Assembly (NCBI GenBank): GCA_964499645.1
Contig: CAZCLV010000001.1
Location: 1 to 50,400 of the forward strand
DNA from: an uncultured Mycoplasma sp.
Lineage (GTDB): Bacteria > Bacillota_I > Bacilli_A > RF39 > UBA660
Reading direction: 5' to 3'
DNA: 50,400 nucleotides
Shown: one piece after another, positions 1-50,400 of the stretch
How positions within the stretch are numbered: the first letter of the stretch is position 1
Layout: every line of letters starts with the position of its first letter
Notes under the pieces: generated by a model
Told to the model about the DNA's origin: nothing
Database searches by the model: none
What the model saw: the letters and a program-made list of their open reading frames with translations, nothing else
Made by a program: the position numbers and the translations under genes

Positions 1-19
1 TGAAAAACCCCGTAAATAC

Positions 20-55
20 AAAAAAAGTGGAGCACCGTAGTGCTCCTTCAGGGGG
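20..55 (-). terminator. Intrinsic terminator module: 7-bp stem, tetraloop and U7 on the minus strand, preceded by CCCCCUGAA. Probable end of the ten-gene operon.
   Basis: Plus strand shows A7 at 20-26, GGAGCAC 29-35 / GTGCTCC 40-46 perfect inverted repeat with loop CGTA, then TTCAGGGGG at 47-55. Confidence 0.75.
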
Positions 56-95
56 AAATATTATTATCAGTTCGTAACAATTTAATAATAGATTA

Positions 96-125
96 AAGTC
101 TTATAAAATAAGGCTTTTTAATTTT
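96..125 (+). terminator. Hairpin AAGTCTTAT-AAA-ATAAGGCTT followed by a T-rich tract. Terminator-like on the plus strand, weaker on the minus strand (C-A mismatch).
   Basis: 9-bp inverted repeat 96-104/108-116 with one G-U pair on the plus RNA, then TTTTAATTTT. Confidence 0.35.
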
Positions 126-239
126 CTTAAATTTACTAAAATTTACTAAAATAACTTTATCATTGACATTTAGTATCTAGTTTTGGTATCTGAAAAATTT
201 TAATCATCTATTTCTAAAACAAAGAACTATTATATCTTA

Positions 240-1043
240 TCAATATTTTTTTATTCTTTCCAACGGACAAGTTAGACATCTTAAATAACCAGTTTCTTTT
301 ACTGTGTCATATATATCCATTACTTCTACTTTAAATTTTTTTTCTTTTAAAGCTCTAATTAAATCATCATGTCTTTTTTGTACTATGACAACATTATCCC
401 CTAAACAAATTACATTCGTTACTAATTCATCTTGTTCGCTTTTATCAACATAAATAATATTTGTAAATAACTCTTCTATTATATTTATTGATTCTTCTTC
501 TAACCCATCTTTATATACAATCACTGTATCTTTTGATATTGGATTAAATATACAATCTAAATGAACAAAAGGAAAATATGGATTAGGATTTTTCATATAT
601 AAAGGAATAATTCTATACTCTGGTGAAAAAGTATCATTCATAAACTTTAAACCATTTTCATTTGTTCTATTTCCTTTTTGACCAACAAAGATAATATCAT
701 TATAAAGTAGAACATCTCCGCCTTCGACAATTGTATCACCATATAAATAAATTCTATTTTTCCCATCTATTTTATCTAATATATCTTTGGCGGATTCTAT
801 TTCCAATTGTCTTATACTTTCTTTCATATGACAAATTAACATTTTATTTCCAATTACAATAAATGGATCTCTAACAAACATTTGATATCTATCATTATTC
901 TGTTTTTGAGTCATAACAATTTCTACATTATATTTCTTTAATATATCTAATAATTGTTTTTGCTGACTTGAGTATTCTTCATCTACTGGCGCTAATAACA
1001 CTTTAGTTAATTTATCATATTCATTTTTTACATTCAAACGCAT
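240..1043 (-). CDS. Guanidino-group-modifying enzyme superfamily protein (DDAH / amidinotransferase / arginine-deiminase fold)
   Basis: Motifs MFVRDPF, VEGGDVL, GNRTN, VHLDCIF and C-terminal GYLRCLTCP (candidate catalytic Cys). Last gene of the operon, 3 nt after the upstream stop. Confidence 0.75.
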   Translation of the reverse strand: MRLNVKNEYDKLTKVLLAPVDEEYSSQQKQLLDILKKYNVEIVMTQKQNNDRYQMFVRDPFIVIGNKMLICHMKESIRQLEIESAKDILDKIDGKNRIYLYGDTIVEGGDVLLYNDIIFVGQKGNRTNENGLKFMNDTFSPEYRIIPLYMKNPNPYFPFVHLDCIFNPISKDTVIVYKDGLEEESINIIEELFTNIIYVDKSEQDELVTNVICLGDNVVIVQKRHDDLIRALKEKKFKVEVMDIYDTVKETGYLRCLTCPLERIKKY

Positions 1044-1046
1044 TAT

Positions 1047-1655
1047 TTATCCTATTAAATCAGTGAAGTCTTCTACATAATAATCTGCAACTTCTTTTAT
1101 TTCTTTTAGTTCATCATTAGTAAAAGGATAATTCTTATTTTTAGCCCATATAGTAGAAATTCCAATATTTTTTGCTGCTTTTAATTCAAATGGCATATCA
1201 CAAATTGCTACTACCGTGGATTTATCAGATACCTTAACTAAATCTAAGGCTTTATTATATAATTCTTCATCTGTAAATTTACATTCGAAAAGTGTTTCAC
1301 TAGCAATTAAATCAAACTTTTCAAAAGGAAATGTTTTATTAACTTCCTCATTTTTTAACATAGTTTTATTCGTTAATTCACATTTATTAACAACTACTTG
1401 AGAAAGGCCATTATCTTTAAAATAATTTAAAGCTTTATCAGCATTAGCTCTATATCCCAATGTTTTATAAGCATTAGCTGCTATTTCTTCAGAAGCCTTA
1501 CCAACTTCCCCTTTACTAACACTTCCATATTTTTCCGCTACTAACTTATCCATGTTATACCACATAACTTCAGTATCAAATAATGTACCATCTAAATCCC
1601 AACAAATAAATTTAATATTTGGTAATGATTTTAATAATTTATTTACCTTTTTCAT
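1047..1655 (-). CDS. HAD-superfamily hydrolase/phosphatase
   Basis: Motif I WDLDGTLFDTE near the N-terminus. GGAGG Shine-Dalgarno upstream of the ATG. Confidence 0.75.
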   Translation of the reverse strand: MKKVNKLLKSLPNIKFICWDLDGTLFDTEVMWYNMDKLVAEKYGSVSKGEVGKASEEIAANAYKTLGYRANADKALNYFKDNGLSQVVVNKCELTNKTMLKNEEVNKTFPFEKFDLIASETLFECKFTDEELYNKALDLVKVSDKSTVVAICDMPFELKAAKNIGISTIWAKNKNYPFTNDELKEIKEVADYYVEDFTDLIG

Positions 1656-1663
1656 ATTTCCTC

Positions 1664-2449
1664 CTAGTTATCAATTATTTCATCTGTCATTTCATTAAAG
1701 CGTAATCCATTAACTAAAATTGATTCCATTCCATCTTCAATAATATGTCCAAACGATAATTCTGGAACTTCTTCAGGATTACAGAAGAATGGTCTTTCAT
1801 AACCTTGAGGACTAAATACTAACTTATAAATTTTGTTATCTCCAAATATAACAATATTTCTTGTATCTTTACTTAATTTAATAGGATTATTACTTTTCTT
1901 TCTAGCATGTCCTACATTTAAAGGTCTTTCTTCATCCCATTGCTTTTCAACATATAAAATACCTTTATATTTTTCTTTAAAGTACTCTAAATTATCTTCT
2001 GCCACTTGAGGATCTTTATTTAATAATCTCATAGAACGATCATGGTATTTACCTCTTGAAACGTAAACATAAACAGCATCAATATACTTGGTTTTCTTAG
2101 CGAATATATCTATCATTTTTTCTACTCTAGTACGATCAACACAGTTAGTAAAGAACCATACTTCATGAACCTTAATTTTATTTTTAACAATATTATCATA
2201 CATTCTTTGAACTAAATCTAATTCTAAAGATGGCTCTCCTCCTAATATTTTTAAAATATTTATTTCTTTAAAAGGTTTCATAGAAGCATCTATCATATCT
2301 ATAGTCATAGAACATTTACCAGGTCCACCTTCACTACAATAACCAACACAATTTAAATTACACTTTTGAGTGATTAGATATTCTAGTTCTTCTATCTTCA
2401 TATTATCCTTATCAAAATATTTTTTAAATGTCTCATATTTCTTATTCAT
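1664..2449 (-). CDS. Radical-SAM-type enzyme with atypical cluster motif CNLNCVGYC (Cx3Cx3C)
   Basis: N-terminal Cys triad-like motif followed by the GGEP SAM-binding motif (ILGGEPSLE). GGAG SD upstream. Confidence 0.6.
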   Translation of the reverse strand: MNKKYETFKKYFDKDNMKIEELEYLITQKCNLNCVGYCSEGGPGKCSMTIDMIDASMKPFKEINILKILGGEPSLELDLVQRMYDNIVKNKIKVHEVWFFTNCVDRTRVEKMIDIFAKKTKYIDAVYVYVSRGKYHDRSMRLLNKDPQVAEDNLEYFKEKYKGILYVEKQWDEERPLNVGHARKKSNNPIKLSKDTRNIVIFGDNKIYKLVFSPQGYERPFFCNPEEVPELSFGHIIEDGMESILVNGLRFNEMTDEIIDN

Positions 2450-2463
2450 ACAAACTCTCCTTC

Positions 2464-3429
2464 TTACTTATATACATTATTTTTTAACTTTCTAACACTT
2501 TTTAACCTTTTATCATTGAATGATAAATAATTATATTCAAAAATAGAAGGTAAATTATTATCAACTAATATCTTGTCTAGCTTTCTGCTTGAACCTTGGA
2601 AACGAGGATTAATCTCAATAAAATATAATTCATTATTTGTATATATATAATCTATTCCTAAAACTCCTCTATAACCAAGTTCTTTTAATTTCAAACATAT
2701 CTTTGTTGTATAATCCAAAAATTTCTTTCTTACATCCTTTTTAATCTTAATATCATAAAAAGAATCTACATATTCAATTTTTTCTCCAATTTCTAAATCT
2801 TGCATTGAAGGTGGAAAAATAATAAAATTACCACTTCCTATAACACAATTAATATTATATGGAATATTATCTTTCATATAGAAAGATATTATATACAACT
2901 CATCTGGTCTTAATTTATTTTTAATATCTTTCCAATTATCTTTATCACATAGAAATGTTTTGGATCCTCCACTACCAAGTGGATGTTGAACAACTAACAT
3001 TTCTCCTTTAGGACTTAATTTATTAAAATCAAAATCTTTATCTTTAATATATTGATATTCCAACATTGAAACCATTCCTTGAAATAATTCTCTCATTTCT
3101 TTTTTATTATTAAATAAACTAATTAAATAATCACTATTCTTACAAATTAATTTAGCATTACTAGGAATATCACATTGAGAAACTATTTTATAATCATGTG
3201 CCATAATTTCAAATGGTTCTTTTATTGTTTTTAATAATTCGTTATATATCTTTATTTCTCTAGGATTACTATCTGGATTCCAATATTCAAATTCTAATAC
3301 ATGATCTAAAGTATTAGTTGTATAAGATATATTCTTTTCACTATTATTACCAAACAAAGTAATAGAATAATCAAAAAAATTAGAATTCTCAATAGTTATC
3401 TCTTTTGGACCTACATAAACACGTTTCAT
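2464..3429 (-). CDS. ATP-grasp family ligase
   Basis: C-terminal GVLGIDYIY...LYFIEINPRFQGSS, typical of the ATP-grasp Mg/ATP site. Confidence 0.7.
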   Translation of the reverse strand: MKRVYVGPKEITIENSNFFDYSITLFGNNSEKNISYTTNTLDHVLEFEYWNPDSNPREIKIYNELLKTIKEPFEIMAHDYKIVSQCDIPSNAKLICKNSDYLISLFNNKKEMRELFQGMVSMLEYQYIKDKDFDFNKLSPKGEMLVVQHPLGSGGSKTFLCDKDNWKDIKNKLRPDELYIISFYMKDNIPYNINCVIGSGNFIIFPPSMQDLEIGEKIEYVDSFYDIKIKKDVRKKFLDYTTKICLKLKELGYRGVLGIDYIYTNNELYFIEINPRFQGSSRKLDKILVDNNLPSIFEYNYLSFNDKRLKSVRKLKNNVYK

Positions 3430-3438
3430 ATATTAACC

Positions 3439-4476
3439 TTATAAAACATTATGTGTGCATGGCTTACACAATGGTCCCATTTTAACTTTATATTTCTTAC
3501 AAATTTTTTCACTTTTCTCTTTAGCTTCAATAAATAAATCAGCTTTTGGTGGGAAATTAGCTTCGCCATACGGGAATAATGGTGATAATACTGGATTGAC
3601 TCCAATCTTAGCTAGTTTTTCTACACCTTTTAATGTTTCTTCTAAAGGTTCAATACCAACAATCAACAAAGAACGAACTCTATCTTTTCCAAATATCTTA
3701 ACTGCTGTTTCTAAAAACTTAAGATAATTTTCTTGACCAATAGCATATTTTTCTGGACAGTATTTTTTTAAATAATCAGGATGATTTAATTCCATATTAA
3801 TAGACAAGCCATATACCCCAACATCTTTTAAATGTTGAATATATCCTTCATATTGTAAACTATCATTATAACTAGTAAATCCCCTTGGAGTCATCATAAT
3901 ATCCATCTCGTAATCGTAATACTTCTTTGTAAAATGATCATACATATCAGTAATTGCTTCTAAATCTCTTTCATATACTGAACCACTTGATATTAATATA
4001 TGTCTCGTATTAGTTTGTTCTAAAGCTACTTCTAAAGCTTCTTCCATACCTTTAATAGAATTTAATTCATATTTATATTCAACAGCATTACAGAATTTAC
4101 AATTATTAGAGCAACCACTCATTAATTGTAAACGAGTACGATCTGTGTATGTATTTACATATACACATATTTTTTTACCATCAATTATCATTTCATCTCT
4201 CATATAATCTGGTGGTGTAATTACTGTAGTTTCTATTTTATCTTTTCCATCGCTAATATATAATTTTCCATCTTCGGTAATTAATTTATAATGTGAAGTT
4301 TTTTCAACACCAATAGTTGCATAAGTATCTTCATATTGTAATGAAATACCACTACAAGTAATATAATCATCCATCAACCAAATATCCGATTGCTTATCAA
4401 GTACTTTCTTAGTTTCCTTTGAAACTTTAATTCCTTCTTCAAGAAGTTTTGCTTTTAAAATAAATCCTTTCTCCAT
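3439..4476 (-). CDS. Radical SAM enzyme (canonical Cx3Cx2C) with an N-terminal extra domain of about 100 aa
   Basis: SGCSNNCKFCNA motif. GGAGG SD upstream. Confidence 0.8.
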   Translation of the reverse strand: MEKGFILKAKLLEEGIKVSKETKKVLDKQSDIWLMDDYITCSGISLQYEDTYATIGVEKTSHYKLITEDGKLYISDGKDKIETTVITPPDYMRDEMIIDGKKICVYVNTYTDRTRLQLMSGCSNNCKFCNAVEYKYELNSIKGMEEALEVALEQTNTRHILISSGSVYERDLEAITDMYDHFTKKYYDYEMDIMMTPRGFTSYNDSLQYEGYIQHLKDVGVYGLSINMELNHPDYLKKYCPEKYAIGQENYLKFLETAVKIFGKDRVRSLLIVGIEPLEETLKGVEKLAKIGVNPVLSPLFPYGEANFPPKADLFIEAKEKSEKICKKYKVKMGPLCKPCTHNVL

Positions 4477-4488
4477 ATACGTCCTCCT

Positions 4489-5661
4489 TTATTTATCTTC
4501 ATTATCTAAAATATCTTTAATTCTTTGTCTAATACTCCTAGAATCTGTCATTTTCATAATATCTTTCCATAATGGATAACAATGTTTACATTTAGGAATA
4601 TCTTCTAAAAATTTAATATCATATGTAGCATTAAATTTCTTTATTCCTTCTATGTATTCTCCTGTACATAAAGAGCAATTAGAAGAAGTTAAATGTGGGA
4701 ATACTTCATTTCTTCCCTCAAATCCTACTCCTTGGCTTCCACTTAAGACTTCCTCATCAAAATATCCTCCGATTCTAATATCTAAATTTTGATTAGGTAA
4801 AGCCTTATAAATACCTTTAACAATTTCTTCTATACTCCATAACCAAGGTACTCTATATTGCCCCATATCATATAAATAATTGGCTAAAGAATAATCTTGT
4901 AAAGAAGTAGGCTCAATAGATACTGCATCAAATCCCATATTGAAGCAATCAATAGAAGTTTGAATAGCATCTAAGACAGCTTCTCTTTCTGTTAAAAAGA
5001 TTGGTTTAAAATTAACATATGCTAATGCTTTATAGCCATACTTATGTAATCTTTTAATAGATTTTTTTATTGTTTCTAAATGTTCTAATCCTTTATGATG
5101 ACATAACTCTCTAATTGTTTTATTAGTAGATTCAACACCTATTCCTACTTCAACCAATCCTGAATATACATCTTTAATATTTTTTATTGCATCATCTGTA
5201 ACATATTCTGCTCTAGATTCTACAATAACTTTCTTAACTCCATCATATTGATTAAGAGTATTAAAAATATAATGTATTACTGGTTTTGATACTTCATTTT
5301 CATTAAACAGACTACCTAAGTTATATAAACATAAAACAGAATAATCATTTAAATTAAATTTAAAGTTTTCTTTTTCAATAGCTGTACCATCTAATACGCT
5401 ATCCCATTGGGCTTTATAATTCTTATCAGTTACTTTATGTATTGGAGTTCCATTGAAATGAGAACACATAGAACAACCTCCTGTTTTTTTATAATGTTCA
5501 CATCCATTAGCTCTTAATACAACCATAATACGATCAATTATTTTACCTTCATAGAAAAACTTATTAATCTCAATTTCTGCTAATTTATTATTATTAAATT
5601 TCTTTAAAATCGTATCATCTCTTAAAGATTTGATTTTCTTTTCTACGATATCTTTAACCAC
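4489..5661 (-). CDS. Radical-SAM-like enzyme of the Elp3/YhcC/TIGR01210-like type, with Cx8Cx2C and C-terminal CxxC...CxxC
   Basis: ANGCEHYKKTGGCSMCSH motif, C-terminal NCSLCTGEY...KCKHCYP. GTG start overlaps the upstream stop by 1 nt. Confidence 0.55.
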   Translation of the reverse strand: MVKDIVEKKIKSLRDDTILKKFNNNKLAEIEINKFFYEGKIIDRIMVVLRANGCEHYKKTGGCSMCSHFNGTPIHKVTDKNYKAQWDSVLDGTAIEKENFKFNLNDYSVLCLYNLGSLFNENEVSKPVIHYIFNTLNQYDGVKKVIVESRAEYVTDDAIKNIKDVYSGLVEVGIGVESTNKTIRELCHHKGLEHLETIKKSIKRLHKYGYKALAYVNFKPIFLTEREAVLDAIQTSIDCFNMGFDAVSIEPTSLQDYSLANYLYDMGQYRVPWLWSIEEIVKGIYKALPNQNLDIRIGGYFDEEVLSGSQGVGFEGRNEVFPHLTSSNCSLCTGEYIEGIKKFNATYDIKFLEDIPKCKHCYPLWKDIMKMTDSRSIRQRIKDILDNEDK

Positions 5662-7031
5662 TACTTCACATCCTTACATAAATTAATTACTGGTCTATAT
5701 TTAGTTCCTTTTAACATAGGGAATTCTTCAACCATTTCTATTTTTAATTCCATAGATTCCGGTATTAATAAATATATACTTTTTCTAATAACATCTAAAT
5801 CTAACTTGAAATCGCCAGGAATAAGATATAATACTAACTCTCCTTTTTTATATTGAACAAATTGATATCTTAATCCATGTACTGGAATATTAAATTCCAA
5901 ATACCAATTATAGGCAATATCCATAAATGAAGATGCTGGAACATATTTATTTTTACCTATCAAAATACTATCCATAAAACGTCCTTGTATTTTTCTCATT
6001 GTCCTACAATTATTATGACATCCACAAGAAATTGGTTTATCTAATATTACTAAATCTCCTTGATTATATTTAATAATTGGAGTTGAAGTATTTAATAGAT
6101 TAGTTCCTATTAATATTCCTTCTTCTCCGCATCTAACTTTTTTAAAGGTTTTTGGATTAACAGCTTCTACATAACAAGCATCCTCTTCCAAATGATATGT
6201 ATGATAAGGGCACTCTAAAGCTATTCTTGTTAATTCCTCACTACTATATTCATCAACTATTTTTACATTCAATTCTTTTTCTAATTCTTTTCTAAAAGAT
6301 CTACTGGATTGTTCTGAATGAACAATAACAGTTTCGACTCCATACTTACTTAAATCAATTCTTTTTTCACTTATTCTTTCAAGATAAGTAGGATATGTTG
6401 AAATTATTCTTGGTTTTATTTCTTTTATCTTAGAAATAGCTTCTTCAATCTTAGTTGTTGTAGGTAAAAATTCTGTTTTATATAATCCATCTACTTCTGT
6501 AATCCACCAAGGACACGTATATATAAATAAAACAGTATCTTTAGGATCATAATGATTTTCTGATTGCATATAATATTGTCTAAATCCTTGAATAGTATCT
6601 TCATATATAGCTTCTTTAGATACAGCTATTGTTACAAATTTACCACTTGATCCAGAACTACGCGTTGAAAGGTTAAAATCTTCAACATTTTTTGCTATAT
6701 CATTAGGAAAACCTTTAATCAATTCTTCTTTAGTCAAAATTGGTAATTTATCATAATCTTCCCAAGTCTTTATATCACCTTTTTTAAAACCAATAGCATC
6801 ATATTTTTTTCTATATAAAGGAATGTTTTCGTAAGCGTAATCAACAATAAACGATATTCTCTTTAATTGCCATTTTCTTATTTCTTCATAACTTTGATAT
6901 GGAAAATCACGAATACTTTCCCACTTTTTCTTCAGCATTTCTTTAATTCTATTTTCATGGATATTACTTTTAAAAATTTCTTTTGAATTTTTCTTTAAAT
7001 TAATATAATCATCATTTGTAAAATCATTCAT
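5661..7031 (-). CDS. Adenylate-forming ligase, phenylacetate-CoA ligase (PaaK) / coenzyme F390 synthetase / CapK-like
   Basis: STRSSGSSGKFVTI AMP-binding loop and KYNQGDLV motif. AGAGG SD upstream. Confidence 0.7.
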   Translation of the reverse strand: MNDFTNDDYINLKKNSKEIFKSNIHENRIKEMLKKKWESIRDFPYQSYEEIRKWQLKRISFIVDYAYENIPLYRKKYDAIGFKKGDIKTWEDYDKLPILTKEELIKGFPNDIAKNVEDFNLSTRSSGSSGKFVTIAVSKEAIYEDTIQGFRQYYMQSENHYDPKDTVLFIYTCPWWITEVDGLYKTEFLPTTTKIEEAISKIKEIKPRIISTYPTYLERISEKRIDLSKYGVETVIVHSEQSSRSFRKELEKELNVKIVDEYSSEELTRIALECPYHTYHLEEDACYVEAVNPKTFKKVRCGEEGILIGTNLLNTSTPIIKYNQGDLVILDKPISCGCHNNCRTMRKIQGRFMDSILIGKNKYVPASSFMDIAYNWYLEFNIPVHGLRYQFVQYKKGELVLYLIPGDFKLDLDVIRKSIYLLIPESMELKIEMVEEFPMLKGTKYRPVINLCKDVK

Positions 7032-7054
7032 AATTATTACCTCTTTCTAAATTA

Positions 7055-7112
7055 AAAAGTGATGTTAAAAACTATAATTAAATTACCCATCTAATTACAT
7101 TACATCACTTTT
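7055..7112 (-). promoter_or_regulatory. Intercistronic 11-bp stem with 36-nt loop followed by U5, in the only sizeable gap of the operon. Possible partial terminator or RNA stability element.
   Basis: AAAAGTGATGT 7055-7065 pairs with ACATCACTTTT 7102-7112. Starts 2 nt after the GNAT stop. Confidence 0.5.
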
Positions 7113-7113
7113 A

Positions 7114-7620
7114 TTACAATAACATTTCAAAACCATATTCATTCAATGAAAAATCATCATGAATTATTTCTTTATAAATTCCGGAAACCTTTTTAAAGCC
7201 ACAATTAGAATATAAATTAATAGCGGGAGTATTAATTTCACTAACTAATAGTCGCAAATACTTTGCATCTTTGCTTTTAGCAATTTTACAAGCCTCATTA
7301 ATTAGTTTTTTACCAATCCCCTGGTGCAAATATTTAACATTAACACCTAATCTATTTATTACATAAGCTTTGGCAGCATCATTTTCCCATTCTAAACCAT
7401 CAAAAGAATTAACAAATTCGTATAGAGAAAAAACACCTAGTATCTCTTTATCATTTTTTAATAAATAAAGATTTTGTTGTTCGATATCAGACTCAAAAAC
7501 CTCATTTGGATAATATTCATTCCAAATTTTAATATCATTTTCATACATATTTTTAATTATTCTTGTATACATTTCTTTTATTTGATTTAAATCTTCTAAT
7601 CTGGCTAAAACAACTTCCAT
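7114..7620 (-). CDS. GNAT family N-acetyltransferase
   Basis: HQGIGKKLINEA motif-A-like segment. The track ORF starts at GTG 7629, but ATG 7620 sits 5 nt after AAGAGGTG and is the more plausible start. Confidence 0.75.
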   Translation of the reverse strand: MEVVLARLEDLNQIKEMYTRIIKNMYENDIKIWNEYYPNEVFESDIEQQNLYLLKNDKEILGVFSLYEFVNSFDGLEWENDAAKAYVINRLGVNVKYLHQGIGKKLINEACKIAKSKDAKYLRLLVSEINTPAINLYSNCGFKKVSGIYKEIIHDDFSLNEYGFEMLL

Positions 7621-7625
7621 ACTTA

Positions 7626-8768
7626 TCACCTCTTCATCGACAATTTTTTATCTTCTTTTTTTATATATGTTAAATAGTTACTTAACAAATCTTTTAACTC
7701 AACTTCATAGTGCAACAAATTATCTATAGTAATTGTTTCTTTAGAACTATGAATTCCATCAGGAATCCCCGGACCATATATTACTATATTTGCATTTGAA
7801 AATAATTCTTGAAAATAACCTGCTTCAGTAGCATATTTCGCATCTAGCGTTGACTTTCCACCAATATCTGCTTGCTTATTTAAAAACTCACTTTCTCTTT
7901 TTTCAAATGGAGGTATTGATAGCACATTAAACAATTTTGATTCACCATAGCAATTACTTATTTCATTATGCTTTCTAATTAAATATCCGGAAATTGCATC
8001 AAGAATCATTTTATTAGATGTTCTAATTCCAAAACAAAGAGAACTCATATCAGGAACTACATTTGATGGAGATTTACCACCATCTATATGTGTAATACAA
8101 ATAGCAGCATCATTTGATGTTTGTTTCTTAACTTTCATTATTTCTGAACTAAATAGTGTTTGAAGTTCTATTGCATTTATTCCTAACTCTGGGGTTCCAG
8201 AATGACAGGAAATGCCATTCATAATGCTTACATAAATAGAATTTCCCTTACTTGATACATAATAATCTAAATTTGTTGGTTCCCCAACAATAACCATGCT
8301 AGAATTTATATTTCTATTTTTAAGTTCACTAATTATTTGTTGAATTCCTATTAAATAATGTTCTTCATCACTAGTTAAAGAAATTATTACTGGTATATCT
8401 AAACTTTTTAAATAATCTAAATTGGCTATTATTGTAGCTACAAAAGATTTCATATCTGAAATACCTAATCCTTTAAGATTATTTCCATTAATTATAACAT
8501 TACAATTATGACCTTCACTTTCTCTAACTGTATCTATATGTCCAGATAATATTATAGAATCTTCAATATCCCTTAACTTGTGATTAACACCAATTAACAA
8601 ATGAATATTACCATTTTTATCCTCAATTTCTATTTTATCACAACAGTCATCAAAAGTAGTCCGTAAATATTCTATTATCTGATGCTTTTTTCCAATTTGA
8701 CCATATGAAGGAATACTTACGAGATCTTTTAAAATTGTAAGAACGTTATTTTCTTTTCTTGCTTCCAT
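7626..8768 (-). CDS. M20 family metallo-peptidase/deacylase (ArgE/DapE-like)
   Basis: SGHIDTV, ISDMKS and TSDEEH metal-ligand motifs. Start overlaps the ABC-F 3' end by 23 nt. Confidence 0.8.
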   Translation of the reverse strand: MEARKENNVLTILKDLVSIPSYGQIGKKHQIIEYLRTTFDDCCDKIEIEDKNGNIHLLIGVNHKLRDIEDSIILSGHIDTVRESEGHNCNVIINGNNLKGLGISDMKSFVATIIANLDYLKSLDIPVIISLTSDEEHYLIGIQQIISELKNRNINSSMVIVGEPTNLDYYVSSKGNSIYVSIMNGISCHSGTPELGINAIELQTLFSSEIMKVKKQTSNDAAICITHIDGGKSPSNVVPDMSSLCFGIRTSNKMILDAISGYLIRKHNEISNCYGESKLFNVLSIPPFEKRESEFLNKQADIGGKSTLDAKYATEAGYFQELFSNANIVIYGPGIPDGIHSSKETITIDNLLHYEVELKDLLSNYLTYIKKEDKKLSMKR

Positions 8769-10410
8769 ATTCTAGTGCCTTTTCTTCAGTTATTAATGAT
8801 GCTCTGTATTCATCATAATTACCCCAATATTGGTTAACTTTGCCATCTCCAAATACTAAAATTCTATTAGCAAATTTATTTATAAAAAATCTATCATGAC
8901 TAATAAATATTAACGTGCCAGAAAATTCTTCTAACGCTTCTTCCAATACCTCCTTAGTAGGAATATCTATATGGTTAGTTGGTTCATCAAAAATCAAAGT
9001 ATTTATTTCTTGTTGTAATAATTCAGCCATCTTAATTTTCATTTTTTCGCCACCAGATAAGTTTTTAACCCTTTTATTCACATCTTCAACATCAAATCTA
9101 AATCTAGCTAAAATACTACGACATCTCTGTTCGGGCAATCCAACTGCTCTTGTAAAATATTCTAATAAAGTTTGATTGCCATTTTCAAATTCAATTATTT
9201 GTGGTATATATCCTATTTTAACACTTGGGCCAACAAATACTTCTCCACTAACAGGTAGTTCTTGTTTACCCATAATTGTTTTAACAAAAGTTGATTTACC
9301 TGTTCCATTTTCGCCTAAAAGTGCTACTCTTTCACCTGCGCAAACTTCTAGATTTATACTATCAAGAATTTTCTTTCCATCTGGTATTTTCACAGATAAA
9401 TCATTAGCAATTATTATTTTTTTGCTTGATTTATTTTCTTCTAAGAAAGACATATTTAATTTTTTTTGTACAGTCGGTTTTTTAATAGATTTTTCTCTCA
9501 TTCTTTGTGTTCTTTCCCACAACGTTTTGCCTTGTTTAGTTAATGCAGAACTATTTCGACCCATACCTAAACTCATAAATTGTTTAGCCTTAGCCTCTAA
9601 TTGCTTTATTGCTTCTTGTTCATCACCATATTGTGTCATTTGTTTTTCAAACTCTATTTCACGTTGCGTTAAGTATCCTGAATAATTAGTGGCATATATT
9701 TTTCCAATTCCATAATCATCGATTGCCAATATTTGATTAGCCATTTTATCTAAAAAATATCTATCATGCGATACTATAATTGATGCACCTTTAAATGATT
9801 TTATATAATCTTCTAACCATTCAATTCTTTTCAAATCAAGATGATTAGTAGGTTCATCAAGTAATAATAAATCTGGTTCTATCAATAAAGATTTAGCAAG
9901 TTGAACCAATGTTTGTTCTCCTCCAGATAAAGTACTATATGATTGTTCTAACATACTTTTATTTAATTCCAATCCATTGATAACTGTGTTGATTTTTACA
10001 TCAACATCATATCCTCCCATTAAATTAAATTTTTCTAGTAAAGCACAATATTTTTCTAAAATTTTTTCACTATATTCTTCGCTTACTTTTCGCTCATATT
10101 CTTTTAATTGTTTTTCAATTATATTTATTTCGCCAAAAGCATCCTTTAGTATTTCGTAAACAGTCCTATCATCCTCTATGCTTGAACTTAATTGATCTAA
10201 GTATGCAACTTTGGTACCTTTTTTTAAGTTTACTGTACCCCTGTCTGGCGTTTCAAGCCCAGCTATAATCTTTAAAATGGTTGATTTTCCACAGCCATTA
10301 GGTCCAACTATTGCAACTGACTCACCCTCATTAAGAGTAAATGATACATCTTCAAACAATTGCTCGTATCCAAAATTCTTTGCTAATTTATTAGCATCCA
10401 GTATTAACAC
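8746..10410 (-). CDS. ABC-F family ATPase (two ABC cassettes, no transmembrane domain), a translation-associated/ARE-like class
   Basis: GPNGCGKST...LSGGEQ...LLLLDEPTNHLD, then GENGTGKST...LSGGEK...LIFDEPTNHID, with a charged linker of about 80 aa. GTG 10410 lies 8 nt after GGAGG and is preferred over the track start at 10497. Confidence 0.85.
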   Translation of the reverse strand: MLILDANKLAKNFGYEQLFEDVSFTLNEGESVAIVGPNGCGKSTILKIIAGLETPDRGTVNLKKGTKVAYLDQLSSSIEDDRTVYEILKDAFGEINIIEKQLKEYERKVSEEYSEKILEKYCALLEKFNLMGGYDVDVKINTVINGLELNKSMLEQSYSTLSGGEQTLVQLAKSLLIEPDLLLLDEPTNHLDLKRIEWLEDYIKSFKGASIIVSHDRYFLDKMANQILAIDDYGIGKIYATNYSGYLTQREIEFEKQMTQYGDEQEAIKQLEAKAKQFMSLGMGRNSSALTKQGKTLWERTQRMREKSIKKPTVQKKLNMSFLEENKSSKKIIIANDLSVKIPDGKKILDSINLEVCAGERVALLGENGTGKSTFVKTIMGKQELPVSGEVFVGPSVKIGYIPQIIEFENGNQTLLEYFTRAVGLPEQRCRSILARFRFDVEDVNKRVKNLSGGEKMKIKMAELLQQEINTLIFDEPTNHIDIPTKEVLEEALEEFSGTLIFISHDRFFINKFANRILVFGDGKVNQYWGNYDEYRASLITEEKALEYGSKKRK

Positions 10411-10437
10411 AAAACATCCCTCCTTATTTTTAACAAT

Positions 10438-10545
10438 ATTTACATTTATAACGTGAGCAACAATTATTACTTCTTTATAAAAATTATGCAAAAACACGGA
10501 TTGTAAGTAATAATAAATCAGTTCATATTGATTATAAATGTAAAT
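10438..10545 (-). promoter_or_regulatory. Structured 5' leader of the ABC-F gene: nested 14-bp and 10-bp perfect inverted repeats
   Basis: Plus ATTTACATTTATAA 10438-10451 vs TTATAAATGTAAAT 10532-10545. Inner pair ATTATTACTT 10463-10472 vs AAGTAATAAT 10505-10514. Confidence 0.55.
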
Positions 10546-10577
10546 TATAATATGGCAATCACCTAAAATTTCTCTTT

Positions 10578-10606
10578 ATTATATAGGTTTATTCAAAAAA
10601 AGTCAA
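10578..10606 (-). promoter_or_regulatory. Consensus sigma-A-type promoter of the ten-gene operon
   Basis: Minus strand TTGACT (10606-10601), 17-nt spacer, TATAAT (10583-10578). Confidence 0.75.
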
Positions 10607-10630
10607 CATATACTTCTGGTAAATTATTTT

Positions 10631-10694
10631 ATGACACTATGACACATTAATCGAGAGACCACTACTAGCAAAGATAGTGTCAAGTGTCATTTTT
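10631..10694. repeat. Inverted repeat built from four TGACAC half-sites with a 31-nt spacer and flanking T run. Either a bidirectional hairpin/insulator or a protein-binding site.
   Basis: ATGACACTATGACAC 10631-10645 vs GTGTCAAGTGTCAT 10677-10690, then TTTT. Confidence 0.5.
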
Positions 10695-10843
10695 AATTCC
10701 TTTTTGGCAATTTACTATAGTCATATTTATCCATAATTGGATTAAGTAAATCCTGGGATTTATTCAATTGTTCTACAGCTTGTTGCAATGTATATTCACT
10801 TTTACCTTCTTTAAGTAATTTTAAATGTTCTGTTAATAAATTA

Positions 10844-11017
10844 AAACAAAAAGATTGGACTAAAGATGGTCGTAAATGGATTTTTCAAACTAGATATACT
10901 GATTTATATGGTAATGTTAAAAAATATAAGTCAAAAAAATTTCTAAATAAAAATGAAGCTCAAGAGGCAGAAAGATTATTCTTTTTAGAACTAGATAAAT
11001 ATAGACCTGATAATAAT
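10844..11017 (+). pseudogene. Start-less in-frame 5' extension of the integrase ORF, encoding an arm-type N-terminal-domain-like segment
   Basis: The frame is open from the stop at 10718-10720 to ATG 11018 with no ATG/GTG/TTG. It translates to KQKDWTKDGRKWIFQTRYTDLYGNVKKYKSKKFLNKNEAQEAERLF, typical of phage-integrase N-termini. Confidence 0.5.
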
Positions 11018-11986
11018 ATGACTTTTAAAGAATTATATCTTGCTTTTTATGAATATCAAAAAGATAAAGTTAAAGAAACAACTATTCATACTTATTTAGA
11101 TAGAATGAGATATATGCAATATTTAGATAATATTAAAGTTAAAGAATTTAATCTACAACATTATGAAATGTGGAGAAAAAAGATATTAGAATGTAAATTA
11201 TCTAATAGAACTAGAAACTATATTTATAAGTTTTTAAAAACTATTATAAATTTTGGAACTAAATGGTATGGACTTAATTTTAATAATATATATCCTAAAA
11301 TGACTAATTTCACAGATCCAAACGAAAGAAAAAAGGAAATGGAATTTTGGACTTATGATGAATTTAGTAAATTTATATCAGTTGAAGATAATTTAACATT
11401 TAAAACTTTCTTTAAAACATTATATTATTGTGGACTTCGAAAAGGTGAAGCAAGAGCATTAGATTGGAAAGATATAGATTTTATTAATAATACTCTAATA
11501 GTTAGAAAAGGTTTATCTGATAATGTTAATGGAATTAAATATATAATATCTAGCCCAAAGACTTTAAATAGTAATAGAACACTACCTTTATCAAAAGAGT
11601 TAGTAAATGATTTAAAAAAGTTAAAACAAAGTGTAATGGAATATACTAATTTTAAAGAAGAATGGTTTGTATTTGGTAATGACTTACCTCTTGGTGATGA
11701 TGTTATCAGAAGAAGAAAAAATAATAATTGTGTTTTAGCAGGGGTTAAACAAATTAGAATACATGATTTTAGGCATAGTTGTGCTAGTTTACTAATTAAC
11801 AATGGTGCTGACATAACACTTGTTGCTAAATATCTAGGACACACAAAAATTGATGAAACTCTAAACACATATTCACATATGTTTAAAAATAAATTAAATA
11901 ATATTATTGGTCTTATTGATAATTTGAATGAACAATCTAATAAAGAATATGAAAATAAAAAAGATGACTTTGAAATAAGTATATAA
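11018..11986 (+). CDS. Tyrosine site-specific recombinase/integrase (core-binding plus catalytic domains; N-terminal arm domain apparently cut off)
   Basis: GLRKGEARAL (Arg), IHDFRHSCAS (HxxR), LGHTKIDETLNTYSH (His/Tyr). Confidence 0.85.
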   Translation: MTFKELYLAFYEYQKDKVKETTIHTYLDRMRYMQYLDNIKVKEFNLQHYEMWRKKILECKLSNRTRNYIYKFLKTIINFGTKWYGLNFNNIYPKMTNFTDPNERKKEMEFWTYDEFSKFISVEDNLTFKTFFKTLYYCGLRKGEARALDWKDIDFINNTLIVRKGLSDNVNGIKYIISSPKTLNSNRTLPLSKELVNDLKKLKQSVMEYTNFKEEWFVFGNDLPLGDDVIRRRKNNNCVLAGVKQIRIHDFRHSCASLLINNGADITLVAKYLGHTKIDETLNTYSHMFKNKLNNIIGLIDNLNEQSNKEYENKKDDFEISI

Positions 11987-11993
11987 GTAAAAA

Positions 11994-12023
11994 CTGATAA
12001 GCAGATTAGTGCTTATCAGTTTT
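11994..12023. terminator. Bidirectional terminator hairpin between the convergent integrase and C26-peptidase genes
   Basis: CTGATAAGC 11994-12002 / GCTTATCAG 12011-12019, flanked by A and T runs. The right arm overlaps the last codons of the minus-strand gene. Confidence 0.6.
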
Positions 12024-12731
12024 ATTATGCTTTGCTATATAGTCAATAAATCCTTTAAAAATATCATTTTGATTTTTTTTATTTTGAATTAATTCAGGGT
12101 GCCATTGAACTCCTATATTAAAACCATTTTCATTATATTCTAACAATTCAATAATGTTATCATCAGAGTATCCTTTAATTAAATATTTCCCAGGATCGCT
12201 AATTTTACATTTATGTATGCTATTTACAACAAAATCTTCCATAGCAATTAAATCATATAATTTAGAATCTTTTTCAATTTTAACAGCATGCATTTCCATA
12301 TTTTCTAAACTAAAATGTTTTTTCTTTAAATAATCATAATTTTCAAAATCAATTTTCCCACCAGTTGCTAATGCCATATTTATACATCCACAACAAATCC
12401 CAAGAATTGGCTTATTATTTTTAATGCAATATCGTACTATTTCTTGCTCATAATTACATATAACTATTCCACCCTCTAGTATGATTCCATCACATATATC
12501 AAGGGTTGAATATAGATCATTAATAGATTTGTCATCCATTATATAATTATGATAAGAAAAAGGTTTTTTTTCTTCAAATTCTAAAGATTGACTTTGCGGA
12601 ATTATTCCAATAGAAATAGCATTATTTTTATTAACTGCGTCCTTTATTTCGTTGCTTATGCATATTTTATTCCATATAATATCATCACATTGTGGTTTTC
12701 CAACTATTCCTATAATAGGTTTTTTATTCAA
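12006..12731 (-). CDS. Class-I glutamine amidotransferase-like / peptidase C26 (gamma-glutamyl hydrolase, PuuD-like)
   Basis: GICCGCINMA nucleophile-elbow region and VQWHPE His-Glu motif. Confidence 0.7.
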   Translation of the reverse strand: MNKKPIIGIVGKPQCDDIIWNKICISNEIKDAVNKNNAISIGIIPQSQSLEFEEKKPFSYHNYIMDDKSINDLYSTLDICDGIILEGGIVICNYEQEIVRYCIKNNKPILGICCGCINMALATGGKIDFENYDYLKKKHFSLENMEMHAVKIEKDSKLYDLIAMEDFVVNSIHKCKISDPGKYLIKGYSDDNIIELLEYNENGFNIGVQWHPELIQNKKNQNDIFKGFIDYIAKHNKTDKH

Positions 12732-12735
12732 TTCT

Positions 12736-13332
12736 TTAATCCTCTTTTCTTTTTAATTTTAAAACTAAATCTGCCGATTTATGTTCATTTCTACGCTTAT
12801 CCACTTCTTCAATGCTTAGCGGAATAAATCCATCATATATTGAAGAAGCAATTTCTTGCTTTTCTTGTCGGTTATTTTGGATTGAATAACAAGCAACCCA
12901 GTTATCCTTTTTTTCAATTTCATGATAATTGTTACCAATTAATTCATAGCTATTTTTATCAAATAAATGAACAACAGCATTATTATCCAATCTAGTTTGA
13001 ACATAAATGCTATCAACATTAGATGAAATTAAAAGTTTTGTAAGTTCTTTTATTGATTCAGAAGCATATCCCATTCCTTTAAATTCCTCAAAAACATATA
13101 ATCCATTTATTTTTGCAATTTTATCACTACATAAATGAACCATCATATAACCTATTACTTGCTGTTCATCTTCAATTTTAAAGATTATTTTTTCTCCACT
13201 CTCAAATTGAGACATATTTTTTTGCATCCACGTTGAGTAAAAAGGATACTCTTCAATAAATATTGCCGTTAATGCTTCAATACCTTCATTTAATTCTATT
13301 TTTGTTTTTAATCTGTGTAAAATCATATACAT
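12736..13332 (-). CDS. GNAT family acetyltransferase
   Basis: VIGYMMVH...FEEFKGMGYASESIKEL acetyl-CoA-binding-like motif. Confidence 0.65.
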   Translation of the reverse strand: MYMILHRLKTKIELNEGIEALTAIFIEEYPFYSTWMQKNMSQFESGEKIIFKIEDEQQVIGYMMVHLCSDKIAKINGLYVFEEFKGMGYASESIKELTKLLISSNVDSIYVQTRLDNNAVVHLFDKNSYELIGNNYHEIEKKDNWVACYSIQNNRQEKQEIASSIYDGFIPLSIEEVDKRRNEHKSADLVLKLKRKED

Positions 13333-13376
13333 TCCCCCTTAATTGAAAAATATATTATAGCAAATTAACAGATTTG

Positions 13377-13805
13377 TCAATTTAATTTCCTTGGTTTTAT
13401 AATAATTCTAGCACTTTCATCATAATTCCAAATATTTAAATGTCCTTTTGCTAATATTGGTTCTATCGGTTCAATATCTTCAAATACCCATGCATATCTA
13501 CCAGCCTCATAAGAACCACAATAATACTCTATTTTATTTTTTTTCATTTCATTTACGTATTTTTCATCCATATAAATGCAATCCACTAATTTTCCCCTAC
13601 AAATAATATTGCCATAATTCATTTTCATATTAATAATTAATTCATTAACCACATCATTTGTTAAATACTCTTTTGCTAATGTTTTCCCACTAGCATGAAT
13701 ATATAATTCACCACGATAGTTAGTATTCCAACTTCTAGTTTCTATATGTTTAATATTTTTCATTAGCAAAGTGGCAAATGGTTCTTTTATACTAATAACT
13801 TTCAT
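13377..13805 (-). CDS. ASCH (PUA-like) domain protein
   Basis: N-terminal ISIKEPFATLLMKNIKHIETRSW pattern typical of ASCH domains. Confidence 0.55.
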   Translation of the reverse strand: MKVISIKEPFATLLMKNIKHIETRSWNTNYRGELYIHASGKTLAKEYLTNDVVNELIINMKMNYGNIICRGKLVDCIYMDEKYVNEMKKNKIEYYCGSYEAGRYAWVFEDIEPIEPILAKGHLNIWNYDESARIIIKPRKLN

Positions 13806-13884
13806 GTTATTTTATCATTCCTTTCATTATCAATTTTATCATATTATTTGATTGTAAGTGCACTTTAAATATTATTTTTTCAAA

Positions 13885-13905
13885 AAATGCCACCCAAATG
13901 CCACC
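13885..13905. repeat. Direct repeat AAATGCCACC x2 at 11-bp phasing, upstream of the ASCH operon. Possible operator.
   Basis: 13885-13894 and 13896-13905 are identical, flanked by GCACTTT direct repeats. Confidence 0.35.
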
Positions 13906-13959
13906 TAAAGCACTTTTTATAAAAAACAAAAACTCGCAAACCATCATAAATACTAAGAC

Positions 13960-14066
13960 AAAAAAAGTGTCCAGCATTTCTGCTGGACTTCAGGGGGTTT
14001 TGGTTGAATACCACTTTTCACTCTTTAACCGTAAAAAGTAGTGCGGGTCTTTATTTTACCTCGCAG
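13960..14066 (-). ncRNA. Candidate small RNA (about 105 nt) with its own promoter, a 5' hairpin, an unpaired C-rich motif (ACCCCCUGAA) and an intrinsic terminator. Family not recognised.
   Basis: Consensus-like promoter at 14071-14099. GCGAGGU/ACCCGC 5' hairpin. Terminator GTCCAGCA-GAAA-TGCTGGAC + U7 (plus 13960-13988). No start codon or ORF inside. Confidence 0.5.
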
Positions 14067-14070
14067 TTTA

Positions 14071-14099
14071 ATAATAAATTATTTTTTAATAAAAGTCAA
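14071..14099 (-). promoter_or_regulatory. Sigma-A-type promoter for the candidate sRNA
   Basis: Minus strand TTGACT (14099-14094), 17-nt spacer, TATTAT (14076-14071). Confidence 0.6.
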
Positions 14100-14112
14100 C
14101 TGATTTTTAATT

Positions 14113-16134
14113 TTATCCTTCTTTTATATCATTAATAATTATTTCTTTTAATTTATTATAATCTTTATTATCATTCATTAAAAATTCTAATGAATCTTTT
14201 TTTGTTTGTAATAATATTTTATAATCTCTTTTTACATCTGCTATCTTAAAAGTCATATCTCCACTTTGTTTAGTTCCAAATAAATCTCCATGTCCTCTTA
14301 ATTTAAAATCTTCTTCACATATTTCAAACCCATCATTAGTTTTAGTCATTACTTCTAATCTTTTAGCATCTATATCACTAATTAAAACACACTTAGATTC
14401 TAAATTACTTCTTCCTACTCTACCTCTTAATTGATGTAATGTAGATAATCCAAATCTATTAGCATCAAATATTACTATCATAGTAGTATTAGGTACATCT
14501 ACTCCTACTTCTATTACAGTAGTACTTATTAATATATTAATTTTATTATCTTTAAAATCATTCATAATTTTATCTTTTTCTGCTTGTCTTAATTTACCAT
14601 GAATGATATTTATATTAAATTTATCATTAAATGCTAATACCATCTTATCCTTTAATTCATTTACAGTAGTTAAATCAGAATTTTCACTTTCTTCAATAAG
14701 TGGTGCTATTACATAGATTTGTCTATTATTCATTAGTTCTTCATACATCATATGTAATACTTCTTTTGTTTCATTAGTGCCTTTTAAATATGTCTTTATT
14801 GGTATTCTTCCTTTAGGTAACATACTTATAGTAGAAATATCCATATCTCCATATATAGTTAATGCATAAGTTCTAGGTATTGGAGTAGCACTCATATATA
14901 ATACATCTGGTTTTGTTCCTTTGTTTTGTAAATTAGTTCTTTGTAATACACCAAATCTATGTTGTTCATCTGTTATTACTAATCCTAAGTTATTGTATTT
15001 TACATCATCTTGTATTAAAGCATGAGTACCTATAATAATATCTATATTACCTTCTTCTAAATCTTTATGTATTCTATCTTTATCTTTTTTAGATAATGAT
15101 CCTGTTAATAATTCTACTTTTATATTTATTCCCTTTAATACTTCTTTAACTGTATTTAAATGTTGTGTTGCTAATATTTCAGTTGGAGCCATTAAAGCAC
15201 TTTGATAACCACTTAAATAATTTGCATACATAGCAATAATTGCTACTACTGTTTTACCACTACCTACATCTCCTTGTAATAATCTATTCATTCTTCTTGG
15301 AGATTCCAAATCCTCTAATATTTCATTTAATACCTTTACTTGATCATTTGTTAGTTCATATGGCAATTTATTTATTAATTGTTTTATATCTTCTTTATTA
15401 AAATCTCTTTTTATACCATTCTTAATATTTTTATTTCTTAATTTTAAATAATTAATTTTAGTCATAAATAGAAATAGTTCTTCATAAATTAAACGCATTT
15501 GAGCTTGTTTTAATTTTTCTTTTGTACTTGGATTATGAACAATATTTAAAGATGTTTTTTTATTTAAAAAATTATATTGTTCAATTAAATACTTAGGAAT
15601 AAAATCTTCTATATCATTTCCATATTCCATTAAAGCATTATTTATATACAAACCAATATTCTTTGTAGATAAACCCATAGTACCATGATATATAGGTTCT
15701 ATCTTCTCGCTTTTAGGTAATAATCCTATTCTTATTTCTGAAGCCATAATAACATTCTTTAACTTATCATATTTACCTATTACAGTTATATTAGAACCTA
15801 CTGATAATTGATTCTTTAAATAAGCTCTATTGAATATAGAAACACCTACTACTAATCCATCACTAGTAATTAATCTTAAATTCATCTTATTAAGGTTACC
15901 TTTTAATCTTAATAAGATTGGTACTTGATCTACTTTACCATCTATAATAACCTTTTCAAGTTCATCTGCATCTTTTAAATTACTTCTTTTTATTAAATCA
16001 TATCTATATGGATAATGTGATACTAAATCTAAAACACTATAAATATTAATTTTATTAAATAATAAAGCGGTCTTTGTACCAACACCTTTTACTTTACTTA
16101 TATCTATCATTAGACCACTTCCTTTTTCTTTCAT
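14113..16134 (-). CDS. recG: ATP-dependent DNA helicase RecG
   Basis: GDVGSGKT, DEQHRFG, wedge-domain N-terminus, length of about 670 aa. Confidence 0.95.
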   Translation of the reverse strand: MKEKGSGLMIDISKVKGVGTKTALLFNKINIYSVLDLVSHYPYRYDLIKRSNLKDADELEKVIIDGKVDQVPILLRLKGNLNKMNLRLITSDGLVVGVSIFNRAYLKNQLSVGSNITVIGKYDKLKNVIMASEIRIGLLPKSEKIEPIYHGTMGLSTKNIGLYINNALMEYGNDIEDFIPKYLIEQYNFLNKKTSLNIVHNPSTKEKLKQAQMRLIYEELFLFMTKINYLKLRNKNIKNGIKRDFNKEDIKQLINKLPYELTNDQVKVLNEILEDLESPRRMNRLLQGDVGSGKTVVAIIAMYANYLSGYQSALMAPTEILATQHLNTVKEVLKGINIKVELLTGSLSKKDKDRIHKDLEEGNIDIIIGTHALIQDDVKYNNLGLVITDEQHRFGVLQRTNLQNKGTKPDVLYMSATPIPRTYALTIYGDMDISTISMLPKGRIPIKTYLKGTNETKEVLHMMYEELMNNRQIYVIAPLIEESENSDLTTVNELKDKMVLAFNDKFNINIIHGKLRQAEKDKIMNDFKDNKINILISTTVIEVGVDVPNTTMIVIFDANRFGLSTLHQLRGRVGRSNLESKCVLISDIDAKRLEVMTKTNDGFEICEEDFKLRGHGDLFGTKQSGDMTFKIADVKRDYKILLQTKKDSLEFLMNDNKDYNKLKEIIINDIKEG

Positions 16135-16159
16135 ATTTTATCATAAAAGTTAAAAAAAC

Positions 16160-16188
16160 AAAAGAAAAAGTTCATTTTTTATGAACTT
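16160..16188 (-). terminator. Intrinsic terminator after the cadherin-like protein gene
   Basis: AAGTTCAT/ATGAACTT stem with a 5-nt loop and a T-rich tail on the minus strand. Confidence 0.6.
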
Positions 16189-16195
16189 TATTCTA

Positions 16196-17968
16196 TTATT
16201 TTTCTTCAAATGTAGTTGGTTCATCAGTATCAGGAATAGGTACTATTTCTGCAGGTCTTTTAAATATTTGTGTATCTTGATTTAAAATTAGTTTTTTTCC
16301 TTTTAATGTTGCTACTGAATCTTGACTTACTATTTGATCTATACCACTTTTTTTAAATATTTTATTTTTAAATATTAATAGTATTGTTCCTACTCCTACT
16401 ATTATTCCACCTGCTATATATAAAGCTAAACTTAAATAGCTTTTATCTTTAATAATATTTATTTGATATATTTTAGATTTACCATCTTCACTAGTAACTA
16501 CTATTTTTATCTTACTTTCATTTTTTAAATCTTTATTACCTATTATTTTAACAACTGCAGTTTCATCTTCTAATGTATAACTAATACTTAAAGCATCTTC
16601 TTTTTTAATTTTTAAATCATATTCTAATACTTCTTTATTAAAATTTATATCATAATTACTTATTACTAATGCTTTTAAATAATTATTAGTAGATAATGTT
16701 TTACCTGATTCTAATCTTGTGACATTAATAATATAGTTTCGTACTGAATTATTTTGAGCAGTAACTTTTATTGTAAATTTATTTAATCCTACTTTTAAAG
16801 ATTTAATACCATATACTTCCATTTTAGCAGTTTCATCTTCAGCAATACCAGAAACTTCCATTTCTAACACATCATATAAAACATTTATATTATATTCTAA
16901 TATGTTCTTATCAAATTGAAGTTGTCCACTTGTTAAAGCAATACTTTTTAAATAATTATTAGAACTATCATCACTTCTTGTAATATTTAGTGTATATGTT
17001 CTTGTTTCACCTTTTTCTGATTTAACTTGGATAAAAAAGGTATTTAATCCTATTTCCAAATTGACAGTTCTTGGTCCATAGTCTGTAATAAAAGATGCAT
17101 TTGAATGTTCTTTTTCTGCCATTATTTCAATAGTTTTTATATTAGATGAAACTGCAACATCATAAGCAAGATTTGTTTTATTAAATCCTGGCTTTAGTTC
17201 TCCAATAGATAGACTTAATGAAGAAAGAAAATTATCTTGACTTCTTTCATCTTGTCTTGTAATTCTTAAAGTATATATTTTTTCTTTATTATTTTCTGAT
17301 ACTACTATTATTTGATAATCTTTTGTTCCATAATTTAAAGTAATTGTTCTTGGTGCATAATTTGTTTTAAATGTAGCAGTATTATCTGCTTTTGTAGCAC
17401 TTATTATTGCAGAGGTTTGATTTATTTCAATAGAATATATTCTATCTGTATTACTATTTAGATCAATTGTTTTTCCTGCTACTGATAAAGAACTTAAATT
17501 ATTATTTGATGATAATATTTTTATAGTATTAGATCTTACTTGTGATGTAAGACTTCCACCACTTAATGATATTGTTTTATTTCCAGCACTTGCATTTGTA
17601 TTAACTTTAAATTCTAACGTTGCTATTTGTAATGTTCCAGAAAAACCTATTAAGTTATTTTCTTCATCTTCTTGATATGTATTGTTTATTAAATCTATAC
17701 TTGTATTTGAATTACTAGTCCAATTTGTGGCAGGAGTTATTTTTGTTAATTGAAATTCAGAAGCAGAAATACTTGCACTAAAAGAATTCATATTAGAAAA
17801 AGTTTCTTCTCCTTCTAATGTATTAGTAATTGTAACATTACATATTACAGTATTTCCAACATTAACTGTACTGGGATTGCATGCCATTGTTGATGTTAAA
17901 TTTGCTGCTTTTGTTACAAAGGGGAACAAAAAAAACAGCATACTAAATATGATAAACTTTTTTTTCAT
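16196..17968 (-). CDS. Secreted, C-terminally membrane-anchored protein with an N-terminal cohesin/Ig-like region and four cadherin-like beta-sandwich repeats
   Basis: Signal peptide MKKKFIIFSMLFFLFPFVTKA. Four repeats start NN(N/Y/F)L(S/K)SL...Y(D/N/S)(V/I)xV. TM helix LALYIAGGIIVGVGTILLIF near the C-terminus. Confidence 0.7.
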   Translation of the reverse strand: MKKKFIIFSMLFFLFPFVTKAANLTSTMACNPSTVNVGNTVICNVTITNTLEGEETFSNMNSFSASISASEFQLTKITPATNWTSNSNTSIDLINNTYQEDEENNLIGFSGTLQIATLEFKVNTNASAGNKTISLSGGSLTSQVRSNTIKILSSNNNLSSLSVAGKTIDLNSNTDRIYSIEINQTSAIISATKADNTATFKTNYAPRTITLNYGTKDYQIIVVSENNKEKIYTLRITRQDERSQDNFLSSLSLSIGELKPGFNKTNLAYDVAVSSNIKTIEIMAEKEHSNASFITDYGPRTVNLEIGLNTFFIQVKSEKGETRTYTLNITRSDDSSNNYLKSIALTSGQLQFDKNILEYNINVLYDVLEMEVSGIAEDETAKMEVYGIKSLKVGLNKFTIKVTAQNNSVRNYIINVTRLESGKTLSTNNYLKALVISNYDINFNKEVLEYDLKIKKEDALSISYTLEDETAVVKIIGNKDLKNESKIKIVVTSEDGKSKIYQINIIKDKSYLSLALYIAGGIIVGVGTILLIFKNKIFKKSGIDQIVSQDSVATLKGKKLILNQDTQIFKRPAEIVPIPDTDEPTTFEEK

Positions 17969-18117
17969 ATTTTCACTCCTATTTTTATTCTATTTTATAC
18001 TTATATAATACCACTATTTTTTATTATCTTCAACTTTTAATTTTATATGTTAATTATTTTATTATATAATTATTACAATTTATTTACATACATATAATAA
18101 CTTGAAAGGAGATAATA

Positions 18118-18849
18118 ATGAATTGTAACGATAATTATAAAAAAGAAATAGTTCAATTAATTAGATATTGTCCAGTAAAGGGTCCTACTGGTCCTACTGG
18201 TCCTAGTGGTGGACCAACTGGGCCAACTGGACCAACTGGATCCACAGGAACTACTGGACCAACTGGGCCAACCGGACCAACTGGATCCACAGGAACTACT
18301 GGACCAACTGGGCCAACCGGACCAACTGGACCAACTGGTAGCAATGCAAATACAACTGCTTGTTTTTGTGTTAATCAAATGAGAAATATTATTCAACAAA
18401 TAATAACCTTGTATCCAAATGATACTTTAATTGTTGCAATGGAAAGTGGAAATAATGTTAGTGGTAGAGTTGGTTCTTTATTACCATTACCAAATAGTAA
18501 TCCTAATTCTGGGCTTTTACAATTAATTAATAATCAAGGCACTCCTGAAGAAGCTCTTTCAATATGTAGAATTGCAGCAATTACAATAACAAGCAGTACT
18601 TATAATAATAGCATTACATATTTACCTGCACCATCACCACTTCCAACAGGTTGTGACTCAAATTGTGAATCAGCTATTCGTACATACTTACCAGTGGGAA
18701 CAACAAGTGTAGATATTAAATCTGGTGGACAAACAGTAGCTCAAGGCACAATCTTAAAAAGTGAATACGGTATGGTTGTAGTAGTTGGTAATAATAACAG
18801 TAACCCTACTTTTGTTTCTTTATGTAAAGCAGAAATTATAAATAAATAA
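18118..18849 (+). CDS. Collagen-like triple-helix repeat protein (BclA-type exosporium/surface glycoprotein-like)
   Basis: About 19 G-X-Y triplets ([12 protein letters not shown]) at residues 22-79, followed by a globular C-terminal domain of about 165 aa. Confidence 0.8.
18241..18330 (+). repeat. Perfect 45-bp tandem duplication inside the collagen-like repeat region
   Basis: 18241-18285 is identical to 18286-18330 (TCCACAGGAACTACTGGACCAACTGGGCCAACCGGACCAACTGGA). Confidence 0.9.
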
Positions 18850-18864
18850 TATACCATTAAAAAA

Positions 18865-18891
18865 CTGAGTAGTTGCATGATACTCAGTTTT
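18865..18891 (+). terminator. Intrinsic terminator of the collagen-like gene
   Basis: CTGAGTA/TACTCAG stem followed by TTTT. Confidence 0.65.
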
Positions 18892-18904
18892 AAATTTCAA
18901 AAAT

Positions 18905-18979
18905 TGGAGCAAATGACCGGGATCGAACCGGCATCCTAGCCTTGGCAAGGCCATGTACTAACCATTGTACTACATCTGC
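18905..18979 (-). tRNA. tRNA-Gly (anticodon GCC), CCA encoded
   Basis: Hand-folded cloverleaf: acceptor GCAGATG/CATTTGC, D stem GTAC/GTAC, anticodon loop TTGCCAA, T loop TTCGATC, 3' TCCA. Confidence 0.9.
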
Positions 18980-18996
18980 AAAAATAATATATTGAT

Positions 18997-19025
18997 ATAA
19001 TAACATTTTTATTTTTAAAAATCAA
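18997..19025 (-). promoter_or_regulatory. Sigma-A-type promoter upstream of tRNA-Gly
   Basis: Minus strand TTGATT, 17-nt spacer, TATTAT. Confidence 0.5.
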
Positions 19026-19038
19026 TATATCATATTTA

Positions 19039-19884
19039 TTATTTTATTTTATCCTTAATATTTAATGAAGCATTATAAATATCTTTTTTAGATAATTTAT
19101 TATCTTTTTTGTTTAATAAATCAATTGCTTCCTTCATACTTACATTTTCTTTTATAATTATATCTAATAATCTTGCTTCTAGTGAAATATTTTGTTCTTC
19201 TTGTTCTTGTTGTTTCTTTTCAATAATAAAAGTATATTCTCCTAAAGAAGAATTAGGATTATTATTTATTTCTTCTAATACTTTATCTATTGAACCAAAA
19301 TAAGTTTTTTCATGTAATTTAGTTAAATCAGAACAAATACAAATATTAAACTCTATTAATTCTTGTTTTAAATATTCTAAAGTTTTTAATATTCTTTTTG
19401 GTGATTCATAAAATATAAATAAGTTTATATCACTTTTTTTAATATTTTCTATTAAATCTTTTTTATCTTTTGTTTCTCTAGGAAAAAATCCATAAAAACT
19501 AAAACTTTTAGTATTTAATCCACTTACTGATAAAGCTGTAATAACAGCACTTATTCCACCTACTCCAATAACTTCAATATTATTTTTTCTTGCTTCATTT
19601 ACTAAAATATAACCAGGATCTGAAATACATGGAGTTCCTGCATCAGTGATTAAAGCAACATCTTTAGTTTCTAAATCTTTTATAATACTTAAAGTCTTTT
19701 CTTTTTCATTAAATTTATGATACGAAAGTAACTTATTTTTTATATCATAATGATTTAATAAAATTAAACTATGTCTAGTATCTTCACAAAGAATAATATC
19801 AACTTCTTTTAAAGTATCTATTGCTCTTTTAGAAAAATCATTTAAATTACCTATTGGAGTAGCTACTACATATAATTTACCCAT
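19039..19884 (-). CDS. rsmI: 16S rRNA (cytidine1402-2'-O)-methyltransferase RsmI
   Basis: GKLYVVATPIGNLNDFS...ILCEDTRHS N-terminus, tetrapyrrole-methylase fold length. Confidence 0.9.
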   Translation of the reverse strand: MGKLYVVATPIGNLNDFSKRAIDTLKEVDIILCEDTRHSLILLNHYDIKNKLLSYHKFNEKEKTLSIIKDLETKDVALITDAGTPCISDPGYILVNEARKNNIEVIGVGGISAVITALSVSGLNTKSFSFYGFFPRETKDKKDLIENIKKSDINLFIFYESPKRILKTLEYLKQELIEFNICICSDLTKLHEKTYFGSIDKVLEEINNNPNSSLGEYTFIIEKKQQEQEEQNISLEARLLDIIIKENVSMKEAIDLLNKKDNKLSKKDIYNASLNIKDKIK

Positions 19885-19885
19885 A

Positions 19886-22441
19886 TTATTTTTCTTCCTT
19901 TTCTACTTCTTTTTTTAATTCATCTAATATATTTAATGCTTCTAATGGTGTAATAGAAATTGGATTTATTTCTTTTAATCTTTTTTCTATTACATTTTCT
20001 TTTGTTTCATTAAAATCAAAAGATAGTGATGTTTGCTTATAGTTTTCTTTTATTGATTTTTTATTTTCATAAATATTTAATATTTCTTCTGCTCTATCAA
20101 TAATCTTTTTTGGTAAATTAACTAAACTAGCTACATGAATACCATAACTTTTATCAACAGCACCTGGTTTAATTTTATGTAAGAAAGTAATACTACCATT
20201 TTCTTCTATAGCAGAAACATGAATGTTTTTTAAACCTCTTAGTTCTTTTTCTAATACTGTTAATTCATGATAATGAGTTGAAAACAATGTTTTGGCTTTA
20301 ACATTATCATGAATATATTCAAGAATTGATCTAGCTAGACTCATCCCATCATAAGTAGCAGTTCCTCTACCTAATTCATCAAATAATATTAAACTATTTT
20401 TAGTAGCATTAGATACAGCATTATTTGCCTCTTTCATTTCTACCATAAAAGTAGATTCTCCTGATACTAAATCGTCACTTGCTCCAATTCTTGTAAATAT
20501 TTTATCAAATATTGGTATTTTTGCTTCTTTACAAGGTACAAAAGAACCCATTTGAGCCATTATTATAGTTATTGCTAACATTCTCATATAAGTTGATTTA
20601 CCACTCATATTTGGTCCTGTAATAAGTAATATATTAGTTTTTTCATCCATTATTATATCATTAGGTACATATTCACTTTTAGATACTTTTTCAACTACTG
20701 GATGTCTACAATCTTTTATATAAATATTTCTTTCATCTATTAAAGTTGGTCTTACATAATTATTTTCTTCTGCCACTACTGCAAGTGATTGTAATACATC
20801 TATTTCACTAATTATATTAGCAATATTTTGTATTTTAGGAATATAAGTTCTAACTATATCTCTTATTTCAATAAATAAATTATATTCCATAGCCATACTT
20901 TTTTCTTCACTATTTAGAATTAAATCTTCTTTTTCTTTTAATTCAGGAGTTATATATCTTTCACAATTAGCAAGAGTTTGTTTTCTTGTATAATTATATT
21001 CATCTTTAATAAATTGAGTTTGTCCATTAGATACTTCTATATAATATCCAAATATTTTATTAAAACCTACTCTTAGATTTTTTATTCCAGTTCTTTCTTT
21101 TTCTTTATGTTCAAGTGCAATAATAAAATCTTTACCACCACTAGATAAATCTTTTAATTCATCTAATTCTTTATTATAACCTTTCTTTATTATATTTCCT
21201 TCTTTAATAGTTATTGGAGCATCTTCATTTATACTTTTATCTAATAACTTATATAAATCTTCTAATGATTCTAATTCTTTATCATATTTTAATTCATTTA
21301 ATATTTTCTTTATATAAGGTAAAGTACCAATAGAGTTTTTTAATTGAATTAGATCTCTACCATTTAAATTACCATAACTTATTCTTCCTGATAATCTTTC
21401 TAAATCATATACATTATTTAATAATTCTCTTAATTCTTCTTTTAAAATAAATTCTGTTAATAAAGTTGATATTAAATTATATCTTCTTTCTATTTCATTT
21501 TTCTCTATTAAGGGATTCTCAATATAATTTTTTAGTGTTCTAGATCCCATAGCAGTTTTAGTCTTATCTAATAACCATAATAAAGAATATGTTCTTTCTT
21601 TTAATCTTAATGTTTCTACAAGTTCAAGATTTCTTTTTGAATATACATCTAATTCTAAATATTTATTTTTATCAATAATTTGTACTTTTTTTAAATGAGA
21701 TAAATTACCTAGTTTTGTTTCATTTAAATAATATAATAAATGTTTTATAGAATTTATTATTCTGATATCTTTTATATCTTCATATATATATGAAAAAATA
21801 TTATTTTCTTCTAAATCATCTTTTATAGTAATTAAAATATTATAGCTTTCTCTTAATGTATTAATTAGTTTTCTATCTATTGCATTATTCACTAATAATT
21901 CTTTTATATCTAATCTTATTATTTCATTTATTAATTTATCTATATCATAACTTATTAATTCTGTATAAAAATCTCCTGTTGTTATATCTGTATAACTAAT
22001 TGCATAACAATGACCATAATCATAGATGCTTCCTATATAGTTATTGCTTTTTTCGTCTAAACTAGCGCCTTCCATTAAAGTACCTTTAGTTACTACTTGA
22101 ATTATGCCTCTTTCTACAACTCCTTTTTGAGTTGGATCAGATAGTTGTTCTACTATACATACTTTATATCCTTTATTAACAAGTTTTTCTAAGTATGGTA
22201 AATAAGCATGAAAAGGTATACCACACATTGGAACTCTTTCATCTATACCACAATTCTTACCTGTTAAAGTAAGTTCTAGTTCATGAGATGCAGTAATAGC
22301 ATCTTCAAAAAACATTTCATAAAAATCTCCTAGACGAAAAAAGACAATAGCGTCTTCTTGACTATCTTTTATATTCATATATTGTTTCATCATCGGAGAT
22401 AATAGTTCTCTATTTACTTCATTTCTTTTCATGTCAAACAC
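19886..22441 (-). CDS. mutS: DNA mismatch repair protein MutS
   Basis: TPMMKQY-type N-terminus (SPMMKQY), GPNMSGKSTYMR Walker A, about 850 aa. Confidence 0.95.
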   Translation of the reverse strand: MFDMKRNEVNRELLSPMMKQYMNIKDSQEDAIVFFRLGDFYEMFFEDAITASHELELTLTGKNCGIDERVPMCGIPFHAYLPYLEKLVNKGYKVCIVEQLSDPTQKGVVERGIIQVVTKGTLMEGASLDEKSNNYIGSIYDYGHCYAISYTDITTGDFYTELISYDIDKLINEIIRLDIKELLVNNAIDRKLINTLRESYNILITIKDDLEENNIFSYIYEDIKDIRIINSIKHLLYYLNETKLGNLSHLKKVQIIDKNKYLELDVYSKRNLELVETLRLKERTYSLLWLLDKTKTAMGSRTLKNYIENPLIEKNEIERRYNLISTLLTEFILKEELRELLNNVYDLERLSGRISYGNLNGRDLIQLKNSIGTLPYIKKILNELKYDKELESLEDLYKLLDKSINEDAPITIKEGNIIKKGYNKELDELKDLSSGGKDFIIALEHKEKERTGIKNLRVGFNKIFGYYIEVSNGQTQFIKDEYNYTRKQTLANCERYITPELKEKEDLILNSEEKSMAMEYNLFIEIRDIVRTYIPKIQNIANIISEIDVLQSLAVVAEENNYVRPTLIDERNIYIKDCRHPVVEKVSKSEYVPNDIIMDEKTNILLITGPNMSGKSTYMRMLAITIIMAQMGSFVPCKEAKIPIFDKIFTRIGASDDLVSGESTFMVEMKEANNAVSNATKNSLILFDELGRGTATYDGMSLARSILEYIHDNVKAKTLFSTHYHELTVLEKELRGLKNIHVSAIEENGSITFLHKIKPGAVDKSYGIHVASLVNLPKKIIDRAEEILNIYENKKSIKENYKQTSLSFDFNETKENVIEKRLKEINPISITPLEALNILDELKKEVEKEEK

Positions 22442-22468
22442 CTAACTAAATTATAACAAAAGAATAGA

Positions 22469-22924
22469 CTAAATTCTATTCTTTTTCACTAATTTTTCTA
22501 TTTCTCTGTTTCTTTGTTCTTCTTCAAAAAGTGCTATTTTTCTTTCTTTATCAATTCTGGCTTTTTTATTAAAAAATGCTGCTCCAAAGTAAGTTAATTT
22601 TTTATCAGAGTAATAACTTTGTATATTTTTTATTGTTACTTCAATAAAACAGTCTTCAATATTTTCTGGAAGTTCATCTAACATACTTATAAATTGGTTA
22701 TATTTAATTATCTTTTCTTTTTCAAATCCTTCTTCAAATAGTTGTTCTTTTGAATATAAAGGAAAAACTAATGATGTGTTTTTTGGATTAAAATTCATAT
22801 CTTTTCTGGTATTGAAAGCTGGAATTGAACAAACTTTTAACTTTAATGCTTCGCTTTTTACATAATATGGAACACTTTTTAATTCATAATCTCCTACTGG
22901 TCTATAAAATACTTCTTGCTTCAT
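22469..22924 (-). CDS. Hypothetical protein (151 aa), no recognised motif
   Basis: Long ORF co-directional with its neighbours. No family recognised by eye. Confidence 0.55.
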   Translation of the reverse strand: MKQEVFYRPVGDYELKSVPYYVKSEALKLKVCSIPAFNTRKDMNFNPKNTSLVFPLYSKEQLFEEGFEKEKIIKYNQFISMLDELPENIEDCFIEVTIKNIQSYYSDKKLTYFGAAFFNKKARIDKERKIALFEEEQRNREIEKLVKKNRI

Positions 22925-22933
22925 ATACTTCTC

Positions 22934-23944
22934 CTATTTTAATAGTTCTAACGCTTCATCAAACGTAGAAACTGGTAATAACTTAATATTATAATTATTT
23001 TCTTTTATAAAAGCAAGAGCTTCTTTATAGTTTTCTTTGGGTAAAATAAATATATCTGCATTCTCATTAATAGCACCTTTTATTTTATAAGTTATACCTC
23101 CTATTTCACCAACATTTCCATCTTTATCTATTGTACCTGTTCCTACAATAGTTTTACCTTTTGTAATATCTTCTTCTATTAATTTATTATATATCTCTAA
23201 AGCAGTAATTAATCCCCCTGATGGACCTAATTCATTATTAGAAAACTTAAATGTTACTTTAGGATTTGTTTCATATTCATATTTTATTGAAGCTGCTATG
23301 CCTATTTTTTTAGTATTATTATAACTAAATATTGTACTTGTACAAATAATTTCTTTATTATTTCTTAACACTTTTATTGTTAACTTATCTCCTAAATTCT
23401 TTTTATTAACAATATTTGATATTTTATCTATAGAATTAACTTTTATATTATCAACTGATATTATTTGATCATTTGTTTTAACATCTGTTAAGATCCCATC
23501 CATTATATATGAAACAATAAATTTTTCTTCTGTTATTTTAATTAATTTATTTGCTTTTTTAAATGCTACAATAGTAGCATTGTCTAATGAAGATAAGAAA
23601 TAAGTTCTTTCCCTTTCATTATACTCTTCTCTTGTTTCGTTATCTAAGGTCTCTTCTTTAATAGAATTAACTTTATAATTTGGATTTATTTTACCTATTA
23701 TATAAGTTAATACATTTCCTCTTAGTTCTTTTACATATGCTAAAGAAAAAGAGCCATTTATTTTTTGTTGTTTTGCTACAATAATTTTATCCTTTATTGC
23801 AATTGTTCCTCCGCCAATTGTTATTGTATAATCAACTGGTATTAAAAGAATAATAGTTATTATTATTGGAATAAAAAATATTATTAGTTCTTTAGGATTA
23901 CAATAAAATTCTTTTAATTTATTATAAAATTTTTTAATATTCAT
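22934..23944 (-). CDS. YlbL/SepM-type membrane serine protease (PDZ plus Lon-like S16 domain)
   Basis: GPSGGLITALEIY catalytic Ser motif, N-terminal TM, PDZ-like middle region. ATG 23944 has a GGAG SD, whereas track start 24106 would overlap the divergent gene. Confidence 0.8.
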   Translation of the reverse strand: MNIKKFYNKLKEFYCNPKELIIFFIPIIITIILLIPVDYTITIGGGTIAIKDKIIVAKQQKINGSFSLAYVKELRGNVLTYIIGKINPNYKVNSIKEETLDNETREEYNERERTYFLSSLDNATIVAFKKANKLIKITEEKFIVSYIMDGILTDVKTNDQIISVDNIKVNSIDKISNIVNKKNLGDKLTIKVLRNNKEIICTSTIFSYNNTKKIGIAASIKYEYETNPKVTFKFSNNELGPSGGLITALEIYNKLIEEDITKGKTIVGTGTIDKDGNVGEIGGITYKIKGAINENADIFILPKENYKEALAFIKENNYNIKLLPVSTFDEALELLK

Positions 23945-23993
23945 ATTTTTCTCCTTATTTCTTAATATAATTATAACAAGAAAGAAGAAAAAT

Positions 23994-24959
23994 ATGAAAA
24001 AAAATATATTTCCTTTGACATTTATTTTATTTATTTGTTTTATTATTATCAATATTTTTTGTAATTCCCTAAAAATAAACAATATAATTCTTTTTAGTAT
24101 GAACATATTTATTAATAATGTATTTCCTTCTTTATTTCCAATGTTTGTTATAAGTAATTTATTAATTGTAATTGGTATACCAGAATTTTTAGGTAATTTA
24201 TTTTCAAAAGTTATGACAAAACTATTTAATGTAAAAGGTATTGGCTCATTTGTTTTTTTTATGAGTATGATAAGCGGTTATCCAAGTAATGCAAAATATG
24301 TTAAAGAGCTTTTAGATAAAAAGCTTATTAATGAAGTTGATGCTAATAAAATATTAATGTTTACATGTTTTTCTAATCCTTTATTTATAATTAATACTGT
24401 GGGAATTATGTTCTTTAATAATATAAAAATTGGTTTTTTTATGTTAATCTCACATATTTTAGGTAATTTAATTATAGGTTTATTGTTTAGAAATATTTAT
24501 GTATCAAAAGAAAAAGAAAATTCATTTTCTTTTAAAAAGGAACTAAGTATTTTAAATAATAAAATAAATAATACCAAAATATTTAAAAGTTTTTTAACTA
24601 GTATAAATAACTCTTTATTAACTCTTTTAAATATATTTGGTATTATTACATGTTTTTTAATATTTAGTGAACTTATTAATAATTATATAAAATTAAATCC
24701 TATAATGAATAGTATTCTTATAGGATTATTAGAATTTACAAGTGGATTAAAATCTGTTTCTATTTTAAATATAAGTTTTAAGTTAAAATTATATATTTCT
24801 ATGTTTTTTATATCATTTGGTGGTTTTTCTGTTCATGCCCAAATAATAAATATTTTGGATAATTATAAAATAAATTATATGCTTTTTTTACTTTCTAGAA
24901 TATTACATGGTCTAATTAGTATTATTATTTTATATTTTCTTATTCTTGGATTAGATTAA
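23994..24959 (+). CDS. YlbJ-like sporulation integral membrane protein (nucleoside-recognition/Gate domain)
   Basis: Polytopic membrane protein with FPSLFPMFVIS motif. Divergent from the ylbL-like gene, as in Bacillus. Confidence 0.65.
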   Translation: MKKNIFPLTFILFICFIIINIFCNSLKINNIILFSMNIFINNVFPSLFPMFVISNLLIVIGIPEFLGNLFSKVMTKLFNVKGIGSFVFFMSMISGYPSNAKYVKELLDKKLINEVDANKILMFTCFSNPLFIINTVGIMFFNNIKIGFFMLISHILGNLIIGLLFRNIYVSKEKENSFSFKKELSILNNKINNTKIFKSFLTSINNSLLTLLNIFGIITCFLIFSELINNYIKLNPIMNSILIGLLEFTSGLKSVSILNISFKLKLYISMFFISFGGFSVHAQIINILDNYKINYMLFLLSRILHGLISIIILYFLILGLD

Positions 24960-25458
24960 TTGGATGAATTATTTTTATTCCATAATCTTTATCCTTATCT
25001 ATTTCAAAATATGGGATATTAACAATTAAATAATTGCTTTCAACTTTTATTTCAATTGGATTGGTATTTGTTTTAAACTCAATAAATGCTTGTCTAGGTA
25101 TATCATAAACTATATTATTGTATTTTATAGTTTTATTTACTAAATTTATTTTTAATTCAGTGCTTTCTTTTTCAGTATCTATAAAGCTTATTGTTTTACA
25201 AACTGTATTAGATGATGTTTCTCCTGTATCTAAAGTACAGTTGCCCATTGAACTGTATCCATATTCAATTAAATCTCTACTAATTCTTTCAGTCATTGTA
25301 GTTTTGAACTCTAACATATCTTTTTTAAATGATCTTTCATTAGTTGCATTTCTAACACTAACAATAATTGTTAACATTTCTAATATTAATGCCATCAATA
25401 AAGCAAAAGAAACAATCAATTCTACAAGAGTCATTCCTTTATTATTTAGTTTTTCCAT
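24940..25458 (-). CDS. Prepilin-type N-terminal cleavage/methylation domain protein (pseudopilin)
   Basis: KG|MTLVELIVSFALLMAL class-III signal with Glu+5. ATG 25458 is preceded by a GGTGG SD. Confidence 0.8.
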   Translation of the reverse strand: MEKLNNKGMTLVELIVSFALLMALILEMLTIIVSVRNATNERSFKKDMLEFKTTMTERISRDLIEYGYSSMGNCTLDTGETSSNTVCKTISFIDTEKESTELKINLVNKTIKYNNIVYDIPRQAFIEFKTNTNPIEIKVESNYLIVNIPYFEIDKDKDYGIKIIHPINLIQE

Positions 25459-25471
25459 ATAACCACCTTTT

Positions 25472-26446
25472 CTATTCACAAGGACTTACTGCCCAGCTTG
25501 CCGCATCATTATGTTCATTATCTGCATTCTCTCTAAATCTATACACATTCATTAATTCCCCATTTTTACAGTTACCATTAACTGGGTCACCCACAATAGT
25601 AATATTTGAATAACTTGTTGCAGAGTTTGCCCTACATAATAAATTATTTATACCATCATAACAGTTTGAAGAACCATTATCTGTAACTGTTACGCATTTT
25701 GTAATTGATGCTCCATTAATTTCATCTTGACAATTAAAATAATTACTTTCTTCAGGAGTAGTTGTTTCACAATTTGAAGTATCAAATGTATTACAAGAGT
25801 TTCTAACGTTTCCCCATTCACTCCAATTATTTGTTCCACCAGTTCTATAATTTAAAGAACAATCATTAACTGTATAATTCCATTGTCCATAATTAAATTC
25901 ACTACATATTTTTGAATAAAATGGCATTGTTGTATAACCATCAGTCGTTTTAATTAATAATCTATATAGTTCACCATCTTCATTATCAGAAGTTTTTGAT
26001 AAGTACTTTATATATTTTTTAAATACTGTTCCATCATAATTACTTTTTAACTCTGTAATATTATATTTTGTAAATATTATTTCTTCAATATTTAAGTTTT
26101 CCATATATGAATTACAACTTGTATTAAACCCAGTTACTCCTGAAAAAAGGTTGGAGTTACACTCTCCATTTGTTACAAGTGTTATATAATCTTGTGAATT
26201 CATGCTTGTTAAAAGGCTTGTTTCTTCTGTTGTATTATCATTAAACATTTTTAAATATACCACTCTAGCATAAAATCCTGAATATTGTGCATCAATGTTA
26301 TTATATATCATTCTTGATTCATATTCTCCTAATGCAGGAAAAAAATTTGAGTAAATTGATATAAATACAATTATTATTGCAATAGTAACTGCAAGTAATT
26401 CTACCAACATAAATCCCTTATTATTATTTTTTTTCAAAACAATCAC
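25472..26446 (-). CDS. Large (324 aa) cysteine-rich pseudopilin
   Basis: KG|FMLVELLAVTIAIIIV class-III signal. About 12 Cys in the C-terminal two-thirds. Confidence 0.75.
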   Translation of the reverse strand: MIVLKKNNNKGFMLVELLAVTIAIIIVFISIYSNFFPALGEYESRMIYNNIDAQYSGFYARVVYLKMFNDNTTEETSLLTSMNSQDYITLVTNGECNSNLFSGVTGFNTSCNSYMENLNIEEIIFTKYNITELKSNYDGTVFKKYIKYLSKTSDNEDGELYRLLIKTTDGYTTMPFYSKICSEFNYGQWNYTVNDCSLNYRTGGTNNWSEWGNVRNSCNTFDTSNCETTTPEESNYFNCQDEINGASITKCVTVTDNGSSNCYDGINNLLCRANSATSYSNITIVGDPVNGNCKNGELMNVYRFRENADNEHNDAASWAVSPCE

Positions 26447-26540
26447 CTTTTTTTATTGCTTATATTCTAGATTTATTATATAATATTTTTAGAATAAATA
26501 CTAGATTATTTTAAAAAGAATAACAAAGAGGGAAATTTTT

Positions 26541-28100
26541 ATGATGGAATATGATTTTACAACGACTCCTATCGTTGACATAGTTAATAATATCATAATT
26601 GAGGGTGTTACTAGAAATGCAAGTGACATCCATTTTGACCCTGCTGAAAACTATTTAAAAATCAGAATGCGTATTGATGGAGATTTAAGAGATTTTTCCG
26701 TTATTGAAAATAAATATAAAAGAAATTTAATTACAAGAGTTAAACTTCTTGATGGTATGAATATTACTGAATCAGGATTACCACAAGATGGTGCTATTAA
26801 AAGTAATATAAATGGTAAAGATTTAGACTTACGTGTATCCGCCTTGCCTACTAGTTATGGAGAAAAAATAGTTATTCGTATTCTTGATTATTCAATGAGT
26901 TTTGAAGGTATTGAATCATTAGGTTTTACAAAAGAAAACTATGAAGTTATTTTAAATATGTTGGCAAACCCAAATGGAATTATTTTAGTAACTGGTGCTA
27001 CTGGTTCTGGTAAATCTACAACTGTTTATTCAATGTTACAAAGATTAAATCGTGAAGAAACAAATATAATTACTGTAGAAGATCCAGTTGAAATGAATAT
27101 TGAAGGTATTAATCAAATTCAGGTTAATCCAGAAATAGGATTAGACTTTTCTACTGTACTTAGATCTATATTAAGACAAGATCCAAATATAATTCTTATC
27201 GGAGAAATTCGTGATAGTGAAACTGCTAAAATAGCAATACGTGCTTCAATAACTGGACACTTAGTTTTATCTACACTACATACAAATAATTCTTTAACTA
27301 CTATTGAAAGACTTTTAGATATGGATGTTGAAAGATATTTGTTATCTTCATCTTTAAAGGGAATTATTTCTCAAAATCTTGCTAAGAAATTATGTAAAAA
27401 ATGTGCTAAACAAAGACCTACTACTGAGGCAGAAAAAAGAATATTCCAAAAAATATTAAAAACTGATGTTCAAAGTATTTATGAACCTGTTGGTTGTCCT
27501 GAATGTCGTAATGGTTATACTGGAAGAATTGCACTTCAAGAAGTATTATTAATAAATGATGAAGTTAGAGATGCAATAAACGAAAACGTTGCAAGAGCAG
27601 AATTAAAAAAACTTATTTATCAAAAAGGAGTCAAAACTTTATTTCAAGATGGTTTATTAAAGGTAGTTGATGGAACTACTACTATTGAAGAAGTATTTAG
27701 AATAATAGATGCTGAAGCTGATGATGAGACTGATAATGTCTTTGCAAATGATAAATCTGAAATTATAAGTAAAATAAATGCTAAAAAAGAATTAGACAGA
27801 GAAGAAAATAAAACAAAGAGTTATTTTAAAAATGAACAAATTACAGAAAAACCACAAATTGTTATAAAAGAACCTGAAATGGAACAAGAAAAAGTGCCTG
27901 AAAAGGAAGATACTATTATTCCAACAACAAATAATATTGTGAAGCCTACTCCTATTGTTAAAGAAGTAGAAGAAAAAATAAATGTTCCAATAGCAGAACC
28001 AATAATACCAACAAAACCTGTTACAACTACAAATAGTAAACAAGATAGTTATACGGAAGATTTAATTAATTTAATTAATCAAGGATTTTTTGAAGAATAG
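26541..28100 (+). CDS. Type II/IV secretion-family assembly ATPase (ComGA/PilB-like) with a low-complexity C-terminal extension of about 128 aa
   Basis: GATGSGKST Walker A, tetracysteine CKKCAKQ...CPECRNGYTGR, HTNN His box. A Pro/Thr/Glu/Lys/Ile-rich tail is encoded at about 27714-28097. Confidence 0.9.
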   Translation: MMEYDFTTTPIVDIVNNIIIEGVTRNASDIHFDPAENYLKIRMRIDGDLRDFSVIENKYKRNLITRVKLLDGMNITESGLPQDGAIKSNINGKDLDLRVSALPTSYGEKIVIRILDYSMSFEGIESLGFTKENYEVILNMLANPNGIILVTGATGSGKSTTVYSMLQRLNREETNIITVEDPVEMNIEGINQIQVNPEIGLDFSTVLRSILRQDPNIILIGEIRDSETAKIAIRASITGHLVLSTLHTNNSLTTIERLLDMDVERYLLSSSLKGIISQNLAKKLCKKCAKQRPTTEAEKRIFQKILKTDVQSIYEPVGCPECRNGYTGRIALQEVLLINDEVRDAINENVARAELKKLIYQKGVKTLFQDGLLKVVDGTTTIEEVFRIIDAEADDETDNVFANDKSEIISKINAKKELDREENKTKSYFKNEQITEKPQIVIKEPEMEQEKVPEKEDTIIPTTNNIVKPTPIVKEVEEKINVPIAEPIIPTKPVTTTNSKQDSYTEDLINLINQGFFEE

Positions 28101-28106
28101 AATAAA

Positions 28107-28131
28107 AGATACAAAAATTTGTATCTTTTTT
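28107..28131. terminator. Bidirectional terminator between the ATPase gene and priA
   Basis: AGATACAA/TTGTATCT stem flanked by an A run and a T run. Confidence 0.65.
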
Positions 28132-28172
28132 ATATAATTATAAATATTGATAATCCTATAAATTTAATAATT

Positions 28173-30341
28173 TCATAGTTTTATTGGATTAAAATCTATC
28201 TCTAATTTAACCTTCTTATCATTAAAATAGTGTCTTTCTAGTTCTGTTAAGTAATTAATTATATTATTTACTTCTTTATGTTTAATTAGTATTTGAAATC
28301 TATAATTATTATTTATTTTAAATACATTACAGACACTTGGACCAAGAACAATATCTTTTTTTATATTATCTTTTAAATACATACTTACTTTCTTACTTGT
28401 TTCACTTGCTAAATCATAATCTTTTGAAATAATCTTAATTGAACATATATAAAAATATGGAGGATAAGATAATTTTTTTCTTATATTCATTTCTTCATTA
28501 TAGAATCCAATATAATCATGATTTATTGTATATTTGATAGCATAATGATCTGGATTAAATGTTTGAATAATAACTTTTCCTTCTTTTTCTCCTCTTCCAC
28601 TTCTTCCTAATACTTGATTTAATAATTGAAAAGTATTTTCACTACTTCTAAAATCTGGAAAGTTCAAACTTATATCAGCATTTATTACTCCTACTAATGT
28701 AACATTAGGAAAATCTAATCCTTTAGCAATCATTTGCGTTCCAAGTAAAATATTATATTCTTTATTCATAAAAGAATTAATTATTTTTTCATGAGCATTC
28801 TTTGTAGTTGTTGTATCAACATCCATTCTTATAATTTTTGCTCCATCTATTATTTTTTCTAATTCTTCTTGTACCTTTTCTGTTCCTAATCCAAAGTCTT
28901 TAAAATCTTCTCCACATTCAGGACATTTTTCTTTTCTTTTAGTGGCATATCCACAATAATGACATCTTAACATATTAGATGATTTATGATATGTTAAACT
29001 AATATCACAAGAAGGACATTTTTCTGTATAACCACAATTCTTACATGTTAAAAAGTTTGAATATCCTCTCCTATTAAGAAATAAAATAACTTGTTCATTA
29101 TTATTTATTTTCTCTTTTATTGAGTTGATTAAAGAATTTGAAAAGTAACTATTTGCTTTTTTAAATTCTTTATTCATATCTACTATTTCCACTTTAGGAA
29201 GTTTTTGATTATTATATCTAGTATTTAATTCTAAAAGTTTATATACACCTTTTATACTTCTTGCATAAGTTTCAAGTGATGGAGTTGCACTTCCTAGTAT
29301 TAAGGGACAATTATGATATTTACATCTTTCTTTTGCTATATCTAAAGCATGATATCTAGGATTATTCTCTTGTTTATAAGTACTTGAATGTTCTTCATCA
29401 ATAATAATTGCACCGATGTTTTCCAATGGCGCAAATATAGCACTTCTTGCCCCTATTACAATATCTACTTTATTTTCTTTTATTTTACGCCATTCATCAT
29501 ATTTTTCTCCATCTGATAAACCACTATGAAGAACTGCTATTTTAGAAAATTTTGAAGTAAATCTTTTTATTATTTGAGGTGTTAAAGATATTTCTGGTAC
29601 TAAAAGAATACACTTTTTTCCTAGTTTAATTACTTCTTCAATTACCTTCATGTAAACATTAGTTTTACCGCTACCAGTAACACCATGTATTAAATATGTT
29701 TTATTTGTATCTAAATTATTCTTTATTTCTAAAAATACTTTTTCTTGTTCTTCATTAAGAGTAAAATCTTTATAATTATCATATTCTAGATTATATCTAT
29801 AATGTTCTTTTTGTTCTTCTTTTATTATATTTTTTGTTAATAAAGTTTTTACACTACTAGAAGATATTTTATTTAATTCTTCTTTTAAAATAATTTTATT
29901 TTCTTTTAATAAATTAATGATCTTTTCTTGTGTTTCATTTAATTTAATAGTACTTAAATCTATTTCTTTATTTATAGTAATATATTTGTCATAAAGAATA
30001 TTCATGTTTATTTTATTTTTGGCTTTTAATGCCTTAGGTAACATTGCTTGGTATGATGTCATTAAACTTGATAAGGTTGTTTTGCTAATATATTCTCCTA
30101 AGTTTAATAATTCATTATTTAAAATTGGATATGTATCCACAAGTGATATAATTTCTTTTAAATCTTTTTCATTATTATATTGTCTCACACTTAAAACAAA
30201 TCCCTCAAGAATTTGTTTTCCAAAAGGGACTGTTACACGCATACCAACTTTAATTTTATTTTCATGTTCTTTTTTGATTTTATACGTAAATGTTTTATCA
30301 ATAAAAACATGAGCTAATTCAACCAAACAATCGCAAATCAT
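28173..30341 (-). CDS. priA: Primosomal protein N' (replication restart helicase PriA)
   Basis: GVTGSGKT, DEEH, and the Cys-rich zinc region CKNCGY...CPSC...CHYCGY...CPECG. Confidence 0.95.
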   Translation of the reverse strand: MICDCLVELAHVFIDKTFTYKIKKEHENKIKVGMRVTVPFGKQILEGFVLSVRQYNNEKDLKEIISLVDTYPILNNELLNLGEYISKTTLSSLMTSYQAMLPKALKAKNKINMNILYDKYITINKEIDLSTIKLNETQEKIINLLKENKIILKEELNKISSSSVKTLLTKNIIKEEQKEHYRYNLEYDNYKDFTLNEEQEKVFLEIKNNLDTNKTYLIHGVTGSGKTNVYMKVIEEVIKLGKKCILLVPEISLTPQIIKRFTSKFSKIAVLHSGLSDGEKYDEWRKIKENKVDIVIGARSAIFAPLENIGAIIIDEEHSSTYKQENNPRYHALDIAKERCKYHNCPLILGSATPSLETYARSIKGVYKLLELNTRYNNQKLPKVEIVDMNKEFKKANSYFSNSLINSIKEKINNNEQVILFLNRRGYSNFLTCKNCGYTEKCPSCDISLTYHKSSNMLRCHYCGYATKRKEKCPECGEDFKDFGLGTEKVQEELEKIIDGAKIIRMDVDTTTTKNAHEKIINSFMNKEYNILLGTQMIAKGLDFPNVTLVGVINADISLNFPDFRSSENTFQLLNQVLGRSGRGEKEGKVIIQTFNPDHYAIKYTINHDYIGFYNEEMNIRKKLSYPPYFYICSIKIISKDYDLASETSKKVSMYLKDNIKKDIVLGPSVCNVFKINNNYRFQILIKHKEVNNIINYLTELERHYFNDKKVKLEIDFNPIKL

Positions 30342-30342
30342 G

Positions 30343-31182
30343 TTACTCCTTTTTTAAAATTGCCATTAATTCATCATGTAAGTCTTCTCTTTTTAAACCT
30401 AATTCTAAATTGGCTCTTATATATTGAACTTTGTTACCAATATCATAATAAGTTCCTTTTATATTACAAACATAGAAACTTTCTCGTTGCATTAAAATAC
30501 TCATAGCATCAGTAAATTGATATTCTCCGCCTTTACTGGCTTTTAAAGTATCTAAAACATTAAATATATTTTTTGAAACAACATATCTTCCTAAACCTGC
30601 TAAAGTAGAAGGTGCTTCTTCTAGGCTTGGCTTTTCAACAATTTTGTTTATTTTGCCATTGTAATCAACATCTAAAATGCCATATCTAGAAACATTTTCT
30701 TTTGGTACATCCAATGCTCCAATAACATTACAATTTTTAGTTTTATTAACATCTAATAATTGCTTCAAAGTAGGAATATCTGAATCCATTAAATCATCAC
30801 CATATAAAACAGCAAAATAATCATCATCAATTAATTCTTTAGCTAATCCTATAGCATGTCCACTACCTCTTGCTTCTTCTTGAATAATATAATGAAACTT
30901 TATCTTAGAAATTATTTCATTTAGTTCATTTAGACTAGTTTTCTTTTCAGCACTTAATTTTTGTTCATAAGAATTATTACTAGAAAAATAGTCTTTAATT
31001 TCTGGCTTTAAAGGACTAGTAATAAAAATAATTTCTTCAATCCCACTTAAATAACATTCCTTAATAATATAATGAATAGCCGGAATATCAATTATTGGTA
31101 ACATCTCCTTAGGCACACTTTTAGTAACAGGTAAAAATCTTGTTCCCAATCCTGCTACAGGAATAACAGCTTTTCTTATCAT
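30343..31182 (-). CDS. galU: UTP--glucose-1-phosphate uridylyltransferase
   Basis: KAVIPVAGLGTRFLPVTKSVPKEMLPI N-terminus. Confidence 0.9.
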   Translation of the reverse strand: MIRKAVIPVAGLGTRFLPVTKSVPKEMLPIIDIPAIHYIIKECYLSGIEEIIFITSPLKPEIKDYFSSNNSYEQKLSAEKKTSLNELNEIISKIKFHYIIQEEARGSGHAIGLAKELIDDDYFAVLYGDDLMDSDIPTLKQLLDVNKTKNCNVIGALDVPKENVSRYGILDVDYNGKINKIVEKPSLEEAPSTLAGLGRYVVSKNIFNVLDTLKASKGGEYQFTDAMSILMQRESFYVCNIKGTYYDIGNKVQYIRANLELGLKREDLHDELMAILKKE

Positions 31183-31196
31183 AATAGTCTCCTTTT

Positions 31197-33284
31197 CTAA
31201 TCAATCTTTTTTATACTTTTGTGATTCTTTAAAAATTGTTTTATTCCTATGTTCTTATTAAATGCTATTGATATAATATCTTTATTTATAGCAATAACTA
31301 CTCCGATTCCAAACTTTTCATGAGAAACCTTATCACCATAAGAATAATCTACATCTTCAGTATATATATTTTTTTCTTTTTTGACAACTTTTTTATCATT
31401 TAAATTTTCAAATTCTATTAAATTTTCATCTATTTCATTAATAAACCTACTTGGAATATTAGCAGTTTCTTGTCCATATAACATTCTTTTTTTAGCATTT
31501 GTTAAGTATAATTTTTCTTTTGCTCTTGTTATTGCTACATACATTAATCTTCTTTCTTCTTCAAGTTCATCATTACTATCCATAGAATTACGATGTGGCA
31601 TTATTCCTTCTTCTAACCCTACTAGGAATATATAAGGAAATTCTAATCCTTTTACTGAATGTATAGTCATTAATGTTATACGATTAGGATCATCTTTATA
31701 ATCTTCAGCATCACTAACTAAAGATACTTCAAGTAGGAACTCTTCTAAAGAAATTAATCCCACTCTTTCTTCAAATCCTTTTGTTATAGATTTAAATTCT
31801 TCTAAGTTTTCAAGTCTTATATCAGCTTCTAAAGTTTTCTCTTGTTTTAAAGCTTCTCTCATACCACTTTTATCTAATACTAAATCTATTAGTTCTGTTA
31901 AAGTTACTTCATTTTGTTTAGTTTGTAAATCTAAAATAATATTTTTAAATTCTAATTCTTTTCCACTTTTTATTGTGTCAAATAAACTAGAATTATATAT
32001 TGAAGCTTCTTGTTCTAAATTTGAAATTGATTTTAATCCTATTCCTCTTTTTGGAGTATTAATTGCCCTAAGTAGACTTATATCATCATTAGGATTGTGT
32101 ATTAATCTTAAATATGCTAATAGATCTTTTATTTCTTTTCTTGAATAGAAATAAAAACTTCCTATAATTCTAAATGGAATATTTTGTTTTAATAATTCTT
32201 CTTCAAATACACGTGATTGAGCATTAGTACGATAAAGAATTGTAATATCAGAAAATGAAACATTTTTTTCAATTAAATCTTTTATTTTTCTAATACAATA
32301 AAATACTTCATCTATTTCATCATATGAACGATAATAGTTAATTTTCTCTCCTTGTTCTTTTTCACTCCATAAATTTTTTTTCTTACCAGTTTCATTATGT
32401 TTAATAACTTCATTAGCTGCTTCAAGAATTGTTTTAGTAGAACGATAGTTTTGTTCTAAATATATTGTTTTGCAATCTTTATAATCTTTTTCGAAATTTA
32501 AAATATTTTTGTAATCAGAACCACGGAAGAGATAGATAGCTTGAAAATCATCACCTACCACGCATAAATTCTTATATTTGGCACTTATCATTTTTACAAG
32601 TAAATATTGTGCTCTATTAGTATCTTGATACTCATCTATTAAAATATATTTAAATCTTTCTTGATATTTTTGTAAAATACTAGGATTTTCATTAAATAAT
32701 TTGATTGGTAATATTAATAAATCATCAAAGTCTACTGAATTATTTTTAAATAAAATCTCTTGATATTTTTTATAGACTTTATATATTACATCATCCTCTT
32801 CACTATGAACAAATTTTTTATATTCATCTGACATAATAAATTCATTCTTTGATGAAGATATTTTATTTTTTATCATATATGGACTAAATGTTTTAGGATC
32901 GTAATTTAAATCTTTTAATATTTTTTTTATTAGTGTTAAAGTATCATCACTATCCATAATATTAAAGTTAGATAAATATCCTAAAGCTTCATAGTTTTCT
33001 CTTAATATTCTTACACCAAAAGAATGGAAAGTTGACGCTATTAAACTTGTTTTTCCAATTAAATTTTCTATTCTTACTTTCATTTCCTTTGCTGCTTTAT
33101 TAGTAAAAGTAATTGCTAATATATTATAAGGGTTTATATTGTGTTCTTTTATAAGATAAGCAATTCTAGTAGTTAAAACTCTCGTTTTTCCTGAACCTGC
33201 TCCTGCTAATATTAAAAGTGGTCCATCTTTATGTAAAACTGCTTCTTTTTGTTCTTTATTTAATCCATCTAGCATATTTATCAC
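31197..33284 (-). CDS. pcrA: ATP-dependent DNA helicase PcrA/UvrD
   Basis: LNKEQKEAV...AGAGSGKTRVLT, DEYQDTN, and a C-terminal Tudor-like tail. Confidence 0.95.
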   Translation of the reverse strand: MINMLDGLNKEQKEAVLHKDGPLLILAGAGSGKTRVLTTRIAYLIKEHNINPYNILAITFTNKAAKEMKVRIENLIGKTSLIASTFHSFGVRILRENYEALGYLSNFNIMDSDDTLTLIKKILKDLNYDPKTFSPYMIKNKISSSKNEFIMSDEYKKFVHSEEDDVIYKVYKKYQEILFKNNSVDFDDLLILPIKLFNENPSILQKYQERFKYILIDEYQDTNRAQYLLVKMISAKYKNLCVVGDDFQAIYLFRGSDYKNILNFEKDYKDCKTIYLEQNYRSTKTILEAANEVIKHNETGKKKNLWSEKEQGEKINYYRSYDEIDEVFYCIRKIKDLIEKNVSFSDITILYRTNAQSRVFEEELLKQNIPFRIIGSFYFYSRKEIKDLLAYLRLIHNPNDDISLLRAINTPKRGIGLKSISNLEQEASIYNSSLFDTIKSGKELEFKNIILDLQTKQNEVTLTELIDLVLDKSGMREALKQEKTLEADIRLENLEEFKSITKGFEERVGLISLEEFLLEVSLVSDAEDYKDDPNRITLMTIHSVKGLEFPYIFLVGLEEGIMPHRNSMDSNDELEEERRLMYVAITRAKEKLYLTNAKKRMLYGQETANIPSRFINEIDENLIEFENLNDKKVVKKEKNIYTEDVDYSYGDKVSHEKFGIGVVIAINKDIISIAFNKNIGIKQFLKNHKSIKKID

Positions 33285-33352
33285 CTAATATAATTATACA
33301 TTATAAACACATATTAACCAATTCAATTAGATACTTTTTGTTATTTTTTTAC

Positions 33353-33381
33353 AAAAAAAGATAGATTTAAATAATCTATCT
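33353..33381 (-). terminator. Intrinsic terminator of the SASP gene
   Basis: AGATAGATT/AATCTATCT stem followed by a U run on the minus strand. Confidence 0.7.
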
Positions 33382-33395
33382 TTCATATATTTTAA

Positions 33396-33602
33396 TTATT
33401 TTGATTGAGAACTATAACTACCCATTTGTCCTAAACCTTTTTCTACTAAACGTTTAGTAATTTCTCCACCAACTGAACCGTTAGCTCTAGCAGTTGTATC
33501 TGGTCCTAAAGTAACACCAAATTCTCTAGCTATTTCATATTTCATTGATTCAATAGCTTGTTTAGCTCCTGGAACAACTAATTTTCTATTTTGATTATTC
33601 AC
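33396..33602 (-). CDS. Small acid-soluble spore protein, alpha/beta type
   Basis: [23 protein letters not shown]...[12 protein letters not shown] conserved SASP blocks. GTG start 8 nt after GGAGGTG. Confidence 0.9.
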
Positions 33603-33626
33603 GAGTATTCACCTCCTATACATTTA

Positions 33627-33655
33627 TAGAATGTGAATTTCTGACAATTTTATAC
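33627..33655 (-). promoter_or_regulatory. Forespore sigma-G-like promoter upstream of the SASP gene
   Basis: Minus strand GTATA, 17-nt spacer, CATTCTA (matches the GnATA / CATnnTA pattern). Confidence 0.55.
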
Positions 33656-33679
33656 ATTTCTAGAGTTGGTAATTAATGC

Positions 33680-34861
33680 CTATAATAATTCATTTATTTC
33701 TTCTTTTTTATCTATTCTAATTGTATTTATATTTTGCATTATTTCATCTATCATATTATCATAATTAATTAATGATTCGTATAAAATACATTTATCTAAT
33801 TTAGGATTTATAACTGGATGTCTTGGAACAAATATTGTACAACAATCTTCATATGGTAATATACTTGTTTCATAAGTATCTATTTTTTTAGCAATATCAA
33901 TTATTTCTAATTTATCCATACATGCAACTGGTCTAATTACTGGTATTTTAACTACTTCATTAATAACACTCATACTATGAAGTGTTTGACTAGCTACTTG
34001 ACCAATACTTTCTCCATTTACTAAAACAACATCATTATTCTTATTTGCAACTTTTTCACTTATGCGATACATCATTCTTCTTAATATGGTTATCATATAA
34101 GTAGGTTCTATATTTTTATATATTTCTTCTTGTAATTTTGTAATTGGAATAATATGTAGATCAAAAGATCCACAATAATCTAAAAGTTTTTTTGCTAAAT
34201 CAATTACTTTTTGTCTAGCATTTAAACTTGTATGAGGAAGTGCTTCAAAATATATTGCATCTATTTTTATTCCTCTTTTTAAAGTAAGATATCCTGCTAC
34301 TGGAGAATCAATTCCACCACTTAACATAAGTAATGCTTTTCCACCTACTCCAACTGGATATCCACCTAATCCTTTTATATCATTAAAATAAATATAAGTA
34401 TCTAAATCATTTATTTCTATATTAATATATACTTCTGGATTATGAACATCTACTTTTATATCATTAATATTTTCTAATACAAATGAACCAATTTGTTTAT
34501 TATAATCCATACTACAAATAGGAAAGTTTTTATCACGACGATTAGTATTAACTTTAAAAGTTTTAAAATTAATTTCTTTTAATCTTTTTAAAATTTCTTG
34601 TTTTATATCGTCATTATTAGTATTAACTTTATATGCTAAATTAAACGCATGAATTCCAAAAGTATTATTTAAAACTTTTAAAACTTGATCTATATCTTTT
34701 TCATCTACTTCTATATACATACGGCAATGTTCTTTTATAATTTTTATATCAAATTTTTTTAGTTTTTCATATAAATTATTATATAAAGTATTTATAAACA
34801 TTTTACGATTATCTTTTTTTGTAGTTAGTTCTCCATATTTTATTAATATTATATTTTTCAT
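33680..34861 (-). CDS. thiI: tRNA 4-thiouridine synthase ThiI
   Basis: THUMP-type N-terminus and PP-loop SGGIDSPVA. Confidence 0.9.
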   Translation of the reverse strand: MKNIILIKYGELTTKKDNRKMFINTLYNNLYEKLKKFDIKIIKEHCRMYIEVDEKDIDQVLKVLNNTFGIHAFNLAYKVNTNNDDIKQEILKRLKEINFKTFKVNTNRRDKNFPICSMDYNKQIGSFVLENINDIKVDVHNPEVYINIEINDLDTYIYFNDIKGLGGYPVGVGGKALLMLSGGIDSPVAGYLTLKRGIKIDAIYFEALPHTSLNARQKVIDLAKKLLDYCGSFDLHIIPITKLQEEIYKNIEPTYMITILRRMMYRISEKVANKNNDVVLVNGESIGQVASQTLHSMSVINEVVKIPVIRPVACMDKLEIIDIAKKIDTYETSILPYEDCCTIFVPRHPVINPKLDKCILYESLINYDNMIDEIMQNINTIRIDKKEEINELL

Positions 34862-34926
34862 ATAATCACTCCGAAAACATTATAGCATTTAAAAATTTAA
34901 TTGTAAATTTAAAAATCCAATCTATA

Positions 34927-34955
34927 TTGTATTTACATGGTAGAAAATGTATAAT
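34927..34955 (+). promoter_or_regulatory. Sigma-A-type promoter for the SPFH gene
   Basis: TTGTAT, 17-nt spacer, TATAAT, then a GGAG SD before ATG 34977. Confidence 0.55.
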
Positions 34956-34976
34956 ATTAATTAGAAAGGAGTAATT

Positions 34977-35726
34977 ATGAAATATGTAATTTTAGGAATA
35001 ATTGCTATTATTGTATTGAGTTCTATTAAGCAAGTTAACGAGTATGAAAGAGGTATTAAGTTTAGATTTGGTAAATTTGCAAAAATAATGAAACCAGGAT
35101 GGAAATTAGTATTACCAATTTTTGAATCTTACAAAAAAGTTGATATTAGAACTAAAGCAGTTGATGTTCCTGAACAAGATGCTATAACAAAAGATAATGT
35201 TTCCATTAAAATTAACGCTGTAATATATTATAAAGTATTTGATGCTGCTAAAGCTATTATTGCAGTTGAAAACTTTTATTATGCTGTTAGTCAATTGGCA
35301 CAAACTACAATGAGAAATATTGTTGGTTCTGTTACTTTAGATGAATTATTAACTGATAGAGAAACTATTTCTAGTAAAATATGTGAAGTAATTGATAAAG
35401 CAACTGATCCTTGGGGAATTAAAGTTGAAAATGTTGAATTGAAAGATGTTTCACTTCCTGAAGAAATGAAAAGAGTTATTGCAAAAGTTGCTGAAGCAGA
35501 AAGAGAAAAAGCTGCTGTTATAACAAAAGCTGCTGGTGAAGTTGAAGCTTCAGATAATTTAGCAAAAGCTGCTAAAAAGATGAGTGAAACTCCTGGTGCT
35601 TTGCATTTAAGAACACTTGCTACTTTAAATGATTTAAGTAGTGATCAATCAAATACAGTAATATTTGCATTACCAGTAGAAGTATTAAGAGCATTTGAAC
35701 AAATTGGAAATAAAGACAAAAAATAA
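34977..35726 (+). CDS. SPFH/Band-7 (stomatin/prohibitin-like) membrane protein
   Basis: N-terminal TM followed by EYERGIKFRFGK and a coiled AEAEREKAA region. Confidence 0.85.
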   Translation: MKYVILGIIAIIVLSSIKQVNEYERGIKFRFGKFAKIMKPGWKLVLPIFESYKKVDIRTKAVDVPEQDAITKDNVSIKINAVIYYKVFDAAKAIIAVENFYYAVSQLAQTTMRNIVGSVTLDELLTDRETISSKICEVIDKATDPWGIKVENVELKDVSLPEEMKRVIAKVAEAEREKAAVITKAAGEVEASDNLAKAAKKMSETPGALHLRTLATLNDLSSDQSNTVIFALPVEVLRAFEQIGNKDKK

Positions 35727-35752
35727 AGAACTCATTGTTCTTTATTTTTTTA

Positions 35753-37012
35753 TTAATTATTTTCTTTTAAGAAATCTATTACTTTCTTAACTTCTAGTTC
35801 ATATTTCATTGATTCAATTCCACCAATTGCATTTAAGAATTCTTCTGGGTTCATATTATATTGAGCAGCAGTTTTTTTAGCATTTTCATCTATTTCTTCT
35901 TCTGTTACAGTAATATTTTCTATTCTTTGAATTTCTTCAAGAATAAATCTATACTCAATATGAGTTTTTGCTTCTTCTTTCATTTGGTTTTTTAAATCTT
36001 CTTCTTTTGTTTTTGTCATTTCATAATATACATCTAATGAAACACCTTGCATTTGTAATTGTTCACCAAATCTGTGTACCATATGTTCAACTTCATGATT
36101 GATTAAATCTTCTGGAATATCTATTGTTGTAGTTTTTGCTATTTCTTTTAATAAATCATCAACATATTTATTTTCAACATCTATTTCTTTTGATGACATT
36201 AAATTTTCTTTTATTTCTTTTTCTAGCCCTTCTTTATCTTTAACATCTGCCATTCCTAAATCTTCAAAGAAATCTTTATCAAGTTTTCTTTCTAATTTTT
36301 CTTTTATTTCAGTAACTTTTACTTTAAATGTTACTTCTTGCCCACTTAATTCTGGTGCTGCATATTCTTTTGGAAAAGTTACTTGTATATCCTTTTCTTC
36401 TCCTTTTGCCATACCAATTATTTGATCTTCAAATCCAGGAATAAAAGTATTACTTCCTATTTCTAATGAATAGTTTTCTGCTTTGCCACCATCAAATGCT
36501 ACACCTTTATTAAATCCTTCAAAGTTAATAATAGCTATGTTTCCTAGTTCAACATTACCTTTTTCTTTAATAGTAAGTTCACTATATTTTTTTAACATAT
36601 TTTCTATTTCAGCATTTATTTCTTCTTTAGTTACTTTTACTTCTTCTTTAGTTACTTTTAATCCTTTATATTTTTTAATTTTTACTTCAGGTCTAGTAGT
36701 AATTACAAAAGTAAAGATACAACCATTTTCGTTTATTTCTTTTAAATCAATTTTTGGTTCAACGATTGGTTCATATTTTCCTTCATCAAGTGCTTTTTTA
36801 TATGCTTCTGGTAATAAAATATCTACTGCATCCATATATAAAGATTGTTTACCAAATTTTTTTACATAAACATCAAAAGGTACTTTTCCCTTTCTAAATC
36901 CATCTACTTTTACTTCATTTACTTTTTTATCAAATGCTTTTTTAATAGCATCTTCAAAATCATTTTTTTCTACTTTGATTTCTACATCAAATACATTTTT
37001 GTTTTTTTCCAT
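35753..37012 (-). CDS. tig: Trigger factor
   Basis: GFRKGKVP ribosome-binding signature, central FKBP-like PPIase region, about 420 aa. Confidence 0.95.
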   Translation of the reverse strand: MEKNKNVFDVEIKVEKNDFEDAIKKAFDKKVNEVKVDGFRKGKVPFDVYVKKFGKQSLYMDAVDILLPEAYKKALDEGKYEPIVEPKIDLKEINENGCIFTFVITTRPEVKIKKYKGLKVTKEEVKVTKEEINAEIENMLKKYSELTIKEKGNVELGNIAIINFEGFNKGVAFDGGKAENYSLEIGSNTFIPGFEDQIIGMAKGEEKDIQVTFPKEYAAPELSGQEVTFKVKVTEIKEKLERKLDKDFFEDLGMADVKDKEGLEKEIKENLMSSKEIDVENKYVDDLLKEIAKTTTIDIPEDLINHEVEHMVHRFGEQLQMQGVSLDVYYEMTKTKEEDLKNQMKEEAKTHIEYRFILEEIQRIENITVTEEEIDENAKKTAAQYNMNPEEFLNAIGGIESMKYELEVKKVIDFLKENN

Positions 37013-37132
37013 ATTAATTTCTCCTTCGTCTTTTAATATTATATCTTATTAGCTAAATTAGAGCAAGTGTTTATTTAACTTAAATAGTCTATGCTATAAC
37101 ATTTAATGCTTTAAAAAAAATCTATAAAGTTG

Positions 37133-38989
37133 TTATTTATTATAGATTTTTTTCTTGTTTTTAAATTTAATTTTCTTAAAATTTTTATTTTTAGAAGTCT
37201 TTATCTTTTTTATAAACAATATTATTAAAGATAATCCTCCTAAAATTATTACTATTATAATTTCTACATTTATACTTTTCTCTAATTTATCTGTTATATT
37301 TTTATATTTATCATATAAATTTATTGCTGTTTGTTTTTCCTCTGCATAATCATTATAATTAAATAAGAAATCTTCTGTTTGTTCTTCTATTTTTTTATAT
37401 TCTTTATAAGTATCAAAATTTAGTTTTAAAATTATACTTTTTTTTTGGTTTTGTTCATATAAGTTTTTTAATTTTTTTACTATTTCAGGAACTTCATATA
37501 ATGGTTGTGCTAAATCAGATAAGATATATGTATTATTTATTTGTTCATAAAGATAAGCAAATTGATATAAAGTTTCTTCGCTATTTTTTAATCCTACTAC
37601 ATCCATACCATAATATAATCCATTGTTATCATTACCTAAACCAATTGATAAAGCTGGATATCCTAAAACTGGGGCAATGGAATAGCTTGGTGACTCAAAA
37701 TTGTCTTCATCTTCTCCGATTTTTAATACTTTATTTTTAGTAGTTGGATATATTAATACATCTAAATCATATTTTGAATAAATGTTTTTTACATATTTAT
37801 CGTATGGCTCTTTTATATTCTCATAATCATTTATTCTAGAAATATTTCTTGTACAATCACTAGCATAGCCCCATAAACTATAAATATGTCCACTTGCAGA
37901 AGTTAATTCATAAAAGTTGTTTATATTTGATGAAGTGTTTTTTATATAATTATTAAAAGCATAGCACATAGTCCAACCTGCTACTGTGTTACTTTCTATC
38001 TTGCTATAAGTTGAATTAAAAAAATTGTCTATTTCTACTATTTCTGCTCCTTGTTCTTCCATTTTTGATATTGCATCATTCATTAATTTTTTTATTTCAC
38101 TATAAGTAGATCCTGTGCCATATATTCCAGAATTATCACCATTTAAAAATTGTGTTAATACTCCTACTTTCATATCTTTAAAAGTAGCATTTTTAATATT
38201 ATTAGTATAGTTAACTGTATCGTCTGTCATATTTTCTAATAAAATAGCATTTTCTTCTACTGTTTTTGTTATAGCACCTACTGTGTCTCTTGTTACATCA
38301 TATTTAATTATTCCATCTCCACTTAATAGTCCAAGTGATGGTCTAAATCCTATAACATTATTAGTACTAGATGGAACTCTCAATGAAGCATTTGTGTCTG
38401 TTCCAATTCCAAGAGTTGCAAATTGTAATGATACTGCTACTGCTGTTCCACCTGATGAGCCATAGCTAGTATATGCTGTATTATAAGCATTTCTTATTGT
38501 TCCATATGAGCTTACTGAGTTAGATGCATAAAAAGCAAATTCACTCATATTAGTTTTTGCTAAAATAATAATTCCTTGTTCTTTTAATTTTTTAATTATT
38601 TTGGCATCTTCTTTTGGATATGAATTTTTTAATGTTTTAGATCCTGCTGTTGTAGGCATTCCATAAACATCAATATTATCTTTTACAACAATTGGTATTC
38701 CAAATAAAATAGATGTTCTTCCCTTTTGTTGATATTCAATATCTTTTTCTTTTGCTTCTTCTATTGCTTTATCATTTATTGTAATTATCGAATGAAAATC
38801 TTTATCATAAGTTTCAATTCTTTCTAAATACATTTTTGTTAATGATTCATATGTTAAATAGCCATCATCAATTGCTTGTTGTATTTCATATATATTCATC
38901 TTTGTAATATCTACTGGTGCTTTTGTATAAGCAAAAGTATAACTTATAAAACTTAAAAAACATATTAAAAATATTAATATTTTTTTCAT
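37133..38989 (-). CDS. Amidase-signature family enzyme with an N-terminal signal peptide and a C-terminal TM anchor plus Lys-rich tail
   Basis: YGSSGGTAVAVS signature, leader MKKILIFLICFLSFISYTFA, C-terminal IIIVIILGGLSLIILFI followed by a KK-rich tail. Confidence 0.8.
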   Translation of the reverse strand: MKKILIFLICFLSFISYTFAYTKAPVDITKMNIYEIQQAIDDGYLTYESLTKMYLERIETYDKDFHSIITINDKAIEEAKEKDIEYQQKGRTSILFGIPIVVKDNIDVYGMPTTAGSKTLKNSYPKEDAKIIKKLKEQGIIILAKTNMSEFAFYASNSVSSYGTIRNAYNTAYTSYGSSGGTAVAVSLQFATLGIGTDTNASLRVPSSTNNVIGFRPSLGLLSGDGIIKYDVTRDTVGAITKTVEENAILLENMTDDTVNYTNNIKNATFKDMKVGVLTQFLNGDNSGIYGTGSTYSEIKKLMNDAISKMEEQGAEIVEIDNFFNSTYSKIESNTVAGWTMCYAFNNYIKNTSSNINNFYELTSASGHIYSLWGYASDCTRNISRINDYENIKEPYDKYVKNIYSKYDLDVLIYPTTKNKVLKIGEDEDNFESPSYSIAPVLGYPALSIGLGNDNNGLYYGMDVVGLKNSEETLYQFAYLYEQINNTYILSDLAQPLYEVPEIVKKLKNLYEQNQKKSIILKLNFDTYKEYKKIEEQTEDFLFNYNDYAEEKQTAINLYDKYKNITDKLEKSINVEIIIVIILGGLSLIILFIKKIKTSKNKNFKKIKFKNKKKIYNK

Positions 38990-38997
38990 ATTTCTCC

Positions 38998-39705
38998 TTA
39001 TCTTGTTATTACAGTTGTACCTTTATTCTTTCCATCTATTATTGCTTGTAAGCCTTCTTTATCTTTAGCACTATATAAGTATAAAGGTATCTTATGTTTT
39101 GCTAATGTAGCTAATGCTTCAAAATCCATTACTCCTTGTTTTTCTATTCCAACTTTTATTTGATTTAATAAAAGTTCTTCATGCGTAATTTCATCTTTTT
39201 TTACTGCTCCTTCTAATTTTGGATCTTTATCATATATTCCATCAATGTTTTTTGCCATAATTATTTTATCTGCTTTTAATTGAATAGCTTTTTCTATAGT
39301 TACCATATCTGTAGAAAAATTAGGAACTCCAAGGCCTCCTCCTAATACTATTACTTTATTTTTTCTTAATGCTTTTACAACATCATATTCATTATATTTT
39401 TTTATAATACCTTCTACTTCAAATGCAGAAAAAATATTTGATACTATTCCATTATTATTTAAATAGTTATTAATTGCCAAAGCATTCATAACAGTTGCTA
39501 GCATTCCAATTTGATCTGATATTGTAGAATCAATATCTAAGTTATTTCTACCTCTCCAAAAATTACCTCCACCTACTACTAAAATAACATCATATTTATT
39601 ATCTTTTAATAGTTTAACATCATCTAAAACTTTCTTTAACATAGAATCGCAAATGTTATTATCCTCTTTTAATACTTCACCACTAATTTTTACTAATACT
39701 CTCAT
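38998..39705 (-). CDS. pyrH: UMP kinase
   Basis: RVLVKISGEVL N-terminus, VVGGGNFWRG motif, 235 aa. Confidence 0.9.
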   Translation of the reverse strand: MRVLVKISGEVLKEDNNICDSMLKKVLDDVKLLKDNKYDVILVVGGGNFWRGRNNLDIDSTISDQIGMLATVMNALAINNYLNNNGIVSNIFSAFEVEGIIKKYNEYDVVKALRKNKVIVLGGGLGVPNFSTDMVTIEKAIQLKADKIIMAKNIDGIYDKDPKLEGAVKKDEITHEELLLNQIKVGIEKQGVMDFEALATLAKHKIPLYLYSAKDKEGLQAIIDGKNKGTTVITR

Positions 39706-39810
39706 AATTCTACTCCTTCATTATTTAGTATATCATAATTATTATGTCATTTTTATGATATTTTTGTGTTTTTTTACAAAAAAAAGAAAAATATTCCATT
39801 TTCCTTTTAA

Positions 39811-40284
39811 TTACTTAATTTCAATTACTTTTACTTCGTAACTTCCATTTGGGCTTTCTACTGAAACAGTATCACCTATTTTGTGTCCTAATAAGGCAAC
39901 TGCTATTGGTGATTCATTTGATATTTTACTTTCAAATGGATCTGCTTCTTGGCTTCCCACTATCTTATATTGATCAACATCTGTTGGATCATCAACATAA
40001 GAAATTTTTACAGTATTTCCTACACTTACTTTATCAGTATTAATTTCTTCAATAATTGTTACATTATCTACAATTGCTTGTAGTTTTTTAATTTTAGCTT
40101 CAAGTTCAGCTTGATCATTTCTGGCAGCATCATAATCAGCATTTTCAGATAAATCCCCTAATGCTCTTGCTTCCTTTATAGCATTTATATTTTCAGGTCT
40201 TTCAACATTAATTAAATGTTCTAACTCTGATTTAACTTCTTCATAACCTTCTTTTGTAAGATATACTTCTTTCTTTTCTGTCAT
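39811..40284 (-). CDS. greA: Transcription elongation factor GreA
   Basis: LTKEGYEEVKSELEHL...GDLSENADYDAA coiled-coil finger, 157 aa. Confidence 0.95.
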   Translation of the reverse strand: MTEKKEVYLTKEGYEEVKSELEHLINVERPENINAIKEARALGDLSENADYDAARNDQAELEAKIKKLQAIVDNVTIIEEINTDKVSVGNTVKISYVDDPTDVDQYKIVGSQEADPFESKISNESPIAVALLGHKIGDTVSVESPNGSYEVKVIEIK

Positions 40285-40369
40285 TTTGCTCTCACCTCAT
40301 TAATTTTTCGTTCTCTAAAAGAATACTATATTTGCTGTGTTTTGTCAAGGAAAACTATTATAATACCTC

Positions 40370-41554
40370 TTAAAATTTTACTCTTATCATAGAATTTTTT
40401 TCTATATTTATAGGAACTTTTATCTTTAAAATTTCTTTTGGATGTCTAGCACAATCTAACTCTTCCATGTTTTCATCATATATTTTATCTATTACAAAAT
40501 CTATATTAACGCCATTAGGACCAAATAAATTAACTTTTTCTCCTGGTTTAAAATAATTTCTTTGTTCTATAGTTGCCATTTTTGTTTTAGTATCATAATC
40601 TAAAACTATTCCTAAAAAGTCTTGATTTGATACTTCCATTCGATCAAGATAGTATTGATCTTTATAAGAAGCTTCTTTATTAAAAAATTGACTTGTTGAC
40701 TCTCTATTTGCTACTCTTTGTAAAATTTTAATATTTTCTTTTAATAGATTCTTATTAAAGTTATTATTATAATATGCATCAATTAAATTTCGATAACTAC
40801 TAATTACTGTTGCAATATAATATGCACTTCTCATTCTTCCTTCTATTTTTAATGAATTTACTCCTATTTTAATTAAATCTGGTATGTGTTTTGCTAATAT
40901 TAAATCTTTTGTAGCTATTGTAAATTTTGTTTTTCGCTTTTTATCTAAATCAAAAGTAAATCTACATACTTGTGCACACCCACCACGATTAGCATCTCTA
41001 TTAGTAAAGTAATTTGATAAGACACATCTTCCTGAATAATTAGTACACATTGCTCCATGAAGAAATACTTCTATATTTGCATTTGTTTTTTCTTTTATTT
41101 CTTTTATTTCTTTCTTTGATACTTCTCTTGCTAAAACAATTGTTGACACTCCTTCATTTAAGAAATATTTAACACTTTCAACATTAGTAGTACAGTTTTG
41201 AGTACTTAAACATATTTTTAAACTTTTATAATTTGTTTTTATAATTGGTATTAAAGCAGGATCTGCTACTATAACACCATCAACATTACATTTTTCAAGT
41301 TGTTTTAAATATTCTTTTATTCCTTTTAGATCTTCGTTATGAAAAATAATATTAACTGTAACATATACCTTCTTATTTAATTTATGAGCATATAAACATG
41401 CTTCTTTTATTTCTTCAATACTAAAATTATTTGCATTTGCTCTTAAACTATAATCTTTTCCACCAATATAGCAGGCATCTGCTCCATAAAGAAAGGCAAT
41501 TTTTAATTTTTCTAAATCACCTGCTGGTGATAATAATTCTATTTTATTTTTCAT
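40370..41554 (-). CDS. Peptidase U32 family protein (YrrO/TrhP-like)
   Basis: ELLSPAGDLEKLKIA N-terminus and SLKIEGRMRS motif. Synteny with the yrrM/yrrN-like genes. Confidence 0.85.
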   Translation of the reverse strand: MKNKIELLSPAGDLEKLKIAFLYGADACYIGGKDYSLRANANNFSIEEIKEACLYAHKLNKKVYVTVNIIFHNEDLKGIKEYLKQLEKCNVDGVIVADPALIPIIKTNYKSLKICLSTQNCTTNVESVKYFLNEGVSTIVLAREVSKKEIKEIKEKTNANIEVFLHGAMCTNYSGRCVLSNYFTNRDANRGGCAQVCRFTFDLDKKRKTKFTIATKDLILAKHIPDLIKIGVNSLKIEGRMRSAYYIATVISSYRNLIDAYYNNNFNKNLLKENIKILQRVANRESTSQFFNKEASYKDQYYLDRMEVSNQDFLGIVLDYDTKTKMATIEQRNYFKPGEKVNLFGPNGVNIDFVIDKIYDENMEELDCARHPKEILKIKVPINIEKNSMIRVKF

Positions 41555-42378
41555 TTCTTCACCTTATAAATAGTAGGCTTATATAGAAATCCTGTACAAG
41601 TATCTATTTTTCCTTTTTGATTATTTAAAAAGTTTTGTAATGTTTTTATAAATACATCTTTTGGTACAAATTTTTCATCTAATATTAAATAATTAATATT
41701 TATATTATTTAGTTCTTCATACTCATTTATAAGGTTTAGAAGGCTTTTTGAGTATATAGCAGTTCCATATTTTTCTTCTTTTATTATAAAATTATCATTA
41801 TTTTCACACATACAATGTTGCTTTTTTAAATTAATTTTTTTAATAAATTTATAATAATTACTTATTAATAATCTTCTAGAATAACTCATCAGTTGATATC
41901 CAAAAGCATTAATAAAAATATTTGTTGTGCTTTTTTCTCTTATTTCTTTAATTTCTTCAAGAGTTATCTCAGAGGATAATAGAGCTCCAAATACTCCTTT
42001 TTTTTGATAATAATTACATGTTTCATAATTTGTTACTAAAAAATTTTGATTCCAAATTAATGGTGTTTTTAGTTTTAATTCTTTTTTTAAATTTAAAACA
42101 GCTAAATCATAAAAGAATATTCCATTAATATTTAGTTTATCAATATCTATCAAAATCTTTTTTAATTTAACTAAATCTCTATTAAATATATTTCTATTTA
42201 TTGATAAAAATATTTCAATGTCAGGATACCTTTTTTTTATTTTTTTTAAATCGTTTATGTTTATTTGATTTGTTATATCAACGCAAAGATTCTTTACACC
42301 AAAAAAGAAAGCTTTTGCTCCCATTTTAATGTATTCATCTAAGTTTTTGATATTAATTGGTTTTACAATTACTTTCAT
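41551..42378 (-). CDS. Peptidase U32 family-like protein (YrrN-like partner)
   Basis: 4-nt overlap with the downstream U32 gene. Same position as B. subtilis yrrN. Motif support is weak by eye. Confidence 0.6.
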   Translation of the reverse strand: MKVIVKPINIKNLDEYIKMGAKAFFFGVKNLCVDITNQININDLKKIKKRYPDIEIFLSINRNIFNRDLVKLKKILIDIDKLNINGIFFYDLAVLNLKKELKLKTPLIWNQNFLVTNYETCNYYQKKGVFGALLSSEITLEEIKEIREKSTTNIFINAFGYQLMSYSRRLLISNYYKFIKKINLKKQHCMCENNDNFIIKEEKYGTAIYSKSLLNLINEYEELNNININYLILDEKFVPKDVFIKTLQNFLNNQKGKIDTCTGFLYKPTIYKVKK

Positions 42379-42383
42379 TTTTA

Positions 42384-42992
42384 TTACATCCTTTTTTCAG
42401 AAATTGAAATTCCATCTCCAATTTCATAAAATACCGTTTTATATTTTACATTATTTTCTAAAAAAGATATATATTTTTTTATTTTTTTTACAAGTCCACG
42501 TATATTTCTATTTGTAATTTCAGTTATCTCTTTTTCTACATATCCATGAAAACTTAAGTTATCTGTAATAATACTACCTTTTGAATTTAAATTGTTTTCA
42601 AAATGATTAAATATTTCTTCATTTTTACTTTTGGCAGCATCGATAAAAATTAAATCAAACTTTTCTTTTATTTTTGTATCCAAAGCATCATTAAATATTA
42701 ATGTTATTTGTTCTTCTAAACCCATTTTTTTAATGTTTTTTACTGCTTCAAGATATCTTTCTTTATCGCGCTCTATTGTTGTTATTTTTATATTATCATC
42801 TGATAATGCCATCATTATAGCAGAATATCCAATAGCAGTTCCTATTTCAAGAACAGTTTTGACTTGTTTTTTTTCAAGATACCCTATTAGAAAATCTAAA
42901 CTATCATCTAAAATAATTGGAACGTTGTTTTCAATTGCATATTTTTTTATTGTTCTAACTTTATTATAAAGTTCTTCTACCATTCTAACCAC
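42384..42992 (-). CDS. Class I SAM-dependent O-methyltransferase (YrrM/TrmR-like)
   Basis: VLEIGTAIGYS SAM-binding motif and DLIFIDAAK motif. Synteny with the U32 pair. Confidence 0.8.
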   Translation of the reverse strand: MVRMVEELYNKVRTIKKYAIENNVPIILDDSLDFLIGYLEKKQVKTVLEIGTAIGYSAIMMALSDDNIKITTIERDKERYLEAVKNIKKMGLEEQITLIFNDALDTKIKEKFDLIFIDAAKSKNEEIFNHFENNLNSKGSIITDNLSFHGYVEKEITEITNRNIRGLVKKIKKYISFLENNVKYKTVFYEIGDGISISEKRM

Positions 42993-44041
42993 AATCCTTT
43001 TCTTTGAAGATCACTTATTTTTGCTTCATGTTCACTATTTGTTTTTGTAAAATATAATGTATGATTTTTGTCTGAAACAAAAAAATAATATTTTGTAGTT
43101 ATTGGACTTACTACTGCTTCAATGGCTTTTACTCCTGGATTACTAATTGGTCCAATTGGAAAGCTAACTGCATATGTGCCTCTTGTATTATATGGATTTT
43201 TACCATTTATTTCTTTCATAAGTAATTCTTCTGTCATTTCTTTTTTTGCACCATAATAAGAAGTAACACAACTTCCTAAACTCATACCTGAATTCATTCT
43301 GTTATAAAAAACACTTGCTATGTTTTTAAAGTCTTCTTCATTATATCCTTCTGATTGAGTAATAGAGGCCAATGTAATTAATTTATGAACAGAATATTTG
43401 CTATTCGTAATTGTTTCTTTATAATTTCCTAATACTTTTTCTGTTTGATCTAACATTATTTTAAATACTTCTTTTACGGTCACATCTTTACTATTAAATC
43501 TATATGTATTTGGAAATAAATATCCTTCAAGAGAGTAATATATTCCACCTTTCTTAATATCATTTGTTAGAAACCAATATTCTTCAATTAATGAATTAAT
43601 ATAATCTTCATCTTTTAAAACATTTAATACATCATTATAGGTATTATTAGTATTATTAGCAATAATTGTAGCAATGTTGCGATAATTTAGTCCTTCCCTA
43701 AAAGTAATCTCTATCTCATTTTCATTTTGCCCACCTTCAAGTAAGGTATTTACTATTGCCTCTATATTCATATTAGGACGTAGATAGTATGAAGCTGCAT
43801 AGATATTATTAACTTTTTTAAATTTAAGATATAATTTAAAAAACTTTTCATTTTTTATTAGATTTTCATCTTTTAAAATAAGTGCTATGTCTGAGAAACT
43901 TGAGCCACTTGGTATTATAATCTTTTTTTCTTCACTATTCTTTGATACAGGGGATAGCAAAAATATGATTAAACACAAAGAAATTGTAATAATACTTAGT
44001 ATTATTACAATTAAAGTTATAAATAACTTTTTATTTTTCAT
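42977..44041 (-). CDS. mltG: Endolytic murein transglycosylase MltG (YceG-like)
   Basis: N-terminal TM, LASITQSEG and YNTRG...PIGPISNPG motifs. Confidence 0.9.
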   Translation of the reverse strand: MKNKKLFITLIVIILSIITISLCLIIFLLSPVSKNSEEKKIIIPSGSSFSDIALILKDENLIKNEKFFKLYLKFKKVNNIYAASYYLRPNMNIEAIVNTLLEGGQNENEIEITFREGLNYRNIATIIANNTNNTYNDVLNVLKDEDYINSLIEEYWFLTNDIKKGGIYYSLEGYLFPNTYRFNSKDVTVKEVFKIMLDQTEKVLGNYKETITNSKYSVHKLITLASITQSEGYNEEDFKNIASVFYNRMNSGMSLGSCVTSYYGAKKEMTEELLMKEINGKNPYNTRGTYAVSFPIGPISNPGVKAIEAVVSPITTKYYFFVSDKNHTLYFTKTNSEHEAKISDLQRKGLWLEW

Positions 44042-44321
44042 TATTTACTTCTTCTTGAAGAACATTAAGTGCCATTTCAATAACTTTCCATTCTTTTTCA
44101 GTTTCAATTGGTTCTAACTTAACATTGTCACCATCTTTAATTACTACTGATCCATAAGCTTTTAAATTACCTTTTTCATCTGTTGTATTATCAGTATAAG
44201 CTAAATAATGTTTACCTGTTTCTGTTGAGTCAAATTCTAATAGCTTATAGAAAGTCATTTCTTCTCCCTTTTCATTAAATCCAACGAACATATCTTCCTT
44301 TAATTCTTCTTTTTTTTCCAT
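44031..44321 (-). CDS. DUF1292 (YrzB-like) small protein
   Basis: NEKGEEMTFYKLLEFDSTETGKHYLAY pattern, plus position between ruvX and mltG. Confidence 0.7.
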   Translation of the reverse strand: MEKKEELKEDMFVGFNEKGEEMTFYKLLEFDSTETGKHYLAYTDNTTDEKGNLKAYGSVVIKDGDNVKLEPIETEKEWKVIEMALNVLQEEVNNEK

Positions 44322-44322
44322 A

Positions 44323-44736
44323 TTATTTTTCCTTTCTATCTAAATATGATTGAAGTATTACGACGGCCGATAAACCATCTATTACTTTTTTTCTTTTTTT
44401 TCTTGATAAATCTGCTTTGATTAAAATACTTTCAGCTACTTTTGTAGTTAATCTTTCATCTTCAAGAATTACTTCTTTTTTTAAAAAATTACTCAGTTGC
44501 TCTTTAAACCTTATTGTTTCCTCTGCTCTTTCTCCTAATGAGTTATTCATATTCTTTGGTAAGCCTAAAACTAGTTTATCTATATTTTCTTTTTCTACTA
44601 TTTCATGAATTTCTTTTATTAAACTATCTATATTTTTATAATTAATATTTTTATAAAAACTAGCAATCATTCCTGTTTTATCTGATAAAGATAATCCTAA
44701 TGTTTTTGTACCTAAATCTAATCCTAAATATCTCAT
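44323..44736 (-). CDS. ruvX: Holliday junction resolvase-like RuvX (YqgF)
   Basis: MRYLGLDLGTKTLGLSLSD N-terminus, DERLTT motif. Confidence 0.9.
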   Translation of the reverse strand: MRYLGLDLGTKTLGLSLSDKTGMIASFYKNINYKNIDSLIKEIHEIVEKENIDKLVLGLPKNMNNSLGERAEETIRFKEQLSNFLKKEVILEDERLTTKVAESILIKADLSRKKRKKVIDGLSAVVILQSYLDRKEK

Positions 44737-45005
44737 TTTAGGTCCTTTAAATAGTTTTTTAATAGAGCTTCCACTATTTTTTCTCTTTCAAGTTTTTGAA
44801 TACTTTTACGAGCATCTTTATAATTTGAAATATATGCTAAATCACCACTTATTATATAACCAACGATTTGGTTAATGCCATCATATCCTTTTTCATCAAG
44901 GGCTTTTCTTACTTTTACTAAGGTTTCAGTAATCATATAGTTTTCCATATCATCAACTTTAAAAATTATTGTTCCATCATCACCCATGAATATCACCTCA
45001 TCCAA
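44733..45005 (-). CDS. ireB: IreB-family regulatory phosphoprotein (UPF0297, YrzL-like)
   Basis: ALDEKGYDGINQIVGYIISGDLAYISNYKDAR conserved block. Confidence 0.85.
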   Translation of the reverse strand: MDEVIFMGDDGTIIFKVDDMENYMITETLVKVRKALDEKGYDGINQIVGYIISGDLAYISNYKDARKSIQKLEREKIVEALLKNYLKDLK

Positions 45006-45064
45006 ATTATATATTTATTTTATCACGAAAATAATTGTTTAGCAACAAAAAAAGACATAAGTCT

Positions 45065-46201
45065 TTATTTGCTGAAAAAGTTCATTGCTATTAAAAATAC
45101 TAAATAAATTACAACTAATATAATTCCATTAATATTATCTTTAAATTTAATTTTTCTTTTTAATCCTACAGCCATAGAAATTAAAAGTCCACCTACTAAA
45201 CCACCTATATGTGCAAAATTATCTATACCAGTTGACATAAACCCAATAAGTAAATTTATTAATATAATAGGAACCATTTGTTTAATAATAGTATTTCCTA
45301 AATAAACTCTATAATTATAACCAAAGTATAGCATTGCTCCAAATAAACCAAATATAGCTCCGCTTGCTCCAATACTTGGAATATCTCCACTTAATAATAT
45401 TGATAATAGACTTCCACATATAGCACTAAATAGATATATAAATAAAAACTTCCACTTGCCAAAAAAGCTTTCTACTTGTTCTCCTATTACTTTTAATGCA
45501 TACATATTAAATAATATATGAAAAAAATCTATGTGAATAAATGTTCCTGTTAGTAATCTATAATACTGTCCTATTCTAATAGTAGGACCATAAGTAGAAT
45601 ATTTTGCCACTAAATAGTTTCCTTGATTAAATAAGAATCCAATAATAAATATTATTACATTGATAATAATTAATGCTGTAGTAATTACCGGTTTCTTTTG
45701 TTTAAATATTTCTTCTGCTTGTTCAGCTTCTTTTTTATTTTTTTCATTTATATCAGAAGTTATCTTAACAAATAAGTTTATTCCTTTTTCTGTAAATGTT
45801 AATTTTTTATCAATATCTGGAAAATGCTTATATAAGAAATTGTATTTTTTAACATCTTTTTCATCTTTTAAATATATACATTCAATATGATCTTTAGATT
45901 GTAATTCGACATTTTCTCCAAGATCAGTAAAGATACTTAATACTTCGAAATTTATATTTAATGTTCTCTTCTTAATATTTTTTACTATTTTTGTTGTCTT
46001 AAATAAATCAAAATCCAATTGTTCGTTGTTATGAATATAATTTGAGACAATTCTTACTATTTTATAATCAGAGTTCATATTTTCAAGCCATATTTCATCT
46101 TTTGCGCCATGTAATATAACTGGATTATAATTTTTTTCTGTAATAAAATAATGTAATAATTTCATTACAATAACATCTTTTTCATTCATTTGTTCTTCCA
46201 T
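45065..46201 (-). CDS. Rhomboid-family intramembrane serine protease with a cytoplasmic N-terminal domain of about 170 aa
   Basis: HIDFFHILFN, GASGAIFG (catalytic Ser) and AHIGG (catalytic His). Confidence 0.85.
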   Translation of the reverse strand: MEEQMNEKDVIVMKLLHYFITEKNYNPVILHGAKDEIWLENMNSDYKIVRIVSNYIHNNEQLDFDLFKTTKIVKNIKKRTLNINFEVLSIFTDLGENVELQSKDHIECIYLKDEKDVKKYNFLYKHFPDIDKKLTFTEKGINLFVKITSDINEKNKKEAEQAEEIFKQKKPVITTALIIINVIIFIIGFLFNQGNYLVAKYSTYGPTIRIGQYYRLLTGTFIHIDFFHILFNMYALKVIGEQVESFFGKWKFLFIYLFSAICGSLLSILLSGDIPSIGASGAIFGLFGAMLYFGYNYRVYLGNTIIKQMVPIILINLLIGFMSTGIDNFAHIGGLVGGLLISMAVGLKRKIKFKDNINGIILVVIYLVFLIAMNFFSK

Positions 46202-46275
46202 TTATATCACGCCTTTTTTAATACTTATATTATTATACTATAAAAAATTTGTTTAAAAAACATTTATTATCATTT

Positions 46276-46836
46276 TTACATAATTTTTGCAGTAATAACT
46301 AATCTATAATTTTTACTTTTACATGTAATCAATGTTAATATTTTATCAGAGTTATTATTTTTATAATATGAATAATTATTTAAATTATATATATTGATTT
46401 TATATACTTTAAATTTATAACATTTAATATGCGAAACCAAAATTATTTCATCACCAATATGTAAATTAAATAGTTTTTTAAAAACATATTCATTATTATG
46501 GCCCGCTAAAATTATATTGCCAAAACTATCATCTATATTTGCAGATGCTTTATGCATTCCTACAATATTTTTATTTAAAATATTATTATCTGTACCATAA
46601 CTAATTAGTTTTTTAATGCCTAATTTATCTATTTTTATATAACCCAAATAATTCTTTGTTAAATAAGTTTTGTCTTTGTTTATTTCATTTTTATTTATGT
46701 TTACTCTCTTATCTTTTATTTGGTTTATTATATTTATTATTTCAGCCTCTTTATTTTTTAAATTATAGTTTTTATATATTTTATAATTTATTGTTAATAT
46801 ACAAACAATTATTAGTATTAATTTAATTTTTTTCAT
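46276..46836 (-). CDS. Sortase (transpeptidase)
   Basis: N-terminal TM, ILAGHN His motif, LTLITC catalytic Cys motif, downstream Arg. The start overlaps the adhesin 3' end by 14 nt. Confidence 0.85.
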   Translation of the reverse strand: MKKIKLILIIVCILTINYKIYKNYNLKNKEAEIINIINQIKDKRVNINKNEINKDKTYLTKNYLGYIKIDKLGIKKLISYGTDNNILNKNIVGMHKASANIDDSFGNIILAGHNNEYVFKKLFNLHIGDEIILVSHIKCYKFKVYKINIYNLNNYSYYKNNNSDKILTLITCKSKNYRLVITAKIM

Positions 46837-48850
46837 ATCTTTTTATTGAACTCATAAATAATAAAATTATTAAAATTGGAATAATTAAATAAGCTTTTGA
46901 TATGCTTGTTTCTGGTATTTTAATCTTTTCATTTGTCATAATTACTTTTACTACTTGATTGTCTTCCTCTATTTCAAACTCAATATTATTTTTATTTAAT
47001 AAATATCCATTAGGAGCTTCTTTTTCTTTTATATAATAAGTTCCTGCTATTAAGGTATCTAGCACTATTGGCTCTCCATTTGTTTTACCAGAAAAAACTA
47101 ATTCCATACTTTCTTTAAAATATATTTCTATTGCTGCATCTTTCAAAAGATTTCCTGTTTCTAAATCCACTTTATTAAAAATTAGTATTCCTTCTTTTCT
47201 TTCATTACTCATATCTACTTTTATTAGTAAACCATTTTCTTGTACTTCAAACCATAATAATTCTTTATTTAATCGATAGTACTTTGGAGCAGTTACCTCT
47301 TTTATATAGTATTTACCAATATCTATTTTTTCAATTATTATATTGCCATTTTTATCTGTTAATGATTTATGTAATAAATTATTATCTTCATCATATATTT
47401 CTATTTCTGCATCTTTTAATGGTTTATTACTTGAATAATCTAGTTTTGTAAATACTAACTTTGATTTTTTTAAATTTTTTAATTCATAATAATATTCTTT
47501 TTCTTCAGTAATATTAACTTGAAATTCTTTTATATATTCATATTCATCTTCTCCTTTTATCTGAGTTATATTATATTTTCCATAAACTAAAACTACTTTT
47601 ATTTCACCATTTTCATCTGTTTTAATAGTCTCATTATTACCATTTTCATCTGTTATTTTAAAAATAGCTTCTACTTCTTTCATTAAATGCTCTTCTGGAC
47701 CACCCTTTAATTTTAATATTTTTAATATTCCTTTTATTTTTTCATTTGGTATTTCTAAAACAATATTATTAGTTTCACTTGTTACTTCAAACTCTATTTT
47801 TTCTTCATTTATTTTATAAGGTATATTGGTTTTTATTTCTTTTAAATAATATTTTCCATAAGGTAATATAAATGTTTCATTTTCATTATTAATACTAATA
47901 GTTTGTAATAATTCATTATTATCATTATATAATTCAAAAACCGAGCCTTTTAGATTATCATTAAATGTTTTACTATCAGCATCAATTTTCTTTATAGTAA
48001 TAGTTTTTCCTTCAATAGAATAATTTATTTTTATATCTTCATTATTTATATTTCCTCTTGTTATTAAATCTTGAAGTGAACTACTTTTAAATAAAGTTAT
48101 TTCATTAGTTAGTTTTGGTCTATATATATTGATTGTTCCTGTTCCTTCTTTTAGACCTTTTATGTATAGTTTATTATCTTTAACTTGTAAATCTAAATGC
48201 TCATCTGTATTAATATAATAATTATTTAAAACTAAATTAGTGTCTTCTAAAATAATGGAATTATTTAAAGTTAATTTTATACTTTCATTACTAAAACTAG
48301 GTTTTTTATCGTGATTATTTATTAATTGTTCTAATTCATTTATTTCACTTAAATATAAGCTAGTATTTGTAGTACCATTTCTTGATGTTTTAAAAACATA
48401 TTTTATATCATTTCTTAATAATTTCCATATTAATACTTGTGCTATACCATACCATTTTTTAGATGAATGATTTATAACATTATCCTGGTATTGATATCCA
48501 TAATATGCTAATAACTTTATTTTATTTAATGTTGTTTGATTTAATCTAGAATTTTTTATTATATTTTGATCTGTTGTATAAACATAATGAGTATTTGTTT
48601 TTGCTTCTGATTTATGTTGCATATATGTCTCTGGTTCAATACAATAATGCACATAATTATTTTGATTAGACATTGACATAATACCATTATAATCCATTGC
48701 ATTATAAGTTGTATCTTTTGCAAAAACATTTACTCCTGCTTCTTGCCAATAAACATCATATAATTTTCCACTGTTATAAGATACTGCTTTTGCTGAAATA
48801 CTTATAAAAAATATAAAAAATGTTATTATAAAATAATTTAATTTATTCAT
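46823..48850 (-). CDS. Surface adhesin: N-terminal thioester (TQXA-type) domain plus several Cna-B/SpaA-type Ig-like domains and a non-canonical sorting signal
   Basis: HYCIEPE (Cys motif) and GIAQVLIW (Gln motif). Repeated GKYY(I/L)KE..AP..Y blocks. C-terminal IPETS, then hydrophobic helix, then KRYEKN. ATG 48850 follows GGAGG and gives a signal peptide. Confidence 0.8.
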   Translation of the reverse strand: MNKLNYFIITFFIFFISISAKAVSYNSGKLYDVYWQEAGVNVFAKDTTYNAMDYNGIMSMSNQNNYVHYCIEPETYMQHKSEAKTNTHYVYTTDQNIIKNSRLNQTTLNKIKLLAYYGYQYQDNVINHSSKKWYGIAQVLIWKLLRNDIKYVFKTSRNGTTNTSLYLSEINELEQLINNHDKKPSFSNESIKLTLNNSIILEDTNLVLNNYYINTDEHLDLQVKDNKLYIKGLKEGTGTINIYRPKLTNEITLFKSSSLQDLITRGNINNEDIKINYSIEGKTITIKKIDADSKTFNDNLKGSVFELYNDNNELLQTISINNENETFILPYGKYYLKEIKTNIPYKINEEKIEFEVTSETNNIVLEIPNEKIKGILKILKLKGGPEEHLMKEVEAIFKITDENGNNETIKTDENGEIKVVLVYGKYNITQIKGEDEYEYIKEFQVNITEEKEYYYELKNLKKSKLVFTKLDYSSNKPLKDAEIEIYDEDNNLLHKSLTDKNGNIIIEKIDIGKYYIKEVTAPKYYRLNKELLWFEVQENGLLIKVDMSNERKEGILIFNKVDLETGNLLKDAAIEIYFKESMELVFSGKTNGEPIVLDTLIAGTYYIKEKEAPNGYLLNKNNIEFEIEEDNQVVKVIMTNEKIKIPETSISKAYLIIPILIILLFMSSIKRYEKN

Positions 48851-48923
48851 AAAACCCTCCTTGATTTGATAATTTAACATATCTTTTTTTCTTTGTAAAA
48901 TGGCCAAAAATAAGATTTTAACA

Positions 48924-48956
48924 CAAAAAAAGTATGAAAATTTATTTTTTCATACT
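48924..48956 (-). terminator. Intrinsic terminator after the 5'-partial ORF
   Basis: AGTATGAAAA/TTTTCATACT stem followed by a U run on the minus strand. Confidence 0.65.
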
Positions 48957-49046
48957 TACTTTTAGTATTTTTATTATTAAAGTACTACATATAAAGTTTT
49001 TTTTATAAGTATTTTATTTTTTTAATAAAAAAGAAGATTACTCTTC

Positions 49047-50400
49047 TTAATTAGTTGTCATTACAGTACGGAAACCGTAACGTGTAATAGCGCAACCCAC
49101 ATTTTTACCGAAAGAAAACAAGCCTGCCTTGGAAGTATAATTCTCGCTACCACCACGTATGAACCAAGAATAACCACTGTAAGGAAAAGTAGCCCAATCA
49201 CCATTCCATCCTCCAGTATCAGAACCACCATATGTAACTAATGTTTCTTTTGTTGCATCTCCTAGAAGTCCTCTACCATGATCAGTATTTCCCGTTGTTG
49301 AATTGTTGTTATTTGCATAACTATCATAATATTTTGGACCTGGATCTGATAAGCCAGAACTTGACGCATAATATTGATTACTTGTGTTTTTCATATTTCC
49401 CATTACATATTCCCATGTTCCACCACTCATATCATATATTCCTGTTATATTTCCTGTTGTTGATGCGTTTACTCCATTTTGATTCCAAGCATAATTTGAT
49501 GCACATGCACTCATACTATTGGCAACTTCTGCATCTTTAGTTGAACCTGAACATCCTGTTATTGTTGGACCATATGTGCCACTTTCTAAAGTATTTACAT
49601 TGTTTATCCATACTTCACATCCTGTTGCTATACATGTTGTTGTATTTGTATATCTTCCATATATTGAACTTGATAGATATGCTGTTGCTCCCCATTCCAT
49701 ATTCTTCATCATATGTGTATCTACTTCACTTGCTAATAATCCATATTTTGAAGTTGTTTCTATTCCTCTTGTTGCATCAAACATTTCTCCTAATTTTATA
49801 TTTGTTAATGATGTCATATTTGGTTTTATTGTTACATTACTTGTTGTTCCACTTGATTCAAACTTTCCTACCCATATCCCATTTAGATTTGTTGTTCCAA
49901 ATGTAAATGCTGGATGTGTTAAATATGTATTATTTGTTGAACCTGTTGATTTTGCTACATTTTTATTTTCAAATACTATATCTATTGCAAATTGATTGGT
50001 ACTTGTTTGTCCTGTTACATTCCATAATTTATATTTATATCTTGGTATCCATACATAATATTGTAATATTTCACTTTCTATTACTGTTGTTCCTTCAACA
50101 TCTTCTTTTAAACTCATATCATTATTAAAGTATTTTGATTTTATTGTTGCATTACTTGTATCTACTAATACTGCATTTGCCCATTCATGTGATGTATAAT
50201 CATACCATTCTTCATATTGATCTGCTACTGTTATTGTTCCATTACTTGCTATTTTTACTGGTATCATTCCTTGATATATTTCTGGATCTGTTCCATTTAA
50301 TATTGCTTCTTTATATAATGTTCTTCCACATATATTTTGATTTACTGTTATTTTACTTCTATCTACACTATTTTCTTTATATATTCCATTTCCTTTGCTA
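49047..50400 (-). CDS. 5'-partial CDS (open to the window edge). Asn/Thr/Ser/Gly-rich extracytoplasmic-looking protein with an FGE/SUMF1-like C-terminal signature.
   Basis: The reading frame has no stop from 50267 to 50400. C-terminus reads WFIRGGSENY...RYGFRTV, resembling the RGGSW...GFR end of FGE-sulfatase domains. Confidence 0.6.
   Translation of the reverse strand, partial: SKGNGIYKENSVDRSKITVNQNICGRTLYKEAILNGTDPEIYQGMIPVKIASNGTITVADQYEEWYDYTSHEWANAVLVDTSNATIKSKYFNNDMSLKEDVEGTTVIESEILQYYVWIPRYKYKLWNVTGQTSTNQFAIDIVFENKNVAKSTGSTNNTYLTHPAFTFGTTNLNGIWVGKFESSGTTSNVTIKPNMTSLTNIKLGEMFDATRGIETTSKYGLLASEVDTHMMKNMEWGATAYLSSSIYGRYTNTTTCIATGCEVWINNVNTLESGTYGPTITGCSGSTKDAEVANSMSACASNYAWNQNGVNASTTGNITGIYDMSGGTWEYVMGNMKNTSNQYYASSSGLSDPGPKYYDSYANNNNSTTGNTDHGRGLLGDATKETLVTYGGSDTGGWNGDWATFPYSGYSWFIRGGSENYTSKAGLFSFGKNVGCAITRYGFRTVMTTN

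Follow-up and report, generated by a model that had tools for sequence, protein, structure and literature searches.

The window, by which we mean the whole 50,400-nucleotide stretch of DNA analysed, carries on its minus strand ten consecutive co-directional ORFs (240-10497), which in transcription order occupy positions 8746-10497, 7626-8768, 7114-7629, 5661-7031, 4489-5661, 3439-4476, 2464-3429, 1664-2449, 1047-1655 and 240-1043. Neighbouring genes overlap by 23 nt at the first junction and by 4 nt at the second; an 82-nt gap and a 1-nt overlap come next, and then gaps of 12, 9, 14, 8 and 3 nt. Upstream, motif search located a sigma-70-type promoter (TTGACT-17-TATAAT, 10578-10606, minus strand), the hexamers and spacing of which are kept at the identical position upstream of the ABC-F gene in two related loci (L014 and L015), though these are only ~75% identical to the window overall; taken together, promoter-like matches do not rise above the chance level for DNA of this G+C content (25%; 89 observed, 85.5 expected). 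At the far end lies an intrinsic terminator (20-46, minus strand), in which the hairpin GGAGCAC-TACG-GTGCTCC at 46-29, with a G+C-rich stem of 7 bp, is followed by a T-run. The ORF listing matches the coordinates and spacings of the original prediction, and both the promoter and the strong terminator that it described were recovered. A 5' leader of ~167 nt (10411-10577, minus strand) precedes the ABC-F gene and holds a 14-nt inverted repeat (ATTTACATTTATAA / TTATAAATGTAAAT); its predicted fold is no better than that of shuffled sequence (z = 0.98). The leader position in L015, and by eye in L014, is occupied by a terminator hairpin with a T-run, which the window's copy does not have, and an Rfam search of the ten-gene block found no RNA family.

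All ten genes are read from the minus strand. The first encodes an ABC-F ATPase of 554 aa (8746-10410) with two nucleotide-binding domains and a linker and no membrane domain (ABC_tran twice, ABC_tran_Xtn; NF000355, 444 bits, cut-off 380). Its translation almost certainly begins with the GTG at 10410, 7 nt downstream of AAGGAGGG, and gene callers picked the same 554-aa product on identical contigs. It is followed by an ArgE/DapE-like M20 metallo-deacylase (7626-8768; PF01546 and M20_dimer), which matches acetylornithine deacetylase models at E = 1e-34 to 8e-40, all under their cut-offs, and by a GNAT N-acyltransferase (7114-7629; PF00583, E = 1e-13), the weak matches of which comprise RimI and the small-molecule amine acetyltransferases PaiA, Sat2/Sat4/STAT, AAC(3)-I and ArsN1. 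Acyltransferases of the GNAT type and deacylases form protect/deprotect pairs in the puromycin (Pac/NapH) and bialaphos (Bar/Dea) pathways.

The next two genes form the core of the locus. One encodes a PaaK-like adenylating ligase of ANL class I (5661-7031), which matches TIGR02155 (E = 1e-36) at 126 bits, far under the cut-off of 646, gives no match in Pfam, retains the P-loop SSGSSGK and finds PaaK (2y4o, E = 1e-20) in the PDB. The other encodes a RaSEA/Elp3-like radical-SAM enzyme, rSAM1 (4489-5661), which lies below the RaSEA cut-off (TIGR01210, E = 4.5e-58; 196.9 bits against 212) and has C54, C63 and C66 invariant in the alignment; Foldseek matches its AF2 model (pLDDT 81.5) best to the radical-SAM domains of Elp3, with a TM of about 0.4. 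About 45 related loci were compared. In 37 of the 39 family loci (33 bacterial, 6 archaeal), the PaaK-like gene stands directly upstream of rSAM1. In the two exceptions (L031 and L037) it is replaced by a gene for a FemAB/MprF-C-like acyl/aminoacyl-transferase, an assignment based on L031 only, where PF09924 is borderline (29.1 bits, cut-off 27.5); if it holds, the replacement would point to a core step that activates an amino acid and forms an amide.

A second radical-SAM enzyme, rSAM2 (3439-4476), belongs to family NF045502 (130 bits, cut-off 125; PF04055, 34.9 bits) and has an invariant CX3CX2C motif. Sequence search of the PDB returned no relative of rSAM1 or rSAM2, and the AF2 model of rSAM2 (pLDDT 90.9) is matched best by LipA, MqnE, ThiH, HydE, HydG, BioB and NosL in Foldseek; these fold neighbours all use free small molecules or amino acids, which speaks for a small-molecule pathway. 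The gene is always paired with that of an ATP-grasp ligase (2464-3429; PF02655, ATP-grasp_3, E = 1.4e-12), adjacent in 16 of 17 loci of the type to which the window belongs and separated by a 114-aa ORF in L041. The ATP-grasp protein is fused in L015 and L060 to the next product, the small radical-SAM-like protein rSAM3 (1664-2449). rSAM3 is the weakest assignment among the ten: it lies under the PF04055 gathering threshold (E = 1.9e-5; 25.3 bits against 29.5), and its Cys motif is atypical (CNLNCVGYC...C, CX3CX3C). It matches the N-terminal region of MoaA (E = 3.5e-8) and has no SPASM domain. The last two genes encode a HAD-family phosphatase (1047-1655; PF13419, E = 1.2e-10) with its DxDxT motif intact (DLDGT), and a guanidino-group-modifying enzyme of the ADI/DDAH/amidinotransferase fold (240-1043; PF02274, 58.7 bits; PF19420, 41 bits), in which FVRDPF, EGGD, VHLD and, at the C-terminus, RCLTC fall on the catalytic Asp, His and Cys positions when the protein is aligned with ADI and SxtG. 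The motif-based family assignments of the original prediction survive these Pfam and NCBIfam searches, and so does its statement that NRPS, PKS and exporter domains are lacking in the ten products.

ATP-grasp ligases mature graspetides, and both rSAM3 and the radical-SAM/SPASM proteins of variant clusters, with which it shares 23-26% identity, weakly match enzymes that mature peptides, such as PapB, HxsC and sactipeptide enzymes; a RiPP pathway, in which the radical-SAM enzymes and the ATP-grasp protein mature a precursor peptide encoded nearby or elsewhere, was considered on these grounds. The window, however, has no room for a precursor gene, since its gaps measure 3-14 nt with one of 82 nt, in line with the initial failure to see an obvious precursor-peptide ORF, and the intergenic regions of six variant loci yielded no conserved short ORF bar one of HTH type, 79 aa long and on the opposite strand, in L026 and L050. 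RiPP recognition element, peptidase and leader-processing gene are all absent, and the variants hold amino-acid-metabolism enzymes instead, making a RiPP origin highly unlikely.

The cassette (~10.8 kb, 46-10835) occurs as 99-100% identical copies in at least eight metagenome contigs (L001-L008), and uncultured Bacilli, Ca. Coprovivens among them, have versions of it that are ~75% identical in DNA sequence; the full gene set is found in the same order in L014, L015 and L060, with protein identities of 53-85% in L014/L015. Homology to other contigs stops exactly at the terminator, every contig carrying its own hairpin. Beyond the promoter lies a 3' remnant of an XRE/HTH regulator (10689-10835, minus strand, ~46 codons), a gene that L001 and L006 carry complete ahead of the cassette, and beyond that a divergent, 5'-truncated tyrosine integrase (10838-11986, plus strand; PF00589, E = 2.4e-25), which can be aligned with a complete integrase of 368 aa in L003. 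Its frame is open from 10838, yet the first in-frame start codon comes only at 11018, so a recombination joint at 10835 cuts into the gene; the integrase remnant suspected at this place was essentially a correct reading. With such sharp homology boundaries, and a joint that truncates both integrase and regulator, the cassette is horizontally mobile; annotated plasmid and phage collections contained no copy of it. The adjoining integrase, a CBASS system near the Clostridium butyricum variant and a very weak pVip match of rSAM3 (E = 7e-4) might suggest an anti-phage defence island or a chance adjacency of unrelated genes. Against this, the genes are closely packed, some of them overlapping, between one conserved promoter and one terminator, a PADLOC search returned no defence family beyond generic ABC-ATPase matches, and the set stays together even where its proteins are only 53% identical, by which this explanation is effectively refuted.

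The ten genes are co-conserved in these relatives, but the original prediction needs correcting as to the evolutionary unit, which is smaller. What is conserved is the PaaK-like ligase with rSAM1, and not ten genes; the rSAM2/ATP-grasp pair is a second conserved layer, and rSAM3, the HAD protein and the amidino-fold enzyme are peripheral, belonging to the window's own sub-lineage. Type A clusters, including the window's, add the second radical-SAM enzyme and the ATP-grasp ligase, usually with the M20 deacylase and GNAT. Type B clusters add arginine- and polyamine-type PLP enzymes, one of them resembling GntC, VioD or the methylarginine aminotransferase, and an agmatinase-like enzyme, and these arginine-directed sets echo the window's amidino-fold enzyme. 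Variants further contain lysine-2,3-aminomutase, B12-radical-SAM and radical-SAM/SPASM enzymes, a second ATP-grasp protein, methyltransferases and a CntK-like epimerase, all of them typical enzymes for the tailoring of small molecules, and two unrelated kinds of exporter, namely MatE (L045 and C. butyricum L056/L057) and, by Pfam assignment in L037 alone, ABC_membrane with ABC_tran, matched in size and position by ORFs of L031 and L051. The core pair has been exchanged between bacteria and archaea at 53-55% identity and, in the rSAM1 tree, is shuffled among the accessory sets of the two types, a modular evolution typical of biosynthetic clusters.

The cluster-linked ABC-F proteins form one clade, separate from EttA, Vga/Msr, OptrA and PoxtA (this tree, like that of rSAM1, is a quick neighbour-joining one without support values), and an ABC-F gene lies within 9 kb of the core in 30 of the 33 bacterial loci, in at least eight different positions and orientations, and in none of the six archaeal ones. 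NF000355 is unable to separate resistance-type from housekeeping ABC-Fs, since an OptrA-like neighbour outside the clade also passes it, and the window's protein met none of the specific NCBIfam resistance subfamily models. Between H-loop and second Walker A it has 152 aa, where EttA has 140, OptrA 142, Vga(C) 172 and Msr(G) 175; the linkers of EttA and OptrA are 7-12 residues shorter than those of the cluster-linked proteins, a point for the reading favoured below, whereas Vga and Msr have linkers that extend to the peptidyl-transferase centre and exceed the window's by ~20 residues, a point against it. ABC-F genes do occur inside producer clusters (OleB, CarA, SrmB, TlrC, LmrC and VarM), and a ribosome-protection (immunity) factor of the producer is the role that we propose for this one.

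The same protein could be read as a co-regulated translation factor in a pathway whose product serves the cell's own physiology, for instance as a cofactor, a compatible solute or a compound of guanidino or polyamine-like type. Type B, with its agmatinase-like and DAP/ornithine-decarboxylase-like enzymes typical of polyamine routes, is syntenic in many species of gut Clostridia, looks to be vertically inherited across that whole clade, as would also suit a physiological metabolite, and is found in small-genome DPANN archaea and CPR bacteria; the window's cassette, moreover, has no exporter. A dedicated ABC-F clade that follows the core through so many arrangements is hard to explain on these terms, the type A relatives do have exporters while the window's type A set lacks the polyamine-type enzymes, and the GNAT/M20 pair, patchy distribution and cassette mobility also weigh against it, so that we regard this reading as unlikely.

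Alternatively, the locus may modify a macromolecule of translation (tRNA, rRNA, EF-P or a ribosomal protein), with the PaaK-like enzyme activating an amino acid or other small acid that rSAM1 would attach or process on RNA or protein, the other enzymes building the appendage and the ABC-F serving as translation factor for the modified component. RaSEA and Elp3, the only characterised relatives of rSAM1, act on tRNA rather than on free metabolites, which counts against a small-molecule pathway; a GNAT beside the core pair (in the window, L019, L026 and L050) recalls the radical-SAM and GNAT architecture of Elp3, EF-P modification pairs an adenylating enzyme with a radical-SAM aminomutase (EpmA/EpmB), and the ABC-F, ribosome-associated, belongs to a clade tied to the core. 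On the other hand, Pfam and NCBIfam searches found an RNA-binding or TGT/ArcS-like domain in none of the ten products, rSAM1 misses the RaSEA cut-off, and relatives repeatedly carry exporters of the MatE and ABC kinds. Highly variable accessory sets, a core swapped between domains and a mobile, strain-variable cassette are, moreover, not what one would expect of a housekeeping modification. We consider this account improbable.

The reading that we favour, at a probability of roughly 55%, is that a mobile, modular operon of neither NRPS, PKS nor RiPP type directs, by way of stand-alone ligases, the synthesis of a small, amino-acid-derived, guanidino-type amide, probably targeting the bacterial ribosome, with the ABC-F conferring immunity. 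The exporters, lysine-2,3-aminomutase, amino-acid-epimerase-like gene and methyltransferases of relatives, together with the ABC-F clade, lend further support to the small-molecule pathway put forward at the outset; the missing exporter in the window's own cassette and a variant, L003, that keeps the biosynthetic genes and lacks ABC-F and M20 count against it. In the scheme that we infer, from substrates, step order and core-enzyme chemistry to product and ribosomal target, rSAM2, with its ThiH/HydE/BioB/LipA-type fold, would make or rearrange an unusual amino-acid-type building block, which the ATP-grasp ligase would couple to a second unit. The PaaK-like enzyme would adenylate a carboxylate for a second amide or a thioester, and rSAM1, its obligate partner, would carry out radical chemistry on the activated or attached unit. 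The amidino-fold enzyme may add or remove an amidino group, and the HAD enzyme may remove a phosphate; the product may contain a guanidino group or derive from one. Acetylation by GNAT and deacetylation by M20 would keep intermediates harmless or release the active compound, while the ABC-F, from which a translation-inhibitor function of the product is suggested, would shield the producer's ribosomes.

Overall, neither the papers nor the PDB, plasmid and phage collections searched contained a characterised homologous or syntenic pathway, in agreement with the original view of the cluster as uncharacterised. Clostridium butyricum is a cultured carrier of a variant cluster, and the window's operon, itself from an uncultured gut bacterium, is one member of a large undescribed gene-cluster family that spans gut Firmicutes and archaea.

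Ten consecutive co-directional ORFs are carried on the minus strand of the window between positions 240 and 10497, as the original prediction had read from the sequence, and in the direction of transcription they encode an ABC-F ATPase, an M20 deacylase, a GNAT protein, a PaaK-like adenylating ligase, two radical-SAM enzymes (rSAM1 and rSAM2), an ATP-grasp ligase, a third radical-SAM enzyme (rSAM3), a HAD phosphatase and an amidino-fold (ADI/DDAH/amidinotransferase) enzyme. The junctions, described there as running from a 23-nt overlap to a 14-nt gap with one gap of 82 nt, agree exactly with the ORF listing: ABC-F and M20 overlap by 23 nt, M20 and GNAT by 4 nt and the PaaK-like gene and rSAM1 by 1 nt, the 82-nt gap lies between GNAT and the PaaK-like gene, and the remaining gaps after rSAM1 are 12, 9, 14, 8 and 3 nt in transcription order. 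The G+C content is about 25% across the whole window.

All ten family guesses were confirmed by Pfam and NCBIfam profile searches, GNAT included, with rSAM3 as the weakest of them. The M20 protein belongs to its superfamily (PF01546, 51.5 bits vs 24.6) and is ArgE/DapE-like, with scores of 137 and 120 bits against equivalog cut-offs of 412 and 298. The PaaK-like adenylating enzyme was recognized by TIGR02155 (E = 1e-36) and by PaaK in the PDB (E = 1e-20) and is without a Pfam match; an assignment to phenylacetate-CoA ligase PaaK proper was rejected, as the score of 126 bits lies under the cut-off of 646, paa genes are missing and only the fold is PaaK-like. rSAM2 passes NF045502 (130 bits vs cut-off 125) and PF04055 (34.9 bits, above 29.5) and has the CX3CX2C motif. 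The ATP-grasp product matches ATP-grasp_3, and its sole matches in the PDB are biotin carboxylase fragments. rSAM3 (1664-2449) is a marginal radical-SAM protein, scoring 25.3 bits on PF04055 against a gathering threshold of 29.5; its cysteine motif CNLNCVGYC...C is CX3CX3C rather than the canonical CX3CX2C, with a fourth cysteine 7 residues beyond it (CNLNCVGYCSEGGPGKC), and the motif is conserved in L014, a related locus from an uncultured member of the Bacilli. The HAD phosphatase has the DLDGT motif. The amidino-fold enzyme belongs to its superfamily (PF02274, 58.7 bits vs 22.8), its FVRDPF, EGGD, VHLD and C-terminal RCLTC motifs align with catalytic residues of arginine deiminase and SxtG, and the catalytic Cys-His-Asp positions are present; it would be either a hydrolase or a transferase, between which sequence alone does not decide. 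No NRPS, PKS, condensation, ketosynthase, carrier-protein or membrane domain was found by Pfam in the ten products, and the earlier view of an operon with neither an NRPS/PKS module nor a membrane exporter stands for these ten products.

With regard to transcription signals, the expected TTGACT-17-TATAAT promoter was located at 10606-10578 (minus strand). Promoter-like hexamers are not commoner in the window than in shuffled sequence (89 vs 85.5), and the call thus rests on conservation of the site at the same place in L014 and in L015 (Ca. Coprovivens), two loci that are only about 75% identical overall to the window. A hairpin terminator with a T-run was recovered by the terminator search at 46-29 (minus strand), at the operon end where a hairpin had been predicted. 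The longest ABC-F ORF begins at 10497, yet a GTG at 10410, 7 nt past AAGGAGGG, is almost certainly the true start codon, and automated annotation of identical contigs settled on the same 554-aa product. The fold predicted for the 176-nt leader does not surpass those of shuffled sequence (z = 0.98), and therefore no riboswitch or attenuator is claimed for the window's copy. Rfam at gathering thresholds found one tRNA-Gly in the whole window and nothing in the operon or leader. In L015 (4956-4996) a terminator-like hairpin with a T-run was matched by scan in the leader ahead of the ABC-F gene, and a similar one in L014 (5095-5140) was seen by eye only, the scan having found none there; upstream of them lies a conserved TTTGCCC with the potential to pair with their 5' arm, which would make an attenuator. 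The window leader (10411-10577) is without that hairpin and has a 14-nt inverted repeat, ATTTACATTTATAA / TTATAAATGTAAAT, instead, and L060, another locus of the same gene content, is almost leaderless ahead of its ABC-F gene.

The description of the region as accessory DNA beside an integrase remnant proved correct, because the limits of the cassette are sharp, the integrase and a regulator are cut, and housekeeping genes lie beyond. The exact rSAM1 protein was matched on 10 contigs, with places given for 8 of them. Human, rabbit, ruminant and chicken samples all figure among the matching contigs. By blastn, window 46-10835 is 99-100% identical to the near-identical copies L001, L002 and L004, and homology ends at both limits. 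At the downstream limit the contigs share TTTCCCCCTGAAG, followed by a different terminator hairpin in each. At the upstream limit only the final ~46 codons remain of an XRE/HTH regulator gene, which L001 and L006 carry intact, and position 10835 is a recombination joint with the regulator remnant on one side and a truncated integrase on the other (10689-11986). This divergent tyrosine integrase has a frame open from 10838 with its first start codon not before 11018, and it aligns to the intact 368-aa integrase of L003, where the gene is located on the opposite side of the cassette. Past the integrase lie housekeeping genes (C26 amidotransferase, RecG, MutS and RsmI-like). The copy in L003 is partial: cassette homology stops inside M20, leaving it without both ABC-F and M20. 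A TM2-domain gene and short ORFs replace the lost part (L003 1-1000 vs window 7901-10835), and an intact integrase and a NERD-domain gene follow downstream in L003. Neither annotated plasmids nor annotated phages gave a megablast match to the cassette. Elsewhere in the window, a collagen-triple-helix-repeat ORF (18118-18849, plus strand) sits in a local G+C peak of 33% and adjoins tRNA-Gly(GCC) at 18905-18979.

Searching a single genome from each GTDB species with a profile of rSAM1 yielded 42 loci. Their ORFs were labelled through blastp comparison with the ten operon proteins and with genes from a second kind of cluster (type B, as distinct from the window's type A); 39 of the 42 are family-level loci with rSAM1 identity of at least 48%. 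The PaaK-like gene lies directly upstream of rSAM1 in 37 of the 39, which makes this pair the conserved core. A 303-313-aa ORF occupies the PaaK-like position directly upstream of rSAM1 in two loci, L031 (8961-9902) and L037 (9050-9961), and the L031 copy, the one scanned, has a borderline match to the FemAB/MprF-C-like PF09924 (29.1 bits vs cut-off 27.5). If this match holds, an acyl- or aminoacyl-transferase of another kind would have taken the place of the ligase, suggesting that an activated acid, probably an amino acid, may be transferred in this step.

Type A clusters add to the core rSAM2 and ATP-grasp, which are adjacent in 16 of 17 loci (a 114-aa ORF lies between them in L041), and usually also ABC-F, M20 and GNAT. 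The gene-neighbourhood check proposed with the original prediction found that the set does recur elsewhere, the full ten genes being present only in the near-identical copies of the window's cassette and in L014, L015 and L060. ATP-grasp and rSAM3 are fused in L015 (12069-13835) and L060 (12225-13985) into proteins of 586-588 aa, which implies a joint function of the two. Additions seen in other type A variants are a radical-SAM/SPASM protein, a second ATP-grasp, a B12-radical-SAM protein, lysine-2,3-aminomutase, methyltransferases or a CntK-like epimerase. Exporters are found in relatives: MatE in L045 and in the Clostridium butyricum loci L056/L057, and an ABC_membrane plus ABC_tran exporter in L037, with ORFs of equal size (575-578 aa) in the same position in L031 and L051, a likeness of size and position only. 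The C. butyricum loci (GCA_963669125.1 and GCA_965251195.1, 6008-15769) represent a variant cluster in a cultured species, in the order ATP-grasp, PaaK-like, rSAM1, rSAM2, ATP-grasp, MatE and ABC-F with GNAT on the opposite strand, flanked by a ParA gene and a CBASS system.

Type B clusters (L009-L011, L016-L030 and others) share only the PaaK-like and rSAM1 core with the window, all else being replaced. They add a ThrC-like PLP enzyme, an agmatinase-like enzyme, a DAP/ornithine-decarboxylase-like enzyme and a second PLP enzyme whose best models, GntC, methylarginine aminotransferase and VioD, are all arginine-acting enzymes. Type B is syntenic over many gut Clostridia MAGs and occurs also in Woesearchaeota, Methanosarcinales, other uncultured archaea and one CPR bacterium; the core pair is present on an Aenigmatarchaeota contig as well (L048), which is too short to type. 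The archaeal and CPR rSAM1 proteins are 48-55% identical to that of the window. When rSAM1 was placed in a neighbour-joining tree, type A and type B members intermingled inside the bacterial clade, and therefore the core has been recombined with varying accessory sets. Only distant relatives were picked up by tblastn: TIGR01210-like radical-SAM genes (27-32% identity) on L059 (B. thuringiensis israelensis plasmid pAM65-52-1-360K) and L058 (C. acetobutylicum pSOL1), and MSMEG_0568-family genes on rhizobial plasmids, both being uninformative on function; on one of the two former plasmids the gene lies in a cluster that combines ABC transporters with adenylation, carrier-protein, ketosynthase and AsnB genes, and on the other it adjoins two DUF1659/DUF2922 gene pairs. 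Anti-phage defence, or a mere chance adjacency of the genes, is excluded by this comparison of related loci together with PADLOC, whose models identified no defence system in the operon and gave generic ABC-ATPase matches and one pVip match (E = 7e-4).

Of the 33 bacterial family loci, 30 have an ABC-F gene no more than 9 kb from rSAM1, as against none of the 6 archaeal ones (L039, L040, L042, L043, L046 and L048), and the gene takes at least 8 different positions or orientations among the loci. By neighbour-joining the cluster-linked ABC-F proteins of types A and B form one clade with the CPR copy as sole outlier, and EttA, Vga(A), Vga(C), Msr(G), OptrA, PoxtA and an OptrA-like ABC-F encoded beside type B all fall outside it; the window ABC-F shares 39% identity with one from type B and 36% with the OptrA-like neighbour. 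That neighbour is a second ABC-F just downstream of many type B clusters, e.g., L009 17562-19454 from Clostridia; it has 630 aa and OptrA as best model (696 bits, below cut-off), and it clades with OptrA. Clinical resistance is conferred by ABC-F proteins such as Vga, Msr, Lsa, Sal, OptrA and PoxtA, and producer clusters carry immunity or signalling members such as OleB, CarA, SrmB, TlrC, LmrC and VarM. The window protein shares with these the build of two ABC domains and a linker with no transmembrane domain and a gene inside a biosynthetic operon. Its linker is longer than that of EttA. It differs in forming a separate clade and lies far below every cut-off of the Vga, Msr, Lsa, Sal, OptrA, CplR and producer-type models. 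From H-loop to second Walker A the spacing is 152 aa in the window and 147-152 aa in the clade, compared with 140 in EttA, 142 in OptrA, 172 in Vga(C) and 175 in Msr(G); the window linker is therefore intermediate, ~20 residues shorter than in Vga/Msr and near PoxtA in length, with extra residues at its tip in the alignment. The general ribosomal-protection-like model NF000355 is passed (444 bits vs cut-off 380) but was downgraded as proof of a resistance-type ABC-F and is given little weight, because the OptrA-like neighbour outside the clade passes it too. Taken as a dedicated clade, the ABC-F points to the ribosome as the probable target and to ABC-F as the putative immunity factor. A physiological metabolite would suit type B better than type A and leaves this ABC-F clade unexplained.

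In the archaeal synthesis of archaeosine on tRNA, ArcS attaches a lysine, which RaSEA subsequently cleaves in a radical reaction. rSAM1, with an invariant CX8CX2C motif, belongs to the radical-SAM superfamily and is a clear homologue of RaSEA (TIGR01210, 196.9 bits, E = 4.5e-58), and like RaSEA it is always beside a unit-attaching enzyme; it was rejected as a RaSEA equivalog, its score being under the cut-off of 212.15. Its partner is a PaaK-like ligase (in two loci a putative Fem-like transferase), unlike the TGT-family ArcS, the rSAM1 family is mostly bacterial and found within metabolite-type clusters, and no TGT, ArcS or Que domain and no queuosine or preQ0 genes were detected among the ten products. 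The fold is Elp3-like: the AF2 model (pLDDT 81.5) has Elp3 radical-SAM domains as its closest Foldseek neighbours (TM ~0.4). Elp3 is a radical-SAM and GNAT enzyme of tRNA U34 cm5 modification; a GNAT gene is often beside the core pair, and an acyl thioester, the role that acetyl-CoA fills for Elp3, could come from the acyl-activating enzyme. The link to Elp3 is nevertheless a resemblance only, at 13-15% identity, with no tRNA-binding region in rSAM1 and a GNAT that is a separate gene and missing from type B.

Modification of tRNA, rRNA or EF-P is a less probable explanation of the operon. In its favour, both characterized rSAM1 relatives act on tRNA and ABC-F is a ribosome factor; against it speak the exporters and variable enzyme sets of the relatives, the missing RNA-binding domain and the mobility of the cassette. 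If the product were directed against bacterial ribosomes, ABC-F would be expected to be absent from archaea, as observed; yet that absence is predicted by both readings because archaea, to our knowledge, lack ABC-F proteins altogether.

Returning to a small-molecule product, the rSAM2 model (pLDDT 90.9) is closest to LipA, MqnE, ThiH, HydE, HydG, BioB and NosL (TM ~0.5), enzymes that all act on small molecules or amino acids. The PDB sequence search revealed no relative for rSAM1 (profile query) or rSAM2, and since the Foldseek neighbours are generic radical-SAM proteins at TM 0.4-0.5, no specific function can be transferred to either enzyme. The adjacency of rSAM2 and ATP-grasp is reminiscent of pyrrolysine biosynthesis, in which PylB, a radical-SAM amino-acid mutase of the HydE/BioB/ThiH group, acts with the ATP-grasp ligase PylC; rSAM2 has its fold neighbours in that group, and the ATP-grasp would join its product to an amine. 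PylB and PylC models gave no match to rSAM2 or the window ATP-grasp at E <= 0.01, and the second ATP-grasp of C. butyricum matches PylC weakly (E = 3e-7); no PylD is present. Stand-alone ATP-dependent ligases rather than NRPS are used, from what is generally known, in antibiotics built by ATP-grasp or adenylating ligases such as bacilysin, dapdiamide, tabtoxin and phaseolotoxin. An amidino-group enzyme is shared with phaseolotoxin, and the window's GNAT and deacylase recall the acetylation/deacetylation protection pairs of puromycin (Pac/NapH) and bialaphos (Bar/Dea). The window's cluster differs from these in its three central radical-SAM enzymes and in its strictly anaerobic gut producers, and no homologous synteny was found in the literature searched or among annotated plasmids and phages. 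A RiPP pathway lacks its precursor gene, as had been suspected at first reading: the intergenic gaps of the window leave no room for one, and a scan of the stretches between genes in six variant loci turned up nothing short and conserved. The nucleoside-antibiotic reading was dropped because enzymes that handle nucleotides or sugars are missing from every variant.

Overall, the operon best fits a modular biosynthetic cluster in which ligases and radical enzymes assemble a small metabolite, because it is tight and joins a conserved core to swappable tailoring sets, relatives carry two unrelated exporter types and enzymes for making non-protein amino acids (aminomutase, epimerase, arginine-directed PLP enzymes), guanidino-group enzymes are present (the amidino fold in the window, the agmatinase-like enzyme in type B), and there has been horizontal spread over domains of life and a location in mobile DNA. 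The original prediction of a small-molecule pathway is upheld to that extent; its substrates, the order of its steps and its target are what we infer. By loose analogy with ArcS/RaSEA and Elp3, the PaaK-like enzyme might attach or activate a unit that rSAM1 then transforms by radical chemistry, and GNAT with M20 could acetylate and deacetylate for self-protection.

A cluster with self-resistance is of a known sort, and for the core enzyme pair and the ABC-F lineage we found no description; full-text literature searches likewise yielded no description of a type A or type B cluster, and source annotations are generic only ("radical SAM protein", "phenylacetate-CoA ligase family protein"). The core pair ranges over gut Bacilli, Clostridia (including cultured C. 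butyricum), CPR, DPANN and Methanosarcinales. We tentatively propose, at a probability of about 0.35, that the PaaK-like and RaSEA/Elp3-like pair defines a new cross-domain class of ligase-and-radical pathway making a shared, new ribosome-directed pharmacophore, with a dedicated bacterial ABC-F immunity clade.

If this is true, a radical-SAM fold of tRNA modification would have been recruited into small-molecule chemistry, giving the RaSEA/Elp3 branch a new catalytic role. Should the product be physiological instead, the link of the core pair with the ABC-F clade would still be new translation biology. The cultured C. butyricum variant with its exporter is a ready experimental handle. On the proposed reading there would be a new antibiotic scaffold from anaerobes and a new ABC-F lineage that could serve as a resistance-gene reservoir, and common gut commensals would carry a widespread, undescribed family of translation-targeting metabolites.

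Follow-up and report, generated by a model that had tools for sequence, protein, structure and literature searches.

The window analysed here, a stretch of 50,400 nucleotides, carries a tightly packed operon of ten genes on its minus strand (240–10497). We read it as a horizontally mobile biosynthetic unit for a basic, amide-linked metabolite that would act on the ribosome, with an ABC-F protein, a GNAT acetyltransferase and an M20 deacylase serving in self-protection, and we give this reading a probability of about one half. Three of the genes derive from the radical SAM (rSAM) superfamily, of which they appear, from profile comparisons, to represent three unrelated lineages. For two of them the family is uncharacterised and the iron-sulfur motif unusual. 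What we draw on was observed directly: the families of the proteins, the conservation of their motifs, and the linkage, fusions and distribution of the genes. The earlier note on this DNA, which spoke of one small operon and whose coordinates cover four of the genes, under-called the unit.

Neighbouring genes overlap or lie 3–14 nt apart, with a single exception of 82 nt. The first gene encodes an ABC-F ATPase of ribosomal-protection-like type (8746–10497), which scores 444 bits against NF000355 (cut-off 380) and falls below the cut-offs of all named resistance subfamilies in NCBIfam. It is an extra copy, 31% identical to the one further ABC-F protein of the window's genome. An ArgE/DapE-like M20 deacylase follows (7626–8768; PF01546 and M20_dimer), to which the acetylornithine deacetylase models give 120–137 bits, below their cut-offs. 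The gene for a GNAT N-acetyltransferase (7114–7629; PF00583, 52 bits) overlaps its end by 4 nt. Next comes a PaaK-like adenylate-forming ligase (5661–7031), with 126 bits against TIGR02155, far under the cut-off, and a match to PaaK in the PDB (2y4o) at E 1e-20. Its stop and the start of a RaSEA-like rSAM enzyme of 390 residues (4489–5661) overlap by 1 nt. An rSAM enzyme of the NF045502 family (3439–4476, 345 residues) and a small rSAM-derived protein (1664–2449, 261 residues) flank an ATP-grasp ligase (2464–3429; PF02655, 48 bits). The operon closes with a HAD-family hydrolase or phosphatase (1047–1655; PF13419, 42 bits) and a protein with the guanidino-group-modifying fold of DDAH, arginine deiminase and amidinotransferase (240–1043; PF02274, 58.7 bits), whose PDB matches are ADI, SxtG, DDAH, HsvA and AGAT. 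No transporter is encoded in the window's operon.

The identical ten-gene set, in the same order, recurs at loci L007, L008, L009, L020 and L021 with 49–90% identity and differing flanks; this extended, window-type operon is represented by six loci. An integrase gene adjoins the operon. The RaSEA-like gene was found in the window's genome only among 60 relatives, which include 7 congeners and a further 29 members of its family, and the window's genome is the sole carrier of the small rSAM gene among 399 genomes of the class. The host is a small-genome gut bacterium of the Bacilli.

In 46 of 48 loci the RaSEA-like gene is immediately preceded by the ligase gene; the loci range over gut Bacilli, Clostridia, CPR bacteria and DPANN archaea, and this core pair is 48–55% identical between bacteria and archaea. 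Of the 42 bacterial loci, 38 have an ABC-F gene near the pair; of the six archaeal ones, none does. Two sets of further enzymes accompany the core: module A (NF045502 enzyme and ATP-grasp; 17 loci) and module B (ThrC-like, GntC-like PLP, LysA-like decarboxylase and agmatinase-like enzymes; 27 loci), which never co-occur. The HAD gene is confined to the operon type that also carries the small rSAM gene, and the guanidino-modifying gene to the extended type. Some variant clusters contain additional ATP-grasp genes of the L-amino-acid-ligase type, and the Clostridium butyricum version has an additional MATE exporter and GNAT. A different ATP-grasp protein of C. butyricum scores 29.6 bits with the PylC model.

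The cluster motif of the RaSEA-like enzyme is GC54-EHYKKTGG-C63-SM-C66 (Cx8Cx2C), with two C-terminal cysteine pairs (C329xxC332 and C358xxC361). None of the seven cysteines varies among 26 sequences, which include archaeal homologues with 29–55% identity, and the long first spacing and the C-terminal four-cysteine site are common to a Thermoplasmata homologue (L059, 29% identity). The C-terminal CxxC...CxxC pointed out earlier is consequently a family-wide feature. The Cx8Cx2C described as non-canonical is present as well; however, this spacing is normal for the family and no oddity of this gene. Against the RaSEA equivalog model TIGR01210 the protein scores 196.9 bits, under the 212.15 cut-off, in the NCBIfam scan, and 193.5 bits in the genome search. 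The AlphaFold model, obtained by the structure prediction that the earlier note had proposed, is confident (pLDDT 88.7). Its best Foldseek matches are queuine lyase (6p78) and Elp3, and rSAM enzymes are the leading matches and most of the 50 listed. As modelled, the protein has a true radical SAM fold, and its proposed place in the Elp3/RaSEA branch agrees with both profile and predicted structure. Identity with RaSEA itself was rejected, as the score is below the cut-off, the neighbour is PaaK-like and not ArcS, and the host is a bacterium. Queuine lyase was rejected likewise (profile E 0.005 over ~100 residues, query TM 0.42, 17% identity).

In the NF045502 enzyme the motif SGC122-SNN-C126-KF-C129 is the canonical Cx3Cx2C (CSNNCKFC) that had been recognised before, and it is invariant in 17 homologues with identities down to 32%, as is the C-terminal C337xxC340. 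The protein passes NF045502 over its full length (130 bits, cut-off 125) and PF04055 (34.9 bits, cut-off 29.5), and its profile matches ThiH in the PDB (E 6e-6). From these profiles we assign it to the radical SAM superfamily as a member of NF045502. The ATP-grasp gene, rightly placed among the rSAM genes in the earlier note, pairs with the NF045502 gene in all 17 module-A loci. The two are fused in single proteins (P0254 and P0260), a TIGR01210-like domain joins both in a triple fusion (P0339), and the ATP-grasp and small rSAM genes form one ORF in L009 and L021. The informative links are those of the ligase with the RaSEA-like enzyme and of the ATP-grasp with the two other rSAM proteins.

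The 261-residue protein carries CNLNCVGYC (C30-NLN-C34-VGY-C38, Cx3Cx3C) followed by GGEP (G70-G71-E72-P73), as had been read from the sequence. The cysteine triad is present in every full-length family member and the residue before the third cysteine is conserved as an aromatic, both down to 56% identity. GGEP, which aligns with that of the rSAM protein 8wm2, is invariant, as is C223, the sole conserved cysteine of the C-terminal half. The family comprises ~11 clusters in 5.8 billion proteins and is restricted to this operon type. Its nearest outside relative (27% identity, E 3e-15) is of similar size and has the canonical Cx3Cx2C (CNLNCAHC), to which the motif aligns with a one-residue gap, i.e. 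a conserved one-residue insertion. Additionally, a working Cx3Cx3C has been reported to hold the [4Fe-4S] cluster of AprD4 (PMC13707489). The motif that was called non-canonical is thus present and conserved, but it has a precedent and can be derived from the canonical one by insertion. Because the motifs are conserved across homologues, they are not due to chance.

We predict that this protein is an active rSAM enzyme, a prediction graded no higher than likely because its structure was modelled poorly (pLDDT 61, falling under 50 in the cluster loop and over the last 90 residues). It might instead be an Fe-S protein of rSAM descent that has degenerated, or serve the ATP-grasp as a structural partner, and no longer cleave SAM, leaving two working rSAM enzymes. 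This concerns one gene, is compatible with any reading of the operon, and in our estimate has a minor but appreciable chance of being correct. The protein is very short and scores below the cut-offs of PF04055 (25.3 versus 29.5 bits) and Fer4_12 (21.7 versus 22). Its homology, which includes a MoaA-type N-terminus (E 3.5e-8), is confined to the N-terminal ~160 residues, and a fold search with the model returned no matches. However, precomputed PF04055 matches exist on several homologues, a (βα)4 core is confidently predicted at residues 60–170, and the conservation of triad, aromatic residue and GGEP, the canonical motif of the equally sized relative and the reported activity of AprD4 all argue for retained function.

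Profile-profile comparison found no similarity among the three rSAM proteins, and the description of them as three distinct radical-SAM-type proteins is therefore right: they are derived from the superfamily and mutually unrelated. None of them falls into a well-characterised subfamily with a known substrate. As for the unusual C-C, C-N or methylation chemistry suggested earlier, C-N cleavage alone has a precedent in these families. Methylation finds no support, as Pfam and NCBIfam assign none of the three proteins a cobalamin-binding domain or membership of the RlmN/Cfr or HemN families. The radical SAM methylase classes A, B and C were accordingly rejected, with no RlmN/Cfr core, cobalamin or HemN-like match.

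In the biosynthetic reading, the individual chemical steps, the target and even the fact that there is a product are inferred. The product would be a small basic metabolite, amide-linked, built from precursors of the Arg/Orn/Lys type and probably directed at the bacterial ribosome; basic amino-acid chemistry is hinted at by the ArgE-like M20 protein, the guanidino-modifying fold, and the agmatinase-like and GntC-like enzymes. The PaaK-like ligase would adenylate a carboxylate and couple it with an amine. Its translationally coupled neighbour, the RaSEA-like enzyme, probably forms a complex with it and could then cleave or rearrange a C-N bond of the adduct by radical chemistry, comparable to RaSEA acting with ArcS or queuine lyase on queuine. 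ArcS is active solely in complex with RaSEA (PMC11298593). The NF045502 enzyme may radically alter an amino-acid-like substrate that the ATP-grasp ligates, in a logic like that of PylB and PylC. The small Cx3Cx3C protein, presumably acquired jointly with the HAD hydrolase and the guanidino-modifying enzyme, would be a lineage-specific tailoring enzyme acting next to the ATP-grasp. The ABC-F protein would protect the ribosomes of the producer, and the GNAT and M20 enzymes could acetylate and deacetylate the compound as self-protection.

Several observations count against this reading. None of the ten genes falls, by Pfam and NCBIfam assignment, into a family with a known substrate. ABC-F proteins have housekeeping roles too, and the operon encodes no transporter. 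The characterised enzymes closest to the core rSAM protein all act on tRNA nucleosides or their bases and not on secondary metabolites, and the 48–55% identity of the core pair between bacteria and archaea is unusually high for a tailoring enzyme of secondary metabolism. A rival reading is an operon that, instead of making a free metabolite, modifies some component of the translation machinery (a nucleoside of tRNA or rRNA, a ribosomal protein or an elongation factor), with the ABC-F protein as its partner on the ribosome. Characterised relatives of the core rSAM enzyme are limited to RaSEA (PMC11298593), queuine lyase and Elp3, which act on tRNA or 7-deazaguanine bases, the ABC-F gene is tightly linked to the core, and the highly conserved core pair is retained in small-genome CPR and DPANN organisms. 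We nevertheless consider such a function unlikely. The operon is mobile and turns up sporadically, in one of 61 genomes (all relatives, the window's included), the archaeal loci lack ABC-F, and none of the ten proteins has an RNA-binding domain (PUA, THUMP or TRAM) in Pfam. GNAT and M20 genes, further amino-acid ligases and a MATE exporter are part of the clusters as well, and modules A and B are interchangeable sets of small-molecule enzymes.

Slightly less credible again is a catabolic, salvage or detoxification operon, induced by an external nitrogen-rich compound or antibiotic, in which the ABC-F protein protects while GNAT, M20 and the guanidino hydrolase inactivate. Queuine lyase, of the same structural branch, is a salvage enzyme; GNAT, M20 and DDAH-fold proteins are typical modifying or hydrolytic enzymes; and ABC-F heads the operon. 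Three ATP-consuming ligases or ligase-like enzymes together with three rSAM proteins speak for an anabolic logic, however. There is no uptake transporter, the C. butyricum version has a MATE exporter, and some variants carry extra ATP-grasp genes of the L-amino-acid-ligase type. Maturation of a ribosomally synthesised peptide (RiPP), with the small rSAM as maturase and the ATP-grasp as macrocyclase, is very improbable. ATP-grasp enzymes are known from RiPP pathways, and the weak best matches of the small rSAM include PapB, CXXX-repeat and HxsC maturases, but this similarity is limited to the generic N-terminal rSAM core. No free small ORF lies within or beside the operon, the genes are packed at distances of 3–14 nt, and the protein lacks the Cys-rich SPASM/twitch domain, C223 being its one conserved C-terminal-half cysteine; a SPASM/twitch peptide maturase was rejected as its identity on these grounds.

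If the biosynthetic reading is true, uncultured small-genome gut Bacilli and the culturable C. butyricum carry an unrecognised family of clusters for ribosome-directed compounds, which probably escape standard cluster-finding rules. It would also provide a first functional context for a bacterial group that is sister to RaSEA, the enzyme of archaeosine synthesis, for the unannotated and often ATP-grasp-fused NF045502 family, and for the rare Cx3Cx3C rSAM lineage. A direct test in culture is possible with the C. butyricum cluster. A bolder and rather doubtful extension is that the ligase/RaSEA-like pair is a general ATP- and SAM-driven "carrier amine" machine, and the clusters a widespread new class of ribosome-targeting compounds in gut anaerobes, CPR bacteria and DPANN archaea. 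The ligase would attach the amine of an amino acid to a carboxylate and the radical enzyme would sever the carrier so that a primary amide or amidine remains; the trick of ArcS-RaSEA would thus have been transferred from tRNA to small molecules, and among these clusters the window's, with its three rSAM genes, would be the most elaborate.

Comparisons with known systems place these proposals in context. Like the ABC-F proteins of producer and resistance type in antibiotic clusters (among them OleB, CarA, Vga and Lsa), that of the window is encoded in a cluster and passes a generic ribosomal-protection-like model, but it lies under the cut-offs of the named resistance subfamilies and its protective role is putative. 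AprD4, the radical SAM diol dehydratase of apramycin synthesis (PDB 6fd2), shares Cx3Cx3C with the 261-residue protein but has ~450 residues, an extra domain and undetectable sequence similarity. MSMEG_0568-type proteins of NF045502 ("variant_rSAM") share the C-terminal GPxCxPCxHN with the window's member, whose Cx3Cx2C is canonical; in fused members, P0254 for example, the first spacing is longer (CTFKENDIPCKFC). PylB and PylC (methylornithine synthase and ATP-grasp, pyrrolysine pathway) likewise set an amino-acid-altering rSAM beside a ligating ATP-grasp, and PylC belongs to the same Pfam family, PF02655. However, PylD, PylS and the tRNA are absent here, the NCBIfam scan gave no PylB or PylC match on the window's proteins at E ≤ 0.01, and the likeness is one of logic only.

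The closest parallels concern the RaSEA-like enzyme. Queuine lyase, also a radical C-N lyase, comes closest to it in structure (Foldseek E 4e-7; TM 0.66, target-normalised) and is the only PDB match of its profile (E 0.005); it is, however, 17% identical, differs by ~160 residues in length (the lyase being the shorter) and is a stand-alone salvage enzyme with no ligase partner. ArcS-RaSEA, which makes archaeosine in archaeal tRNA, differs in that the window's protein scores below the equivalog level, its partner is a PaaK-like adenylating ligase, its bacterial host lacks archaeosine, and its gene lies among those of small-molecule enzymes and an ABC-F gene. The two systems are alike in their rSAM branch (196.9 bits over 335 residues), in Cx7-8Cx2C with a C-terminal CxxC...CxxC, and in a group-transferring partner enzyme encoded beside the rSAM gene, and ArcS-RaSEA supplies the precedent for the reaction: the partner makes an adduct, one C-N bond of which is then broken by radical chemistry.

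The four genes singled out by the earlier note are a portion of a ten-gene operon on the minus strand (240–10497), within which neighboring genes overlap or are separated by 3–14 nt, with a single 82-nt gap. In operon order, the products are an ABC-F protein, an M20 deacylase, a GNAT protein, a PaaK-like ligase (5661–7031), a RaSEA-like radical SAM (rSAM) enzyme (4489–5661), an NF045502-family rSAM enzyme (3439–4476), an ATP-grasp protein (2464–3429), a small rSAM-derived protein (1664–2449), a HAD hydrolase and an enzyme of the guanidino-modifying fold. The window covers the initial 50.4 kb of contig 1 in the host assembly, which is 0.84 Mb with 25% GC and is about 88% complete; the nearest records with the operon are from uncultured gut Bacilli, one of them a Candidatus Coprovivens MAG. 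The same ten genes, in unchanged order, are found in five further loci with different flanks, and no copy of the unit was found among the 60 relatives searched, a distribution that fits horizontal transfer. A tyrosine-integrase gene on the plus strand (11018–11986) lies directly upstream of the promoter region of the operon (window 10631–11986), consistent with the operon being a component of an island. We class the operon as an rSAM-rich orphan biosynthetic cluster. New here are its extended organization with three rSAM enzymes, the fusion evidence that places the ATP-grasp protein as a hub, and a rare Cx3Cx3C lineage that originated through a one-residue insertion.

The ligase gene lies immediately upstream of the RaSEA-like gene in 46 of 48 loci, and in many cases its stop codon overlaps the start codon of the second gene. 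These loci were defined by RaSEA-like homologues of at least 45% identity, and several are from the same or close species and are hence non-independent. Their hosts are gut Bacilli, many Clostridia, one Shapirobacteria (CPR) genome, and Woesearchaeota, Aenigmatarchaeota and Methanosarcinales MAGs. Two alternative gene sets accompany this core pair and were never seen together. Module A (17 loci) consists of the NF045502 and ATP-grasp genes, with or without M20 and GNAT; five of these loci plus the window have the three-gene extension. Module B (27 loci) encodes a ThrC-like protein, a GntC-like PLP enzyme, a LysA-like decarboxylase and an agmatinase-like protein. In the archaeal MAG loci (L045, L046, L048, L049, L052 and L054, from DPANN and Methanosarcinales) and one Shapirobacteria locus (L050), the core pair is 48–55% identical to that of the window and is accompanied by module-B genes, without the cluster-type ABC-F. 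Plasmid matches (C. acetobutylicum pSOL1-type, B. thuringiensis and Streptomyces) have only 26–33% identity and unrelated contexts. A large conjugative plasmid of Bacillus thuringiensis HD1002 (L066, 8839–9996) encodes a 27%-identical rSAM of the TIGR01210 branch within a fatty-acid/polyketide-like cluster. Carrier proteins, ABC transporters and an AsnB-like amidotransferase are encoded in the same cluster, which is a further secondary-metabolite context for this branch.

The cysteine motifs of the three rSAM proteins lie where the earlier note had placed them, and each is conserved among homologues. The three families are distinct, as it had also proposed, with zero profile–profile similarity in pairwise comparison. 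Its suggestion of methylation chemistry found no counterpart, since none of the three proteins has a methylase-type domain in Pfam or NCBIfam. PDB sequence searches with the three proteins returned zero matches, and only profile searches gave weak ones. In the NF045502 protein, which scores 130 bits against a family cut-off of 125, the Cx3Cx2C cysteines (Cys122, Cys126 and Cys129) and Cys337/Cys340 are invariant among 17 sequences with identities down to 32%. This protein weakly resembles the MSMEG_0568 family and, by profile, ThiH, BioB, QueE, HydG and KamA.

An ATP-grasp_3 gene is located beside the NF045502 gene in all 17 module-A loci, and the pairing is kept in a 35%-identical outlier that is without the ligase/RaSEA-like core (L064). 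Gene fusions extend this association. An exhaustive search of representative proteins used a profile spanning the ATP-grasp and small rSAM proteins (one fused row), and its best 150 matches fell mostly on the ATP-grasp half. Many of these ATP-grasp relatives are 740–800 residues long. P0254 and P0260, the two of this length that were checked for an rSAM domain, both proved to be ATP-grasp/NF045502 fusions (hhalign probability 99.9). A larger protein (P0382, 959 residues) has an extra N-terminal nitroreductase domain, and another (P0276) consists of nitroreductase and ATP-grasp, with no Pfam rSAM match. A TIGR01210-like domain, an ATP-grasp domain and an NF045502 domain are all present within a single chain of 1124 residues (P0339). 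Thus, the fusions indicate that the RaSEA-like enzyme, the NF045502 enzyme and the ATP-grasp protein belong to one process. The first cysteine spacing is longer in the fused NF045502 members (CTFKENDIPCKFC), which is probably the origin of the NCBI name "variant_rSAM", and is canonical in the window's member. Two related genomes (L009:12225–13985 and L021:12069–13835) encode the ATP-grasp protein with the small rSAM at its C-terminus in one ORF of 586–588 residues, connecting window genes 2464–3429 and 1664–2449.

The small protein belongs to a rare family, with 11 clusters in a word-indexed search of 5.8 billion proteins and only three representatives matching strongly to the small-rSAM half of the ATP-grasp-dominated profile. 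It is absent from all 399 other genomes of the class searched and is confined to operons of the window type, where the HAD and guanidino-modifying genes invariably accompany it. The cysteines of its motif (Cys30, Cys34 and Cys38 in CNLNC[VIK][GN]YC) are present in all full-length members, and GGEP and Cys223 are invariant. Its Pfam scores are slightly below the cut-offs. Against NCBIfam it matches 14 families (E ≤ 0.01), all rSAM, the best being archaeal MoaA (E = 3.5e-8, residues 15–102), and its top PDB profile match is 8wm2, annotated "Fe-S radical SAM", with GGEP aligned in both. The nearest outside relative is a stand-alone rSAM of 271 residues encoded by a genome in the taxonomic family of the window's genome (G402; L070:1132–1947), with 27% identity over 147 residues (E = 3e-15) and a canonical CNLNCAHC motif; its gene adjoins GNAT genes and two genes resembling a toxin–antitoxin pair. 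KCNLNC-AHC of this relative aligns to KCNLNCVGYC of the window, which indicates that Cx3Cx3C results from the insertion of one residue, now fixed, with retention of the aromatic residue that precedes the final cysteine. There is good sequence evidence that the small protein descended from rSAM enzymes. A fold search added nothing to this: the AlphaFold model (14 sequences) has a pLDDT of 61, is confident only in a (βα)4 core (residues 60–170) and gave no significant Foldseek match. According to a review, AprD4 binds its [4Fe-4S] cluster through a Cx3Cx3C motif (PMC13707489), and the motif is therefore compatible with activity. We consider the small protein probably to be a working rSAM.

The functions of all genes in the operon are predicted from homology, linkage and fusion. 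The ArgE-like M20, guanidino-modifying-fold, agmatinase-like and GntC-like enzymes point to basic amino acids; PDB matches of the guanidino-modifying-fold enzyme are ADI, SxtG, DDAH, HsvA and AGAT. The ABC-F gene is present in 38 of 42 bacterial loci and in 0 of 6 archaeal loci. The operon's ABC-F passes a ribosomal-protection-like model, and the only other copy in the genome (contig 2, 28–1620) is 31% identical and presumably has a housekeeping role. Module A also occurs in a cultured species, in two Clostridium butyricum assemblies (L062 and L063, about 6000–15800), with a MATE exporter, ABC-F, GNAT and a further ATP-grasp protein of amino-acid-ligase type. That cluster adjoins a CBASS defense operon and a ParA gene and may be located on a mobile element. 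The CBASS neighbor prompted the idea of a defense island, which we dropped since a PADLOC scan returned generic ATPase matches only and no defense-system family.

Our preferred reading, to which we give a probability of about one half, is that the operon would make a secreted, basic, amide-linked compound directed against the large ribosomal subunit, with self-protection of the producer. Modification of the translation apparatus itself is an unlikely purpose, and a role in catabolism, salvage or detoxification slightly more so. A RiPP pathway is highly improbable and was rejected, as no precursor ORF was found.

The RaSEA-like protein matches a single NCBIfam family, TIGR01210 (196.9 bits against a cut-off of 212.15), in agreement with the branch assigned to it previously. 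Cys54, Cys63 and Cys66 of its Cx8Cx2C motif are invariant in 26 sequences, down to a 29%-identical Thermoplasmata protein, as are Cys329, Cys332, Cys358 and Cys361 of the C-terminal CxxC...CxxC pair. The spacing that the earlier note regarded as atypical is indeed present and is the norm in this branch. The AlphaFold model from the 26-sequence alignment is confident (pLDDT 88.7, pTM 0.90), its top Foldseek matches in the PDB are queuine lyase (6p78) and Elp3, followed by other rSAM enzymes, and the family profile matches queuine lyase at E = 0.005. Thus, the protein is a true rSAM. Identity with RaSEA itself is ruled out by the sub-cut-off score, the bacterial host and a PaaK-like neighbor instead of ArcS.

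For none of the three rSAM families did our literature search return a paper about a bacterial representative, and it returned no characterized bacterial homologue of TIGR01210, of MSMEG_0568 or of the cluster. The published precedent is archaeal: ArcS is active only when complexed with RaSEA, and RaSEA then forms archaeosine, an amidine, from the preQ0–lysine adduct (PMC11298593). Based on this precedent, the most economical model is that the partner ligase would make an N-substituted adduct, in which the RaSEA-like rSAM would then cleave a C–N bond. The two systems differ in the partner, which is ArcS for RaSEA, whereas the RaSEA-like enzyme of the window is paired with a PaaK-like adenylating ligase that matches PaaK structures at E = 1e-20.

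Follow-up and report, generated by a model that had tools for sequence, protein, structure and literature searches.

In a 50,400-nt stretch of DNA from an uncultured, reduced-genome lineage of gut Bacilli (the window), an accessory gene encoding an ABC-F ATPase heads a mobile biosynthetic operon. The reading we favour, and consider reasonably probable, is that this protein acts on the ribosome of its own producer, that the attenuator once preceding the gene has decayed, leaving expression probably constitutive, and that the conspicuous nested inverted repeats of the leader are private to this lineage. By analogy with the ABC-F proteins of antibiotic producers, the protein probably shields the cell against what the operon makes. 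The coding features of the locus are the following:

240–7629, minus strand: remainder of the operon, encoding a GNAT protein, a PaaK-like adenylating ligase, a RaSEA-like radical SAM enzyme, a variant radical SAM enzyme, an ATP-grasp enzyme, a radical SAM enzyme, a HAD protein and an amidinotransferase/DDAH-fold enzyme.
7626–8768, minus strand: M20 (ArgE/DapE-like) deacylase, second cistron, whose start overlaps the 3′ end of the ABC-F gene by 23 nt.
8746–10410, minus strand: ABC-F ATPase of 554 aa, with two ABC domains, both DEPTNH Walker B motifs and no membrane domain.
11018–11986, plus strand: tyrosine recombinase of the phage-integrase family, oriented divergently to the operon.

The first-pass annotation had described the ABC-F gene as leading a biosynthetic-looking operon, and the organization of the locus agrees: it is the first of ten cistrons (ABC-F plus nine genes) and overlaps the next gene. 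The ABC-F/M20 overlap is kept in five further loci (L009, L014, L072, L073 and L075), and its 23 nt support a predicted translational coupling of the two cistrons. The same operon lies downstream of the ABC-F gene in 11 distinct loci; gene order is kept over the whole operon in L009 and L014/L016 and, as far as the loci reach, in L033, L036, L052, L053, L072 and L073. RaSEA-like homologues with 63–65% identity also occur in differently built operons (ligase, RaSEA-like enzyme, PALP, aminotransferase, arginase, decarboxylase). Three operons of this other build close with an ABC-F from the large clade to which the window protein belongs, so that a second branch of this unnamed clade is likewise built into operons with the ligase/RaSEA-like core. 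As would be expected of a producer gene, the ABC-F gene is found inside a predicted co-transcribed operon, and the link recurs across cluster variants. Its association with the ligase/RaSEA-like core in two operon designs speaks for a putative role dedicated to ribosome protection or self-resistance.

Across the loci compared, the RaSEA-like enzyme always follows the adenylating ligase, and the two form the core of the operon. The nearest known relative of this core is the ArcS-RaSEA archaeosine synthase (NCBIfam TIGR01210), for which the radical SAM enzyme encoded at 4489–5661 scores 197 bits, below the cut-off of 212. Unlike in ArcS-RaSEA, the partner here is a PaaK-like ligase and the context is a biosynthetic operon rather than tRNA modification.

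The ABC-F protein contains two PF00005 (ABC_tran) domains and PF12848 (ABC_tran_Xtn), and each half has its Walker A, its signature, its DEPTNH and its H-loop motif. Two nucleotide-binding domains joined by a linker, with no membrane domain, identify it as an ABC-F ATPase. With this protein, no named resistance or housekeeping NCBIfam model reaches its cut-off. Scores and cut-offs, in bits, are 337/725 for Vga, 319/800 for the producer family (NF000171), 303/725 for Sal, 301/680 for Msr, 296/1450 for OptrA, 281/780 for CplR and 252/750 for Lsa among the resistance models, and 379/599 for EttA, 349/900 for Uup, 343/762 for YbiT and 296/917 for YheS among the housekeeping ones. The one resistance model that the protein does pass, the generic "ribosomal protection-like" NF000355, was rejected as evidence of a resistance type, since E. 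coli YbiT (431 bits) and EttA (380) also pass its cut-off of 380. Phylogenetically, the clade of the window protein lies inside a clade of unnamed Bacillota ABC-Fs (support 100/99), set apart both from EttA, Uup, YbiT, YheS, Vga and Msr and from the OptrA-containing clade; the protein itself falls outside Vga/Msr, PoxtA and OptrA. The first-pass annotation had suggested possible inducible self-resistance; scores and tree assign the protein to no named resistance subfamily.

The nearest named clade in the tree is that of the phenicol/oxazolidinone resistance protein OptrA, with which group long Bacillota ABC-Fs that we take to be YdiF-like. The window protein resembles OptrA in keeping the NBD1 arm and in having a linker that is short relative to Vga/Msr; it differs in belonging to a separate clade, in scoring far below the OptrA cut-off, and in missing the long C-terminal extension of the OptrA group (51 aa after H-loop 2, against 123–144 aa). 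H-loop 1 and Walker A 2 lie 152 aa apart, compared with 142 aa in OptrA, 140–143 aa in EttA, Uup, YbiT and YheS, 140–145 aa across the E. coli housekeeping proteins, OptrA and relatives, and 172–175 aa in Vga(C)/Msr(G), placing the inter-domain linker about 10 aa above the housekeeping ABC-Fs. By sequence score against structures, EttA, YheS and YbiT match better than the resistance proteins. As the protein sits in no proven resistance subfamily and its linker exceeds that of housekeeping forms by only about 10 aa, it might also serve as a translation factor linked to the operon.

The distribution of the gene is that of an accessory element. The leading ABC-F is not the housekeeping copy: the other ABC-F of this genome, a YbiT orthologue, is a different gene on another contig. 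At E ≤ 1e-100, matches to the ABC-F were found in none of seven same-genus genomes and in 4 of 36 genomes of the family (best identity 57%), and a metagenome scan added just three close relatives. The integrase of the window is 82% identical to that of the mobilisable element bearing the operon in L014, where it is accompanied by Mob_Pre, AAA_25 and HTH genes. A direct-repeat search for attachment sites around the island gave nothing convincing. The distribution and the integrases support an accessory ABC-F and an operon that appears to move horizontally. Orphan copies of the ABC-F gene, found apart from the operon, occur in 7 loci; such copies are common for immunity genes.

Upstream of the ABC-F gene, the leader and its surroundings comprise the following features:

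10418–10425, minus strand: Shine-Dalgarno sequence of the ABC-F gene (AAGGAGGG), not paired with the hairpin in the predicted fold.
10438–10451, minus strand: 3′ arm of the 14-bp repeat (UUAUAAAUGUAAAU), followed by AUUGUUAAAAAU, with no U-tract.
10463–10472, minus strand: 3′ arm of the inner 10-bp repeat (AAGUAAUAAU), adjoining a 9-nt insertion specific to the lineage of the window.
10505–10514, minus strand: 5′ arm of the inner 10-bp repeat (AUUAUUACUU), conserved in relatives.
10532–10545, minus strand: 5′ arm of the 14-bp repeat (AUUUACAUUUAUAA), unconserved in L014, L075 and L070.
10551–10571, minus strand: 5′ box of the leader (AAAUUUUAGGUGAUUGCCAUA), a degenerate copy (UUGCCA) of the UUGCCC antiterminator box, matched by a covariance model.
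10578–10606, minus strand: sigma-A/sigma-70-type promoter TTGACT-17-TATAAT.
10630–10692, no strand assigned: four TGACAC motifs in inverted pairs, immediately upstream of the −35 box and conserved in L014.

A promoter does precede the ABC-F gene, as the first-pass annotation had it, although it is near-consensus rather than perfect, matching 11 of 12 consensus positions (10606 to 10578, minus strand). It is kept in relatives with the same ABC-F gene and also in leaders of the same family ahead of other genes. Transcription would begin at this strong, conserved promoter, with the ABC-F gene as first, translationally coupled cistron. The start at GTG 10410, with GGAGG at 10423–10419 lying 8 nt upstream, and the leader of about 160 nt, taking a start site some 7 nt past the −10 box, both check out, and this start is supported because homologues are 541–555 aa long. 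In the window 55 open codons precede the start in frame; an N-terminally extended protein from GTG 10497 was rejected on the length of those homologues and because the frame closes within 1–23 codons in relatives. A second promoter within the leader (TTGCCA-16-TATAAT) was likewise discarded, such matches being near shuffle expectation (39 found vs 31 expected). The TGACAC set may be an operator, or a hairpin ending the upstream gene remnant.

Comparison with relatives points to an ancestral leader in which an AU-rich spacer would have separated an invariant UUGCCC box near the 5′ end from a strong intrinsic terminator, with whose 5′ arm the box could pair as an antiterminator. Promoter, box and strong terminator occur together in L009/L033/L051, L072, L073, L036, L038 and L035. 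The box is invariant in all nine terminator-bearing leaders. The leaders of the relatives just named fold with z-scores of −2.7 to −3.2, against −0.9 for the leader of the window. Box and terminator 5′ arm pair in six of nine folds of truncated transcripts, and 74% of box/terminator alignment cells are paired in register, versus 27–56% when slid. The nine-sequence alignment holds no covariation for this pairing, and L091 has one compensatory change with respect to L076. A UUG-CCN mini-ORF of 2–26 codons (UUG-ACA in L075) is present in 12 of 12 leaders examined; its start lies inside the conserved box, and no Shine-Dalgarno sequence stands at normal spacing (AGGUGA abuts the UUG in the window).

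Leader-based attenuation of the ABC-F gene, as proposed at first pass, is thus seen in relatives and absent from the window, where the terminator is gone. The covariance model aligns to the box only (E 0.55), deleting the terminator positions; there is no terminator-like site anywhere in the leader, neither hairpin is followed by a U-tract or a GC-rich stem, and reading of the leader gave no pairing partner for the UUGCCA box. Neither leader model has a match in the genome of the window. Terminator-less leaders form a single clade (support 100/99) nested among terminator-bearing ones; read from this topology, the terminator was lost once, in the subclade of the window. The leader studied here would be a descendant of that attenuator with its terminator gone and its box decaying. 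Given this loss, the operon is probably read through, and hence expressed, constitutively.

The attenuator itself appears to be uncatalogued. No Rfam family matched the window at gathering thresholds, a search of its leader against Rfam 15 up to E = 10 returned chance matches only (best E = 2.1), and five loci of relatives gave nothing at E ≤ 1. The same attenuator is found in other genomes ahead of RiPP, methyltransferase, HAD and isomerase genes; a pattern search for further leaders gave 17 matches, about half of them due to chance (tRNA genes, rpoB and mnmA leaders). Antitermination of the LoaP type (a NusG paralogue) was discarded, the genome having just one NusG. In L052 the operon is present and the leader absent altogether, and other loci hold orphans; it follows that the coupling between leader, ABC-F and operon is loose. 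We regard as improbable, though worth stating, that these leaders represent an undescribed attenuator class, made up of promoter, start-site T-tract, UUGCCC box, AU-rich spacer and terminator, in which ribosome loading on a Met-Pro mini-ORF in the antiterminator strand would report the translation state. The ABC-F gene would in that case belong, along with several secondary-metabolite genes, to a single translation-stress regulon of reduced-genome gut Bacilli. Its members would be such accessory genes as the ABC-F with its operon, RiPP precursors with radical SAM maturases, a TehB-like methyltransferase, a HAD hydrolase and a PMI-like cupin, an extension to which we give the same low credence.

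The nested repeats that first drew attention to this leader are real: a perfect 14-bp inverted repeat (10438–10451/10532–10545) encloses a perfect 10-bp one (10463–10472/10505–10514), and the leader is identical in an independent assembly (L095). Their reported improbability holds for this leader, where dinucleotide shuffles of its 163 nt yield a perfect inverted repeat of at least 14 bp in 2 of 3000 cases (and of at least 10 bp in 10%), but not window-wide. The whole 845-kb genome contains 53 perfect repeats of at least 14 bp with loops up to 100 nt, of which 12 have long loops (at least 30 nt), against 6–9 expected from base composition; at this rate of about 0.7 long-loop repeats per 50-kb window, one somewhere in the window is unremarkable. 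The predicted fold has ordinary energy (z = +0.9 over 171 nt, −0.9 over 139 nt) and leaves the Shine-Dalgarno sequence clear of the hairpin. In the leader alignment, L014, L075 and L070, closest relatives with a 90% identical ABC-F protein, show neither conservation of the arms nor complementarity between the corresponding columns, and no compensation is seen there. Folding and covariation therefore speak against the repeats as an attenuator: they include no terminator, sequester no Shine-Dalgarno sequence and are unconserved in the closest relatives. As judged from these alignments, the nested repeats are a lineage-specific novelty of a decayed leader and not a conserved ribosome-sensing switch. 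Template-switch copying is a plausible origin for them, given that the inner repeat has its 3′ arm beside the private 9-nt insertion. A mobile mini-element (MITE) was rejected as their source: the 14-mer occurs genome-wide only at its two arms, and the leaders of relatives are equal in length, with no gap.

One rival reading is that the nested hairpin is a working, newly evolved device. A mini-ORF starting at UUG 10558 and ending at UAA 10532 (MPYYNLHL-stop) has as its last 14 nt the 5′ arm of the 14-bp repeat, so that a ribosome stalled on it could melt the stem and alter how stable the ABC-F message is or how it is processed or translated, providing inducible self-resistance. The rarity of the repeat among shuffles, the nesting of the 10-bp repeat within it and the coincidence with the end of the mini-ORF all favour such a lineage-specific regulatory hairpin, and control of this kind is common among resistance ABC-F genes, as in vmlR (PMC9226507), msrD (PMC10314930) and lmrC (PMC8546547). 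We nevertheless find it doubtful in view of the missing U-tract and GC-rich stem, the free Shine-Dalgarno sequence, the ordinary fold energy, the UUG without a properly spaced Shine-Dalgarno sequence and the unconserved, uncompensated arms. The 14-bp arms might instead act as DNA operators, bound together by a dimeric or tetrameric repressor that would shut the operon down by forming a DNA loop past the promoter, on its downstream side. Both sites have the same sequence in inverted orientation and, with centres 94 bp (about nine helical turns) apart, are in helical phase, a second inverted set (the TGACAC motifs) flanks the promoter on its other side, and the L014 element carries an HTH_3 regulator. 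However, L014 and L075 lack the arms despite having the same promoter and operon, the HTH gene found in L014 is not part of the element in the window, no neighbouring gene encodes a regulator, and about a dozen such AT-rich long-loop repeats exist in the genome, near chance expectation, all of which makes this the least credible of the readings considered.

It is also conceivable that the repeats are functionless by-products of chance or neutral mutation in AT-rich non-coding DNA, and the ABC-F a lineage-specific translation factor merely placed before the operon. The near-expectation genomic count and the lack of conservation of the repeats fit this view, as do the seven loci with the ABC-F and no operon and the closer sequence scores to the EttA, YheS and YbiT structures. 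The absence of the ABC-F from the other same-genus species searched argues against a general translation factor of the lineage, and its tie to the ligase/RaSEA-like core, seen in two operons of independent design, and its overlap with the next gene argue against mere placement. We consider this combination unlikely, though less so than either regulatory role for the repeats. The reading we retain, an ABC-F acting on the ribosome of its producer, would have the protein either protect that ribosome from the operon product or signal about that product.

The model for this role comes from the self-resistance ABC-Fs that producers encode within antibiotic gene clusters: Ard1 (A201A cluster; bioRxiv 10.1101/2022.12.05.519065), LmrC (lincomycin cluster; PMC8546547) and the OleB/CarA/SrmB/TlrC family (NCBIfam NF000171). 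As in those systems, a membrane-domain-free, accessory and mobile ABC-F lies inside, and is predicted to be co-transcribed with, a small-molecule operon, and the gene is preceded in relatives by a terminator-type leader, as lmrC is. The window protein differs in its unnamed Bacillota clade and in falling well short of the NF000171 cut-off, and, unlike the actinomycete producers, its host is an uncultured, reduced-genome gut Bacilli lineage; in the window the attenuator has been lost.

The leaders of relatives also resemble that of vmlR in Bacillus subtilis, in that promoter, 5′ element, intrinsic terminator and a terminator-preventing alternative pairing precede an ABC-F gene. In vmlR, an anti-antiterminator hairpin holds a 3-codon uORF for which a Shine-Dalgarno sequence of its own is proven, and a further hairpin hides the Shine-Dalgarno sequence (PMC9226507). 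Here, in contrast, the only conserved mini-ORF (UUG-CCN) begins in the antiterminator strand with no spaced Shine-Dalgarno sequence, there is no sequence similarity between the leaders, and the window itself lacks a terminator. In lmrC, terminator formation needs translation of uORF2 (PMC8546547). The ancestral leader may have worked in a similar way: a ribosome loading on the UUG-CCC box would keep the antiterminator from forming and so promote termination, and the box would be freed when translation ceases.

ABC-F proteins within antibiotic gene clusters are known from actinomycetes. Here an unnamed ABC-F clade is tied to an uncharacterised ligase/RaSEA-like pathway that is carried on integrative elements among uncultured gut Bacilli, and an uncatalogued terminator/antiterminator leader, common to several accessory gene types, surfaced from the comparison. 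The striking perfect hairpin of the window is probably not its regulatory device, and the real switch, lost in the window, became visible only by comparing relatives. If the regulon outlined above exists, the window shows a mobile copy that has escaped its control. If the protein protects ribosomes, the gut microbiome would offer, in the product of the operon, a candidate new inhibitor of translation, with the orphan ABC-F copies as a candidate reservoir of resistance.

The features of the ABC-F gene's upstream region in the window, where this gene heads an operon reaching down to position 240, are as follows:

8746-10410, minus strand: ABC-F ATPase gene, GTG start at 10410, product of 554 aa
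10425..10418, minus strand: AAGGAGGG, with a GGAGG-to-start spacing of 8 nt
10438-10451 / 10532-10545: perfect 14-bp inverted repeat
10463-10472 / 10505-10514: perfect 10-bp inverted repeat, nested within the former
10531-10558: second promoter-like site within the leader, TTGCCA-16-TATAAT (11/12)
10606..10578, minus strand: promoter TTGACT-17-TATAAT, from the promoter scan
10630-10692: four TGACAC motifs, an inverted pair of doublets, directly upstream of the -35 box
10693-10788: last 31 codons of an upstream 74-aa gene, the only part of it in the window

Homologues are 541-555 aa long and align with the ABC-F product from its first residues, which identifies GTG 10410 as the right start. Coordinates and homologue alignment thus bear out the first-pass annotation's placement of the start 8 nt after GGAGG, behind a leader of about 160 nt (taking the start site to lie ~7 nt past the -10 box). 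The promoter it described as perfect is strong but near-consensus, matching 11 of 12 consensus positions. The ABC-F frame remains open for 55 codons upstream of the GTG (10411-10575), unusual at 24% G+C and probably due to chance, since in relatives this frame closes within 1-23 codons. A 23-nt overlap joins the ABC-F stop to the ATG of the first of nine co-directional downstream genes, which encode an M20 deacylase, a GNAT protein, a PaaK-like ligase, a RaSEA-like radical SAM enzyme, a variant radical SAM enzyme, an ATP-grasp protein, a radical SAM enzyme, a HAD protein and an amidinotransferase/DDAH-fold enzyme. The TGACAC motifs are kept in the related locus L014, and could be an operator or a hairpin terminating the upstream 74-aa gene. 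The first transcribed bases (10561-10571 in the window) always read (A/G)A(U)UUU(U)(A/G)G, here and at the equivalent position of all related leaders, and this start-site T-tract is reminiscent of the initial transcribed sequences behind UTP-sensitive reiterative transcription at pyrBI, codBA and upp of E. coli.

Both nested perfect repeats, which had been read as a possible ribosome-sensing attenuator unlikely to arise by chance, were recovered by the repeat finder. Within this leader the judgement on chance holds, with a perfect inverted repeat of at least 14 bp present in 2 of 3000 dinucleotide shuffles of the 163-nt sequence and one of at least 10 bp in 10%. On the scale of a 50-kb window it does not: the genome (845 kb, 24.4% G+C) contains 53 perfect repeats of at least 14 bp with loops of at most 100 nt, mostly ordinary terminators, and those of this length with loops of at least 30 nt number 12, against ~6-9 expected from base composition, so that one long-loop 14-bp repeat per window is unremarkable. 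Because the arms are nearly all A/U, the predicted leader fold is no stabler than shuffles (z = +0.9 over 171 nt, z = -0.9 over 139 nt). A U-tract is missing after both hairpins, the terminator scan of the leader returned no match, the Shine-Dalgarno sequence is not paired with the hairpin in the predicted fold, and Rfam searches of the window and of its leader gave no match. Elsewhere in the AT-rich leader group (L014, L075, L070) the 14-bp arms align with unrelated, non-complementary sequence, and the 3' arm of the 10-bp repeat adjoins a 9-nt insertion private to the window. From this perfect complementarity beside a private indel we infer that the repeats may have arisen by template-switch mutation. 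An identical leader in L095, an independent assembly, shows that it is not an artefact of assembly.

Leader-based control of the ABC-F gene, as proposed by the first-pass annotation, does find a counterpart in a terminator-bearing leader of relatives, but the nested hairpin of the window is not that device. We compared upstream regions from 16 loci, across which the promoter is conserved; in L070 promoter and box are missing, and in L052 the leader is lost entirely. In L009/L033/L051, L072, L073/L074, L036, L038 and L035 the promoter, TTGAC(T/A)-17-TAnAAT throughout the leader family, is followed by a conserved 5' stretch ending in an invariant UUGCCC box ~12 nt into the transcript, a variable, AU-rich spacer of 25-40 nt and a strong intrinsic terminator, GGGACAnnGGGCA-loop-UGCUUnUUGUCCC-U6-7, with the ABC-F Shine-Dalgarno sequence ~35-85 nt past the U-tract. 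The leader family was located at these coordinates:

L009, 9853-9957
L072, 2319-2421
L073, 2332-2426
L036, 3852-3946
L038, 3848-3940
L035, 3882-3970

RNAalifold recovers the terminator, with five pairs changed on both sides, and the terminator-bearing leaders fold at z = -2.7 to -3.2. The box is complementary to a GGGCA/GGCAA segment in the terminator 5' arm, and in 6 of 9 leaders it pairs with this segment in the minimum-energy fold of a transcript truncated ahead of the 3' arm. Paired cells make up 74% of the alignment in register versus 27-56% when slid. This pairing shows no covariation in the alignment because both sides are conserved; one compensatory change distinguishes L091 (GAUUGCC/GGCAAUC) from L076 (GUUUGCC/GGCAAAC). 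Searched against Rfam, the relatives' leaders had no match, and this leader family of gut Bacilli is uncatalogued.

By comparison with these sequences, the window leader is a decayed copy. The covariance model built from the relatives' leader aligned with the window only at the 5' box, skipping the 47 terminator positions (E 0.55), and searches of the window's whole genome with leader models found no match. An AT-rich leader devoid of the terminator 5' arm is common to the window, L014, L075 and L070, and in all three of those that retain the box (the window, L014, L075) it is altered to UUGCCA or UUGACA. On the ABC-F tree the four loci group as a single clade (100/99), with several terminator-bearing branches around it, making a single loss of the terminator the parsimonious reading. 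The window operon is probably expressed constitutively from its strong promoter. The second promoter-like site takes the decayed box as its -35 hexamer and has its -10 hexamer within the 5' arm of the 14-bp repeat, an arm that transcripts from this site would not carry.

The working of the ancestral switch may involve a mini-ORF of 2-26 codons that opens at the UUG of the box in every leader, with CCN as the next codon except in L075 (ACA). These mini-ORFs encode Met-Pro, and UUG-CCC is itself the conserved pairing strand. If this candidate were translated, a loading ribosome would mask the antiterminator strand and so promote termination, and loss of initiation would free that strand. Translation is only putative, since purine-rich stretches sit only 0-5 nt upstream of the UUG. 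The lmrC leader, in which uORF2 translation is required for terminator formation (PMC8546547), would be a precedent for this logic, whereas vmlR is built differently, its 3-codon uORF, whose Shine-Dalgarno sequence is proven, lying within an anti-antiterminator hairpin (PMC9226507). The single NusG of the genome makes a LoaP-type factor unlikely.

Searches by model and by pattern, covering up to 401 genomes of the family, placed the same leader before other gene types:

L076, L077, L101, L110: RiPP-like precursor (..GLGYDGCGTHTH)
L107, L111: TehB-like methyltransferase
L078: HAD-IA hydrolase
L091: PMI-like cupin

The pattern search yielded 17 forward versus 5 control matches, and about half of the forward ones, in tRNA, rpoB and mnmA regions, are due to chance. 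A radical SAM enzyme follows the precursor in L076, the sole locus read downstream. The conserved peptide of 43-47 aa (MKK..NDIVKNLKTKLS..KIKISFGNKIGLGYDGCGTHTH(K); L076, at G015:C18, L077, L101, L110) matched no NCBIfam model and looks like an undescribed RiPP family. ABC-F genes are thus only one of the gene types behind this leader, which makes a strictly antibiotic-sensing role less likely and suggests a broader control of accessory genes.

The ABC-F protein itself contains two ABC domains and the ABC-F linker domain (Pfam). Its sole passing NCBIfam model is the generic NF000355 (447 bits, cut-off 380), and it falls far under the cut-offs of all named resistance and housekeeping models. 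The NF000355 match was discarded as a sign of resistance type, since E. coli YbiT (431) and EttA (380) also pass. Compared by sequence with solved structures, the protein matches EttA, YheS and YbiT with slightly higher scores than VmlR, PoxtA, MsrE and Vga. In a maximum-likelihood tree that also took in EttA, Uup, YbiT and YheS from E. coli, plasmid OptrA, PoxtA, Vga(A), Vga(C) and Msr(G), as well as ABC-Fs of related genomes, the protein falls inside a clade of unnamed Bacillota ABC-Fs (100/99), distinct from the clade holding OptrA and longer proteins that we take to be YdiF-like. The genome's second ABC-F, on a different contig, is a YbiT orthologue. The NBD1 arm is retained, and the inter-domain distance is 152 aa, compared with 140-145 aa in housekeeping proteins and OptrA and 172-175 aa in Vga/Msr. 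Model scores, tree and inter-domain distance together indicate an unclassified ABC-F whose linker is modestly extended. Its best plasmid match (L086; Staphylococcus simulans plasmid NZ_CP095105.1, 17225-18813, 41% identity) is unannotated, lies in two pieces between an IS6 element and a RepL gene, and is probably a frameshifted ABC-F.

The ABC-F gene is accessory and mobile. Across 60 related genomes searched at E<=1e-100, none of the seven other species of the genus matched it, and 4 of 36 family genomes did (best identity 57%). Metagenomes, by contrast, contain many copies at 65-90% identity; the relatives with a name are MAGs of gut Bacilli, for instance Candidatus Coprovivens and 'Bacilli bacterium' bins from rabbit gut. 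A divergent tyrosine recombinase lies 400 bp upstream in the window, and in L014 the same operon is accompanied by an integrase (82% identical to the window's), a Mob_Pre relaxase, an AAA_25 protein and an HTH regulator. Absence from all seven congeners searched and an adjoining integrase are not the picture of a housekeeping clade present in all relatives, the outcome that the first-pass annotation had set against its proposal.

The ABC-F gene occurs with the same nine genes at 11 distinct loci and alone at 7. RaSEA-like homologues (63-65% identity) also occur behind the same kind of ligase in operons of different build (L092:7634-15161, L093:6344-16288, L094:7634-15184), which join the ligase and RaSEA-like pair to a PALP enzyme, an aminotransferase, an arginase-fold enzyme, an Orn/DAP decarboxylase and a terminal ABC-F of 549-559 aa from the same 100/99 clade as that of the window. 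P0227, the RaSEA-like protein of L092 and the best sampled of this design, is found in 126 blocks of the collection. One enzyme core thus appears in two operon designs with an ABC-F of one clade, first gene in one and last in the other, and this shared recruitment is good comparative evidence for a functional tie. By analogy, such a tie would fit self-protection, as for Ard1 and OleB, or signalling, the role shown for LmrC (bioRxiv 10.1101/2022.12.05.519065; PMC8546547). The self-resistance proposed for this operon-heading ABC-F is thus partly supported: the gene is accessory and tied to the operon, and its product makes a good candidate for a ribosome-acting partner dedicated to that operon.
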